In this document: positions 1 to 64,000 of the stretch, piece after piece
Layout of the letters: each line of letters opens with the position of its first letter
Numbering within the stretch: position 1 is the stretch's first letter
Source: Paramecium tetraurelia
Taxonomy: Eukaryota
Reading direction: 5' to 3'
NCBI GenBank assembly: GCA_000165425.1
Contig: CT868059.1
Location: forward strand, 1-64,000
Length of the DNA stretch: 64,000 bases
The notes under the pieces: generated by a model
Databases searched by the model: none
Told to the model about the DNA's origin: nothing
Seen by the model: only the letters and a program-made list of their open reading frames with translations
Translations under genes and position numbers: made by a program

Positions 1-5
1 GGAAG

Positions 6-78
6 CCCAAACCCAAACCCAAACCCAAACCCCAACCCCAAACCCAACCCCAAACCCAAACCCAAACCCAAACCCAAA
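6..78. repeat. Macronuclear telomere, CCC(A/C)AA repeats
   Basis: About 12 tandem units, mostly CCCAAA with CCCCAA and a few 5/7-nt variants, at the contig end; Paramecium-type TT(T/G)GGG. Confidence 0.97.
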
Positions 79-183
79 GGGAGAAATTGAATAAGTGGAG
101 AATTATCTCAGGAACTTAGGACAGCAATCCTTAAAAATAAAAATTCTAAATAATTAATTTAATTCTTTATGTAAATTATAGTT

Positions 184-2476
184 TCAAATTAATGATGATG
201 TTTTATTTACGGAATTATAATTAGTGTTATCAAACCCTTTGTTTGGTTATTTTTGATAAGCAATATAATAATATTTCTAAGCCTCTTCTAATTTATTCAT
301 TTTTTTTAAAGTATCAGCTTAGATATTATGAGAATTATAACATACCTTTATTTGTATAATAGACATGATTGGCAGGATTTTTCTCAATAGCTAAATCATA
401 ATATTTTAATGCTTCTTCAAATCGATTCAATTTAATTAAAGTATTGGCTTAGATATTATGCGAATAATATATACCTTTCATCCTATAAACCTCAGAATTT
501 TCAGGGTTATTCTAAATAGCGGAATCAAAATATTCCAATGCTTCTACGAATCTACTCAGTTTATCTAAAATAGTTGCTGAGATATATAGATTTGCTAGTA
601 CCTTTCTTCAAATAGTTCATGAAATTTTCAGGGTTTTTTTAAATAGCTATGTCATATTATTTTAATGCTTCTTCAAATTTATTTAATCTCTCTAATGCAT
701 TAGCTAAAATATTATTGAATTATACCTTTGTTTGAATAATAAAAGGAAATATCAGGGTTTTTCTAAATAGCTAAGTCATAACATTCTAAAGCTTCTTATA
801 ATCTGTTTATTATATGTAAAGAACTCGCTAGAAATTATGCAGATTAACTTATACCTTTGTTAAAATAGAGAATGTGATTTTCAGGGTTTTATTAAATGGC
901 TAAATTATATTATTCCAATGCTTCTTCAATTCTATTCAATTTCTTTAATGTCATGGCTAAATTACTTGGATTATATTATACCTTTGTTGTTGTAGTAAAG
1001 TGCATTTTGAGGGTTTTTCAAAATAGCTAAATTATATTATTCCAAAGCATCTTCTTCTCTATTCATTTTATCTAATGTAATCGCTAAGATATTATAAAGG
1101 CTTAATTGTACCTTTGTTATGATAATAATCTGAATCTTCAGTGTTTTTTTAAATTGCCAAATCATAATTATATAATGCTTCTGCAAATTGATTCAGTAAA
1201 CATAAAGCATTGGCTAAGATTTAAGCGAAGAAATTATACCTTTATTATTATAATAGGTAGAATCTTCAGGGCTATGATAAATAGCTAAATCATAATATTC
1301 TAATGCTTCTGTAAATCTATTCATCTTAAATAAAGCATTGGCTGAGTTTTTTATTGTAATAAATTATACCTTTGTTATTATGATAGTTTGAATTTTCAGG
1401 ATTTTTCGAAATCGCAATGTCAAAATAATCCAATGCTTCCTCAAATCTATTCACATTCATTAAAGTTTTAGCTTAAATGTTAGTTGAATAAAATTATACC
1501 TTTGTAAAAATAGTTATCTGAATCCTCTGGTTGTTTTGAAATAGATAAATCGTAATAATTAAGTGCTTCTTTAAATCTCTTCATTCTATCTAAAACAAAA
1601 GCTAAAATATTATGATGATTCAATGATACCTTTACTCTAATAATAGAGATGATTCTCAGAGTTTTTCTAAATTGCTTTATCAAACTATTCTAATGCATCT
1701 TCTAATCTATCCAAGTCATTTAATGTAATCGCTAAGAGATTATTCAAGATATAATTGTACCTTTATTATAATAATAGACTTAATTTTCAGGATTTATCTA
1801 AATAGCTAAATTATAATAATTCAATGCTTCTTTAAATCTTTTAAGTTTATTTAACATCTCCGCTAAAAGTAATGTGTAATTCATTATACCTTTACTATTA
1901 TAATAATCGGAATTTTAAGGATTTTTCCAAATAGCTGAATCAAAATATTTTAATGCTTCCTCACATCTATTCATCATTTTTAATGTAAAAGCTTGTTATT
2001 AATCAGATTTAAATATACCTTTATTATTATAATATCCTGAAGTCTCAGGGCTTTTAAAAATGGCTATATCATAATATTTTAATGCTTCCTCAAATCTATT
2101 CATCATTTTTAATGTAAAAGCTTGTTTATTATTCAGATTGAAAATACCTTTATTATTATAATACATAGCAATTTCAGGGTTTTTTTGAATTGCTAAATCA
2201 TAATATTCCAATGCTTCTTCTAATCTATTCATTTTTCTTAAAGTATCAGCTAAGATATTATGAGAATTACAATATACCTTTATTCTCATAATATTCTGGA
2301 CTATGAGGATTTATCTTAATAGCCAAATCATAATATTTCAATGCTTCTTCAAATATGCCCATTTTTTCTAAAGCATCGGCTAATATAGATATTATGTGGA
2401 TTACCTTTTTTAAAATAATACTCAGGGTTTTATTAAATAGCTCCCCCAAATTTGTTCATTTTCTTTAATCTTAATG
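184..2476 (-). CDS. Subtelomeric TPR-array protein: 16 full TPR exons, a truncated first unit and a capping exon; 5' end unresolved
   Basis: ~129-bp period = 102-nt exon (A-x-x-L-x-K-M-N-R-F-E-E-A-L-x-Y-Y-D-L-A-I-x-K-N-P...Y-Y-x-N-K) plus ~25-29-nt phase-1 intron; TGA at 186-184. Confidence 0.9.
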
Positions 2477-2969
2477 CTAAGCTTTTTTATTATTCAAACT
2501 TTTATATTTTTTTAATTTACTTCACTTTTTTTTTTCTCCTTATCCCCAATTCCAATATTGTTTTTCATTTAAGAATCAGCATTAATTTTAAGAAATTTTG
2601 CACCTTCTATCAATATATGTTTGTTTTATTGTTGAATGAAACTTTAGTGAACATTATGCTATATAAATTAAAAAAAATTTCGAATGCAAGCTTAATTTAT
2701 AAATATTTATTCTACTTATCTTGTCTTTGAAGCCATTCTAACGATATTACATTGTTAGTTTAAATTTTAATTTATTATCTTCAAATAGAAATAAATTTTT
2801 TTCTTTTTCAATCACAAAAAATTCATACATAAAAAAATAAGTAGATTTAAATTAGAGTCACAAAGATCTTTTCAACCTGAAATATCAGATAGCCATTTAG
2901 TCTAGATACTAGAATAGACCATTGATTTTTTTTCAATAAAATTATACTCAGATATATAGGGATAAGGAT

Positions 2970-4960
2970 ATAATGACGAGACTAATTAAAATCAATACTA
3001 TCTAAACTATTGATGTGTAATTCTTGGCTTTTGAGATGTATTTGATGAAAAAATTCTTTGTGAGTTAGATCTACAATAGGCTCAATCATTTGGGTAATTT
3101 AACTGCTCTTGAAGGATATTCATTTGGAAAAGTCGATATTTTTGAAGGCTATCTAACTTTCTCAAAGGAAACAATTGAACAGCCAGAGTTGAAATATAAA
3201 ATGTCAGCAAAATTTGAAAAAGTTAGCAGAACTATAAATTTCAAAATTAGTATGTTGATTTTTATCAGTCAGATAATTCATAATTACAATTTGATTTTAA
3301 TATTAAGGTTTACTTGCAAAAACTTTAGAATGAATAGTTCAGATTATGAAATTATGAATATCTTTATGTTAGATTGAAAGCTGCCAACCTTTTTCAGTAT
3401 TTCTATATGTTTATTTATTTTCCAATATTTATTTGATTTTATTGCTATATTAAAGACATGATATCAAGAATCATAAAGGATTTTCTGAAAAATTTTTTTT
3501 TAAATACCATAATATTAGTAAAATTAATGATTTCAAATCTTTAAAGGGCAAATCCAGTTTATTTAATGGTAGTCCTTATTAATCTCAAAAAATAATTTCC
3601 ATTTTTTTATTAAGAATATGATCTGTCTTAATGAACGATAAATTGATTGATGATCATAGATATTCAAAATTGTTTCCACTCTTGATACTTCCTACAACTT
3701 TAAAATTGTATTTGAAATCTCTTAACTAACTTCCATCCATATGAAATATTTCCACCCTTTTCACTCTTTAAATGTTAAAAATAAACATTTTTTGCTGTTC
3801 TTCATTCTGATATATTCATGAATCATAAAATACCCAAATAATATCTTGCTTTCTATGATAAGATAAAACAAAAACTATAAATTTCAAACCTAGCTTCAGT
3901 TCTAGATAAATACTCAAACCGAAAAAGCTTGTAAAAAATTAAAATAAATATTTATACTAAAATAGGTACCAATTATTAGATAAAGAATATCAATTAATAA
4001 AATCACTCTTCTTATATCATATTTCAATATCAAAACTAATCTATCCTAAAGTCAAAAACATAATAAGTTTAAAGTTATGTTTTGTTTATACTAATAAAGC
4101 TAATTGTGTATTTTAAATACAATAAAAAGTTTGATACTTGATTTATTATTTATATTAAATCTAATACAAAATTTGATCGAATTGCATCAAGTTCGAATTT
4201 TAAAATTATGTGAATAAATGTCTTAATTTAACGATCCGTTTTCCTTTAACAAAAGGGTTGAGATATATCTAGAAATTTACATGTTGATTTTAATTTAATC
4301 TTAGGAAGCTTACCCTATAGAAGTAATTAAAAAGTAGTTATAAATTAAAAAATTGAAAAGTTTATTACCTAAGAAATAAATGTGTGAAATGGAAGCTTCA
4401 ACACTTCAATCATACATAATTTTATATTGAAATAAAATTAAGAATTTATAATTGCTATTTATATATATTGTTGAGCTTAGTATCAATTCTAAGTAAACAT
4501 GATAATTAAAGGGTTAAATCATTAACTAAAAGTGCTATCTAAGAATAGACTAATATTCATAATTCCACATTTTTTCTTTATTGTTCTAAATCTATGATAT
4601 TAAGTAAACTTATAGATCTTGTCAATCCCTAATAAATGTTAAAAAATAGCCAATTTCCATTTAAGAAGTTCTGTACTTTGCAATAACTTAGATATTTCGA
4701 AAACTAATCATTATTTTAAATGAAAAGTAAAAATTGAATTTGAAGATATTGGTGAAAAGGAAACTGATCTTTAGAATAACAAATTCTGCAAGGCACTTAA
4801 AAACCATCTCGATATTTGAATAGGGAGTTAAAATTTAATTGATGACATACAAATATCTGCTGAAAGGATTCTCCATTATGAAATATTTGAAGATCAAAAT
4901 AGAAAAATTTTCATATATTTGTCAACAAAGCTATTTGAATTTGAGATATTTTCATTTTTT
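2970..4960 (+). pseudogene. Possible decayed subtelomeric coding remnants
   Basis: Coding-like stretches (about 3090-3377 and 4594-4730) interrupted by TGA or frame changes; no coherent model found. Confidence 0.25.
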
Positions 4961-5058
4961 AACTAGGTCCTCCTTCTAAAATGGTTATGTTTAAAGAAGA
5001 GTGACTTAATATAAATATCAATGGATGTATTGAAATTAATATTATGAATAATAATATA

Positions 5059-6238
5059 TCATTAATAAACATCATCGTCATCTTCTTCATCCATTGGTCC
5101 GTCATTTCCGCCAGGTGGTTGTTGATTAGGGGGATTAGCTTGTTCTCTTTGAACATGTTAGGCTAAATTTAGTGAAAGAACTTACTAAAAAGATCTCCAT
5201 TTGCTTGTTTCTCAAATAAATAGTTAATTGCCATTTCCACATTTTTATCACATGCTATATAACCTTCTAAAGAGTCTTATTTAGTAAAACCGAGTTACAT
5301 AATCTAAAATAGAATCAATATAAGTACAGTTTCAATATCTTTAAATTCTTATTAAGTCAATTAGATAGATCCTGGAGGGGGGCCCTATTATTATCCTGCA
5401 CCCATAAGCATTTGTAATAACATTTCAGGGTTTTATGAAACTTAAGCGTGTAACTCTGGATTTGTCTATTAAATTTGTTGCAACAATTAAGGTAATAATT
5501 AGAGAACGGCTTATGGATTCTATTAGTACAACTATCTGAGTTATTAGATTTAATTTGGCTAACCAACTGGCTATTGTGCTGCAGGTGGTTATCCTTATCC
5601 GCTAGCAACTGGAGCAGGAGGATGTGATGTAACACCAGGAGGAATGCCCTAATTATAGAATTTAAAATACATTTAATAAGTATTCAACAGCTCTATCAGG
5701 GTTATTGAATGCTGCCTTCATAGCATTTACGCATTCCTCTCTTTGGAATCCCATAGACATTAACTACTCGATAGCTTTGTCATACTCTGGACCGGATAGC
5801 AATCCTGTTCCAGATCCAGCTGGTTTAGCAACTGGAGCAACTTAAGGTTGAGGCTATTATTGTGGGGGTAATTATTAAGCAGGTTATTAAGCTGGCTGTT
5901 ATTAAACAGGCTATTAGGCAGGTGGTTGTTAGGCTGGTTATGGCTACTGAGGTGCTGATTTCTAAGAATATTTTAAATAATTTTAATTACTTTGGCATTA
6001 ACCATGACTACTAAAAATTCGTTTTCTTAAATTCCCAATTCTGCAATAGTGGTTTTATCATCTAAGAGTGTACCTTTTCTTAATAATTTTTGTTGACCAA
6101 CTTCAAATTATTTCACTTAAAAGATCTTTTCTTTCACATCTGAAATCTAAAATATTTTGATTAATTATATACTGTGTCTGATCCTTCCACATCTAAAGGA
6201 AAGTTTTATCCGCTTAATGTTTTAATAATAATTTTCAT
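5059..6238 (-). CDS. RAD23: UV excision repair protein RAD23 (UBL-UBA-XPC binding-UBA)
   Basis: [53 protein letters not shown]1; [47 protein letters not shown]2. Confidence 0.95.
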
Positions 6239-6322
6239 AATTTAAATATTAAAATTCAGATTGGGATATATTTTTGTATATATTTTATAATAGCATATTA
6301 TAATAACAGCTATAAATTCTGG

Positions 6323-6751
6323 TCAATTAAAAGGATCTAATAATAACTATTTTTAACTTTCCTTATCATTATTTAACTCCTTTTACTCTATTTTGATAAG
6401 TTATTCACTATTTTCTTGATAAATCATAATATTGTCATTCGTCGATATTGAATGGATTACCTTATATTTTCTCTGAGGCTTAGAAATAATGCATAATTCA
6501 CTCAACAAAATAGCTACTTTCTTCCTATCCATTTATTTGCATAACATTATGTATTCTTTGAAAACTGAGAAGTCAGGTTGATGATTTTGGAAATATATTT
6601 TATTGTTAATAAGATTGACTCAAATAATCAATTCAAATATATTTTTACGGAATAATTCTTAATTAAAACATCAAATATTACCGAAAATAAAGTATAGATT
6701 CAAATACTATATCCAAGAAACTATTGATTTAATTTCTAAAGATTTCTCCAT
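6323..6751 (-). CDS. Small hypothetical protein
   Basis: Open code-6 frame ...FSVFKEYIMLCKQMDRKKVAILLSELCII...LLLDPFN*; 5' exon structure uncertain. Confidence 0.5.
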
Positions 6752-6807
6752 TCAAAACTGTATTTGATAAAATATATAAAGATTGTAATAATCATATGGA
6801 AATATTG

Positions 6808-9800
6808 TCATTATTGTTTCTTGGTTTTCTTTTTGCTAAAGAATTTTTCTAAAGCTTAAATATCAGATTCATTGTCTAGATCCATCATTTCTTCTACATT
6901 TAGTGGTTCTAAACTAGTAATAATCTAAGCTTTTTTTCTAAAAATAATAGTTAGTTTCTTACTGCTGTTGAATAACAATCCCAAGATTAATTTTCATATC
7001 ACTTATTGCCTCTGCAACTAATTATTATCTTCGCTTTAATAGAACACTATCATGGTCTATTCTTGCTGTTGGATCTCCAATGGAAAACTTAAACTCTGTA
7101 TTTTTGAACATCAAATATAATGAATCAGCTATTTTGGAGATTGATTTTAATAAAAATTGGTAATCATTACCAACTTTTGGCCTATGGATATTATTGTAAT
7201 TTACTCTATAAATTCATTCCAAAATAATGCGATAGGTCTAGTAGTATCAGGACAATCGAAACAATGTAACCATGCTCTAATACGGATGTCACTAGCTAAA
7301 TTTAATTCAATTTCTCCCTTCATTTATGTTCTATAGGCAAAGTATTCTCGAAAAGCTGATTACATGCTTAAAGCCCATTTATTGAGCATGCATTTATTTG
7401 GTAGTGCTGATATTTTTTGAACCATCAAAGGAGGTAATTTCATGACTTCCAAAATTAATTAAGATTTTATATTAGAAGAAAGTGCTTTTACAACAGATCT
7501 CCATCCATTTCGATTTGTTCTGATATCTTTTTTATCAATAGTAATATCTTTTAATGGAGCACCACCTTTCAACTCAAGAATTTGTTTGCCTGGCTTTAAT
7601 TGATAGACAGGAATCGAACCATATGCACATGAGATCTATATTAGTCTTCCTTTATTAACGGAATAAGTAATGAATTCAAAAACCATCTCCTTTAAGTTAT
7701 CCAACTTTTCATCAAAATTACCCCATCTCATTAAGATGGCCTACTCCATAGCTGGTTATTCAAAAACCCATCTATCTTCATATTCTGGATTCCAAGCAGC
7801 AGGAATATAAACAGCATTACCTTCATACTTATTAATTGCTTTATCTATTAGGATGATGCCTATTTCTCTTCTCAAGAATGAACCCCTAGGTACATCTTTT
7901 TCATCTGGAATAGGTATTCCTGTTGCTTCAATCAATCTAATTTCTGCTAAGAAATTATTTTTAATATTAACTTTATCAAGAATGCTTTGTTTAATATTGA
8001 AATTAGATGCTTCAACATAATTTAGACCTTAATAAAAAAATCCACAATTATCAAGAACTGGTTTTAGTTAAGAGGATGGAAGATTTTGTAGTTTTTTATT
8101 TTATCCCCTAACAAAACTCATAATAAAGTTTTAAGGTAATTATAAGAAAATCTCTTTCAAATCATGTAATGAGATTCTTCTGCTACCCTTGATATTCATT
8201 ACTGCAGCTGAAGCTTTGGCTGACATTCCTGATTAGTTTTTTTGTATGAAATAAATAAATTCATCTATATCAATGGATCCAGATTTATCCTCATCTATTT
8301 CAACGAATAAATCTGTTAGTTCTTCATTTTTAATAAGTACTCCCATATTTTAGAATACTTAGCTCACTTGCTCTTTAGATAACATTCTTGTAGTTGGATT
8401 ACAAACTTATCTGAATTCTCTTCTCAAATCTTCTAATAAGTCATCTGCTTGCAGAAGTTCTTTTTTTAGGATATCTTTAACTATATGCGAGAATTCCTAA
8501 TATGATATTGTTCCACTTCTGTCTCGATCAAACTGAGCAAAATACTAAGATAACTCTTCAGTTCCAGGATTTAAACCTACAGATTGAAGAGCCTTTAGCA
8601 ATTCCCTTTAGTCTAGTTATTGATTTTTGTTTTCATCAATTTGGTTAAATAAATCCAAAATTTCTTATTCTATATCTTAACTTTAGACAATATTATCGGC
8701 TTATTTTTTTATTTATTATTCTGTTTATTTTGACTGAAACACTAATCTAAATTCATTAATAGAAATATGTCCACTAGAATTAGCATCTAGGTAATCATAT
8801 AGTTCTTCGCATTGAGTAGCAGATAATCCAAATTAAGCATCTAATGCTTTTTTAGTAAATTAAACTCTATCAATTGTGCTATTTGAATTCGGAGGGAAGA
8901 AATAAAGTGCAAAGTCATCATATGTTTTACTTCTCTTCTTCAAAAATTCATTTATTATAGGGAGCATCTTATTGAATTTTTCTTTGTTTTGAGTATTCAA
9001 TATAGACTTACGTTAATCCTTTTATGCTAAACCAAATTGTTATTTCTCATCCTCTTAGCTATATTAATTGATTTTAGTTCGATCCACATTTAAAAATTTG
9101 GCTAAATCGCTCAAATTTATGAACCCATTCTATTACAATAATTATTTAATTGATTTGATTTCATCGGCTGATATAGACCCTATTAATTTCTTACTTACAC
9201 TCAAAAAATCATTAAAGGGTATTTGATTGTATCCTCTTTTATCTAGTTGCTCAAAAAGATTGAAGCAATTTTTAGCTAATACTGCTTCTGATAGATGTAA
9301 TAAAAATGAATCTAGTACTGATTATAAAGCAGGATCTTTAGATTGAGTATCCTACTTTTATGGAATTACAATCTAATTTAAATTTAGAACTTCCTCGTAA
9401 ATCTTAAATGTTATCAAACCCTTTTACTCAGTATCCCAATACTAAAATGCTTCCCTCAATTCTCTTTCATTCAAACCAATTTTTAAATTGCTATTGATCT
9501 TATCTAATTATTTAATTTGCCAAGTGGGTTGATTCTCTCCAATTAGACCCCAAAGTTATTGTTTTGTATATTGTTTATGTTTGATCATAGTGAAGTTAAG
9601 TGCTTTGGCTAAAAGTTTACCAGGATTATTCATCTTTAAATATGGTAAAACTATCCCCATTTGATTTTACCCTTATGAATAATAGTAGTAATATTATTAG
9701 ACATGAGGTGTTGGTGCTAGTATTTCTAAAAATTAAAATGCCAATTCTAATTGATCAGGCCTTGATATTTTTAATTCTGGAAGTGGTGTTTCATCATATT

Positions 9801-12800
9801 GACACAGTAAATCAAAGAGATCAATATTTTTTTAGATGCACTTTTTTTGTATTTCTTAATCATAGAAATTTAGATCAAATTCAATAGGAATTTAAGATTA
9901 TTAAGGTTGAGGTTTGGCAGCTCTGGATTAATTAGGATCATATTTTTAAGAATATTGATCTTATCCTTGTGATACCCAGCTTTATTCAAATTTAGCATTC
10001 TGAACCCATTCTTGCTTTTTATCGAATTCTTATGGAACCTGTTTATTATACATTGTATTTTAAGGAGGATAGGCAATAGAACTATTAGGGATGGATGCAT
10101 TAAATGAAGCTTCCTATTGATTATATTATGGATTATATTATTAGTATTATTATTATTATTACGGTAACTAATTATTATATTAAGGTTTCTATTAACCATT
10201 ATATTAAGACTATTAAGCATTATATTAAGGTTATTACCCAGGAAATTATTGTTATTACCCAGGAAATTATTATTATTATTATCCAGGAAATTGTTGTTAT
10301 TATCCAGGAAATTGTTATTATTATCCTGGATATTGTTGTTATTGTCCATATTGCATTTATTAACCATTTTATTATTATTATTATTAATACTGAGGTTATT
10401 AAAATTGAGGAGGTTCTTAAAATTAAGAAGGTTAAGGTTAAACGTTTTATTGATATGGTTATTATTGAGGAATCTACACTTATGGTTATGATTATGATTA
10501 GATAGATTATTATCTTTATTACTATTTAAAGCCTAAGATAAATCTAAATTAATCTAATTTTTCTGAATATTCTTAATCAAAATATCTAAAAAATTAATCT
10601 AATTCAAGCATCGAGTATTTTTAAAAATAATTGATATAATTCGCAAATTGTTTAAATTCGATAAATTAAGATCCTTATGAAATGATTAGAAATAAATCAG
10701 ATAATTATTATTCCATCTGTGGATTGCGGCCATTTAACATTACTAATTTCATTTCCTGAATTTATTTAGCAGTGATTTCATTTCTTTTATATATTTAATA
10801 TTCAAACTCTGTGAAATTAATTTTACCATCTTTATCCATGTCAAATATATCAAATAGTTATTTTTAATTATCAACAGTCGTACTGTATCCAATAGTCTTC
10901 AAAAGTAAGGCAGTAAATTCTTCAAATGATATGAAGTTATTTTTATCCTTGTCAGTCTACCTATACATTGCAAGGAGAGTGCACACCTCCTTCTCTAGAT
11001 ATTGAGTAAAACTTTTAACAATTCTATCAATTTCCTAATTTGTATTGAGCACCAAGACCTTCCTACTCTCCTTGTACTTGGCTAATCCTAAGTTAATGAA
11101 ATCGTTGAAGGCATAATAATCGATGTAATCTTGAGCATCCTATTCTATTATTGTGAGTAATAGTTCCCATTCATTATCATTCAAAGCAATTGATTTGTCA
11201 GTCATTCCCATCTTAAGTGCTTTTACTTTGACCTTTCCCTTATGATTGATATCAAACTCCTAAGAAATCTCGATTACATTAGTGTTTTTGTTTTTGAGTT
11301 GGTCTCTTAACTTGGTAGCAATGGCCTCTATTTTAGTGGAAGGTGTTTCAACTTAATATTGCTTAGCTTTTAAACAAAAGATTTTGTAGTTGACGTTGTT
11401 ACCTTGTAATGCACCTAATTAATCAGCCAAGGCCTTCATTTCAAGCAATTAAATATTGGGACCATTATTTTTCTTGAGTACCATGATAAAGGTGTCTAAA
11501 TCTAATTTATTGGTATAATTTTCATCTCTTATTTCAAACTCTCCCAACAAGGCTGGAGAATCTTTAGCAAATTTCATTACATCATCAAATATACTCAACT
11601 ATTATTTATTGATTGTTGCCATAACCCTAGGCTTATCTTTGGTACACACTTTAGATTTGAATTCACTGATACTTATTGACCCATCCTAATTGGAATCAAG
11701 AAGTAAGAACAAATTATCAACTGGTTTATTCCTTGACATGGGATCGATGTCTCTAATCAATTTATAGAATTCTTGTTTATCTAAAACGTCATTTCCATTT
11801 TGATCATAATTATAAAACAGTGATGCTGTTGCCACCTTACCTGATTAAATAGTTTAATTCAAATTAATCAATAATTACTCCGCTTCTTCACAATCATGCA
11901 TCAGAACTGCCAATTTATCATATTGCAAAAACTTCTTATCTTCTGGGGATAGTAAATATTAAGCCAACTATTTGAATTCCTGGAATTCAAAGCCTAAACT
12001 CACTATGATATCTTAGAAGGCATTTAGCAAGATCTATCCTCTTCCTTTTTTATCAAATATCTCCAAGGATTCGTTATTTTCCCTTAAAGCATCTTTTAAT
12101 CGAAAGACTGCTTTCATAATCTAAGGAGTTAATTGTTTTGCAAATGTTTATGCGGTCTGTTTATATTTATATTTTGTCTATTATTGCTCTGATATGTCAT
12201 TTTCTTAATGTGATATCTTTTGCTTAAATTCATATAAGTTAATTGTATTGTCTCCATTGGCATCCAATTTTAAAAACAAAGATTCTACAATCTTTTAATC
12301 AACATCTCCTACTAATTACACAAGAAATTCAGCAAATTCTCTTAATTCTAATTTTGTATTTCTATTCGCATCATACTTCTTAAATACCTATTCAGGTTTG
12401 CTTTATTCATATGCTAATTCTGTATTGATATCTGATAATAGTTTATTTGAGGCTTCATCAAGTTTCAAACCCTATTTTAGTTTATGCAATGATATGTTTT
12501 ATTAATCCTATTGGATACTGGTTAAGAAATCTTAGAATTGATTATCTCCTGTATCTAATTACAATTGTTTATTGACAAAGTCTTGGAACTGCTTTTTTCG
12601 AATATATCCATCTCCCAAAGTGTCCAGATCCTCAATGTCTGCAAATGTGATTCTCTTCTTCTTCATCTATTTATTGAGCTACTCCAGAAACATAATAGCT
12701 TTATGTTGACTGTACCTATACTGCTCTATTTTTTTATCCTTATAATACAGTATTGCCTCAATGAGTAAATCAACATCAACTAATGACTTATCATGTGGTA

Positions 12801-15057
12801 CTAGAAGATTGTTCAATAGTTCTTCTTACTCTATTTCATAATCTCCTTTGTAAATTTCTAATTATCTGATTTTTTCTTTATATTATGTAATAGACATCCT
12901 TTAAAATGTGCTTTTAAAATACTATCTAGGAGTTTATTCTCTTTCTTGTAATTATTTATAGATAAATTGTAATAGTTGTTTTTGAGGATCAAATTACTTT
13001 GCATTAAATTTGATTGACTTATGCATAGATTCTTCTGGATCATCAAATGCACTTTTCTTCTCTTGTTTCTATTCCTTCACTTCTAATTCTTGGAGTAACT
13101 TCCAATTAGATATTTTTAGATCTTTACCCTTTTATACCATTGCATTAATGAATTGAGGGTACTCTATTTCATCTTTCACTCCAAAGATGCTCATTAAAAA
13201 TGTGAAATCTGAGTTCTTAAGACCATCATTTGCTTATTTAAAAGCGTTAAACAATTAATTTTTGGTGATTATGCTGGCGCTTTTTGTATTACTTCTTATC
13301 AGTTATGGCAATGTCATAGAAATACTCGCTAAACCATTGACAATTTCCTATAGAATTGCTCTGACATCTTCATTTATCAATTCTTCAAAGAATACTCTTA
13401 CATTTTCAAAGGAAATAGATTTCTTGTTTGTTGGATCCAGATGCGATAGTAACTACTTTTCAATATCAGGAGAAGGATGAATTTTAAGATCATTCAAGAA
13501 CCTATGTATTTCTTCATGACTCAATTCACCTCTTGATTTTGTGTCATAATGTCTGAAGAATTAGATAAAAATATTGTGGATTTCCCTTATTCCCCTATAC
13601 ATCTTCATTTTTAAATCATTGAACCCCAACTATTATTGATTCATAGACTTTGTATCTTCACAAAATTACTCATAATATATGATATTCTTCTTCTTAGGGT
13701 CATATTTCTATTGAATAATTGGAATATCTTCAGCAGCCAAATTTATTTAGTTGTCTTTTAGTGTTTAATCGAATTTTTCAAATTGCAGATATCCTACTAA
13801 TTCTGTGTCATTCTCTTTGAATTTCTCCAATAAATTAATTTTTTGCTCTTCAAGATATTTATGCAATTCCTTCATCATTTCTGATAGTTCCTACTCCTAA
13901 TAGTCATTCAATTCTCCTAACTTGATAATCTCCTTTTAATTTTACACCCATTAAGATAAATCAATCTCATCCTTTTTTGAGTTGTCAAACTATGCCAGAA
14001 ATGCTGATTTCTCCTTTGCAGTCACTTCAATTTTCAAATCCTGTAAAGCCTCCCAAAAGAATTCAGGTTTTATTCTCCGACTAACTGGTTATAATTAATA
14101 TTTGGATAAGTATTATGTAGCTGTTTGTGATTTCAATTATTTTGCTTTTTCCTTCAGTTCTTCTAACAAGAGTTCTGGCTATGGTGTTATTAATGTTTCA
14201 TCTGCAATTATCGCATTTTAAGAAAAAAAGTCTTGAACTAGATCTTCAACTTCTGACAAAGGTGGTCGATTATTGGGGTTTTTTTCCAACATTTTCTCTA
14301 TTAAATTATTGAAGTGGTTCCCATATGCTTTTCTCACTATTTCTCTGATTTCAATCCCCTTTTAGGATTCATGAGCCTAAAAATCTCGGAACACTAATAA
14401 TTCTTCCATTTCTCTGAGTGATGCCATTTGCAAAAATACCATTCCCAATTACCATACATCTATTTTTTGGGGATCTCCTCCGAATTAATCGGCCTAAGCA
14501 GTCCCTTATGAAAATCTTTGACTTTGGTTTTTTTTTAAAGTGGCAATGGATTCAGGAGGTAAGTAATTTTCGTTATTCTCATTTGAAAATTAATTGAAAT
14601 CTGTAATCACACAGCCTCCGTCTTCGTCCTCAAATAAATTCGAAGGCTTGATTCTGCAATGAAAAAATCTCTGTGTCTCAGTTTTTTTCGATTTATGTAT
14701 TTTATCCAACCAATTGGTAAATTCATCGACGTATTTTTGCATCACATTCATGGGAATGAACTTTCCCTATCTTCTATGCAATTTAATTAAATCCCCCATC
14801 GAATGTTTAAATTTCTTATAAACGAAGCTCACACCTTGTTTATCTTCCCAATATCCTTCTGGTATATAGATGCCTGGTTTTGATAATCGAATTTTCATTT
14901 AATCGATTTCATCAATCAATTCTTTTTATGTCTTCTTTTGAGGAACGACCTGCTTGCACACCCATTACTCTAAACCCTTCTTATATAGTCCTGTTTTTCC
15001 ATTGATTGGATAAATAATTTAAAACTCTCCTTATTGAAGTTTTTTCAATTAAGACAT
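6808..15057 (-). CDS. Giant (~2,730 aa) pseudokinase + many EF-hands + Q/P-rich linker + nephrocystin-1-like C-terminal domain
   Basis: Same frame at checkpoints 15057, 14460, 10620, 8160 and 7860; introns of 23 and 25 nt near the 3' end; HCRIKPSN, TDFN, YLPPE, KIDVWQLG; many DxDxxG EF loops; C-terminal GIPIP..RREIGI..AAWNP..WVF..VFEF..ISCAYG..LELKGGAP. Confidence 0.88.
10231..10350 (-). repeat. Coding tandem repeat (F/Y)PGQQQQ x5 inside the giant gene
   Basis: 21-24-nt units such as tttcctggataataacaacaa on the minus strand. Confidence 0.85.
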
Positions 15058-15611
15058 TAATATAATATATAATCTTAAATATTTGAATTTCTAGTGAAAT
15101 TCTGAACATACAGTAGGTTCCTGGACAAAATGTGGGATTAAGATTCTGTAAAAAACCATAAAACAGGATTACTGTTCTAAATGGCTACTTACAAAAAATG
15201 GGATTAACTGAATGTTCAAATATCTTATATATAAAATAAAGATAACCAAACTAATACGATCTTTGAATCTTATTAGTTAAATATATCTGAATAAACCATT
15301 TGAGAATTATTTTAATAAATAATCTGTTAACTTTTATGATACGCGAGGGAAATAATTATAAAAATATTTAAACCCTTTTCGTGTCTGAACGTTCACTTCA
15401 AAAATGCATTAGGAAATTAATTAAGTAGAGTAATTAATTGCCATTCTTTTGATTTCAAGAAGTTAACTTTTTGGTTTGGTGGAATTCGAAAATGTTGATC
15501 AGACTTAATCATTAATAGTAATAGGCGTGTCTCATTTCTTTGAGCGGGTTTCGTATTTTGCCATCGATCCATCATGGTTTCAGATTATAATCATTATAAA
15601 TATCATTTAAG

Positions 15612-15944
15612 ATGCGCAGTATTTATTTATTGGGGTTACTGTAATTGATTATTGTATTTTTTAATATATTAAAAGATGAACCACAGGTAACATCAATCTC
15701 AACAGCAAATACACACGACAACCAAAAAATCTCATTTTTATACTCAATCGTATTGCTACCTAACATCTCTTTTAGGCACAAAAGTGACCCAAACATCTCA
15801 CATGAACGAGACAAAATGTTTTCAAATATAAAATCAATCATTCAAAAGAATGAAACTATTCTCTCAACAAGATTAGAGAGTACTCCAATAATGAGAAAAA
15901 AAAATGAAACCTCAAAAACTAGTTGCACCTGCAATATATAATGA
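15612..15944 (+). CDS. Small hypothetical protein with Cys-rich C-terminus (SCTCNIQ)
   Basis: Open code-6 frame ending TAA TGA; start uncertain. Confidence 0.4.
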
Positions 15945-16086
15945 AAAATAGATTTTATTTGAAATTCTTATATGTCAGCATCTACTGAGTCTTCAGACAT
16001 AATGAATTTCTAAACAATTATATATATAATTATAGATTAATATTTAATATTTTCTGAAAAACTGTTAATTAATTAAACATATAACC

Positions 16087-16323
16087 ATGAGTCTAAGTAT
16101 TCGATTAATTAAGACCCCCAACGCTGCTTGGGAAAAACCTAAATAAATCCTAGATGAAGAGTCATTAATATAAAGATAGGCTGCCTATGACGAGAAAGTC
16201 AAAGAATAAATATTTAATTCTGAAGCCAATCCAATCGAGATTAAAGAGGATGAAGAAGAGGAAGAAGATGATGTTGAGGACATCGATGATTATGCAGATG
16301 ATCTATAAACTCATGATTTATGA
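16087..16323 (+). CDS. 78-aa acidic-tail protein, candidate APC/C subunit APC15
   Basis: MSLSIRLIKTPNAAWEKPKQILDEESLIQRQAAYDEKVKEQIFNSEANPIEIKEDEEEEEDD...; single-exon ORF. Confidence 0.6.
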
Positions 16324-16910
16324 GCAATAAATATGAATCACTTTTTAATTGCCAATCTCTTAAAATTTATCCATTTTTATTGTCAAATTGAATAATTTTC
16401 TATTTTCAAATATAAAATTAATCTACTATTTAAACTACAGAGATAACTCATATATGAAGTTCATATGAACCTCATTAGTTATCAATTTAATTTATCTTAT
16501 TTTGACTTCCATGATAACCTGAAAATCTTTCATGCTTATTATTCTTTAACAGGATTCTCCAACTATAATTAGGAAGCTAATAGTTTCTTACATCATATAA
16601 TATTTGCATATGAATTTTAATTATTCATTCTGGTTTATAGAAAAGATGAATTATTAATCGGTATAGATCATTAAAATCAGATTAATGAAGGTTTTCAGAA
16701 AAATCAGAAAGAAAATCCTATCTTTGTAAGTTTATTCTACATTAGTATTAAAATAATTTTGATTTCCTCAAACTGTTTTCAAGCTTCATTTTCTTATGAT
16801 TTCATTTACATCACATTTACATTCTAAATTTTGATGTAAAATTTGAGAAATATCTAAAAATTAATTTATGTCTGAATTCTTTATTTAATGTTTGTCATAT
16901 ATTGAAATAA

Positions 16911-19457
16911 ATGATGAATTTGAATGAGGAATAAATCACTTTAGAGAGTGATGCTCTTGACTTAAATATTTATTCAGTAAAAAGTATATTAATAATCATA
17001 ATTATGAATGCTATTAGTTCTGCAGAGAATAATCTTTTATGGAATGGGGAGAATGTATAGGACGGTATTTGAATCAAAACATAATTAAAGAGTTTTCAAG
17101 GCCAATCGGTTTGCATTTGCAATTCTGCCAGCTTGAGGATCTATAAAAAAACACATACGATGACATAAATGCATTATCAAGTCCAACGATCAATAGGAAG
17201 GAAGTGGAGCATAAAAGTGCGTTGCGATCATCATAGGGGTCTGTATTTAGATTTTTGAAAATATTGCAAAAAAAAACACAATAATTGAAGGAGAACAGAA
17301 ATAAGCTATCCTTCTTTCAAAAGATTTATTAGGAGAAAATACTGCATTCGGAATATAGCAAACAACAATAAACTTAAAGCAAATATGTTTTTGATCCAAC
17401 AAATTTTTTAGCTTTAGTTTTTTAATTTCTTAAATGTTTAGTTATATTTTTATTACTTGTGATTATAACCTATTTTTGGAGTTTTGATGATATGAGACAT
17501 TTGGTTGACAATAATAACTATTTTTATATCGTGATAATATTGTTAATAGACATATCACTGCAATTCAATTTAGCAATAATAATTCGAGGATAAGTATTAA
17601 TTAATAATAAGAAATTAGATAATTTATGATCGAATAATCATTTTTAAAAAGTACATTTCAAGACAATTTTTTGAGGACAGTATTTTTTTGGTTTCCTTGG
17701 TATTAATTATTCACACATCTTAGTTAATTTTTGTAATAATATTTTATGTTAATGGTATTGGAATGCTCGTTAAAATCATAAGAAAACTTGAGGATACATT
17801 TGATCTGAGTGTTAAAACAACAGAACTCTTGAAATTGTGGAAATTGCTCTTTTTCATAAACCTCTTGGCTCATTTTATCGCATGTATTTGGCATTATATT
17901 GGATTGAATACAATTGATGCCAATAATAATTGGTTGGATTCGAAACAGATAAGAGATGAAACTAATTTTATAAAATACATATACTCCTTTTATTGGTCAG
18001 TTGTTACAATGGTGACAGTTGGATACGGAGATATCACTCCACAAAATTACATAGAAATGATATTATGTGTAATAATAATGTTTCTATCTTGTGGAGTGTA
18101 TGCTTATTCGTTGAATACGATAGGACAAATAATCTCAATCTTGAATCATGAATCAGACAGATTAGAGAGGAGTTTTAGAACTCTAAATAAATATTTTAGA
18201 TAGCACAACATTAAGGATGAATTGCAAAGTCGAATCAAAAACTATTTGGAGTACAAATTAAAAGAGGAAGAAAAATCGAATTAAAGTGTATAATTCCCAT
18301 AATCATCTTAGGTTTACAAAATTCTCGATTAACTGTCTAATCATCTGCGATTTAAAATCATATCTGAGATCTATTAGAGCATGCTCTAAAAATGTCCTTT
18401 ATTGTAAACTAACTTCTCAAAATCTACTCTTCAGAATTCAACTAATTTACTTGAAACCTTGAATTATGAACCGGATGACATAATAATTAATTAGTATACT
18501 GAGAACGAGAATGCTCTCTATTTTATTGATTAAGGTACTGTAGAAATATGTGAACAAAGAACTAAGACTTAATTGATGGAATTCACATCTGGGGAGTCTT
18601 TTGGGGAATATGAATTCTTCACTAATTCTTAGGCTGCCTTCACATATAAGTGCAAGAGTCACACAAGAGTGTTCAAGCTTTCACGATCCAAATTACTAGA
18701 AATCCTCAATAAGGAAGACTTTGAAATCTTTCATTAGATTAAACATTCTTTTGAATTCAACATTCCTGTGAAACATGCCTAGTGTATCATATGCCATCAA
18801 AATGATCATTTCATTCATAAATGTAAGTTATTGTACTATATTCCTGACATTTCTAAAATGGTCATCAGATAACAAAATTTCAAGCAGAGGAGGGAATTTA
18901 AGCAAAGAAGAATGCAAAGAGCAAATACCTTCTCTCTTTTAGCTGTATCTACTTCGTTTATATATTTTTAGTAAATCTAAGAAAAACAATTTGAATATTA
19001 TCAACAATATATTTAGGAATATTCCTAAAAGGAACTTTTGGATGATGAAAATGTAATAATAGGGGCTGACTCTCAAATTACTTCATTGATGTACAATACG
19101 CTAAAAGCTTCTGAGATTTAAATCCAATAAAATCAAATGGATTATGGAAAGGATATGCTCAATAAAAATAGCCCAAGGAAATTGAATTCTCTAAATGTCA
19201 AGACAAAATAATCTCTACCTGAGACAGGTCTACAAATTGAGACGCAAAACAAACTGAAGAAGTCTTCAGTCAAAATACTAGACGGGCCCTAAAATTAAAC
19301 AATGGTTTTTGATAGGATGAAGGACTATAATTAGTATTTTAGTGAAAACAATTATGAATTGCAAATCCGTAGGTACAATTAGAACTATATTGAACGAGGC
19401 TTTCTATCTTCAATTAAGAAAAGAACAGGGAGGGCGATGAGATTTATTTAACTATGA
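16911..19457 (+). CDS. Cyclic-nucleotide-binding-domain K+ channel (EAG/HCN-like)
   Basis: AHFIACIW, pore YWSVVTMVTVGYGDITP, C-linker and CNBD (LYFIDQGTVE..FGEYEFFT). Confidence 0.93.
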
Positions 19458-19491
19458 ATTAATATATATAGTATTAAACTTTAGGAAACTC

Positions 19492-19890
19492 TCATTATTC
19501 TGAGCACATTTGAGAAGCTAGTGACTAGTTCTGGTTGAATTATGATGGGAACAATAAATTAAAAGGATTTAAATAATAGTGAATTTTACTAGTAATAATT
19601 ATGAATTAATACGTATTTATTGTATCCGGCAGTATTGGTTCGTAATTTGCGTCAGGGAGAGGGATAAAAATCAACGGGGATCGCTAGGAGGGGTTTTGAG
19701 AGGTGGAAGTTCTGAAGTATTGGCGTTTAAAATTTAATATTTAATTGTCGGTGGAGTGACAGAAATACTGGAAATACGATAATAAATTTGGGGCAAAGAG
19801 TATTATATGATATTAAGAATTTGGTTTATAATATTTCTCCAGTTTAATAAGGTGGATACCCCCCCAGAATTTATGAGCGGAATTTTACAT
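19492..19890 (-). CDS. Hypothetical protein (~124 aa, one 24-nt intron)
   Basis: MQNSAHKFWGGIHLIKLEKYY... open to TAA TGA; GTA..TAG intron. Confidence 0.6.
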
Positions 19891-19905
19891 AAATAAATTA
19901 AAAAA

Positions 19906-22003
19906 ATGAATAGTTCTTCAAGAGCTAAAGTGTTTGTACATAGTGACCAGAAATGGGAGGACATTTGCGTAGGGTATGTTTAAATTGTGCATACAGATGG
20001 TGCTACTTATATCAGAGGGATAACGGAAAAATAATAGAAGTAATGTAACAATATAGTGACACATTAACATTTGAATGTGAACAAGGAGGATTGGTGCATA
20101 AATCTGAAGGTGAATCCAGAAATCATCTATGAGCAGCAGGGCGATAATATAATCTCTTGGGAGGAAACCGAGTTGAAGTTGTAAATAGCAATCAGTTTTA
20201 TCGACAACAAGTATTCATAGGAGTTTTGGAATTAATTGTAAAATAGTAGAAGACATTTCCGATACGATGATCCAGAATCAACGTATCCTATAATACCATC
20301 TCAATAGAATTTGGAGGCAGTCTAACTATGGATCAGTGATAATCCTGAACTCATAATATAGAAACTCACCACTGATCCCAACAACACTTTTCTGGAGGCC
20401 TTAGCAAAGATATTCTAAGACTCCGAGACACAACAACATTTGCATACTCTGGAACAACTGCATTATGTAATTCGGAATTTAAGTATTTATATTGATGTTA
20501 TCACCTTAGTATATTTAAAAAACGAGAACGTCCTAAAGAAGTTGCTGAGCGACAAATTTTACATGACATTATTTGGGATCATGGAATGTATAACATCATA
20601 TCTATAAATTAGACCATTCCGAGAACAAGGGGCCACAAAGAGTCTCATACAGAAATTTTCTGAGTGAGGAATTGAAATTCCACCAAATAACTGATTTGGA
20701 TCATGAAATAATGGAGAAAATTCACTTTAACTATCGATTGTCCTACTTGAAAGAGAGTGTCATGGCTTATTATCTCTATCTAGAGGATCCCATCTACAAC
20801 CAATTCAACTTTTACATCAATTCGAACAACCAGTCGATATTGGAGAGTTTGTTGTTGAATCACTAGTCTTAATTCGAGCAATATCTGCTTGGTTTTCTGG
20901 ATAATTTGGAGTTGAATTGCAAGTTTATTAATGAGTTCTTCTTGTCCTTTAAATAGTTTCTCCAAATTCAGTCATTGAATGAAGCATTTGTGGCTTGCAT
21001 CGGCAAAACCGACTTATTAAGGGCCTTATTTTCAAAGACTGTGGAAGTGCAACAACAACAATTGTGTTTTACAACATTGTAATTGACAATAATGATTGGA
21101 AATTCAAATTCGCAATACTTCTAAGACTTTTTGAAATAAAATCAGTAACTCTTTTGGAAGAGCATGGAAACCTTGCTTTTCAGTAACATGACTACTCTTC
21201 ACAGTATGATTATAGATATAATCCAGTACATATGCTAAAATTAAGCAATACTCGGGTAAGGGATAGATTGGTTGATGAAATGTTTTGATCAGAAATTGAA
21301 TGCATCAGCAGCTGCTTCATTATAGGAGATTGTCTAACTCATTTGTTAGCAATAAAAGACCTTTTCGAAAGATTTGGCAGTGCTTTCAATTCATATCCTA
21401 AACATTTTGAAACAGTAACAAAAACTAGCCATTAAGGATAAATTCATGTTAATGCCAGCCTTGAAGCATTTTAAATATTTGTGCACATCTAGTTGTTCAT
21501 AAATCGTCAAGCCTTTTTGCGAGTCCTTCATTCAAATAACAGCAAGCGGAAAGATACACGGAATTTTGGAAGGCCAAATCAGAGACATTATCAAGTACAT
21601 CAAGAATAATGCCACGCTTAGTCATTACATTGTATGATTGTTATTTATGATTTAGGTTATTGAAGTGAAGAATCTGAATCTGTAGGATCACCCTCTGTAT
21701 CAAAAGTTGGTCCAGCAATATTCGTATGTGCAAATAGAGGATGGGTCGAAATCAAGGATGCAAATGGAGGATTTAAAGTACTACGAGAATGACGATTCGG
21801 AGGAATAGGCTCCTCAACAATAGACTGTTCAGGTGATCAGAGAGGTTTACCGATTGGATTTCAGTAAGATTGTGAGACAAAGAAATGAGGATGAGGAGGA
21901 TGAAGATGAAGTGAAGGTGAGAGAAACAAAACCAAAGGGAATAGTGTTTGGGGATAATTGTTTTAAAAGAATAAAAACGGATGATGATGATGATGAGAAT
22001 TGA
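19906..22003 (+). CDS. PPP4R3: PP4 regulatory subunit 3 (SMEK/Psy2)
   Basis: EVH1-like RAKVF..KWEDICVGYV, YEQQGDNIISWEE, IAISF; KIHFNYRLSYLKE (SMK-1 domain). Confidence 0.9.
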
Positions 22004-22048
22004 TTTTATCTTATTACTCAATATAATAACCCCAATATTTATGTATAT

Positions 22049-22471
22049 TCATGTTTTGATTTTTGAGAGTATGTAATTTTTGAGTCCTGCCTATCCTCCG
22101 GGTAAGAGTGCAGCCATTAAATATAGAAGTGCTAAAATCTATACAATCATTATTCCTAGGGTTGTCAAATATCCAATCTTAAACACTCCTGTGTATAGGC
22201 CACTTAGTAGAGCTATGAAGTATATAACAGTTCCAGCCTGACTAAAGATGGTCTTGTATTCAGTAACTTAGATGATGGCTATTAAAATGAGCAATGATCC
22301 CAATGAGAACAATAGCACAAACGGATAGGGGTTGACCAGCAAAAAGCCTGAAAAAGGAAAGGAAACTATCAGCAGAATGAGGCCAGTCACGAAGAATAAT
22401 AGGAATCGACCCCAAGTATAAATTTTCTCTTGGATCTTGAACCCACTTTCCTCATCTTGATAATTGTTCAT
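22049..22471 (-). CDS. SFT2: Got1/Sft2-like four-TM vesicle transport protein
   Basis: 140 aa; PFVLLFSLGSLL; Q.LALLYLMAALLPGGQAGLK. Confidence 0.8.
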
Positions 22472-23577
22472 TAATATTAATATAATTAGACATACTAAAT
22501 TGCTACATCTGAAAACTCTGTGATGAGTCCGTGGATATTCAGCTTGACTGCTTGATAGTAAATGTCTTTGGCAATGGTTGCATTGAACATCTTTTGAGTT
22601 CCACTAGCATCATCTTGGAAAGTCCAAGCATAAACCATCATTTAATTGTCTTTGATGAGTTGAACTTCTGGTTGAATTTTTTAGGTCTTTTGATTCCAAA
22701 TCGATGCTAAATCAGCTCCAATGATGTTGGCATACTTTGTAGCTTCAGCATAGAAGGTATATGGTTGATTCTGTAATCCGGTCATCAAAAACACTCTTGG
22801 AAGATCTGTCAATTCTCGAGTCTCCTTTACAGCATTCATGTCGAAACTCATAATGACAATGGGAACAACATTCTTGCAATCTTTAATGGTCCCAATACCG
22901 AATTTTGATAATTCACTGATTACATATTAAACGATTGATACTCCTGCATATTCTAAATGATACTACGTCATATTACAACATTTATACTTCGTAATCTTTT
23001 ATCTCTAAGAGTATTCCTACTGGCTTTTTATTAGGGTTTCTTTCATTAGCAGTACGAATGTTGAAATCTTTGACCTATTGCAAGACCTCCCATAAGGTTG
23101 GATATGTGAAAAGACCATCAAACATTTTAGGTCTTGTGGAACCCCTGACTTAATTGATTCCTACTCGCTTGAGTTCAGCGAGAGAGAAATCAATCAGCCA
23201 CCAATCGTCTCTAACCATTCCATTTATTGTCCTTTTTCTTTGTCTTGATGCAAATTCTGGGAATGTTTTAATATTGGAAACAGTATTCATAAATGTATCA
23301 TGTGCCACTATTACTATAAGATGGATATATATGTTAATGTATACACTGCAATTCCTTATTGAGTACAACATCCAATTCAATGAAGTCAGTTCCTTGGAAC
23401 ATAGCACCTTCAAATGATTAGGCCGTATTCTCTATCAAATATGAGGTTGGTGATACCTGGGAAGATGGAGCAAAGTCCTCGATGAGCAGCAATTTTGGGT
23501 CGATCAGATTATGAAATGTAATCGGCTGGACTGATACTTGAGAAGACAATTGGGATCAAAAATAATAGGTAATGCAT
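22468..23577 (-). CDS. Secreted glycerophosphodiester phosphodiesterase
   Basis: Signal peptide; AAHRG..PENT; DFIELDVV; VAHD; YAWTFQDD; GLITEFSD. Confidence 0.92.
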
Positions 23578-23592
23578 GAATAAATTATATTA

Positions 23593-26366
23593 ATGAAAGT
23601 ATAACTAAATTCATAACCACGATTAAATAAGAGATTATAGGTTATGATTTAAGCCAAGGAAGTATATCTTTCTAGTGACATCCCATGTCAGATTCGAGGA
23701 TGTGCATTTTGCAACCAAGAATCCGACATTCAATTGGAGAATCCCATATTCATGCTGGATAATGAGATCTTGGAATAGTATATAGATTTGATCGAACAGT
23801 CCAACATCAACAATATAGTGGTGCTACAATCGTAAGTGGCCTATTTCAGAAAAAGACAATAACAATCTTAGTATGCACAATAAATGATCAATCTGATTGA
23901 ATCCAATTTCTCAAAGAAAATTTATGTTTATCAGGATGAGTTTTCAATTCACACCTAAAATGGTAATCCCTTGATCTTATTGGCTCAATGGTACAATTCC
24001 CATAGACAATTTTTGAAAACCGAACTGGATTTGTGCTTGCTGACCCAAAATTATCAAATGCATCAACAATGCAAAAACCTGAACATCAAGTGTTTCACAA
24101 TCCAGGATTACGTCAAATTATACGAGAACAACGATTTGCTTGATTTTTTGGGAATGGACGAAGAATTCGAATAGAACTAGGAGGCTATCAACAATCAATT
24201 CCCCTATATTCCAGTGGAAGAGTGTGTACAGCAAATAAAACAAGGATTACTATTTGAAGGGAGAATCTCAATAGATAGAAACAATATTAAATTGGCTAGG
24301 ATATTTGTTAAGCAATTTCAATTGGAAATAAAAATAAATCAATAGAACAGAGTGTTACATGGAGATAGAGTGGCTGTTGAATTATTGTCTGAAGATCAAT
24401 GGGAACAATAGTAGAAACAAAAAGAGATAAAATTCGATGAGGATGATGATGATGATGGTAACAACAACACTCATACCAATGACACCAGTCATGAGATAAT
24501 GTCAACTAGCCATTTGCAAAATTTATTCAGGAAAGTGCAGTCACAAAACCTGGTCCCTTATGGAAAGGTTGTCAGTGTGTTGTAGAGAACGGAGAGACAT
24601 TTTTGTGGTCATGTAGAGAACAATATATTTGTGCCAGCTGATGGTAGGTATCCAAATTTCATTCTTAAACATTCAAAATATGATACATTATAGGATAAGA
24701 AGATCCAGGTTCAATTTGTAGATTGGCCAGTTTGGAGTGATAAGCCATTGTGTAAATTGAAAAAGGTATTGGGGAAGGCAGGAGATATGTACATCGAAGG
24801 AAATGTGATCTTGTTAGAACATCAAGTGGAAATAAGGGAATTCTCACATTAAGTGTTGGCTTGTTTACCAATCGAGGGAGTATGAATTTAATTATTAACA
24901 ATTTAAGGATAAATATAGAATATCAGAGTAGGAGATCAAAAGGAGAATGGATCTGAGAGATATTTTGGTATGTTCAATAGATCCAGTGGGATGTAAGGAC
25001 ATCGATGATACATTGCATTGTAGGAGATTGGAGAACAATTTATATGAAGTGGGTGTTCATATTGCAGATGTGTCTCATTTTGTGAAGCCAGACAGTGCAA
25101 TTGATAAGGAGGCTGCTCACAGATGCACCACAGTCTATTTAGTAGATAGAAGAACAGATATGTTGCCTAAATTATTGACAGAGAATCTGTGTTCATTGGT
25201 TAGCAATGTCGATAGATTGGCATTCTCAGTAATCTGGATTATGGATGACCAAGCAAATATCAAGGATGTCAAATTTGGCAAAAGTGTTATTCGATCTGTT
25301 GCCTCCTTGCATTATCAACAAGCTTAGGAAATGATCGATAATCCAAATGACAACAGTCAATTGACCCAAGGCATAAGACTCTTGAATATGTTAGCCAAGA
25401 AGTTGAAATAACTTAGAACAGATTAAGGAGCCTTGTCCTTAGCCAGCAATCAAGTTAAGTTTTCCTTCGATGATGAAACTCACAATCCCAGTGATGTCAG
25501 AATGTATCAATTGTATGACACCAATTCACTTGTTGAAGAGTTCATGCTTTTGGCCAATTGTTCAGTTGCCAATCAAATCTTACAAAGATTTCCCTCCATT
25601 TCGGTTCTTCGTAGACATCAAGAACCTAAGATGAAACAATTAAAGGAACTCCAAATCTTGATGAATGACTTAGGTAGATGATCTCATTAATTATTAGGAT
25701 ATCAATTTTCATTTGACACATCTAAATTGCTTAGTGAGTCCCTGGACTAAATTCAAAGACCCAATGATTCATTCTTTAACAAGCTCATTCGTATGATTAC
25801 TACGAGATGCATGAACGAAGTAATCTATATATTCTCAATATTATTAGGCTCTATATGTCTGCACTGCTGATGTAGATTATCCAGAACTCTATCATTATGG
25901 TTTAGCCGCAGAACTCTATACTCATTTCACATCTCCAATCAGAAGATATGCTGATGTGCTTGTCCATAGATTATTGGCTGCCTCCATTGATTTAGAGTCA
26001 CTTCCTCCATCTATGTCAAACAAAATCAGAATGACCAGAATTTGCGATAAACTGAATATGAGACATAGAATGGCCAGATTTGCTAGCAGAGCCTCCTCAG
26101 ATTATCACACTTACCTGTTCTTTAAAAATAGACCTCAGCAAATTGATCAAGCAATCATCACCGGAATCTTGACTGACAAAGTCACAGTCATGATCCCCAG
26201 GTATGTATTGGAAGGAACAATCGATGCTCAAATTATAGATAGAATGAATATCATCATCTAAGGGACACGTTACAGAATTTTCGATTACATCCAAGTTGAG
26301 ATCTCCGTTGAATTGCATAGTTTCCATAAAAAAATCCACATGAAGTATATTAAAAATAATAATTGA
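23593..26366 (+). CDS. DIS3: Exosome catalytic subunit Dis3/Rrp44 (CR3-PIN-CSD-RNB-S1)
   Basis: [54 protein letters not shown]. Confidence 0.95.
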
Positions 26367-26513
26367 AATTACCCTTCAAAATTCTTCTATTTTCCCATTC
26401 CCAAATATATATATATAAACTCATTTACAAATAGGATTAATCCTCTTAACACTTTATAATCTTAGTTACAATTTATTTAATCAAATCAATTTCAGTTGTA
26501 TTAATGATTTGAG

Positions 26514-29438
26514 ATGGATATTTACTATAATAATACAAACGAAACATTATTATTTTATATGGATTTTTAGGCTAAACTAAAATTGAGCATCTTAATATTA
26601 TTTGTGCCGGTAGGTTTTATTGCTTTACTGCAAATAATAACATTAAATGTAATCTTTATCACCAACTTCTCTGATTAAGCGAATCAGTTGTCATTTGCAA
26701 TCTACAATGAAACAACCAGAACTACCCTTAGATTCAGCCATAAACTAGAAACCATAAATCTAGGTCTCAAGGCCAATGTCGCCTTTATTCTCTAAGATTT
26801 GATGACTGCCAATCAGGATTTGGAGTTTCATGACAGCCTGCAACAAATTTAGACCTTCCTGTATCCCTTAATCAGAAGAGGCAATATTGAGAACTTTAAG
26901 GTTATTTGCAAGGATTCATTTGAATACTCGATGCAGCAAATACCAAGCCAATTTGAATCCTGGAATTCAAGTAGTTAGGTTTCCGTAGATCTATATTAGC
27001 AGTACTTTCGATTCATTTTAAACTACAATCACAAATATAGCTGTAATATCCAATTATATTAATCTATCCTAAATTTGGTTGGTTAAACCTATAGATATGC
27101 CAATAGCGAAATATGGGAGAATCAATTGAATTATTTCATGATTAATGAGCAATTTTATTAATTCAGATATAATGAGTTCTTTCCCATTGAAAGGAGCAAA
27201 TTAGAAGAATATTATGGCCAATTCTTGGAACACCTACTGGTTCAATAAGATTTTGACGATTATCGCTGTTTACGCTAAGATACACTTATCTAGTATTATT
27301 AACAAAAGTCTTTCATATATGGTTGGTTCTACTCAATCCAAAAACAACACACTAGATGTGAAAAATAACAAATCTCTAAAATATTAGCAATCAAGATTTT
27401 CGATATTGAAAAATTCAAATAACTAGCTGGTTCTTCTCAGACTGAATCAGATCATAATGTATCATTGATCATAGCTCAGGCTGTTGTGAGTCTAACCTTC
27501 CTATTGTATGTCTGGACAACATCTATAAAGGTTGCCAATTCTTTCTGTCTTCCTCTTTAAAGATTGGCACTCCAGTTACAAAATCCATAGCAGCACAGCT
27601 TCGACTCAATACCACTGGAGGCAGGTGATTAAAATTGCAAGGAAATTAGTAGTCTTCATAAAAGCCTACAAATCTATCTCTACTATTATTAACTACTACA
27701 ATAACAACATTTCTACTCCGATCAAGATTAAGGGTCTCACTATTTAATGACCTTATCCTAACTCAGTGAGGTGTACAAATATCATAAAAACAATTGGTAA
27801 GTTAGTGTTTGTGCAAATAACATAGCATAGATACATCTAAAGAACAAGAGATACATCGAAGCACTCAAGTTTCAAGTAAAATCTGTGATTCTGGGATTTG
27901 AAGAGTACACTAGTATTAAGTAGATTGAAAAGATACGAAAACAATTATTACATAGTTAAAAGTCTATACTAATACAGTTGAGGAACAAGCTAACACGGTT
28001 TGTGATCAATAAATTAGCAGGTAGTACTTATATATTGCATTCAGAACATTTGAATAGAAATAGGTATAACTCTTTTATGCTATAAAATTCATATAAATAG
28101 TCTGAAATTTAATAAATTTAAGTAACTGAGAGATTGATTTTAATTAATTAGAAAAAATAAGAGAACTCTTTCGAAAAAATCGGCTATCACTAACAATTGG
28201 AGTTAGAAGAAGATCGATTTAAGGAAGAAAAGCGATTTTACAAGTTAACCATACTATTCAGGAAGTACACCTTCTGTAGAATGTTATATAAGTTTTGCAT
28301 TAAAGAATAGCCCCGTTTTCTGAATGAAGCTATTTGTTCTTTGACTGAATTATATGAGGAAATCTCAAACAAAAGCTATTCTGAAAATCGATCAATAATA
28401 GGAATGAAAATATAGTTGTTAATTATGAAGTTTAGCTGTTATTAAAAACTAAATTTGATTATCAAGGCTAAATAGGACTTGTATTCAATTAAAATACTCT
28501 ATGAGTAATATATTATGTTAGAGAAGTCGAACCTCGTTCTAAATGGATTCGACATATTTTAGTTGACATCAAAAGAAATTATTTAAAATGCTATTAGGAA
28601 ATTGAAAATTTGTTTATTAATGAAACATTAATAGTATTAAGAAGCTAGTGAAAAATGTATAAAGATTATAAGAAAAAACAGTTAGAATATACATAAATTG
28701 AATTCATTTGCTTATAAGACTCTGTAAAGCATTTTTATGAAATTGAATCTTAATCAGAATGTGTTATAAAAATTGTATCTTGACATAAATCCAAGAATGT
28801 TTCAAATATTCTTTTTGATTGACTATTCATCTAAGGTTTCTTTTGAGTAAATTTAAGTATCACATTCTATATGTGCTTATATATTGTAAAAGTTGATAAA
28901 TTTGAGAGAAGTAGGTTTGTACATATTTAATGACACTTTGTATGAGATGCTATCAGCCTCGTAATCAATTAAGTATAGGAAATTCTTGTTGAAGTAGTTT
29001 GAGAGATTCTAAATTATGAAAGGAGGCGAATGTAAGGTCCTGGAAAGTCTTGACAATCTATTAGAGTATAGATTGAATTAATTCTCTAAACAAAGCAGTT
29101 ATGATATGAACTAATCGTAGAAATCGATTATAATCCAAAAGGCATCATAAGAACAAAAGGGGATGGTGCAAAGTTTTGTTTGTGTGTTCTCTGAGTTCTC
29201 GATATGTGTGGATGAGGATTTATTGGAGAAGATACAGAAACAAACTTAAAGGTAGGAGATAAATTTGGTTCTGTTTAATATAGCAAATTCAAATAGAAAT
29301 CATGAGTAGGCGAAGAATCTTGCTAAGAAGATGAGTGCTTGTTATTTGGAGAGCGAGGTGGAAACAATCAGATGGATTTCTCACTTGAATTAATCTTCAA
29401 TTCCAATTCATACGTAGGGGTATGTGGAGTTTTTGTGA
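26514..29438 (+). CDS. Two-TM receptor-like protein with HAMP-like, TPR-like and vWA-like cytoplasmic regions
   Basis: TM1 LSILILFVPVGFIALL; TM2 VSLIIAQAVVSLTFLLYVW followed by PLQRL; VCANNIAQIHLKNKRYIEAL; FLIDYSS. Confidence 0.7.
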
Positions 29439-29580
29439 GAAGATAATTTTATAATATTAAGAATTATTGTCTGGATTAGTTGAAATGTTATTGGTTTTTA
29501 TTCTGGTTTAGTTATTTATAAATGCATATAAAATAATTAATTAGATGAATTATATTAAGTAAGATATGATGATAAATCAT

Positions 29581-29964
29581 TCAAAATTGTTTTCTCTGTT
29601 GCTGCAGACTCATTTATTAGAGCATTTCATTTTTGAACTAATCTTTAAGCACTTCGAATTTGGGTATCATTTATTTTTAGGAGGGGAGTGCTTAAAAAGT
29701 AACGAAGTTGGTGAAGACTTATTGATTCGGTTTGCTTTGCTCTGAATCTGAGTCAGAATCACTCAGACTCTCATTCATGTAACTAGCCAGAGGGTCTTTT
29801 CTGACAGAGAATTGCTTGGTGCTGTTTTGATTATACTACAAAGTTCCTCCCGAAGTCTCAGTGTTTCTTTTGATTAGGTCCTTTTTCTCGGAGCCCTTGG
29901 AGAGTCTGACTTCATTTTGAATTTCAATTGATTGTTGAGCTTATTGTTTACAAATGCTTCCCAT
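29581..29964 (-). CDS. Hypothetical protein with MGSIC N-acylation motif
   Basis: 127-aa single-exon code-6 ORF. Confidence 0.7.
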
Positions 29965-29983
29965 TTTAATTTTAATAATATAA

Positions 29984-31393
29984 TCAAAATAAAAGAATTC
30001 TTTTCTTTCTATCTCTTCGTTTGCACATTCCATACTTCACATTCTTTTCTTGTTGCAGTCGGTTGAATTGATTTGGATCCATTTTCAATTATTCGTAATT
30101 TACATTTTCAATCCACACAATGGCTGACTTTAATTGAGTGAAGCAATACCCAGCATGACTCATCATCCTCGATTTATTGATGAATAGTTCTATGAAACTG
30201 AATCTCATTATAAATTACTTGATATTGCTTTGCAATCTGGTTGACTAGGCGAGGATCAGCACTCTGATGAAGGCTGGGAACACAGCATCTGCCGAGGCTG
30301 CCTCTTAATTGATCTAGGAAATGGTATCAGTAATGAGTTGAGTGGCCTTCAGGATGCAATCCAATTTATCAACTGAGTTCTTTTTCATGTCAATTTGATT
30401 GATCACTAAATTTAAATGGTAAATATTACTTTAAGCAGCACATTCGAATTGTTAATCGATTTTGGATTTGATTTTGATACTTAGATGTTCATCGGTAATC
30501 CATTCTAGAGTTTTGAATCGTATGTTTAATTCGATATCTCTAGCAGTTGGTTCTTTGGGGTATAATTTCTCATAGATCAATCTGGTGAGATACCTCTCCA
30601 CAATGTCGTCGATGAGTGCTGTGCTGGGGAGACCATTGATTTCAATAGATTTCATGTAATCAGTTAATGCAGTGACCACTTCTGAATACCCAGAGTTGAT
30701 GCCGTATTTATCTGGTTAGGAAGTCTCTTTTAAACTATATGAACTCAACATGGCATCTCTCACTTCTGGCAATTTACAGAAGATACGAACAAACTCACTC
30801 AGATCATTGCAATGAAATTAACTCAATAATTCCACTCTTGGGATTTTAGTAGATTCGCATTAAATTAGGATTCTCAAGGTTTTTGTGTCAAACATACAAT
30901 GAAAACACTCCGATTGATTTTCCAACCAGATTTTGTTTGCATTCAAGGCTAGTGTGTTTCTGGATTTGACCTTCTCTTGATTTGCAAACAATTTCCTGGT
31001 TGCAGGAGAGGAAATACAAAATTGAACCAATGCTCCATTAATTTGCTTAACGAATTCATCCTCATATGGTTGTGGGTTTTGTTCGAAAGTAGAATTAGCA
31101 ATTTTCTATAAGAGGAGATAATCCTCGAGTTGTTATTATTTTTAGTCTGATTGCTGCGTATAGGATTTGGTCATAAATTGCGCATAATCAAGGGAATCAT
31201 CATCTTAGGCTTGGTACTAGCCAGTGATCACACTCTGAATAACACGGGGTTTCTGAGTAAATTGGATCGTGGATTGAGCCAATAGGGATTGCTGATCATC
31301 ACTTATGTTATGGGTGTCTTGAAATTACAATTAGAGATCATCACTCTTGAGTCTAGGCAATTGCATGAATTAATCGTCTTCCTTTTGATCCAT
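29984..31393 (-). CDS. VPS9-domain Rab5 GEF
   Basis: KLDCIL..ASADAVFPAFIRVLILAQ..RLQSNI..FIELF..GYCFTQLKSAIVWIE. Confidence 0.9.
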
Positions 31394-31401
31394 TATTTAT
31401 T

Positions 31402-32719
31402 ATGATATAAATATTATTGTTGCTCGGAGTTGCCATAGCCAATAATTTAAGATTCAGAGCCAAGGGAACAATACCCAATCTTTGGAACATTTAAGCATCC
31501 ACCTGCTACGGAGTAATGTTCGATGCTGGCAGTTCCGGCACTAGAGTCTATGTGTATTCGTGGAATTGCAGAGAGACTCAAACCATGCCCTACGTCTCCC
31601 TCAGTGAGAAATCCATAGAGAAGAAGGTGAAGCCAGGAATATCATCCTTTGCCACTAAACTCAATGAAATACCCGCCTATCTCTAGCCATTGATTGATTT
31701 TGCACTCAGCAACATCCCCAAATCCATGAAGGCCTACACTCCAATCATGCTAGGTGCCACTGCTGGTATGAGACTGTTGCCAGTCGAATCATAAACTTAG
31801 ATTATGAAGGAAGTCCAACGAGTCTTCCTCAAATCTGGATTGCTTTTCTTAAGCGAATAATGGGCGAGAGTGATTACTGGATAGGAAGAAGTAAATAAAA
31901 TTCAATTTAAGATAGGGAGCATACATGTGGTTATCTCTTAATTACCTCCTCCAGACAATGTCAGATTAATAATAGGTCACAACCATTGATTTAGGGGGGG
32001 CTTCTACGTAGATTTCGTTCAAACCTAAGGGGAAAATTGAGGACGGAATGATGGATCTCATTATACCTAATTTGAATGAATACGAAATATTCAGCAGTAG
32101 TTATTTGCTTTTTGGAATGGATCAAGCATTAATTCAAGTGCATAAGTAGTTTTAAGACAATGACACATTCACTATCACTACTCCTTGCTATTTTAGTGGA
32201 TACGAGAACGTGTATGAGTATGATGCCAGATTCAAAGTTATCGGGTAGGGCAATTACTAGGAATGCAGGAGACTCATAAGACAATATCTTAATAATGATC
32301 CAGAGAAATGCCAACACTCCAATTGTGGGATCAATGGGCAATATTAGCCTAAAATTGATGGTGACATCATATATGGCATTAGTGGAATTTAGAGCATGGT
32401 GAATTTGTTTGGATTTGAAAACTACACTCTCACTCAGTATTCCAACAAGGTTGTTAGTTTCACATCTTTGGTTTGGTCGGATATAGAACAAATACCGGAA
32501 TACATTAGCAATCCCTACATCACCACAGATTACTTCTCAAGTATCTATGTCGATGAGTTGCTCTCGTATGGCTATGGAATAAGCAGGGATCAATTGCTCT
32601 ATAGTCCTGATGAGATCAACAACATTTCCCCTTCCTGGACAGTTGCTGCTATGTTCTATCAACTCGCTCAGATCCAGTGCCAATATGATAGTCCTGTGTG
32701 CATTCAACTCATTAAATGA
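31402..32719 (+). CDS. GDA1/CD39 nucleoside-diphosphatase/apyrase
   Basis: Signal peptide; apyrase conserved regions FDAGSSGTRVY, GATAGMRLL, ITGQEEG, DLGGASTQI, SWT. Confidence 0.95.
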
Positions 32720-32784
32720 TTATTTTAGAAACCATTTTAAACTAATACAAAATTATAATTTTATCATATTTGGTAGGGTAGTAG

Positions 32785-33662
32785 TCAAATTTTTCTTTTT
32801 TTCGACTCTTAATTCTAATTCTAAGGATTTTGCAATTCTTAGGCTAATTGAACCGATTGGTTAATCCAGTCATTGAGCCAGGGGAATCTCTTGTAATTCA
32901 AGACTTGCTAGGAGAGGTTAAATATGCGATAAGTACATTAATTTGATCGGACACTATCATTTCCATAATAAAAACTACATATTTTCTAATCTTCTATTAA
33001 TTCTCATTCAATGCCAATTGTAGATATTGATCTAATTAAATCGGATGCAATATTTATACTTAGAAAGTTTGAGTAATCTTATTAATAGGAAGTATTTTGG
33101 AATAATTGCTTGACGAATGAATTATTCATTTTCTTGATTACTTTTTTCTCCTTCATTTGTTCCTTACTCTGAGTTTATCTTTGGTGCTTCATACTTTTAC
33201 GAATAATAAATTTTATCATTTCTTCCCTTGTCTTCACAACCTATTGATAGATGATGCTAGATGCATACTTGCAAGTATCTTGTGAAAATCTAAAAGAAGA
33301 CTGATTTTAGTGCCTTTTTTTAAGTCCAAAAACGAAAAGCCTTTTAATAAGCGAAGATCTATTCTTTGGATAGGTAATTGAGATGTCTCATGAGGAAATC
33401 GATCATTTTATAGACCTCCTCCTGGAGTTATTCTTTGGTCAGACAGATTAATTAGTGTTGTTGATTGAGGTTGAGTAATTTGCGCAGATGATGATTCTCC
33501 TCTGCCAAGACTTAGAATGTGGATTGGTAGTGTTATATCTCGTTGGGGATGGAAGTGTAGTGCACTGGAATTGGGCACTGTTGGATGTACAATTATTGTT
33601 CCTCCTAAATGGCTTATGAGCTATTTTACTTATTTGATTATTTAGTTTTCTTCTTCTTTCAT
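32785..33662 (-). CDS. Hypothetical ciliate-family protein (KRFPW motif)
   Basis: Long code-6 frame with small introns; KMNNSFVKQLFQN..Y..FL; YKRFPWL; 3' end uncertain. Confidence 0.7.
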
Positions 33663-33777
33663 TTTTTGTTATAAGGTTGAGTATTCTAAAAAACAAGTGA
33701 GAGATTAAATTAATTTAAAAATATTATTACTTCTCATCATTATATAAACTATTATATATATTTTATTTAATTAAGCT

Positions 33778-36523
33778 ATGCTCAAATGCCAAAGTCTTTA
33801 AAAGGCCCTACTCAAATATCTGAAGACCTTTGAAAACCAATCCTATTAGTCATGGAAATGGCACAACTACACTTAGTGGGCGGATCTTTCATTCAGGCCA
33901 TTAATAATAATGTAGATAATATTTATCATCATTAAACTATTGATCATCGCCAATAACTAACTACTGTGGGTCATTTTTGGAGTTCAGATTTTGGTTCATT
34001 CAATCCTATTTTTATGTCTTCCCAGAATCATTTACAAAGAGTCCTACTTTTTGTAGCTCGTCCCCTTAATATAACAGGAATGCTTTTGCCTCCTTTGTTA
34101 CTTTGCCTACAACGAAAGCTACCTCATGTTCTACACCACCATTTGCATCATCTTCCAAAGCATGTATTCAACCATCTTATGGAAGGTGATCGCAATACTA
34201 ATCTTTTTCATTCAAACTATCTTGCTTTTAGATCTATCCTCCTTTGAAGGACTCTATCTCACAGTCGCTCTGCTATTCATGCAGATCGTACGGAAAGAAC
34301 TCCAGCAAATGCAGCACTTCCTCAATTTACAAGCATTATTTTTAATCATCGACTCCACACCTTAGGCTATGTGTATAGCCCATAAGGATAAAAATTGGTT
34401 ACTCTATTCCAACAAAGTATTTGATAATTTAGCATATAAATTAGAGAATACAAATCAATCTGATACTGATTAATCTCCAGAAAAAACAGCAACTAATAAC
34501 TCTACTAAAAATTAATTAACTTTTTTGTAAAATTTATAATTAGATGAATTAAATAACAATCAAAAGTTTGTCTAATTTGATTTTGATGATGATGATTTAT
34601 ACTTCGATGATCAATACAAAATTAAGAATGTTACTTACAGCAAGGATAAAAATTCAATCTAATATTCTAAAGCCTTCTCTTTTGAAATACCAACTGATCG
34701 ACCCAAAAATCATGTTCAATTTTAGAGGTTTTTCCAATCATTTAAAAATCCTGATGATGAATCCATCATCAAAAAAACCTTCACGTCTGATGTCACAATG
34801 AAAATCGAAGTCAACAATCCACCCCAATTCCACTTGTTATCAGCAGGTAAGAAGAATCATCCTAAGAAATTGAACCTCCCAAATAAACAATCTAAATCAG
34901 GTAACTTAATGACTCCAAGTCGAAAAGTATCCGCTGATTTCTTATTGAATAGTAAGGAAAATAGGAGTTCTGGCCACAAACAGTCTCTGCTGGATCAAGA
35001 AGCGAATTTAATAAATAAGACAAAACCAGTTTATGTCCACAAAATGAAATTCTTAATTAACGTATTAGAGAATTGTAGAATCTTTGATAATGATGATGAG
35101 TTGTAAATATATTTCATTCATGAAGTCAATCAAATCTTATTAAGAGCAAAACTAAAAAAATTAGAATCAATCAAAAAGAATCTCCTGAGATCAATTTCTC
35201 ATGAATTGCTCACAAATCTTAATGCAGTCTTCGGATTCATCAAACAAAGCTAGGACAGGTTGCTGAATAAAGAATCCTGTCATCTCCAATTGGAACAGGC
35301 TTTGAGTTACACAAAATTGCAACTCTATAAGATCTATGACTTCTTCGATTACAGAGACATTCTAGAAGACAGTTTCCAATTGAAATCAGATAAATTCGAT
35401 ATCAATACAGTCATTTTAGAGTGTGTGGATTTGTTTAGAAATCAGATCGAAAGGAAGTCCTTAGCAATCAATGTGAAATTACCCGAAACCTCCTATATAA
35501 TTAGCGGAGACAGACAACGTTTGTGTTAAGTACTCCTGAATTTGATTGGAAATTCTATTCGATTCACTTACAAAGGAGAAATTACCATCACTGTTTAGAA
35601 GTAAGAATACATGGAGTCAATGGAAGGAATTGAGGTACATTCAGCTAATTTACAGGATAACAATTTGCTGGAAGTTCAAGTGAATGACACTGGGATAGGC
35701 ATGAAGGAGGGTGAGTTGAGCATTTTAAGAAAAAAGGTATTCCTTTTAATTAGAGTAGTTACATTTAACTGACGAGGATGAAAAGGTTTCTAAGCATTCA
35801 GTTGGCATAGGTTTGGGATTGTCTGTGAGCAAGCAAATTATCAAGTTGATGGCTCCGAACAATCAAAACTACATTTCTGTCGAATCAAAAGAAGATCAAG
35901 GCACATGCTTCAATTTTCTATTGAAATACAATGAAGAATCGAATCTAAGCACAAATTTCCTCTAAAGGTCCAACAATCACACAATTCCTTATGTGGATGC
36001 TCAAAGTACGTAATAGGTTCGCGTGATGAACTACAATAAATGTAATAACCTTCAGATCACTGAGAAGTAGGGTTAATCAGAATTGTAACTAGACAATCTG
36101 ATAAATTAATGCAATTGCAAAATTGTCTTGATTGTTGATGACGAGGAGTTCAATGTGGATGTCCTTATACATATGGTCAAAAATTTAGGATTTGATACAG
36201 ACTTTGCTTTCAATGGGAAGCAAGCGATTGAAAAAGTGCAAACCAAATTGCTCAAAAGGTGCAGTCAGTAGAATTGTATTGGATACAACTGCATCTTGAT
36301 GGATATTAATATGCCAATGATGAGTGGATGGGAAACTGTGTAAAGAATTCGACAAATAGAAAATGAGATCCATCTGAGCAGAACTATCCCTGTGGTTGCA
36401 GTTACTGGTTTCTGTAGTATCAAAGATCAATAGAAAAGCATTAATGAAGGATTTAATAGTGTTTTGATTAAGCCTGCTACAAAGGAGAAGTTAATTGAAA
36501 CTTTTAATCGTCTCAGTATCTGA
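33778..36523 (+). CDS. Membrane hybrid histidine kinase 1 (TM-HisKA-HATPase-REC)
   Basis: SISHELLTNLN; QVLLNLIGNSIRFT; NDTGIGM; GIGLGLSVSK; LIVDDEEFN; LMDINMP; LIKP. Confidence 0.93.
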
Positions 36524-36610
36524 ATTTTATTCTTATATTTTTACTATTTAAGTTTTAAATTTTTAGAAGTTAATTTAATATTCACAGCATTTATATTATT
36601 AAAATTAACA

Positions 36611-37299
36611 ATGTCATCATTGGTGAAAAAGTCCAAGGATACCTGCGATTTATTGATCAAGGTTTTGTTGATTGGAAATTCAGGGGTTGGGAAAACCCAG
36701 ATATTGTTGAGATACACGGAAAATCAATTTAAAACATCATTTCTGAGTACGATAGGTATTTGTTTAATCTTTTCAATCTATAAGGAATCGATTTTAAAAT
36801 CAAAAAGATATCAGTGGATGAGAAGGTCATTAAAATGCAAATTTGGGACACTGCTGGTCAAGAGCGTTATTAAACTATTACTTAAACATATTACAAGGGA
36901 GCTATGGGAATCATACTAGTTTTCGCCGTGAATGATCAGGAATCCTTTCGTGACATTGAGAAATGGATGAATCAAATTAAATTACATGCAAGTGACAATA
37001 TCATAAAAGTATTAATAGGTTAGTTTAGAATATTATTATGATATTTAGGAAACAAAACAGATCTGCCTGACAGATGCATCACTTATGAGGACGCTCTCAA
37101 TATGGCGTAATAACATAACATACCTTACTTCGAAACAAGTGCAAAGGAAGGAACCAACATTAATCAGACATTTTAATAAATCGCCAAACTCATTAAAGAC
37201 CAAAACGAAAGGCTTCCCCAATAATCTGACAAAGCTTTCAACAAGTTAAACCCTGCGAATCAAGATTAATAAAAATAAGATGATTCAGTGTGCTGTTGA
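36611..37299 (+). CDS. Rab GTPase (Rab8/Sec4-like)
   Basis: [37 protein letters not shown]-terminal CC; two introns. Confidence 0.95.
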
Positions 37300-37555
37300 T
37301 TCATCTCTATTGATTTGTGATGTCCTAATTTTTCAATATATTATTCATGTTGTGATTGCGTTATTATCATTTATAATACTTCAACTCAATTTTAATTTCC
37401 TTAATTTCATTTTAAATTGCATTCTCTGCACTTTTTATTACTTCACATTTAATTTATTTACATGTTATTCCGAAGCCAAACTTAAAAAATAAGTTAATGA
37501 TAACCACTTACTAGTTTGATGAATAAACATCAAATTTAATAATTATAAAATTTGC

Positions 37556-38235
37556 ATGCATAAACATAACAAATCCAATCAATAACCATAACACAAGGCA
37601 AAAATTACAGTTATTGGGAATCTGGGAGTTGGCAAAACTTAGCTAATAAGCAAGTTTTGTGACTCCCTCAATTCCAATCAGTATGTGACATCTCAAGATA
37701 TACCCATAAACCTATTAAAAGGGAGAGATTTTCAATCAAAAACTATAGTTCTCCAAAATAAAAATTTCATGTTAAATCTGCAAGATACTTCTGGCGATAA
37801 GAAATTCCAAGTAGTTACAGAGGTTTTCATAAAAGGAGCAAATGCAATTATAATTGTGTTTGATCAACACAAACTCTCCACTTTCCAAGATGTTAAATAT
37901 TGGATTGATTTGGTAAATAAAGTCGACTCCAAAGTCCAACACAAAATTTTGATTGGTATCCTATTCAAATAGACATAGGCAACAAGTGTGATTTGGAGAA
38001 ATAATTTGAAGAAAACGAATTACAACAATTAATAAACGAGGAGAACCTAATATACTACGAAACATCAATCAAGGAAAACATAAACATAGAGGTCGTGATT
38101 TCCAGAATTGTGGATTTGGTTTCAGAAGATTATCCAACAAGTGATGAAATTCAACATTTGAGTTCAATCATTCTAGAAGAACATAATAAATCAAAAATGC
38201 GAGATTCTTGTTGTATTAATTGTGTAATTATGTGA
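37556..38235 (+). CDS. Divergent Rab-like GTPase
   Basis: GNLGVGKT, QDTSGD, GNKCD, ETSIK, C-terminal SCCINCVIM. Confidence 0.88.
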
Positions 38236-38865
38236 TAACCCCGGCATATGCATGATTAAATCTATAAAATTATTATCGACCAAATCTAATTAAGCTAGTT
38301 TGTTATTTAATAAAGATTCTAAATCTACGCTCTCTATATAATCATTTCAATAACACCCACCGTTTACTTAAATGTAACACAAAACTACTTTGGTTTTTGA
38401 TAAATCCTTATTGAAAGCATTAATAGCATCTTGGAAGGCTAAAGTTAACTTATTTTTTTTGGATCAATATACATTATTCTTGAGACCCAAAAAACTACGT
38501 TTACAAATTTGATAATTTATCAATTAATCATGTAATTTATTATAATGCCACTTTTTCAGAAATAAGTATAATTAAATTTCTATATTTGTAAAATCACCGT
38601 TGACAAAAATTCATTATATTTCTCTTCAAATACTAGAATCTTTTCAAGAACAGATTTTCTTACCATAATGAACCAATAAATCAAAACTACCTTACACCTT
38701 TATTGATTATCCATAGTAATTTATACGAATTTAATGGTTTAATATCTCTATCACATTTGCTAATTATTATAACAGGCAAAAATTTTTATTGTTTAGTAAA
38801 AGATTAAAATAAGATTAAGTAAATGCTTGACATTCTTTAATATTTTTAGAATAAATATTAGAATT

Positions 38866-40149
38866 ATGAGAATACTAATCTTGACTTTAATTCTTTAATT
38901 ATGCAATTGTGAATAATTTATGCAAATTGACATTGGTTATTAACCATGGGAGTAGAATTTCATACAACGAAAAATAAATCAAACGTTATAGTTAAAGGTA
39001 AGCAAGGCGAAGCAACGAAGGTATGTTATTATTGAATTATTTGTTATCACAAGAAAACAATTTGCTAATATATTATTAATGTAATCTTATTAGGAGGCTC
39101 CTTTCTTTGAAAACAATACATCCAAGAAAAAAATTAGATATGAAAATGCTGACATATACGGGTATTTAATGAGAATATAAAAATAGAAAATAATAATAAA
39201 AAAAATATCACTATATTGTACTAGATTAAGAAAACTCGACTGAGTTTAGTTAGTACTTAGTGATAATGACGAATCAAACCACTCAATATAAATTGGTTAT
39301 AAAGAATTTGTCTGAAATGCCTTGTCCTAACAATTGTAGCAATAATGGAATTTGTAGGGTATAAATTTGATACAAGTTTAGAACGGCGTTTGTATTTGCA
39401 ATCCTGGATATTTGGATCATGATTGCTCAGAAGAAGGGTTAAGAATAACTCCATTTGTACAATTTCAATAGTAAAAAAATAGTGCAACTGTGAAATACAT
39501 TTGCATATGTTTTAACTACACTCTTGGTTTCAATATGCTTATTAAATTTTCTTAATAATGGGAGAATGTTTCTGATGTGAGAGTGCAAATCTTGATATCC
39601 TAGAAATTCAATTTACCCTCTGATTATAATAACACTTATGATGAAATTATAAATACAACGAAAATTGGCAAATATAAAGTATTATCAAATGTCAATCCAC
39701 TTGATATTGAATAAGTTAGTATTTCAAATTAATCTTATTCTTTGTTAATAAAAATAATATCTAAGAACTTAGTACAATGTTGTATTTCGATCGATTTTTA
39801 AGGATTGGAATATTAGGAGGAAGAAAAAATGCTTAAATTGCTAGTAATACTTGGCTTAATTGGTTTTTTTTTATTAATTTTTGGGATTATTGTATACTAT
39901 TGTTATAAACCGAAATCAACAAAATCAAATTTAGAAGGGCTATATTAACTCGCTAACCAGGAGGATTTATAAAAATTTCCTGAATGCCCTATTTGTTTGG
40001 AAAACTTTGAAATAAATAAATTAGCACTGTTGGCCCGATTAGAATGCTAACATATATTTCACATTCAATGTTTGAGTATGTGGAAAACCCATTAGAACAA
40101 AAAAACACCTTATTCAATTTGTCCTTGTTGTAGAAAAGCTATAGTGTGA
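38866..40149 (+). CDS. Signal peptide-EGF-TM-RING-H2 membrane E3 ligase
   Basis: MRILILTLIL; CPNNCSNNGIC..GVCICNPGYLDHDC; TM; CPICLE..CQHIFHIQC..CPCC. Confidence 0.85.
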
Positions 40150-40275
40150 TAGTTTCAATTAAATGGGTTAAATGAGTATATTCTATGTTACTTATTGGTA
40201 TAATTAAAAATTAACTAATTAAAATTCGATATAAGTACATAAACAAAAATAATCATGTAGTATTTGCGGAACGAG

Positions 40276-41604
40276 TCACTGCTATTGTTCCGAAAGTATT
40301 TAAGGACAATTTGGACAGTATAATTAGCGACTTTTTTTAGAGTAAAATTATAATAGACATTTTTCATGGAAATTATGTTCTTATTGACAAGAATTTATTT
40401 TAACAACAATCTCATCGTTCTTACTTTTTAGACTTTACTAGCACAAATAGCAAATATCACAATCAGTTACTAATTGAACTTGTGTAACCTGATTTCCAAT
40501 TAACTCTCCTTTTTTAATGTTACGCCTTATTATAAAGAAGAGTCCCAAAATAATAATGACTCCTACGATAATAACAGGTAAAAGCCATTCTAATAGATTT
40601 TTGGTATTTCCGTACTTCGACCTCTATTAGAAGGATATTGATAGTGAAGCATTAGGAGTATTACACAAAACTGCGATAATCATTCTAGAGGGTAAACTAA
40701 TCTGCATTGTCCAAGTTCCATTTAATAGATTTTTATCGTCCTAATCAGTGTCTTCACTCAGAAAGTCATCTTAATCTAAATCTTTAAAGCCTTTTGAACT
40801 AATTATCTGAGCAAGAGGCGTGGACTTATTAAATTTTCCATAGAAGTCATAAAACCTCGGAGTAGGTAAAGAGATAACAGAGGAAACGATTTCAAAGACA
40901 CTAATATTTTCTTGGCTATCAGTCTATAAAAATATTTGGAAAAGCTTACATAAAATATTAAATCTAATTCCTTTGATTTTTCCTGTTATTGATAATAAAA
41001 AAAAGTTACATTATTTGATAAAGTTTAATTTCTCCAGGTCTAAATTTCTAACTCTGTTGCTTTGATAGAGCAATCTTTTCCTATGTAATTTGAAATACAA
41101 ACACAACGTCCTCGAATACAATTTCCATAGTTATTGCAATTATTTAAACATTTTGATGTATTAGTACCTGTTAATATTAAATCAAATGTAATCGAAATAT
41201 TACTGAGAATTGTAATAAATTTAGGAATAAACTAGTTTTCAATGAATAAATAATGGTTTTTCTTTTTTAGTGCAAAACTATATGATTATGCACAATTAAT
41301 ACCTGTCATAATCCATATCTTTAAATTATAAGGTTTTATTGGTCTCTAATGTTGGAAATTTTTCATTGTATAAAACAGCCATTTTTGATTTGTCTTTAGA
41401 GGTTTACTGAAATTGGACAATGAGATATTCGAATTATTCCCCTTCTATCTGAATGGTAGTGTTGAATAGGAATGTTGAATTAAATTATGATATGGTTTGA
41501 TAAGTTTCTGTAATCTTTGGCGTTGATTATGAAACAGATAAGTTGAATGCTAATGTTTCAAGAAAAAGGAGATTGAATATAATAATCTATGATAGCAAGT
41601 TCAT
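40276..41604 (-). CDS. Signal peptide-EGF-TM-RING-H2 membrane E3 ligase
   Basis: CLNNCNNYGNCIRGRCVCISNYIGKDC; WLLPVIIVGVIIILGLFFII; CYLC..CQQEHNFHEKC..CPNC. Confidence 0.85.
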
Positions 41605-41683
41605 ATGCAATTATGAAATATTAATTATTAACATGTGACCTTCCAATAATTTATTTAAGTGTTGTCAACGATGTACTAAACTT

Positions 41684-42400
41684 ATGGAAACAAATAAAAT
41701 ATATAGAATAATTATACAAGCAAGAAGAAGGACTTTTTTTATATATATTATTATTATTCATGAGAACTAGTTCCTTTGTCCCAACATTATTATCAAATAC
41801 ATCGAAATCTTGGATGGACCATTAATCAAGAGAGTAGCATCAATCAACATCACACCTTTTTCTCATCAATTAAGTGTTGTAGAAATCAACTCAAAATCTA
41901 TTATAACAACAAGTTCTTGTCTATAGTATAAACGATAAAAACTATTCAGCTTGTTGAGGTTGGACTACTCTTAAGTGGACAATTAAATTAAGGTGATTTC
42001 GATTAAACAAGCACTCCTGATGAACAAGAATTCAACATAAATTTTTACGAAAAAGTATATAAATAATTTGGTATTCTAGAACTCCTACACTATACTTGTA
42101 TTTATTAAATGGAGAAACAAAGAGTCTGATAATTAAGAAGCTGTAATTCTGAATCACCAATGCAAACATTTATTTTTGGAATAGATACAATATTAAACAG
42201 GATAAAATGGAATTTTTTATGATATTGATCAGTTTAAGTAAATTTGGATAAGAACACTCAAATTTATAAGTGAAACAGCAAAGTTCAACAGAATAAAAAT
42301 GCTGAATTGTAAATAGCAAATGAAAATGGGAAATAGATTTTTGCACTATCAATTTGGTTAGAGTCATTAACAATTAGAAAGGAGTGGGTCACGCATGTGA
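41684..42400 (+). other. Unassigned 238-codon code-6 ORF or decayed gene
   Basis: No in-frame TGA but no recognisable motif; other frames also look coding in places. Confidence 0.25.
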
Positions 42401-42608
42401 AATTAAAGAATGCTCTATTATTATCGATGAATATCTGTTGATATTTTTTGTACTAGAGTTGATGCTTAATAAAATTGCACACTCTAGTTCTCTGGTTTCA
42501 TTTAATAATTGTGCAAATAGAGAAACAAGTTTAAGTAATAGAGTTATCAAGGGAAAATGCAAAATTCAAGTAAGCGTATTCATTATGATTGAATATATAT
42601 TTATTTTA

Positions 42609-42877
42609 TCAAAACAAACTCCAATTAGTAGTGCACCCGGGGATAAAGAGTCGGCTTGAATAGAGATTTATCATATTTACATCTCGCACTCTTCACCCAA
42701 CCAACCATTTGCACAATAACCTTCTTTACAACAGCTCTGGGATAAAATTCCACAAATCGAGCCCTTAGAATTGTAGCATAACTAAAGGTAAATAAATGAT
42801 ATTACGCTTCTGCAAGTAGGTCCCCAAATGGACTAAACTGAATATAACAAAAGCAATATTATTATTATTATTTTCAT
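42609..42877 (-). CDS. Small secreted 8-Cys peptide (72 aa), knottin-like
   Basis: MKIIIIILLLLYSVQS-IWGPTCRSLCYNSKGSICGILSQSCCKEGYCANGWLGEECEIRLFIPGCTTNWSLF*; introns of 24 and 26 nt. Confidence 0.8.
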
Positions 42878-42919
42878 TAAGATTATATTAAAGAAGAATA
42901 AATTATTTAAAAAGTGAAA

Positions 42920-45708
42920 ATGAAATAATTAGAGATGAATGGTACTTAATTGCTTTCTCAGAAAAAATAAGATTTATGGAATATTTTCAAAAGAGATCAT
43001 TCAATTGCCATTTTTTTTTGTTTTTAATTAACTATAAACGCACTCGTGATAATCTAATATGACTCCGAACTAATTTTTACAATTACAGTTTGTATTCTAA
43101 ATACAATTTTTGCAATAACCACTTAATTGATTGCACTTACTAATAAAACCATCCTATTTAAGAAAATCTGTATATTTATCAGTAAATTATCTACACTATT
43201 AATTATTGCATTACTAGACATATAATTGAAGAGCGCTTTGATAATACTTTTGCATTCCTTTGAAGTCTAAGAAGCGGATAAAAAGTATTTTTGCTACTTT
43301 GAAATCATTGCAACCAGAGCCATCACTCTCTTCATTATCATCATCAATTTTGACTTAATAGCAATCATATCAGTATCATTCTAATTGATTTTGGAACTAA
43401 ATCGCTTGCTCCAAGACAGAGAAGTGAAGTAGATCGTATAAAATCAAAAAAGCCCAATGGCCTTAAGTCTGATTTCCTAGTAAGAATAGGATAACTTGTG
43501 GAAAAATAGAATTTAAATGATTCCTGTATCATTTATAATGATTGATTCAAAAACCCAAAAAATCAATTTCAAAAACAGGACAGCTCATCACTTCTTTTCA
43601 ATGTTTTGCGAGAGTGACTAGGAATTCGAGGATCTCCTCCTCCATAAATTGCAATTCAATTTAGTTCAAGACAACATAGATCAGATTTGTCAATCCTTCT
43701 CCTACTTAAAAATACGCCAAAGACTCAGAAGCAAATAGAATCGTTTCTCTTAGTAGGACAATTAGAACTGCGCCACTCCACTTCCCCAATCAGGATCCTC
43801 AGCAATATAATGTATATCTTCAAAATAGGGCGATTCCTTCGATCACAATGCCCTTAAATTTACTTTGGCAGAAATTATAACAAACCTTTCTGATGGTCTC
43901 TTCTAGGAATACATCATAAATAATTCTTTGGAATTGCTTTGTCATCAAAACTATTTAGGACTTGTGGAAAATGCTAATACTAATCATACTCAATAGAAGA
44001 AATTCTAGTTGTCTGGGTCCATCTTGACCAATCAACAAAACGAAGAGATAATACTCCTTCTTAATGACATATCCAAGTAAAATGAACTATAATAATTGAT
44101 CTCTTAGGATGAATTCAAATCGAAAGTAAGTATAATAAATATTATTTTTAGATTGTAGAATCCTTTTCACATGAATTGAGAACCCCTTTGAATGGAGCCA
44201 TTAATTTTCTATCTGCCTTTTTGTAAGACACTGATCTTACTGAAGCAAATAAAAAATAATATATAATTCCAGCAATAAACTCTCTTAGGATCTAATCATA
44301 TTTGATTAGTGACATAATAGACTTCACATCTGCAAGTTCAAACAATTTAGAGCTCTTCATTAAGGAGTTTTCTATGCGAGAATTAATTAATGAGATTACA
44401 TCTCTTTTTACAATGTAATTTGCAGAGAAACATCTTGAATTTAGAGTAGATCTAATGGATTGTTATACTAATTCAGTGACCAGTGATTATAGTAAACTAA
44501 TGTAAATATTGGTGAATTTACTTCAGAACTCCATCAAATTCTCAACTGAGGGATTGATTGTCCTGAAAATTTAATCTCAAACTAAGGAAATTCTTAAATT
44601 TACTGTTACGGACATGGGACAAGGAGTTTCCTAGTCCAACATTTCATAAATTCAATTGTAATTAAATAATTTGAAGAATCAGAAGGAGATTCAATAAAAT
44701 AAGAAGTGGCATGGATTTGGATTATTGATATCTGCTACATTAGTTTAGAAACTAGGACCATCTGATAAGAGCACCATTAAGTTTGAGTCAGATGGAATCA
44801 ACATGGGTTCTAAGGTATCTTTTTTTATTAAGAATTAATAAGTGAAACATAATAGTATTAAGTAACCTACAATTAGATAAAACACATAAAGGTTTTAGAG
44901 TTCTGTACATTTGACTTCTTCGTTCAACAATCTCAATGGTACAATAATTTAAACATCGGACTAGGGATTGGTAATGAAGAATACTCAAAAATAATAAAAA
45001 ACCAAAATTAGCTCATAAAAATCTAATGATAATTCCATGTTTAGTGAAAGTGTTGTTTTGGACTCTTTGGATTAGAAGTTTAGTTTGTTGCATCCTGTTG
45101 AACCTTCCTTGATTACCAATATCCTTTGTGGTTCTCCTTAAAAGCAGGTCGATAGGAAACCTTTTGTCAAGAACGAGAACTCCTCATAAAGATCGAATAA
45201 CTCAAAGATACTGAGCGTACAATTCATTAAGTAGGCAGAAGAACAGGAGGATGAGGAATTGCTGTAAACGTATAAGAGGCGGAAGAAATGTCAATGTCAA
45301 AGGATTATGTCTGTGGATGATGAAATATTCAACCAGAAGTCAATTCAGATGTTGTTATGCAAATTGGGATTCGAAGTTATTCTAGTAATTTTGTTATTTT
45401 ATATTTAGGCATTCAATGGACAATAAGCTTGCGTTGATATTTTGAACATTAAAAAATGCGGGAAGAAGTGTTCATTATTAACTCTCATCTTGATGGACTA
45501 CTAGATGCCCATTCTAAATGGGTGTCAGGCTTCAGAGAAATTGATTCAGATGATGAATGATAACATTATACCGAAAATTCACATTGTTGGTTTAACTGCT
45601 TTTACGAATTCAAACGATATTGAAAATTGTTTAAAAGCAGGAATGAGTGATGTCCTGCATAAGCCGCTTAATCTAAAGGAATTTAAGGAAATTCTTACTT
45701 TAATTTGA
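42920..45708 (+). CDS. Membrane hybrid histidine kinase 2
   Basis: SFSHELRTPLN; QILVNLLQNSIKFS; TDMGQG; WHGFGLLIS; SVDDEIFN; LMDYQMP; LHKP. Confidence 0.93.
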
Positions 45709-45881
45709 TAAACCTAAACCATTTTTATATTAATACTTTATGTTTTGAAAAAATTAATGATTTTACTGTTAAATTTATATATTATATACTTGCGAAAATA
45801 ACAATAAGTTGTCCTTACTTTGATTTAATATATATTATTTTAAATAATAATATTTTTCATAGGCTATTAGAATCACTAAGC

Positions 45882-48580
45882 ATGAACAAGAAATCACCGG
45901 CGAAAGATATATTTCTTTATAAAACTCTTTTCTTACTAGCAATACAAATGATTTTAAATATTTGTCTAATTAATGAATTGACAGAAATGAAATCCAGCTT
46001 AATTGTTATTATTCTCAAAATAATATTAGATATAATCTCATGCTCTTTTTTATATCTATTAAAGAATAAACTTACTCACAATATAATGTTGAATATCATA
46101 TTTGTAAATAGGATACTTGAAATTGTTGTAATTTCAATAATACAATTACCTAGTGGCATATATTTATCTATTCAAATGATGTATTCGTTGGATATTAAAA
46201 CTGATTAATGCATGGCAAAAATAGCCTTGCTGGCTAATATTTCCGGAAAATTAAGCCTAATATTATCAGTATGTTTAATTTAGATTGATGCATTAACTTT
46301 CGTTTGCTCATTAACATTAATATCCCTTGATATTTTAAGATTCATTTAATACTAATAGAAGTATCAGAGTAAAACTCATTATTTGCAATTACAATTGAAT
46401 GAAAAGCAGTCTCCCTCTGAATACTCAAAAACAAGTGACAATATTTGGAGACAGCGAATTTAAGATATGAATGTGTAAGTGTTGATATTGAGTTATTCGA
46501 ACCTATGTGTTAAATACATAAATTAATGCTTTATGGAATTGTTTAGATGTACCATGGAAGAAGAATTACAGAAAATTATTTTACAAGAATTAAATTTTTA
46601 GATACCTTAGCAATACACTGAGATTTTCAAAAGTGCCTCACTCCAGATGAAAAAGTTAAGAGATAAATAAAGAGATCCCTCTTGCAGAGAGTTTAAGAAT
46701 TTGGAATCGACCAAACAGGTTATTACTATATAGACAAAAACTTTAGAGCAAATTCTTGAAGAGTATAAATAAGGGATTTACGAGTCTTTAATTCAAGCTT
46801 CTAGAAATAAGGCTCTTGATATATCTTGCACTCTCAAATTGCAGAATTGCAATCCTATTTCTCTAAGTGGGTAAATCATTAGCGACAACCAAGAGATCAC
46901 TATCTTTTTAAATGACATCTCAAAATAAACTGAATTATCTTAATAGAAAATCAAGGATGACTTCAAATCAAAGATCATTGAATCATTTTCTCATGAAATG
47001 AAAACACCCCTGAACAGTGCTAAAAATCTGATAGAATCAGCAATTTCAGAGTCCTAAATTGATAATACTATCAAGAATTAGTATTTGCATCCAGCATTTA
47101 ACTCATTAAAACTCTAATCATACATTATCAATGACATAATAGACTTTTCAAACTATTATGCAAATTCATTGCATCTCTAGACTAAAGACTTTACGTTCAA
47201 AGAGTTGATAAATGAAATTAGTGGGTTGTTTTAGTAATAATTCGAGATGAAGAATATGGGATTGAAAATAGTGATGGTGAAGAATAGCTTTCTAACATTT
47301 AATACTGACTACAATCGTCTAATATAAATAATAGTGAATTTGTTGGCTAACTCATTAAAGTTCTCATACAGTGGCAATGTGGTTGTTCGGTTTAAATCGC
47401 TTGAGTAGAATATTTTGAAAATATCCATCAAGGATTAGGGGATTGGTATTGAGTAAGAGAAATTGGATAGAATCCAGAAAACTCTAAGCCAATTCCAAGA
47501 GACATCGGATTTCATCTACAATAAGAATTGGCATGGATTTGGACTGTTAATTTCATCAATTTTATTGACCAAGCTTTCAAATAATGCAAATAAATAGTTA
47601 TTGTAAATTAAAAGTAAAGGAAAGAGTTTGGGAACAAAAGTTATCATCTTAGTTGAGGACTAGAATAAAGTGGAAGACCAAAATAGAGGGTATTCGATTA
47701 TGATCTCGAGAAAATCAGTTAGATTTGGAACAAAAATAAATTCACAAAATAAAATATAAATTGGAACTGTCATTGTGACTTCAGTAAAGCCGGTGTCGAA
47801 CTTCTAAAATAATGATGTTGTGACTCCACAATTTAAAACAATAGAGTTATAAACAGATATGATATCAATCGATAAATCCAGTGATTTCTTTCCCTTAAAT
47901 AATAAACTCAAAGAATTGAGATCGTCTGATCCCAAGTTGATCAGTGATCTAAACGATTCACAAAGCTCGGATTAGAGTGAAAATATCAAATTCGGACAAT
48001 TAGGGTAATCAAACGATCCTCCTTCAATTCAATAGCAATTTAAAGATGTAAAGTCAAGTAGGAGTTCTCGGTCACAGGTTTTTAGTATAAAATAATTAAA
48101 ATTATTGGAGGATTAGGAGAGCCAGTAAAATCTATTGAATTTTGCTCAAAAAAAGAAATGTCAGTGTCGAAGGATACTCTCAGTAGATGATGAAATCTTC
48201 AACTAACATTCCTTATGCATGTTGCTTCAAAAACTGGATTTTGAAGTATTGGTGGTTAGTATTAAATAGTATAACCTTAGGCTTTCAATGGGTAACAGGC
48301 AATAGATAAGTTGAACCAATTAAAGAAGTGCTGCGATAATTGCTAATTGCTTGATGTGATCTTAATGGATTATCAGATGCCAATACTGAATGGAATTGAA
48401 ACTACAAAAATCATTTTGGAGATGATAGAAGCCAAAAAGATCCCCTTCATCAACATCATTGGTTTAACAGCATTCACAAGTGAATCAGACATAGTAAATT
48501 GTTTAGATGCAGGCATGACTTATGTATTATCTAAGCCTTTGAACCTAAAAGACTTTAAGGACTTATTGTCAAATTTATGA
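45882..48580 (+). CDS. Membrane hybrid histidine kinase 3 (tandem paralog of HK2)
   Basis: SFSHEMKTPLN; NLLANSLKFS; KDQGIGI; WHGFGLLIS; SVDDEIFN; LMDYQMP; LSKP. Confidence 0.93.
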
Positions 48581-48606
48581 AATTGTGTTTTATATATGAA
48601 TGATTT

Positions 48607-49432
48607 TCACTTCAAATTTATTGTACATCCTGCTGCTGTTAACTTTTCCTTTAATTCATTGGCTTTCTCCTTAGGCACCTGCTTTCCTAAATTGGCTGGC
48701 AATTTCTCAACTAAATCCTTGGCTTCTTTCAATCCCAAATTGAGCAGTTACCTAAATTGATATCATTCAAAAATACCTAACTTCCTTGATAATCTTGATC
48801 TTCTGAGCTGCATCAATAGCACTCAATTCAACATCGTAATTTTTTTTCTTGATTTTACTAGCATAATTACCTCCGCCTCAACTTTTGGTGCAGCTTATGC
48901 CTGCTTCTCTTCTTGCTTTGGTGCTTCTTTTGTGGCAGCACTTTGGGATGACGCTTAACTTCCCGCTGATCCTATACCACCGAAAATAGCTTTGAAATCA
49001 GGCTAAGTAATTTAGTGAATTCTCTTACGACATTCTCTCCGAACAGCTCTTTCATGTAGGCTTCAATTTATTCCTTCTCTTTTGGAGGCCAAGTTGGTAC
49101 TTCATTTTGTTTGATCACAGGCCAATTTGAATTAAGCTCAAAGATACCAATGCCTTGGGCCTTGTAGTGATTTTCATTCAGCAAACTCATTAAACATTAC
49201 AATTCGAAAAGATCTAATTCGCAACATGCATCAGCTATTGCCTACACTCGTGTTTTTTAATCCTATGTTAATGTTTATTCTAAATATTCTTTTTGTCTTG
49301 ACATTAATTGTTTATTTACTATTATGTTTTCTATTTAGCTATGCTTGACCATTCAGCCTATTTTTTAGTAATTTCTTCCAGAGATGTACAAAATCTAAAT
49401 TGTCTGAATAGTCTTATACTTTTTGTTAACAT
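48607..49432 (-). CDS. MRPL12: Mitochondrial ribosomal protein L7/L12
   Basis: Presequence-like N-terminus; [44 protein letters not shown]. Confidence 0.92.
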
Positions 49433-49899
49433 AATTTAATTTTAATTAATATATATTTATATACTACTTTTCATTTATCGATTATTCCAAGTAATCCTCT
49501 ATTACTTATAAGTAGATAACATAAAGAGTAAGATTGTTAAATATTTATAGATTTTATAAATTTAGGTGTTATGAATTCAATATGTGTTGAATTTTTATTA
49601 TAGATTTTTTCATTTACTCCACTTAAACAACAATAAATTGGTTTTTGAATGTTATTTGCTTAAATACATAATCTATTGATATTGTAATTACTTAATTGCT
49701 GTCATTTTGATTTTGCTGATCTTATTAAATAGATGATATTTAAAATATAGATCAACAGAGTTTTTTATAAGTATAATTAATTTTGACTTTGTTTACTATT
49801 CGATTTTAATTACAATATTTTACTATTTTATTAATAGGATTGTCATAGGCTTTTACTATGTAGATTAAGACAATTACTATTGGATTATCAAAATAATTA

Positions 49900-50605
49900 T
49901 AACTAAATATATATTAATTTAATAATTGGTGCAGTAGAAGAAGCTGAAACAGGCAAGTAGACAGATGAAAATTAAGAATTTTATAGTCTTAACAAATTTT
50001 AGAGTGAGTTCATTACAATTGATGTAGCGATAAATATTGGGATAAATCTTAGAAGATATAAAGTTAAAATAATTGAATTTCAGATTTTGCTGAATTCTCC
50101 TTTTAACCTGTTAGTTAATTAAACCATCGATGAACATTTATTTCTACTATTACTTTTAAACATGAATTAAAGATAACTAAAGATTGAAGATTAGAAAAGA
50201 AGGGATTTGGAATGTCAAAATAGACAGTATTTCATTAAACCATAATCATTTGCTATATCACCTAAATTTGAATGTGGACAAGGTTACCTATAACTCTTAA
50301 ATAATCCAAGATATTAAATCACTATATCTATTGACCAATTCAAAAATTGTCTTAAGTTTCTTGAGTAAAAAGTCTTGCAATTGAATTTAAATATTCATTC
50401 TTATACTACCTGCTTATATGATTATTTTATCTCGAAAGAGAATGAAACCAAAATATTATTATTTTATAATAAATAATTTAAAATCAATTAATTAAACTAT
50501 AATTTAAGTCTATATGAAGAACAGAGGAGAACTATTCATAATTTGAATAGTAGTGATTTGAGTTAATGTGAAATAGATAATGAAGTAATTTTAAAGAAAT
50601 AATGA
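49900..50605 (+). CDS. Hypothetical protein, 5' end unresolved
   Basis: Open code-6 frame of more than 220 codons ending TAA TGA. Confidence 0.45.
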
Positions 50606-50631
50606 AAAAATAAATAAATAATTAATAATAT

Positions 50632-51059
50632 TCAAACAAATCCTAATTCTTTTTCTGAGTCTTAAACTCTATTCTCAAGTACGATAGTATTTTATTGTAA
50701 TTTAATTCTGTCTTAATTGATCTAATCTACTTATTGTTTAAGAAATTGATGTTGTTCCAATTGCAATGCATTTTGTTCATGAAACTCTTGCATCAATCTT
50801 CGATATTCATCATTCAAATATTAATTTGCGTCATCAAATGAATCAGTGGTCTTTTGAGACAACTCAATTAAATTATTACGCAATTGCTCTTTTTCCTTCT
50901 TTATCATGTCCAAATCATCCATTTGTTATTGCAATAATAGCTACTTTTAGCAGACTGACTTACATCCAATCTGCACAAATGATTTTTGACAGGCATTTTG
51001 AGAGTGAATTCCTCCTGTTCATCTGGTAAGAGATCCTAAAAATCGTTATTATAAGCCAT
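50632..51059 (-). CDS. Small coiled-coil protein
   Basis: MAYNNDFQDLLPDEQ...LENRVQDSEKELGFV*; two introns. Confidence 0.75.
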
Positions 51060-51088
51060 GTAATTAATTAATTAATGATAAATAAATA

Positions 51089-51700
51089 TCAACTTTTATA
51101 TTCCTTGTAATTGGGACAGATGTAGCCATCTTGCTTGCTCAATTCATTTGTGTCATCGTAATCATAATAGACTTCAGCCCCAGTCTTCTGGAGATTATCC
51201 AAATAAATCAGGGAGGGTATTTCATCAAAGAACAACTTGAAATAATCTTGTATGGGATTCCCATATAAATTAAGTTGAGTGATTTTCATTTCCTTCAAAT
51301 ATTTGATCATAGTTTTGGCATCGTCAATCTGATTGCAAATGAGAGAAATCGAACGTAATTCTGTGTACTTCTTCAAATACCCGATCTGCTTAGCCTTTAT
51401 GAGATTGCCATCTGCTTAGAACCTGACCAAATGTTTGAAGGATGGAAAATTGGTTAGACTTTGTAATCCACATCTATTGATGCCAAAACTGTGGACGTTT
51501 GGAAATTCTTGGAGTTTGTCTCGCAATTCAGGTGTGATCTCAGGTATGTCGAGTTCTTCGAGTATGATTTCCTCGACAAACAAGGCATCATATTGATCAT
51601 AAATGGATTGCAGGATCTTGATGGGGTCTTTGGTATCATTCTCGTGGAAATCAGCTTTGACATTGGGGGATTCATGTTTGAAAATTAAAGCTTATTTCAT
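51089..51700 (-). CDS. ANP32/U2A'-type leucine-rich repeat protein
   Basis: CGLQSLTNFPSFKHL; LRSISLICNQI; LNLYGNP; FDEIPSLIYLD LRR cap. Confidence 0.85.
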
Positions 51701-51771
51701 TTAATGAGTTGAGTTTGGTATGGACTGTACATATATAGCATAATATCATTGATTTATTTTGTAATGTAATT

Positions 51772-52986
51772 ATGAATTTCATTAGTCTGGATCACTAAAT
51801 ACATTCAATCGAAGATTATGATATTCTTTGCGCCCTCGACCGTACAGACTACTCCACTGTTTACAAGGCGTAATGTCACAATCCTATCATTAAAGTCTGG
51901 ACAAGAAGACAGGACTGATCGTAGCCATCAAAGTCATCAATTTGGTCAATCAGGCAGAATTGGCTCAGGCCGTCCAGACTTACCGCACTAAACCCTTCAG
52001 AAACATATGCTTGGTCGATAAGTGTTTTGGACAAGATGGCAAACTCTTTATAGTGATGGAATACTTTGCTGGGGGATCATTGAAGGATTTGATTCATTTA
52101 TTCAAGATCAACAAGCAGACTTTGGAGACTCAATATGTGCAAGTGATCATCCGAGAACTTTTGCTTGGTGTATAGGAGATCCATTAGGAGAGTCTGGTGC
52201 ATCGACATATTAAATGTGAGTTTTATTATTTTTACCCTAAATCTCTTTTTAGCTGCTAATCTCTTCCTTTCCCAAGAAGCCAAGGTCAAACTATCCTACT
52301 TTTCCACCAACAAGGAATTTGCCGATACCATCAATAAATCACAATCCCATATCCTCAGTCTCCCCTATTGGATGGCTCCAGAAGTAAAAGAATCTACATT
52401 ATATTTATATAGACCATCTAATCTTCTTTGACTGATTAGAAAACTGACATTTGGGCCATTGGTATAACTGCAATTTGTACATTGATCAGAGTTAAGCGAA
52501 GATCCCCTATGAGGATGTGCCTCCATAGAAGGTGATCTTTAAAATTGTACAACAACCTCCAAGATTGAGTGGAGATTATCCCAATGAGATGATCGATTTC
52601 GTGCATTAGTGTTTGCAACGAGATCCTCGACTGAGACCAACTGCTGCTTAGTTGCTTACTCATCCCTTCATTAGGAATGCCAAAAAAACTCAATTGCTGT
52701 TTGAATTGCTTGAGAGAGCTGGGATGTTGAGTGGAGAACAACAATAGGCCAGTTGCGAAACTCTTAATTACACGCACAATCGAGTTGTCACTTCCCTCAA
52801 GTTAGATGCCAGTGGGACACCGATACGAGAGGATGACGAATCACTCAAAGAAGAAACCTTGAAGATCAAGCGGACTTTCAGGAAGATAGAAAAATATAAG
52901 CCTGGATTGGGCAAAATCGTATTGACATTATACCTTTGCAGATATACCATGAAATCATCCAGGTCCTTAAAGCCAAGACCCCCTGA
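51772..52986 (+). CDS. STE20/GCKIII-like pseudokinase
   Basis: VAIKVI, IVMEYFAGGS, HRHIKSAN, LSYFS, PYWMAPE, DIWAIG; C-terminal FRKIEKYKPGLGKIIYHEII. Confidence 0.88.
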
Positions 52987-53029
52987 TGAATACAACAATC
53001 TAATTACGCATTCTCATTAATTATAATAA

Positions 53030-53979
53030 ATGAAAACCAATAATGAGCCTTCTCTCTTCAAATATCGAGTACTTTATCTCACACTTATCTTTATCTCTCT
53101 AGGTCCTTGAACAAAAAAACAAAAAAATCATCCTGGAGGCTGATGAAGATCACTTCAATTCTTTCGCCAATGCTCTGTCAGTCGTTTAAAGGTTTCATGA
53201 CGAGATCAAACAGTAACTCAACCCTCAACCATCCTCAAGGAAAATACGCGGTACTGCAATCCCCATCTATCTATTCCTCTAGTGAACTCCGACTCCGAGA
53301 AATCCAACAATGTGTCTCATCCCTATCCCAATCCCGACATCAAGGAAGATCAGGACTTTAGAAGGTATACAAACACCCTCTACCTAGACGCATTCCTCAT
53401 TTCTTCCTCTCTCGTTTCAAGAAGTGGGCCAAAATGATGGAACAAGATGCTGCCTACAAATATCTGCAAAATGTGTAAGAATCCAAGGTAATTTCAAATT
53501 CATCATCACTTAGACCTCCAAACAACAACGATTTGAATTGGGCGACTTGCAAAGGTGCTTTCAAGTTTAGGTTAACGAACCCAAGGAGTCCAAGCTTTGC
53601 AAGAATTTACTCAAAGACCTTTTCATCTCCTTCCTCTAAAATGAAGCCACACTCCAAATCATCCATTACAATAAAATAAGTTCAATCGAATAAAAAGTAC
53701 AATGTGGAATTTTAAAATTAGCATAAATACATTGCAGAAATTAAAAATATGATTTAAGAAATGTACGAACTCAAACCTTTTGATTCTTATCTCTCTTCTG
53801 AGAAAATTAAAGGCAAGAAAACTATCGCAAACAACATATGCCAGTCACCAATCCAAGAAAAACAGGAGGAACAAAGAGATGATTTCCAGATCCCCTAAAT
53901 CCAGGAGAAATATTCCAATGAAAGCTTTAAAAAATACAACTAAACTCCCTCCCTTGTAAAAATGAATAGTTTCTAATGA
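53030..53979 (+). CDS. Hypothetical ciliate-family protein
   Basis: Multi-exon code-6 model including RIPHFFLSRFKKWAKMM; ends TAA TGA. Confidence 0.7.
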
Positions 53980-54119
53980 TGTTATTTTTAACATTTATTA
54001 AATACAATTATATTAATTTCTCCACATTAAGAAACTAATAATTTATTTAAACAATTTTAATGCATTTATTTAGATGAATATTAAATAATTATATTGTTAT
54101 AAATAATAAATTTTAATTA

Positions 54120-55134
54120 ATGAATTAAATTATTGCATCCAACTTTCATTCCTTCATTTTTGATAAGCAATTCAAGGCTCTCCGATTCTCATCAGCCTAT
54201 TATCAATTTAGTTAGATTTATGATAGATTTCTACAGTAAGGTGATATTATATATCTCTAATTAAGATAGTCTCTCAGACGTATGAAAATTAGTTTATCTT
54301 ATGTGCAATAATAATAACACTCATTGCCTTTAAATGGATTGAATGTATATTGATAAATTATTAAGAATCTTCTATGTTGAGTTTATTAATCCAAGTTAAC
54401 AGTAGGATCAAATTGATTTTAAATTCATAATCCCTCTTAATTAAATTTATAAATAACTTATTTCTTATGCCATTGGTTTCATTCAATATAGAAATCACTC
54501 TAAAATACGGATAGGCTTTGTACCTGGCCAATTCTCAATGTGACTGGGTTGTAGATAAAATGTGTCGGATGACTTGTGCCTAGGTAAATAATATCAGTAA
54601 AATTTGTAGGATTCTTTCTGGTAATTCTCATTGGAGGTCAATCTAAATCCTTTCGAGTACAAATATGCAATTGGTGATTACTTTCTGTAGAATTAAAGTG
54701 ATCTTCATTGGGAGAGAGGTCCGAATCGAATTTTGAATTGGAACAATGAAAAATGCATTACTATAAGTATTAAGTAACTGTTATGATAGAGAATAAGTGG
54801 GAGCAAAGGAAAATTTCATTTTTTTTGTAAGCCAATTCCAAAACGACTGTCGCCATCTTGATGAGCAATTATAATTCACTACAAAAAAGATTAAAAAAAA
54901 ATAAAGATATAAATAATAGCTCGAAAGTGTTCTGCACGAGTCTATATGTCGATGTAAGTGAAATCGCCCAAGGGATAGAAATTTAGTATTACCTTCTGAT
55001 ACAGAGGAGATGTATATAAAAAAAATAAATTTCAAGATCCAAGCGAGCTCATTAGTAAGCCTATAAATTTGAATCTTTCTAACTAATTTTGGTTTCATTA
55101 AAATGAACTTGAATTCTCAAAACTTTCATTGTGA
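54120..55134 (+). CDS. CBM20 (starch/glycogen-binding)-like domain protein
   Basis: VSFNIEITLKYGQALYL..W..RMT..FW..FEYKYAI..WERGPNRIL; 5' exons uncertain. Confidence 0.7.
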
Positions 55135-55202
55135 GAATTTATTATTTATTAATATTATATACCGATAGTGTATGAGAAATAAAACATTCTTTTTATAAAA
55201 AT

Positions 55203-57377
55203 ATGATTAAAATTTGCTTGTTGATAGCCAGTCTTTTCATTTTGAATAGCTACCAAACGAATTTATAAATAGCATCTTATTTTACAGCAAGTTCGTTTTC
55301 AACAACAGAAGGTATTACTAAATATTCCTTGAAATAGGATGGGGAATTATAGGATCATCAGCTATTTTCGATGCGCAAATGGGTAAATCCGTTTTTGGAG
55401 GTTCCAACGGTTTTGCAGTTGGAACAACCATTTACAAATTAGTTTTGGTTCCCTAAGCTCACCACACTCTAAGAATGAAGTTCAGAATTTGGGCGTAAGA
55501 TCAATTTGAAGCTATAATAGGATAAATAAATGGGAAAGTGAATATATAGTCATCAAGGCTGATGGAGTAGTAGTGAACAAACAATTGGTTCACTCTAGTT
55601 TGACGTCAAATTTTGCTCAATATTTATTTTAAGAAATCTTTTTCTTCCACTCAGGTCCATCTGTTCTCCTAGAAATTACATCAACTTTGAATGAGGCAAA
55701 TAACAATGTATTTTTAATGTTTTAATAATTAGGAATCATGGGGAGTTAGAGACATTGAAATTTATGCAGTAACCTGTCCTACTGGGTGCGACTTATGCAG
55801 TTACTCAGATACATCCGACACCTGTTCTCAGTTTTAATTTACAACCTCCAATTTTGCTACAGACACGTTTAGCACAAATCAAGGATGGGTTGTAGAAGAC
55901 TATGTTGTATAACAACTGTTATGTGATAGTAATAATTGAATCAATGATATAGAGATCTAATTGTTTGGATATTTCCCAACTGGAGTTTCAATCTATAAGA
56001 GATATTTTTTGGAAACATCATTTTATAAAGTAAAGGTGAAGTTTCAATTCTGGAAAATTGATGCAATTGCCACCTCCAATACTCATGCCCTCTATGCTAA
56101 TGGAGATTTAATATGGACTTATGACAAAACTAAATCCAAGACATTGAATATATGCTCAGTTGCAACAAGTGAAGAATACACTAATGTGGATGTTGAATTT
56201 GAATCGAATTCCCAATTGATTACATTTTAGTTCTTTTCTGATTCAGTTGCAGGAGAATATTACGGAATTAGAGACTTTTATATTTATGTGTTGCTTTGTG
56301 AGGATTAAACAGCCTTGTGTTCAAAAACCTCAACATAAATTGTTGCTGATCCTGATTTGATTGACTTTTAATTAAGCGTTTCTTCACTAGTCAGTTCTAT
56401 TGCAGCAAGTTTACCTCCTTAATGGTCATCATATCAATCCTTCTCTGCAACATCCAGACTTACCCAATCTTCTTGCACAGAGGCAGCAGTTCCCATCTAA
56501 TACATGTCATTATATGATAAATTGTACAAGGATTTTGTTTTTAATCCTCATAAAACACTCAAGATAATCTTTTATTTGTATTCACAATCCAGAGAAAATA
56601 ATGTCCTCTTATATGTTGATGACGCTCTAGCAGATACAATTACAATTGGATATAGTTCTAATGATATAAATTGTGCAGCGAGTGGCTACGGGGATAAGTT
56701 TGAAGAGTACACTCTGTATGCCATAGAGATCGATCATACTGCTTTAATGAGTAGGATTTCATTTATAGGCCTTACTTATACAGGAGGAAACTTCTTGCAA
56801 GGATTCAATAAATTTGAAGTCTACACAGGCAATTGTGATTGTAATGCCTGCACTGATTCAGGTGCTTGTCAAACAGTGTACTCTCTGGTTGATATTGATT
56901 TTGCTTAAGATACCCTTACAGATAACGAGAAATGGCAACTCATATCATATAGTATCTTAGCTACAACTTGTAATTCGAAAGAAATCTTGGGAGGGTATAA
57001 TGTTCTCAGTTATACATAACAAGTAAGAGCCTTGTATAAATCATTGCCAACACATAACTCAAAGAGAATTCAGATGAATGTTTATTTCATCGGTAATTGG
57101 GCAAACACTGAATATCTAGTTATCCTCCTTGATAACAATGAAATTTGGAGACAGAAGGTCCTTAAAGCAAATTATGCATCTCAACTTTGTTCTGGTGGTG
57201 GCCCTTCTTACTAAATTGTCGAAATAGACTTATTCATAAGTCACTCTACGACTGATTTTACTTTAATATTCAAAATTGACTCAGGAAGTGGAGATGGTAT
57301 ATACTTATAATTTATTCATAGAATATTGGGGAGTAAGAGACTTTTTCATTTCAACATCAAATTAAATCATAAGTTGA
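55203..57377 (+). CDS. Secreted repeat protein of a ciliate extracellular family
   Basis: Signal peptide; about four repeats of GW..GG..K..PH..W.ID..H..WG(V/I)RD separated by CxxC linkers. Confidence 0.8.
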
Positions 57378-57753
57378 ATCATAAATATTACATATAAATC
57401 TATAAAAATTAATTATTCGTACACTCTTATTACTTACATAATCATATTCACTTATCTCAAATGAATATTCCCCTTCTCCATAGTTCCATTTCAAAATTTA
57501 TATACTAAAATTCTTCTTATTATGGTTATTGATTATTATATAATTGAATAAATCCATCAACAAGGAAGTTCACAATAGGGAATTATGAAATGGATTTAAT
57601 AATTCAATTGTTTTACATATGTGAATATCACTTTAGTTTATAGATAACTTCTTATTTAGTATTGCCAATAAATCATATCCTATTCAATTAATTATATAAT
57701 ATAGATATTTTAATTATAAAATTATTTCAAATTTTATTAAAAAATAAAAAATA

Positions 57754-57827
57754 TAGGCAAACCGAGTATCGATCTCGGGACCTCTGCAGTGTAAATGCAG
57801 CGCGATAACCATCTACGCCATTTGCCT
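57754..57827 (-). tRNA. tRNA-Val(UAC)
   Basis: Cloverleaf AGGCAAA/TTTGCCT acceptor stem, CTGCA-TTTACAC-TGCAG anticodon arm, CCGAG-ATCGATA-CTCGG T-arm, discriminator A, downstream T-run. Confidence 0.93.
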
Positions 57828-58082
57828 TAACTCAGAAATTAAACAATAAACGAGTAGTTATAAGATTGAAGAAAATCACTCTTAAAATACTCTAGAGAAA
57901 TTTCATAAAACAATTATCCTAATAATCTGGATTTTCAACCTTTTATAACTCTTAAATTCAGGAGAGTACTATATAATTCAAATATTGAATACTTAAATCT
58001 AGTATTATTAATCTTATAATATAAGAAAATTTTAAAATGTATTTGTTACTAGAATAATAAGATAAAAGTATAAATAAGAATT

Positions 58083-59000
58083 TCAGATTATATTCCAATT
58101 AAGAACCTCGTAATCATCTTCCTTTTTGGATCTGAGTTTGTGGATTTCTGACATGACAGTTCTTATTTTGGTCACAGATGAAATCGTTTAGTTGTAAAAG
58201 TAATCTAGAATCCATTGTATCTCTGTTCGTTTAACGTAATCACACAACCAATCAGTATATAATCCAAGAATGCTTTGCATTATGGAATCAATATTAGGAT
58301 CTTTGGCACAAAAACAACAGATAGCTCTGCTTAGATTCTTACAATTTTTAAACAGGACTTCATATTTTCCTTTTTTAAACATGTTTAAGCCTTTCCAACA
58401 GACCAAAACAATCCCCAAAAATTTATGAACTTGAAAGAAATCTAAATCCCCTATTTCCTCCTTTGTTAAACTATCTAATTCACGATTCCATTCTCTCTCC
58501 TTAGTGAGAAATTTGGCAAAGTTCTTATCGTAGTCAAATATTTGCATGTCTACATAATAATCCCCTTTATTCTATTTCAATTCTATAGTTGCTAAGTGAT
58601 TGATTGTTTCAAGTAGAATATACTCATGTCTTACAGCCACTCCTCCTATGATCCACGAAAGCGGAGTTAAAATTCCCGAGGGAATGCATTTAAATAAGGA
58701 TTAACAGTTTCTTTGGACTTTGACTATTTTCTCCTTTAATAGCATCTAATATTTTAAGTTGTTTTAATCAATTTATTAGCGTTCATAAGAGATAATCATT
58801 TAATCAATTCCAAATGGGATTCTATCCATTAATTGTATGATTGATGAATCAGCAGTTCTTATGTTTGCAAAGAAATACATGAAGCAAAAGGCAATAATAA
58901 AGAACAGTAATGGTAGCTTGTTAAAAATCAATTTTCTGAGCACAATCCAAAGGGATGAGAAAATAAGATGTAAAATCTTAAGAAACTTTTTTTTTTCCAT
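58083..59000 (-). CDS. Membrane-anchored protein with permuted papain-like (PPPDE/LRAT-type) motifs
   Basis: 305-aa single-exon ORF; N-terminal TM; RHEYILLET..ATIE; KYEVLFKNCKNLS. Confidence 0.7.
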
Positions 59001-59142
59001 ATAATTTGTTAATTAATTAAGTTTGAAAAGAGGAAGAAATATATAATTATACAGATTCTGATAAAATACAAGATTCATTCAACAATATATGGACTCAAAT
59101 TTAACATTTTTAAATGTCTTGGGTTTATTATTATTTTTTTTA

Positions 59143-59662
59143 ATGTATAATTCATTTTGCGATGAAATTAGTAAGAGACCTTCCATTTGGGTGGAAAGAA
59201 CAACTATCACCAAAAGTGCAACTGCAGCAGCTGGCAGTGGAGATTTGCATGCATATCGAAGATTTAAAAGGGCCGAGACATTGAGATAAAGAGAGGAAGA
59301 AGAAGTCAATTAAGAGGTATATAAAAAATTAATTATAATAGAGACTAGAACATGAAGAATTTCAATAAACAAGAGAAGAGAAATTTATGCAAAGCCAAGA
59401 AATCACAAACAAGAAACACAACAAAAGAGTTTAGGAAAAACTAAAGTTAAAGATGAAAAAAGAATTAAAAAAGATTGAAAGAGAAGCATTATAATTAAAT
59501 AAATTTGCTAATGACGGATCCTTTCTTGAAAAATTTACATAATAATTACAGCAAGATAAATAAGAATAAAAGTAAGAAAATTAGGAATTGAAAGAGGAAC
59601 CAATTGCAAAAAATGAAGAAGAAAACAAAGTGCAATAATCATAAAATTCTAGTGATGAATGA
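59143..59662 (+). CDS. PRKRIP1: PRKR-interacting protein 1 (DUF1168) spliceosome factor
   Basis: SATAAAGSGDLHAYRRFKRAE, basic coiled coil, FANDGSFLEKF; start uncertain (59089 is in frame). Confidence 0.85.
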
Positions 59663-60041
59663 TAATATATAATATTAAAATCTAAATCAAAATCTTTTAA
59701 TCCATGTCATGTAATTATTTACACTGATTACTTAAATAGTTTTAAAATACTTTTCATCTACTTTCAAATATGATCTAATTATTATATTATAATTATTATA
59801 TTATAACCAGGCTTCTATGTATTTTTACTAGAGACATAATTCATTAATACTAATAATATCATATCCTGATACAAGAAGTCTCATTTTTGATTTACAAAAT
59901 GTTAAAAACATACTTGATATATTCAAAACGCATATTAACTAATAAAGTTTAATTATTATATTGTTAGCAATTAATTTATTAATGATCATAACCATAATTA
60001 TAAACAAAATTATTTCATTAATTTATTTAATTTATTATTTA

Positions 60042-60098
60042 ATGATGAAAACAAGCACTGGGTTATGATCTCATGATTATACTCCTACATTCACCTGA
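60042..60098 (+). ncRNA. Box C/D snoRNA 1
   Basis: C ATGATGA, D' ATGA, C' ATGATTA, D CTGA; D' guide AGCACTGGG complementary to conserved LSU CCCAGUGCU. Confidence 0.8.
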
Positions 60099-60121
60099 AT
60101 GGATATTAAAATTATTATAAT

Positions 60122-60188
60122 GTGATGACAAAGTAACGGGCGGACTTAGTTTAGTCATGCTGATTTGTTAAGTGTGAACAATCTCTGA
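60122..60188 (+). ncRNA. Box C/D snoRNA 2
   Basis: C GTGATGA, C' ATGCTGA, D CTGA; guides ACGGGCGG (SSU CCGCCCGU) and GTGAACAATC (LSU GAUUGUUCAC). Confidence 0.85.
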
Positions 60189-60208
60189 TCATTTTTTAAT
60201 TATTAACT

Positions 60209-60232
60209 TATATATATATATATATATATATA
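60209..60232. repeat. (TA)12 microsatellite
   Basis: Read directly from sequence. Confidence 0.9.
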
Positions 60233-60243
60233 ATACGATATGC

Positions 60244-60773
60244 TCAATTGACTGGCTTTATCTAATGATATTAAGCTAGAATAATACTCTAAAGTGTAGG
60301 CCAATTAAAGAAAAGACAAAACATTTTACATCTTGAACCAAGTAGAAAAACACTCTCAACCCATCAGGATCCTAGCTATTTTGTACATCTTGTATAGATC
60401 CTAATTTCGACGTAGTAAATGAAATATGATTGTTTCCAAGCTTGATTTCTAATTCTTATCTCCCTATTTTATCAGGTGCTGGCCATTTCGAATCATTTTC
60501 TCTACAATTTGATTGCATTCTAATACTTGACGATTTCTGAATCCTCAATCATACGTTTAATCTCCTCTATCACTGCATCAGAAACATAACATTCCTTTCT
60601 GATCAAAACATCTTATTTGTAATTTGAATTGTTTGCATATCTCAATCTGCCATCATTTCTGAACTCGAACTCAAGAAACTCATGTCCATAAACACCTTTG
60701 TGTCCAACACTAAAGTAAATATTAATATATACTAATATCTGAGATAAAACTCTTCATTTTAATTAACTTGCAT
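60244..60773 (-). CDS. MAGO: Mago nashi (exon junction complex)
   Basis: [55 protein letters not shown]; three introns. Confidence 0.97.
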
Positions 60774-61419
60774 AATATAAATTTATTATATATAATTAAT
60801 TACATTCACTCAGGCTAATTGTTTTCAGATTATAATCATATTTAATGAATCACACTTTGTTTATTGAACTAATAATTTATATCAGAATAAACATTATTTT
60901 AATTAAAGAATAGGAAGCCCTTCATATGATAAATATCATCACTTCCTATTCCTTCTATAATAACGAAGATTATAATTATTATTTGATTATTTAATATTGA
61001 GTTTTGATGTTTGATAAAATTAATATTAAGTTGAAATATTAGAATGAAATGATGCTTTGTGTTTCTTTAATTTTTGATTTATTTATAATGATAAATGAGA
61101 AAATAGAACTAAAATATATATAATAATATAAAAATGAGTTTGATAATAAATATAATCATATATCACAAAATAGAATATTCCCATTCTAAATTTAAAGTTT
61201 AATCAAATATTAAGATAAAAATCAAGACTAAATTCTGTATCCAATAATTGTAGTGTTTGATAAATTAGAATATATCCATCATTTTGTTAATCCTTTATAG
61301 GTATGTGATTCACGAGTACTCTCAAATTTATAATATAAAAGGACAGAGATCATTATTAAATATTTCTTTTATAATATTTTTATATATATATATATAATAA
61401 TAATCTTTAAGGTTGATAA

Positions 61420-62473
61420 TCAACCTTATTTTGGGGGCACTTAACCGGCTGGTGGTTATTATAGTTATGTGTTGTTTGTAGTTTATCCAGGAGTACCATC
61501 CGTTTTCTAGATCAGATTCCAATCATAAATATAGTCCATCTCAAATCCGCTCTTGGTGAATAGGTCCTTTAATAAAGTCCTTAAGTAGCTGTAGTCTGGT
61601 TTTTCATCAAATCTCAAATTTCTTACGTAAGTTAAGTAAGTAGCTAATTCTTATGGAAATCCTTTGCATAGTGTTTCTATTGATGTTGAAATCTTTTTCT
61701 CCATAATCTTTTCATACTTATCTTTTTTGTTAGAGGCTTTCAAGTTTTACCATGGGAGAGATCCTCTCAAGAAGTACATCATGACGTAGCCTAATGATTC
61801 AAGATCATCTCTTCTTCCCTAAAATTTAAATGCATTATTTACTTGCTCAATACCAAGATGGGTATTGATTGAAGCATAACGGGCAGTCCCTGTTAAATTT
61901 TTACCTTCTTTATAGGGAATGTGTTTGCCATCTTTTTGAATATATCTCTTTGCCAATCCAAAATCGATAATATACACCTTATGAGCTCTATTTAAATTTA
62001 AATATATAGTACCTTTTGCCTGTTCCAATTAAAAAGTTGTCTGGTTTAATATCTCGATGTAAAAAGTGCCTAGAATGAACATATTCAATCCTTTAAATCA
62101 TTTGATCAGCCAACATTAATACTGACTTTAGAGAAAATTTTCTGCCGCATAAATTGAATAGATCCTCTAAAGAAGGGCCTAGGAGATCCATAACCATGAT
62201 ATTATATTCACCTTAAGTATACTAAAAATATGTACCCTCTGTTGCACAATAGTAAACATTTGGAATTCCTTTATCAATAACTGAGGGTTCTTGTAACAAG
62301 TATTAGTATAATTTTCCTTCGTAAAACAGTTGTGGATGCTTTGTGTTAACAGGCTCAAGTTTAACTGCCACTTCCATGTTTGTTTTGAGATTGATTCCGT
62401 GAAAGATTTCTCCAAAAGCACCTGAACCCAATTTCTTTGTTAATTTAAACGATCTCCCTATCTTTACGTCCAT
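61420..62473 (-). CDS. CK1: Casein kinase 1
   Basis: [52 protein letters not shown]. Confidence 0.97.
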
Positions 62474-62682
62474 CTGAATTTTGATAAAGATTTTTAAAAA
62501 TTCAAAAAAAATAATATAAAGAGAATGATAATTATAATGTTGTTTAAGTAATAACTAAAAAATAAGTTGATTTAAACATAGCAATATCTTATATTTTTAT
62601 TAGACACTTTGTATTAATAAAAAATGACTATTTCCTTCAAATAATTAGATCAATATTATTTTAAAATATTCATATATAGATA

Positions 62683-63262
62683 TCAGTCCTGACCTATGTC
62701 TGCACCAAAGGAATCATTTTCTTCATCTTAATCAAGAATTTTTATAATTTTCTCCTTTTTCGCACTCGATTTATTTGCTTTCGCTTAACCCTTCCCATTC
62801 GGTTGTTTCCCTGTTTGTGATTAATACAACTCCTGCTCTTAAGAATATCTGTTTCTATCTTACTCCGCTGAATTATGATATTGCTATTTAGTTTTTGGTT
62901 AAGATACCTATTGGATTTCCTTTGGCAAATCTTTCCATTCGCTAGCGATCAATTTTGTGATCTCTTAAAATTGTAAATCTAGTTTTACGTTTAATAAAGA
63001 CCTGGATATTATGATTAGAATTTATCCTTCTTATCCTAAAAGTAGAAAATGAAGGCTGATTTTGGCATTTTTGGAGCAAGTGGATCCTTTTGTTTTTTTT
63101 TTTATTTTTTTGCTTTCGTGACCTATGCTTTTGGTTGTTCCTCTGGTTCTGGGCTGGGAGCCAAAAAAGAATCAATTAAAGCCTTCAATTAAAGTAGAAA
63201 ATTTTAGAACTTGCCTTGGTCTTTTTTCTATTTATGTTAATTTTCATTATTACATCTAACAT
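62683..63262 (-). CDS. HMG-box protein (Nhp6/HMGB-like)
   Basis: KDPLAPKMPKSAFIFYF..EITKLIASEWKDL..Y. Confidence 0.88.
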
Positions 63263-64000
63263 CTCTCGATTAAGATTTTATGTAAAATAAATTATATATA
63301 GCTTATTTAGAACAACTTTGATGAAAAATAAAAATCAAAGAATTGGCACTAAATAATTAACAATATTAAAGATTCAATAAATTTTGACAAATAACATTTC
63401 CAAATATATAAATCCCAAGTTACCGTTGAATCTTAAAGGATGAATTCAAAATCAAATTCCAAATCAATCAAAGTACTATTTATGTATTACACTTTTATTG
63501 ATGGAAAGTCTTAGTGAATTATATCTACAAATTTATTCATATTTTCACAATTAATTTTTCGTTCGACCATCTATCCTATCAATTAAATAGATTAGAGAGT
63601 TATTGAATTTTTTCTTTATTTTCAAGAATAATATCATTATGATTAAATTTATTTAAGCGCATTTTGTGGGTTTAGAAAGTATGTGATATAGATATTAAAA
63701 GGAATATAAGAAGGATAAAAGTAAGCTTTAAAGGTTTATAAAAATCTTTTATTAAGTTATAAATATTGTATCTGAAAGTAGTAAAAATATGAATGTTATT
63801 GAATTAATAAATTTATAATATATAAAATTATTGATCATAAATCAGAATAAGAGAGATAGAAATCTCTTATTCCCCAATTAATAGAGATACTATCAATTGA
63901 TAAGATTAAAAATAAGTTATCATTGGTATGTACAATGATATCATCAAATGAATAAGGCTTACTTAATATTGAAGTTTGACAATATTAATCGTTTATCAAT

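What the first reader, a model, noticed from the sequence alone, without database searches (positions are those of the whole stretch)
184..2476. Telomere-adjacent TPR cassette array: one TPR per 102-nt exon, all introns in the same phase
Seen: 16 consecutive 34-codon exons, each one TPR-length unit, separated by tiny introns that all fall in phase 1 at the K|A junction. Scaffold residues (EEAL.YYD.AI..NP) are conserved. Positions right after the Ala and after NP vary freely (ADALEK, AFTLKM, AEMLNK, ASSLHI, ATILDK...). The stop codon lies only ~105 nt from the telomere. Inference: any exon skipping, unequal crossover or gene conversion keeps the frame, so this could be a combinatorial, rapidly diversifying binding-protein system (immune- or recognition-like). 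It would parallel fixed-length-exon LRR arrays in Tetrahymena, placed here in a recombinogenic subtelomere.
Basis: partly seen in the sequence, partly recalled or inferred. Interest (0 to 1): 0.85.

Follow-up and report, generated by a model that had tools for sequence, protein, structure and literature searches.

The report
Paramecium TPR gene, one repeat per exon
The last gene before a Paramecium somatic chromosome end encodes a 17-repeat TPR scaffold protein in which every repeat sits on its own 102-base exon, most likely because an exon-plus-intron block was copied in tandem long ago, not because it is an immune-like shuffling system.

Summary
On the minus strand, ATG 2459 to TGA 184, there are 18 exons. 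Sixteen consecutive exons are exactly 102 nt, and 17 introns of 22-29 nt all split an Ala codon after its first base (AAAG|GTA..AG|C). The stop lies 105 nt from the telomere repeats.

Under the ciliate code the spliced frame gives 606 residues of TPR protein (Pfam TPR_1 E 4.5e-16). The best named relatives are Paramecium tetraurelia and P. octaurelia TPR proteins. Some of their public gene models translate straight through introns at the same K|A junction.

The introns resemble one another far more than shuffled controls (up to 25/28 identical). The array therefore grew by tandem duplication of a ~129-nt exon+intron cassette, which explains the uniform phase.

The units are old: mean 70% nucleotide identity with no gradient along the array. 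Median dN/dS is 0.45. The most variable sites (TPR positions 2, 12, 9, 5) are the ones that vary in all TPR proteins.

Nothing supports exon skipping, rapid recombination or immune-like use, and a macronuclear telomere is not a germline subtelomere. Expression of this copy could not be shown.

This is an ordinary family member with a neat architecture. It parallels the Tetrahymena 90-bp LRR exon arrays and was not found described in print.

The parts
1..78 (.). Macronuclear telomere repeats (C3A3/C4A2 mix)
79..183 (-). 105-nt spacer between stop codon and telomere (3' untranslated region, inferred)
184..317 (-). Exon 18 (last): a final TPR-like unit plus a short tail; TGA stop at 186-184
318..345 (-). 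Intron 17, 28 nt, phase 1; 25/28 identical to intron 2
346..447 (-). Exon 17 = unit 16, 102 nt
448..474 (-). Intron 16, 27 nt, phase 1 (3n, no in-frame TGA)
475..576 (-). Exon 16 = unit 15, 102 nt
577..601 (-). Intron 15, 25 nt, phase 1, ends in CAG
602..703 (-). Exon 15 = unit 14, 102 nt
704..725 (-). Intron 14, 22 nt, phase 1
726..827 (-). Exon 14 = unit 13, 102 nt
828..854 (-). Intron 13, 27 nt, phase 1 (3n, no in-frame TGA)
855..956 (-). Exon 13 = unit 12, 102 nt
957..981 (-). Intron 12, 25 nt, phase 1
982..1083 (-). Exon 12 = unit 11, 102 nt
1084..1111 (-). Intron 11, 28 nt, phase 1
1112..1213 (-). Exon 11 = unit 10, 102 nt
1214..1239 (-). Intron 10, 26 nt, phase 1
1240..1341 (-). Exon 10 = unit 9, 102 nt
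1342..1369 (-). Intron 9, 28 nt, phase 1, ends in CAG
1370..1471 (-). Exon 9 = unit 8, 102 nt
1472..1499 (-). Intron 8, 28 nt, phase 1
1500..1601 (-). Exon 8 = unit 7, 102 nt
1602..1629 (-). Intron 7, 28 nt, phase 1
1630..1731 (-). Exon 7 = unit 6, 102 nt
1732..1760 (-). Intron 6, 29 nt, phase 1
1761..1862 (-). Exon 6 = unit 5, 102 nt. One DNA run carries a 28-nt TA-bounded insertion behind 1851, which looks like an IES
1863..1889 (-). Intron 5, 27 nt, phase 1 (3n, no in-frame TGA)
1890..1991 (-). Exon 5 = unit 4, 102 nt; closest pair with unit 3 (84% nt identity)
1992..2018 (-). Intron 4, 27 nt, phase 1 (3n, no in-frame TGA); 24/28 aligned columns identical to intron 3
2019..2120 (-). Exon 4 = unit 3, 102 nt
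2121..2147 (-). Intron 3, 27 nt, phase 1 (3n, no in-frame TGA)
2148..2249 (-). Exon 3 = unit 2, 102 nt. A 66-nt contig of an RNA run matches 2148-2199 exactly and stops at the donor boundary
2250..2277 (-). Intron 2, 28 nt, phase 1
2278..2379 (-). Exon 2 = unit 1, 102 nt
2380..2404 (-). Intron 1, 25 nt, phase 1
2405..2459 (-). Exon 1 (coding part), 55 nt. The ATG at 2459-2457 is the Met of a decayed, shortened TPR unit
2460..2476 (-).
   Evidence: read (inference)
2477..2972 (.). AT-rich spacer to a divergent plus-strand gene (ATG near 2973; RNA contigs at 2806-3455 and 3528-3927)

Best explanation
This is a Paramecium macronuclear chromosome end. Its last gene encodes a 606-residue protein that is TPR repeats nearly from end to end: a decayed half unit, 16 full units, one terminal unit and a 20-odd-residue tail.

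The architecture (one TPR per 102-nt exon, every intron in phase 1 inside the codon for TPR position 8) is the footprint of how the gene grew. A ~129-nt cassette of one exon plus one tiny intron was duplicated in tandem, in single- and double-unit steps. Selection then held every exon at 34 codons while intron lengths drifted between 22 and 29 nt.

The introns are most likely removed constitutively. The product would be a TPR superhelix of about two turns (recalled: roughly 8 TPRs per turn). It would bind extended stretches of partner proteins in its concave groove. Backbone contacts would come from a row of Asn at position 6, as in the O-GlcNAc transferase TPR domain. Specificity would come from the variable positions 2, 5, 9, 12 and 13.

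Shown here: gene structure, TPR identity, conservation pattern, intron homology, and relatives with introns at the same place. Inferred: splicing of this copy, the fold, the binding mode and the duplication mechanism.
For: Organism: the telomere type (repeat type recalled as Paramecium's), 20 in-frame TAA/TAG codons with a single TGA stop, 22-29-nt introns, and best named hits from P. tetraurelia and P. octaurelia.

Structure: 16/16 internal exons are 102 nt and 17/17 introns are phase 1 at AAAG|GTA..AG|C.

Purifying selection:
- The frame is open over 606 codons, against 23 and 38 TGA in the other two frames and 0/2000 shuffles without one.
- There is no length change in 1632 nt of exon, while the 455 nt of intron show six different lengths.
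- Median dN/dS is 0.45.

TPR identity:
- Pfam TPR_1 scores 58.4 bits against a cut-off of 27.8, E 4.5e-16. The junction Ala aligns to profile position 8.
- All 16 spacings between units are exactly 34 residues.
- The nearest solved sequences are the human OGT TPR domain (1w3b, E 7e-8) and a consensus TPR superhelix (8bu0).
- Asn occupies position 6 in 11/16 units. The role of OGT's Asn ladder is taken from PMC11145291 (passages).

Cassette duplication:
- The mean pairwise alignment score of intron cores is 2.60, against -1.17 +/- 0.33 in 300 shuffles (maximum -0.30).
- Introns 2/17 are 25/28 identical; introns 16/17 and 3/4 are 24/28.
- Units 3-4 and their introns form the closest pair.
- TRF also finds a 256-nt double-unit period.

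The same junction in relatives:
- The P. octaurelia model P0204 aligns in a single frame with unspliced window DNA, through intron read-through and out-of-frame exon segments (tblastn E 2.5e-31, 48% over 152 residues).
- Models P0002 and P0005 carry K-G-x(7-8)-A/G inserts at the unit junction, like the window's own read-through P0001.

Related literature: Arnaiz et al. 2012 report IESs in 3-6 copies that arose through expansion of TPR and WD40 repeats in P. tetraurelia (PMC3464196, passages).
Against: No RNA evidence shows that this copy is transcribed or spliced as modelled. The only hint is one 66-nt contig of an RNA run that ends exactly at a donor site, and it could come from a close paralogue.

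The 5' end is a decayed unit that uses an internal Met. The longer relatives (P0002, P0003, P0005, P0008) have 175-390 residues ahead of their repeats. This copy may therefore be a truncated duplicate.

Some intron pairs are more alike than their neighbouring exons: introns 2/17 are 89% identical, against 81% for the adjoining exon parts. This could reflect some gene conversion.

Intron positions in relatives were read from protein models, not from their DNA. Partner, fold and binding mode are untested; the one fold attempt was unusable.
Confidence: 0.7

Rival explanations
1. Combinatorial recognition system. The phase-1, 102-nt exons are kept so that exon skipping, unequal crossover or conversion can generate many binding variants. 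The locus would diversify quickly, as an immune- or recognition-like repertoire near a recombinogenic chromosome end.
For: Frame preservation under any unit loss or gain is true by arithmetic. The variable residues lie on what is the ligand face in TPR proteins. Related units are numerous in the same genome: 130 of 148 contigs of DNA run X16 that were laid on the stretch were only 90-99% alike. The Tetrahymena LRR arrays, a structural parallel, are fast-evolving (PMC6564038). Introns 2, 16 and 17 are unusually alike.
Against: The units are old and not homogenised (mean 70% identity, no distance effect). dN/dS is below 1 overall and not clearly above 1 at the variable sites. The variable sites are those that vary in TPR proteins in general. 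DNA run X16 shows the same unit number. Regulated splicing in P. bursaria is mainly intron retention and alternative 3' sites. The telomere is somatic, and heritable recombination happens in the micronucleus (established ciliate biology; for germline DNA beyond MAC ends).
Confidence: 0.06
2. Truncated, decaying duplicate. A partial copy of a longer TPR gene ended up next to a chromosome fragmentation site. It lost its 5' part and is now drifting with little or no function.
For: The first unit is decayed and shortened, and the start codon is an internal Met of the repeat. Four longer relatives have long non-repeat N-termini that this copy lacks. Its product was not among the hits of two protein searches that would have found it. 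Five of 17 introns are 3n without an in-frame stop.
Against: The frame is intact over 606 codons where about 12 TGA are expected by chance. All 34 splice-site dinucleotides are intact and all 16 exons keep exactly 102 nt. dN/dS is 0.33-0.45 across units. These signals measure the past, however, so recent loss of function is not excluded.
Confidence: 0.17
3. Independent intron gains. Each intron was inserted separately at the same AAAG|GC proto-splice site of an already existing intron-less TPR array.
For: The junction sequence AAAG|GC recurs in every unit and resembles a proto-splice site. Some paralogue transcripts or contigs show a 204-nt two-unit spacing that is also present in a DNA run. 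This leaves room for intron-less arrays.
Against: The introns are homologous to one another, far above shuffles and up to 89% identical. The closest exon pair also has the closest introns. A P. octaurelia relative carries intron-like sequence with similar residues in read-through at the same site.
Confidence: 0.03

Closest known systems
[quoted passage not shown] 2019, PLoS Biol, PMC6564038; passages read)
   Same: Both are ciliate repeat-protein genes. Long runs of internal exons have one exact length and all introns share one phase, so the array is an interlocked, frame-preserving unit. Growth is by duplication of exon+intron units. Low expression in culture is reported for the rapidly evolving, species-specific genes in Tetrahymena.
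   Different: The repeat type differs (TPR, not LRR), as do the exon size (102, not 90 nt) and the phase (1, not 2). Here one exon is exactly one repeat. The units here are old (70% identity), unlike the young group III arrays. A genome-wide expansion, retrotransposon links and a germline map position were not testable. That paper says P. tetraurelia LRR genes lack such a pattern and does not mention TPR exons.
TPR domain of O-GlcNAc transferase (PDB 1w3b; PMC11145291, passages)
   Same: It is the best solved-structure match by sequence (E 7e-8). It is a long uninterrupted TPR run forming a superhelix. Asn at repeat position 6 is present in 11/16 units here, as in the OGT ladder that grips peptide backbones.
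   Different: No glycosyltransferase domain follows the repeats. Pfam finds only TPR families and the protein ends about 20 residues after the last unit. Identity is low, and no aspartate ladder was examined.
Paramecium TPR proteins P0002, P0003, P0005 (P. tetraurelia) and P0008, P0204, P0205 (P. octaurelia)
   Same: They share the unit signature. Identity to the spliced product is 45% over 518 residues (P0002), 51% over 211 (P0003) and 63% over 169 (P0008). Intron-like inserts or read-through occur at the same K|A junction.
   Different: None is the product of this locus. The longer ones have long N-terminal non-repeat parts. Their DNA could not be fetched, so exon lengths are unknown.
Designed consensus TPR superhelix (PDB 8bu0 and related entries)
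   Same: 34-residue period and the consensus small and large hydrophobic positions (A8, A20, A27, P32).
   Different: Position 7 is Lys in 16/16 units instead of the consensus Leu, and position 4 is Tyr instead of Trp (the consensus residues are recalled).

Membership tests
Tetratricopeptide repeat (Pfam TPR_1 / TPR_2) | Score above the curated family threshold | tested here: met
   TPR_1 58.4 bits against 27.8; TPR_2 55.5 against 27, on a 4-unit read-through of window DNA
Tetratricopeptide repeat (Pfam TPR_1 / TPR_2) | Tandem 34-residue period | tested here: met
   16 of 16 anchor-to-anchor spacings are 34 in the spliced product
Tetratricopeptide repeat (Pfam TPR_1 / TPR_2) | Signature residues at positions 4, 7, 8, 11, 20, 24, 27, 32 (consensus recalled) | tested here: met
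   Y4 15/16, A8 16/16, L11 16/16, A20 16/16, Y/F24 16/16, A27 15/16, P32 14/16. Position 7 departs from the consensus (K in 16/16)
Tetratricopeptide repeat (Pfam TPR_1 / TPR_2) | Helix-turn-helix repeats stacking into a superhelix | tested here: inconclusive
   The single-sequence AlphaFold model of the read-through P0001 is all-helical but has pLDDT 41.9. The spliced protein could not be submitted
O-GlcNAc transferase / SPINDLY type | C-terminal glycosyltransferase domain | tested here: not met
   Only TPR families were found. The protein ends about 20 residues after the last unit
O-GlcNAc transferase / SPINDLY type | Asn ladder at repeat position 6 | tested here: inconclusive
   Asn in 11/16 units. 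The alignment to 1w3b places it on OGT's Asn. No structure is available
Fixed-length, same-phase exon arrays of ciliate repeat genes (Tetrahymena LRR type) | Runs of at least 3 internal exons of one exact length | tested here: met
   16 consecutive exons of 102 nt
Fixed-length, same-phase exon arrays of ciliate repeat genes (Tetrahymena LRR type) | All introns in one phase | tested here: met
   17/17 are phase 1
Fixed-length, same-phase exon arrays of ciliate repeat genes (Tetrahymena LRR type) | 90-bp exons, phase 2, LRR coding | tested here: not met
   102 nt, phase 1, TPR
Fixed-length, same-phase exon arrays of ciliate repeat genes (Tetrahymena LRR type) | Large genome-wide family with recent clonal expansions | not testable with these tools
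   No genome is held. Within this gene the units are old. Related units exist elsewhere in the genome and in P. octaurelia
Combinatorial / diversifying receptor systems | Many isoforms or variable unit number | not testable with these tools
   No long RNA contig lies on the gene. One DNA run is colinear with the window
Combinatorial / diversifying receptor systems | Positive selection on binding residues | tested here: inconclusive
   Between units, pN 0.59 against pS 0.50 at positions 2, 5, 9, 12, 13, saturated. Elsewhere dN/dS is 0.33. The proper test needs orthologues

The most novel reading that the evidence does not exclude
Paramecium may hold a lineage-specific family of TPR genes assembled from ~129-nt cassettes (a 102-nt phase 1-1 exon plus a tiny intron). 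This would be the TPR counterpart of Tetrahymena's 90-bp LRR exon arrays. Cassettes would be exchanged among paralogues by ectopic recombination in the germline. The resulting repertoire of groove surfaces would serve recognition of changing targets such as prey, symbionts or mating partners, with copies near macronuclear ends under position-dependent control.
Probability: 0.12. Interest if true: 0.7.

Novelty: new member of a known kind. Interest (0 to 1): 0.35.

Why it matters
The gene is a clean natural example of how a repeat protein grows in a genome with tiny introns. The duplicated block carries its own intron, so phase and exon length are inherited, not selected for shuffling.

If the 102-nt phase-1 exon proves to be a genome-wide signature of Paramecium TPR genes, it would be a second, independent ciliate case beside the Tetrahymena LRR arrays. 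It would also give a handle on rates of cassette duplication, intron drift and IES gain inside repeats.

There is a practical consequence as well. Several public gene models of relatives translate through these introns or through out-of-frame exons. Such arrays are therefore a known-unknown source of annotation error.

Tried and rejected
Whole-genome tests (exon-length histogram, distance to telomeres): no genome is held for this window.

Earlier notes of the scan: three look-ups by place, sequence and words returned nothing.

Expression and exon skipping. Runs X17 and X19 behave as RNA: the neighbouring gene at 5123-6120 is covered by contigs lacking four introns, at depth about 900-1600. On the TPR gene, X17, X19 and the RNA run X20 gave only 40-60-nt pieces, mostly 90-95% alike, which come from related transcripts. 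This says nothing either way about expression of this copy.

The joints listed inside the array all have short sides of 21-41 nt, and many have foreign letters between the two sides. I read them as paralogue contigs, not as exon skipping.

Word shares of 0.96-0.98 in 16 runs of 8 studies cannot resolve the loss or gain of a single unit. The runs may also all be one laboratory stock. I did not use them as evidence of stability.

Fold: the AlphaFold single-sequence model of P0001 had pLDDT 41.9. It was unusable, so no fold search was run.

Family size: a search with the repeat region of P0002 listed prokaryotic TPR proteins almost exclusively. Only P0002 and P0005 were from Paramecium among the 120 rows listed of 898 hits.

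P0205 has an odd 70-residue spacing that I could not interpret as simple intron read-through.

In-frame intron retention as a source of isoforms: 5 of 17 introns are 3n and none has an in-frame TGA. With TGA as the only stop this is about what chance gives, so I dropped the idea.

Upstream exons: reading, the only upstream ATG that reaches a GTA donor would run into a TGA after the relic acceptor. The next gene is on the other strand. I found no N-terminal extension.

Other TPR arrays in the window: none outside 1-2600 (best tblastn E 0.16).

Literature: five full-text searches found no description of 102-nt TPR exons in Paramecium. Subscription journals and ParameciumDB gene models were not searchable.
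Full report
**What is there**

The window starts with 78 bases of mixed C3A3/C4A2 telomere repeats. I recall this mix as the Paramecium type. Tandem Repeats Finder reports an array of period 129-130 nt from about 366 to 2354, with 12.7-14.5 copies at 67-68% matches.

On the minus strand, every one of the 17 'G|GTA' sites between 2404 and 345 follows AAAG. If the exon after each is set to 102 nt, each of the first 16 introns ends in AG. The 17th intron (345-318) does too.

The model has 18 exons:
- exon 1 (coding part) at 2459-2405;
- sixteen exons of exactly 102 nt, from 2379-2278 down to 447-346;
- a last exon at 317-184.

The 17 introns measure 22-29 nt. All begin with GTA; ten end in TAG, five in AAG and two in CAG. 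All lie after the first base of an Ala codon, so all are phase 1 at a Lys|Ala junction.

With the ciliate code the spliced frame gives 606 residues, with 13 TAA and 7 TAG read as Gln and one TGA as the stop at 186-184. The stop is 105 nt from the telomere. The first usable ATG is at 2459.

**Is it more than chance?**

- The other two frames of the spliced sequence contain 23 and 38 TGA.
- None of 2000 shuffles was free of in-frame TGA (mean 11.8).
- Unspliced read-through from the ATG stops at codon 36.
- The 1632 nt of the sixteen exons show no length change at all, while the 455 nt of intron show six different lengths.

Together these say that the introns are real, and that the frame and the 34-codon period have been held by selection.

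**What it encodes**

I could not submit the joined protein to the search tools. Instead I used P0001, the straight translation of 1761-2247. It reads units 2-5 through three 27-nt introns that happen to be in frame and free of TGA.

- Pfam gives TPR_1 at 58.4 bits (cut-off 27.8; E 4.5e-16) and a dozen other TPR models. The junction Ala aligns to profile position 8.
- In the spliced product all 16 unit spacings are 34.
- A8, L11, A20, L21, I28 and K7 are invariant in 16/16 units. Y4 and A27 are present in 15/16 and P32 in 14/16.
- The nearest solved sequences are the TPR domain of human O-GlcNAc transferase (1w3b, E 7e-8) and a designed consensus TPR superhelix (8bu0).
- Asn occupies position 6 in 11/16 units. 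In OGT this position forms the asparagine ladder, which makes bidentate contacts to the backbone of peptides lying in the superhelical lumen (PMC11145291, passages).
- There is no catalytic or other domain. The protein is repeats plus a short tail.

**Relatives**

The 'longer' protein search gave 85 hits among 1170 candidates. The best four named hits are Paramecium TPR proteins: P0002, P0003 and P0005 from P. tetraurelia, and P0008 from P. octaurelia. The 'near' search gave two more from P. octaurelia, P0204 and P0205 (2 hits among 80 candidates).

Against the spliced product, P0002 is 45% identical over 518 residues, P0003 is 51% over 211 and P0008 is 63% over 169. The product of this locus itself did not appear among the hits.

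Several of these public models betray unspliced introns at the same junction:
- P0002 and P0005 carry K-G-x(7-8)-A/G inserts between units, exactly like P0001.
- P0204 aligns in one frame with unspliced window DNA, through an out-of-frame exon, an intron read-through, an in-frame retained intron and a further read-through (tblastn E 2.5e-31, 48% over 152 residues; 17 HSPs in all).

The cassette architecture is therefore shared by relatives in at least one other species label. This was read from proteins, not from their DNA.

In DNA run X16, 130 of the 148 contigs laid on the stretch were only 90-99% alike. Related units thus exist elsewhere in the same genome. Two RNA-run contigs of 848 and 889 nt hit the same 57-nt piece twice, 204 nt apart. 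That spacing is two units without introns.

**How the array arose**

The introns are homologous to one another. The mean pairwise alignment score of their cores is 2.60, against -1.17 +/- 0.33 in 300 composition-preserving shuffles (maximum -0.30). The caveat is that shuffling also destroys any generic intron motifs.

Introns 2 and 17 are 25/28 identical, and introns 16/17 and 3/4 are 24/28. The closest exon pair, units 3 and 4 (84%), also has one of the closest intron pairs. TRF also sees a 256-nt double-unit period at 599-1195.

The simplest account is serial tandem duplication of an exon+intron cassette. Uniform phase and position follow automatically. The exact 102 nt follows from the structural need for 34 residues.

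Arnaiz et al. 2012 report that IESs present in 3-6 copies in P. tetraurelia correspond to expansion or recombination of TPR and WD40 repeats (PMC3464196, passages). That is the same process seen through another kind of embedded non-coding element.

**Is it diversifying quickly?**

- Pairwise nucleotide identity between the 16 units averages 0.70 (range 0.55-0.84). It does not fall with distance along the array: 0.71 at lag 1 and 0.71 at lag 7. There is no sign of homogenisation or recent turnover apart from units 3-4 (dS 0.32).
- Nei-Gojobori estimates over all 120 pairs give pS 0.46, pN 0.27 and median dN/dS 0.45. Outside the five hypervariable sites, dN/dS is 0.33. At those five sites pN is 0.59 against pS 0.50, which is saturated and not clearly above one.
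- The most variable columns are TPR positions 2 (3.20 bits), 12 (3.16), 9 (2.95), 5 (2.91), 29 (2.38) and 13 (2.25). Magliery and Regan found positions 2, 5, 9, 12, 13, 33 and 34 to be the most variable in TPRs at large, all on the concave ligand face (PMC1261162, passages).
- DNA run X16, from a study other than the two possible source runs, tiles 100-2467 with six overlapping contigs carrying 0-1 mismatches. It therefore has the same unit number.

**Exon skipping and the telomere**

I could not test exon skipping. The RNA runs gave no long, near-identical contig on the gene, and I treat this as no information. One 66-nt contig of X17 matches 2148-2199 exactly and stops at the donor boundary of exon 3, where the DNA run reads on into the intron. 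This is a hint of splicing, but a close paralogue is not excluded.

In P. bursaria the regulated splicing events are chiefly intron retention and alternative 3' sites (PMC12862383, passages).

The telomere here is macronuclear. Such ends are made during development next to eliminated germline DNA. Arnaiz et al. walked past the end of a MAC scaffold into germline transposons. Heritable recombination takes place in the micronucleus, so 'recombinogenic subtelomere' does not follow from the position.

Position near a MAC telomere can matter for expression. Surface-antigen genes need it for Rdr3-dependent silencing. The same study, however, saw no general effect on other subtelomeric genes (PMC4235209, abstract and passages).

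**Surroundings**

- The next gene is on the plus strand (ATG near 2973; RNA contigs at 2806-3455 and 3528-3927). It has no Pfam match.
- Next comes a RAD23-like gene on the minus strand, with UBA and XPC-binding domains. RNA contigs confirm four of its introns.
- Beyond it lies a very long EF-hand and kinase gene at 7111-15498.
- No other TPR array lies in the window.

**Verdict**

The gene is an ordinary member of a Paramecium TPR family with a tidy cassette architecture, best explained by tandem duplication of an exon+intron block and later purifying selection. The immune-like, combinatorial reading is not supported, though exon skipping remains untested. A truncated, possibly idle duplicate is the main rival.

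The architecture parallels the Tetrahymena 90-bp LRR exon arrays (PMC6564038). Five full-text searches found no description of it. I rate the finding a new member of a known kind, of modest interest.

Noticed in passing
window 1851 (inside exon 6, 1761-1862): DNA run X16 carries a 28-nt insertion behind 1851 at partial depth (10.5 of 28.2). It starts with TA and is followed by TA. This looks like a short internal eliminated sequence retained in part of the molecules, sitting inside a TPR exon.
   Followed up: partly
window 100 and leftwards: A 2445-nt contig of DNA run X16 lies on 100-1052 with its last 953 letters. It therefore extends about 1.4 kb beyond where the window has its telomere. 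It may be germline or alternative-end sequence past the telomere addition site, or an assembly join through telomere repeats. The sequence was not visible.
   Followed up: no
window 3965: DNA run X16 has a 30-nt insertion behind 3965 at full depth (45.3 of 45.3), in a stretch without RNA cover. It is either a strain difference or a difference between assemblies.
   Followed up: no
window 5123-6120, minus strand: RAD23-like gene (UBA and XPC-binding domains). RNA-run contigs at depth about 900-1600 lack 23, 24, 22 and 29 nt at 5163, 5304, 5648 and 5962. These are four confirmed tiny introns.
   Followed up: partly
window 3807: A 27-nt stretch is left out in the X17 contig but kept in the X19 contig of the plus-strand gene at about 2973-3931. 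It is a 3n intron seen both spliced and retained, or the X19 contig is DNA.
   Followed up: no
window 7111-15498, minus strand: A single open frame of 2795 codons under the ciliate code, with a protein kinase domain, many EF-hand pairs and a long Gln/Pro-rich low-complexity stretch.
   Followed up: partly
proteins P0204, P0205, P0005, P0002 (public Paramecium gene models): These models translate through unspliced introns, and in places through out-of-frame TPR exons. They are annotation errors typical of these cassette arrays.
   Followed up: partly
window 565-576, 692-703, 1072-1083, 1590-1601 and 2368-2379 (first 12 nt of the exons behind introns 15, 14, 11, 7 and 1): An in-frame AG lies 12 nt into the exon in 5 of 17 cases. 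If used as an alternative 3' splice site it would drop four residues without shifting the frame.
   Followed up: no

Follow-up and report, generated by a model that had tools for sequence, protein, structure and literature searches.

The gene for nephrocystin-1 (NPHP1) is the most frequently deleted gene in juvenile nephronophthisis, and the C-terminal domain of the protein is still poorly understood, with no matching solved structure in the PDB. In the domain survey of Zhang and Aravind, human NPHP1 consists of an SH3 domain, a C2 domain of its own type (NPHP1-C2) and an alpha-helical domain, and each of the ciliary C2 versions that the survey newly recognised, NPHP1-C2 included, forms a well-supported clade tied to ciliogenesis (Zhang and Aravind, 2012; PMC3495828). 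The same survey describes clades in which N-terminal EF-hands replace the SH3 domain of NPHP1, making a response to Ca2+ likely. Residues 242-685 of mouse NPHP1 suffice to pull down NPHP2, NPHP5 and NPHP8, according to the relevant section of a preprint (bioRxiv 10.1101/2021.01.20.427412). Paramecium and Tetrahymena are leading models of the ciliary transition zone, and NPHP4 and RPGRIP1L (NPHP8) are present in Paramecium, where both act at the transition zone when Ca2+ sets off deciliation, as described by Gogendeau et al. (2020; PMC7093003). Yet a phylogenomic survey with strict thresholds confined NPHP1 to opisthokonts (PMC4092220), and NPHP1 is marked absent from Paramecium in Table 1 of PMC7093003 and in the inventory table of PMC8535419; these papers date from 2014, 2020 and 2021.

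In the current study, we characterized GSPATT00037101001, a gene in a window of 64,000 nucleotides from Paramecium tetraurelia. A literature search by gene identifiers returned no publication on it. Its NPHP1-like assignment is nonetheless already known, since it was printed in the 2012 domain survey and passed over by later Paramecium cilium work. The coding region (6808..15057, minus strand) comprises three exons and runs from an ATG at 15057 to a TGA at 6810-6808. With both introns removed, translation under NCBI table 6 gives a product of 2,733 residues, identical to the P. tetraurelia database protein (P0002). An earlier note on this DNA had proposed one frame of about 2,730 residues, and both its coordinates and its length proved exact. 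The region is spanned by one open reading frame of 2,777 codons (7111..15444, minus strand), in which 224 TAA and TAG codons are decoded as Gln by the ciliate code; the runner-up among overlapping frames has 367 codons. Both introns fit the pattern GTA...TAG on the minus strand. Contigs from an RNA-Seq run (X11) and from a second contig set compared (X3) precisely lack them, with 23 nt missing at 7181 for intron 1 (7182..7204; placement equivalent within one base) and 25 nt missing at 6938 for intron 2 (6938..6962).

The N-terminal head (residues 30-270; 14248..14970, minus strand) has a protein-kinase fold. It matched Pfam Pkinase with an E of 7.2e-13 (49 bits vs. a cut-off of 31.7) over profile positions 25-257 of 263, and among PDB kinases it matched SPAK (7.2e-05), STK32A, Aurora A and Nek7, with E from 7e-05 to 9e-04. 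When aligned with SPAK, HRDLK falls opposite HCRIK and DFG opposite DFN. HCRIKPSN (residues 133-140; 14638..14661) occupies the place of the HRDLKPxN catalytic loop, with the catalytic Asp replaced by Arg, and DFNQ (residues 153-156; 14590..14601) occupies the DFG position. At the Gly-loop end, profile positions 1-24 are missing from the Pfam match, and the family alignment reveals INGKTGLY (residues 18-25; 14983..15006) as a degenerate remnant of the Gly-rich loop that is not conserved between Paramecium species. Since the HRD Asp, the DFG Gly and the Gly-rich loop of active eukaryotic protein kinases are all lost, the head is considered a pseudokinase, predicted from its sequence to be unable to phosphorylate via the usual mechanism. 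The earlier note's description of the head, with its missing Gly loop and altered HRD and DFG motifs, agrees with these results. Among 14 giant relatives in the alignment, seven (four Paramecium and three Tetrahymena proteins) carry a kinase head, and the catalytic Asp is lost in every one of them, while the beta3 Lys (WVCK) and the catalytic-loop Asn are retained in all seven and the DFG Asp in six.

In the calcium-dependent protein kinases (CDPK/CCaMK) of alveolates and plants, an active kinase leads straight into a compact regulatory domain of four EF-hands. The Paramecium protein resembles them in that a single chain combines a kinase fold with EF-hands behind it, and a CDPK EF-hand chain (2aao) was among its PDB matches. 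Unlike them, it has lost the catalytic Asp, spreads its EF-hands over ~2,000 residues and ends in a C2 module. The kinase-like head goes unmentioned in the main text of the 2012 survey (PMC3495828), and among the 14 relatives aligned it was found in Paramecium and Tetrahymena proteins alone.

Behind the head lie two EF-hand regions separated by a Q/P-rich linker, the order given in the earlier note. Pfam profiles matched with an E of 6e-55 for EF-hand_7 (eight stretches) and 1e-41 for EF-hand_1, and a PROSITE-type EF-hand pattern picked out nine canonical 12-residue loops, accompanied by degenerate ones, on either side of the linker. By sequence, these are paired helix-loop-helix units with canonical 12-residue loops. 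The first region (10807..13563, minus strand) contains Pfam pairs from residue ~499 onward, canonical loops at 932, 1085, 1121, 1369 and 1406, and a degenerate partner at 889-911. The second (8260..9273, minus strand) contains a degenerate hand at 1929-1953 and canonical loops at 2091, 2141, 2177 and 2255. Its last four hands form a unit similar to calmodulin and centrin, both of which matched with an E of 1e-12 (residues 2252-2403 of P0001). Judged by their loops, the two regions probably bind Ca2+. The low-complexity linker (residues ~1512-1722; 9892..10524, minus strand) is rich in Q and P, with 89 Q and 24 P in the 230 residues 1491-1720. It is the least conserved segment of the protein, and encloses 21/45-nt tandem repeats at 10222-10343.

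The C-terminal module opens with a conserved segment, LP..F..SF...LPS..L.P in the family alignment (7972..8100, minus strand), which is followed by an NPHP1-type C2 beta-sandwich (residues 2363-2541; 7435..7971) and by an alpha-helical domain with an acidic C-terminal tail (SLEPLNVEEMMD...), encoded by 6811..7434 and split by both introns. The AF2 model of the C2 domain had a pLDDT of 88 and a pTM of 0.87. Foldseek returned 154 PDB matches to it at E <= 0.001, and all of those among the matches listed were C2 domains, the best being those of Aida, PI3K, DOCK, NEDD4 and CEP120. In a VIA comparison, the Aida C2 domain matched with a Z of 12.3 over 132 residues (rmsd 2.6), and 46 chains had Z >= 8. 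The alpha-helical domain is indicated by helices at positions 241-297 of the window protein's model, by family conservation, and by the model of a homologue (P0006), in which C2 is followed by a five-helix domain and a terminal helix. The family alignment also shows a conserved motif in the tail, P-F/L-x-[ILV]-x-E-[LM]. On these models we are confident that the C-terminal region folds as a C2 beta-sandwich followed by helices. An Atlas search with the helical part gave no usable match, Pfam and NCBIfam scans of the C-terminal piece gave nothing meaningful, and a PDB search gave no matching chain for the C-terminal domain. As a separate observation, the C2 fold alone is generic.

At E <= 0.001, the C-terminal module of ~440 residues recurs in 216 proteins, whose lengths and N-termini are very diverse. 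A Tetrahymena thermophila relative of 3,429 residues has the same architecture (precomputed PF00069 and EF-hands), and the full-length form is annotated in four further Paramecium species and in Tetrahymena; the architecture is conserved across ciliates. The C2 segment was the most conserved part in five of six comparisons (95, 87, 87, 99, and 36% identity), and in the sixth, with Tetrahymena P0173, it had 34% identity vs. 36% for the second EF-hand region.

What might such a protein do? Its pseudokinase head would most likely serve as a binding or allosteric module, and the nine canonical loops of its two EF-hand regions would bind Ca2+ and shift conformation, with the Q/P-rich stretch acting as a disordered spacer. 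Through its C2 domain, helices and acidic tail, the protein may be tethered at the transition zone of the cilium, to the NPHP module (NPHP4, RPGRIP1L) and/or to the membrane, and the EF-hand array and pseudokinase would render this anchor Ca2+-responsive. A Ca2+-sensing scaffold function at the transition zone or basal body is proposed by analogy, and the localisation, partners and Ca2+ response of the protein are all inferred. That the protein sits at either of these sites is a tentative proposal, to which we give a little less than even weight. As an explanation of the whole, an expressed pseudokinase/EF-hand/NPHP1-C2 scaffold that acts as a Ca2+-responsive anchor at the transition zone is the best that we can offer, and the chances for and against it appear evenly balanced.

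A less likely but quite possible account accepts the protein and its family but takes it out of the transition zone. It would then sense or buffer Ca2+ in the cortex or cytoskeleton as a protein specific to ciliates, for example at alveolar sacs, in the infraciliary lattice or along the shaft of the cilium, and C2, once the family had expanded and diverged in ciliates, would do no more than bind membranes or proteins in a generic way. The published alignment has rows for five P. tetraurelia and two Tetrahymena proteins (PMC3495828), so that the domain occurs in at least that many in P. tetraurelia, and the varied lengths and N-termini of the 216 relatives point the same way, as do the Paramecium transition-zone inventory tables without NPHP1 (PMC7093003, PMC8535419). 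Moreover, no characterised transition-zone protein resembles the giant poly-EF-hand architecture. Against this account, NPHP1-C2 is a well-supported clade linked with ciliogenesis (PMC3495828), conservation in the protein is highest in the C-terminal module, and Paramecium RPGRIP1L, a proven transition-zone protein in the sections of PMC7093003 devoted to it, also carries lineage-specific EF-hands. Ciliates have several copies of the family, so that some of them may lie outside the transition zone.

The likeness to RPGRIP1L is that of two ciliate C2 proteins of NPHP-module type with gained EF-hands. As those sections of Gogendeau et al. describe them, the EF-hands of RPGRIP1L are C-terminal and dispensable for the deciliation signal, whereas those of the window protein are N-terminal and far more numerous. 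That dispensability would be explained if the window protein were the Ca2+ sensor. A bolder proposal, which we consider a long shot, is that the 'missing' NPHP1 of Paramecium is this gene together with its ohnologue. Fixed in the transition zone through the C2-helical module, the EF-hand array would then be the long-sought Ca2+ sensor that sets off loss of the cilium immediately distal to that zone, with the dead kinase passing on the conformational change. Should the Ca2+-responsive scaffold be located at the transition zone, the account of how the NPHP module evolved would have to be revised, ciliate researchers would have a tractable NPHP1 homologue, and the Ca2+ step of deciliation would have a concrete candidate; elsewhere, it would be merely another large ciliate EF-hand protein.

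The C-terminal module belongs, with high probability, to the NPHP1-C2 family, an assignment that comes from Zhang and Aravind (2012; PMC3495828). In animal NPHP1, this part is enough by itself for the pull-down of further NPHP proteins. The alignment of Zhang and Aravind (supplement file 1, parts 56 and 59) includes human NPHP1, and its P. tetraurelia row gi 145499458, once degapped, corresponds exactly to residues 2371-2541 of the window protein. Human and ciliate rows have the motifs IP.P, A.W.P..W.F, FE, SC and L.GG.P in common, and ~40 of ~150 aligned positions, counted by eye in the published alignment, are identical between the window protein and human NPHP1. The NPHP1 motif order, which the earlier note had recognised, is borne out. 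Because of this row and the 2012 text on NPHP1 forms with EF-hands, the NPHP1-like reading is supported but not new, and with its EF-hands N-terminal to C2 the Paramecium protein is one of those forms. It also has a helical domain after C2 and carries the module at its C-terminal end, as in animal NPHP1. Unlike animal NPHP1, it has neither the N-terminal coiled coil, the Glu-rich stretches nor the SH3 domain, has ~2,300 residues ahead of C2, taken up by the pseudokinase, the EF-hands and the Q/P linker, is almost four times longer, and is multi-copy in ciliates. SH3 was found in none of 31 relatives scanned, nor in Pfam scans of the window protein. Since the N-terminal region varies between clades (PMC3495828), SH3 and coiled coil do not define the wider family.

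It is improbable, in our view, that the domain is not specifically NPHP1-like and represents an NPHP4 C2 or a separate ciliate C2 family, the 2012 grouping having over-extended a weak similarity. Word-indexed sequence searches (4, 14, and 30 matches) yielded only ciliate-type proteins, and no nephrocystin was named among these matches or in 30 cluster names. In an Atlas feature search with a homologue (P0009), the nearest named cluster was 'putative Nephrocystin 4', which scored 0.92 on 182 shared features, and Nephrocystin-4 came next (0.88), although the tool itself describes such scores as no more than leads. The confinement of NPHP1 to opisthokonts under strict thresholds (PMC4092220) would also fit such a view. 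However, stramenopile and green-algal rows bridge the signature motifs of human NPHP1 and the ciliates, C2 is followed by a helical domain as in NPHP1, and the EF-hands lie N-terminal to C2 as in NPHP1, whereas in NPHP4 they are on the C-terminal side (PMC3495828). NPHP4, likewise a ciliary C2 family, forms a separate C2 clade in that survey, and Paramecium has an NPHP4 of its own, as listed in PMC7093003. Of the NPHP1 C2-like region in the earlier note, the C2 fold and the published alignment stand; the nephrocystin-4-like Atlas cluster weakens the case, and with at least five family members in P. tetraurelia the relation to animal NPHP1 need not be one of one-to-one orthology. The 2012 assignment, with the fold re-checked here, implies that NPHP1-type proteins exist in ciliates and are coupled to calcium.

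GSPATT00037101001 is a real, transcribed macronuclear gene of P. tetraurelia with a modular architecture, and of this we are practically certain. Raw oligo-dT reads (112 in X21 and 211 in X22) mapped to 6901-15027, with none in 15028-15600. An annotation artefact that merged two adjacent genes (kinase with EF-hands, EF-hands with C2) over the Q/P-rich stretch is very hard to credit. In its favour, the gene is nowhere covered end to end by one contig or read, there are contig breaks at 10445 and 10590, and X21 and X22 raw-read depth is zero in 10212-10813. Against it, the zero-depth stretch overlaps the repeat region and repeats were skipped in read placement, no TGA interrupts the 2,777 codons, X3 contigs leave no bin empty between 6600 and 15027, the full-length architecture also appears in the annotations of P. 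sonneborni, P. octaurelia, P. pentaurelia, P. primaurelia and Tetrahymena, and the reads run in a single direction throughout the gene.

The single expressed chain encoded by the minus-strand gene GSPATT00037101001 carries a dead kinase fold at its N-terminus, a series of canonical Ca2+ loops interrupted by a flexible spacer, and a C-terminal C2-helical module. The C-terminal domain very probably belongs to the NPHP1-C2 family, and most of this assignment is settled by the literature. Zhang and Aravind (2012; PMC3495828) defined the NPHP1-C2 domain and described human NPHP1 as an SH3 domain, NPHP1-C2 and an alpha-helical domain, with an N-terminal part that varies between clades, carrying SH3 in some and EF-hands in others; for the EF-hand forms, they considered a Ca2+ response probable. 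Their supplementary alignment of the domain includes human NPHP1, green algae, stramenopiles, Ichthyophthirius, Tetrahymena and five P. tetraurelia rows. With gaps removed, row gi 145499458 of the published alignment is exactly residues 2371-2541 of our protein, and row gi 145495732 represents its ohnologue type. The printed human and Paramecium rows share ~40 identities over ~150 aligned positions, an approximate count made by eye from PDF text that may lose alignment columns, and the motifs given in the earlier note as typical of NPHP1 are among these identities. Since the EF-hand plus NPHP1-C2 architecture and the membership of this very protein have been in print since 2012, the central claim is already known. 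Elsewhere, NPHP1 is given as absent from Paramecium in Table 1 of Gogendeau et al. (2020; PMC7093003). It is likewise absent from the inventory in "Using Paramecium as a Model for Ciliopathies" (PMC8535419), and its row is blank for both Tetrahymena and Paramecium in the comparison table of a Tetrahymena STORM study. Counting against the assignment, Barker et al. (2014; PMC4092220), using strict thresholds, placed NPHP1 in opisthokonts only.

Structural comparison places the module among C2 domains. An AlphaFold2 model of 298 residues (pLDDT 88, pTM 0.87) has a beta-sandwich at ~44-222 followed by helices. Foldseek returned 154 PDB matches at E <= 0.001, with C2 domains (Aida, PI3K, DOCK, NEDD4, CEP120) throughout the rows listed, and VIA-align against 48,161 chains aligned 132 residues with the Aida C2 domain (Z 12.3, rmsd 2.6) and gave 46 chains at Z >= 8. 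In the model of P0006, a 530-aa homologue (pLDDT 81), an EF-hand pair and a C2 domain are followed by a domain of five helices and one terminal helix. In the family alignment, the module is conserved over its full length, from the pre-C2 segment through the core (GIPIPD, W.P.YEDRW.F, FEF, SC, GG.P) and the helical part (FWN) to the acidic tail (P-F-x-I-x-E-L). Identity over the C2 segment (residues 2363-2541) is 95, 87, 87, and 99% within Paramecium and 36 and 34% relative to Tetrahymena, and this segment ranks first in conservation in five of six comparisons, indicating that the C2-helical module is the part of the protein under strongest constraint. The last ~440 residues have no Pfam or NCBIfam family and no PDB sequence match. 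With the C-terminal 348 residues, Pfam returned zero families at E <= 10 and NCBIfam one meaningless match (16 bits vs. a cut-off of 208); since the Pfam version used may predate any model of the NPHP1 or NPHP4 C2 domains (PF28126, cited by the Atlas, is from Pfam 38.1), these results were counted neither for nor against membership. The family profile, run against PDB sequences, gave nothing relevant (best E 0.13).

The part of mouse NPHP1 corresponding to the C2-helical module, residues 242-685, pulls down NPHP2, NPHP5, and NPHP8 by itself (bioRxiv 10.1101/2021.01.20.427412). In Paramecium, NPHP4 and RPGRIP1L are transition-zone proteins; cells depleted of them are impaired in Ca2+-dependent deciliation, and the deciliation signal does not require the RPGRIP1L EF-hands (PMC7093003). 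By analogy, the tail of our protein would dock it onto the NPHP module or the membrane at the ciliary base, and Ca2+ binding by the EF array would alter the conformation or the partners of the scaffold. As the main rival reading, the protein would represent an expanded ciliate family that works at other sites in the cortex, its C2 domain serving as a generic anchor. The 298-residue query recovered 216 proteins at E <= 0.001 from the full library, and the named relatives come from the ciliates Paramecium, Tetrahymena, and Cyclidium. A domain scan covering 31 of the 150 relatives listed (216 in total) found EF-hand families in 22 and none in nine, and neither SH3 nor Pkinase at E <= 1e-4 in any of the 31. 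Word-indexed homologue searches for nephrocystin-named proteins gave 4, 14, and 30 matches, all ciliate-type or unnamed, the "longer" search being limited to 1,459-4,165 aa, so that a 700-aa NPHP1 was out of range; "nephrocystin" was found among the names of 0 of 30 relative clusters. In an Atlas feature search with P0009, a 442-aa metagenome homologue, the nearest clusters were those automatically named nephrocystin-4 (0.92 and 0.88), not nephrocystin-1; this speaks against the assignment, but we take it as a lead only. The ranking may mean that the C2 clades of NPHP1 and NPHP4 are closer than in the 2012 tree, or it may reflect automatic mis-naming; the helical part of P0009 gave no usable match in the Atlas.

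In a scaffold docked at the ciliary base, the pseudokinase would serve as a binding module. Residues 30-270 match Pfam Pkinase from profile position 25 (E 7.2e-13, 49 bits vs. a cut-off of 31.7). PDB kinase matches are weak (SPAK, E 7.2e-05), and in the SPAK alignment HRDLK lies opposite HCRIK, replacing the catalytic Asp by Arg, and DFG lies opposite DFN. Both the 49-bit match and this alignment bear out the earlier note, which had read a kinase fold with HCRIKPSN and DFN at the N-terminus. When 14 giant relatives were aligned, the head was present in seven (four Paramecium and three Tetrahymena proteins), and the N-terminus of the other seven opened straight into EF-hand-type sequence. The catalytic Asp is missing from every head-bearing relative (HCR, HGR, HFN, HLN), the beta3 Lys and the catalytic-loop Asn are kept in all seven and the DFG Asp in six, and the Gly-loop region shows no conservation even between Paramecium species. 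Judged from these residues, the head is a conserved putative pseudokinase. In a tree of the C-terminal module, head-bearing proteins fall in one clade with a Cyclidium fragment and the 442-aa metagenome protein, with support (93/90) under the tool's star threshold. The main text of PMC3495828 does not mention a kinase-like head; its Figure 3A may draw one. Literature searches by identifier for this gene or its Tetrahymena relative found no papers, and supplementary tables may still mention the gene; apart from the 2012 paper, "NPHP1-C2" returned one unrelated preprint. Neither the conserved pseudokinase head nor experimental follow-up was found in the published text that was searched.

Between head and tail, Pfam EF-hand matches are strong (EF-hand_7, E 6e-55, eight stretches; EF-hand_1, E 1e-41). 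The canonical 12-residue Ca2+ loop pattern matched nine loops, five upstream of the linker at residues 932, 1085, 1121, 1369, and 1406 and four downstream at 2091, 2141, 2177, and 2255, in keeping with the previously described succession of EF-hands, a Q/P-rich linker and further EF-hands. Degenerate partner hands adjoin the canonical loops, and the last four hands are similar to centrin and calmodulin (E about 1e-12). An EF-hand HMM seeded with the protein's own nine loops, and hence circular for those nine, added only weak, degenerate hands. The Q/P-rich spacer occupies residues ~1512-1722 (89 Q and 24 P in the 230 residues 1491-1720) and is the least conserved segment of the protein. Its DNA consists partly of 21- and 45-nt tandem repeats (10174-10434) encoding QQQQFPG-type units, and its length varies between species, with 47-57% identity apart from the closest orthologue. 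The Pfam entry PF23564 is precomputed for most of the giant relatives with many EF-hands (P0002-P0005, P0172-P0177, and others) and was never returned by our local Pfam scan of the whole protein or of 350-aa pieces; it was ruled out as the C-terminal domain by its absence from short relatives having that domain.

The window has a G+C content of ~26-38%, and one ORF (7111..15444, minus strand) spans 2,777 codons in the ciliate code (table 6), with Gln assigned to 224 TAA/TAG codons; the remaining ORFs that overlap the gene region reach at most 367 codons. The first 129 codons have a non-coding appearance, and the protein begins at the ATG at 15057 (MSQLKKLQQ). Two minus-strand, Paramecium-type introns (GTA...TAG) lie near the 3′ end, at 7204-7182 (23 nt) and 6962-6938 (25 nt). 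Once both are spliced out, the frame encodes 2,733 residues and stops at TGA 6810-6808. The product is 100% identical to P0002 of P. tetraurelia (GSPATT00037101001, XP_001435714.1, A0CC00_PARTE), for which databases offer no name beyond "unnamed protein product" or "Protein kinase-like domain"; the span 6808..15057 and length of ~2,730 aa first proposed were therefore exact. Four sequencing runs were aligned to 6600-15600. At 6938 and 7181 the contigs of X11 (RNA-Seq) and X3 skip precisely 25 and 23 nt, respectively; lacking both introns, they derive from spliced RNA. Two runs supplied raw oligo-dT reads (112 and 211 placed), in which the first mate is always on the plus strand and coverage extends over 6901-15027, with zero in 15028-15600; this direction and extent fit one minus-strand mRNA. 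It is highly improbable that the long frame artefactually joins two genes: no single record in these runs spans the whole gene and the raw reads leave a gap at 10212-10813 that falls partly in the repeat-rich Q/P stretch, but the frame is open through that stretch without interruption, X3 contigs cover all bins from 6600 to 15027, and the full-length architecture is likewise annotated in four further Paramecium species and Tetrahymena. The X11 and X3 contigs stop at 15019/15020, 37 nt inside the coding region, and over 15028-15328 X11 has a depth of 0.45 and the other runs 0. Conservation of the first 14 residues between Paramecium species makes thin coverage at a short 5′ end the probable cause of this stop short of the ATG, the start itself not being defined by the reads.

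Both whole-genome-duplication copies are apparently retained across aurelia species, as the comparison of P0004 and P0005 with P0200, P0201 and P0202 suggests. In P. octaurelia, P0200 is 97-99% identical to our protein and P0004 66-87%, the latter matching the ohnologue row of the published alignment. Neighboring genes look unrelated: a RAD23-like gene (XPC-binding, UBA; 4911-5687, minus strand) flanks the gene downstream, and a cyclic-nucleotide-binding ion channel (Ion_trans, Ion_trans_2, cNMP_binding; 17688-19457, plus strand) flanks it upstream. Farther off are Dis3-like, VPS9 and hybrid histidine-kinase genes. On the plus strand, three successive long ORFs occupy 42914-48314, the first with no Pfam family and the second and third with HisKA/HATPase_c and response-regulator domains, and a further ORF at 33517-35772 carries HATPase_c; their domain content suggests tandem hybrid histidine-kinase genes.
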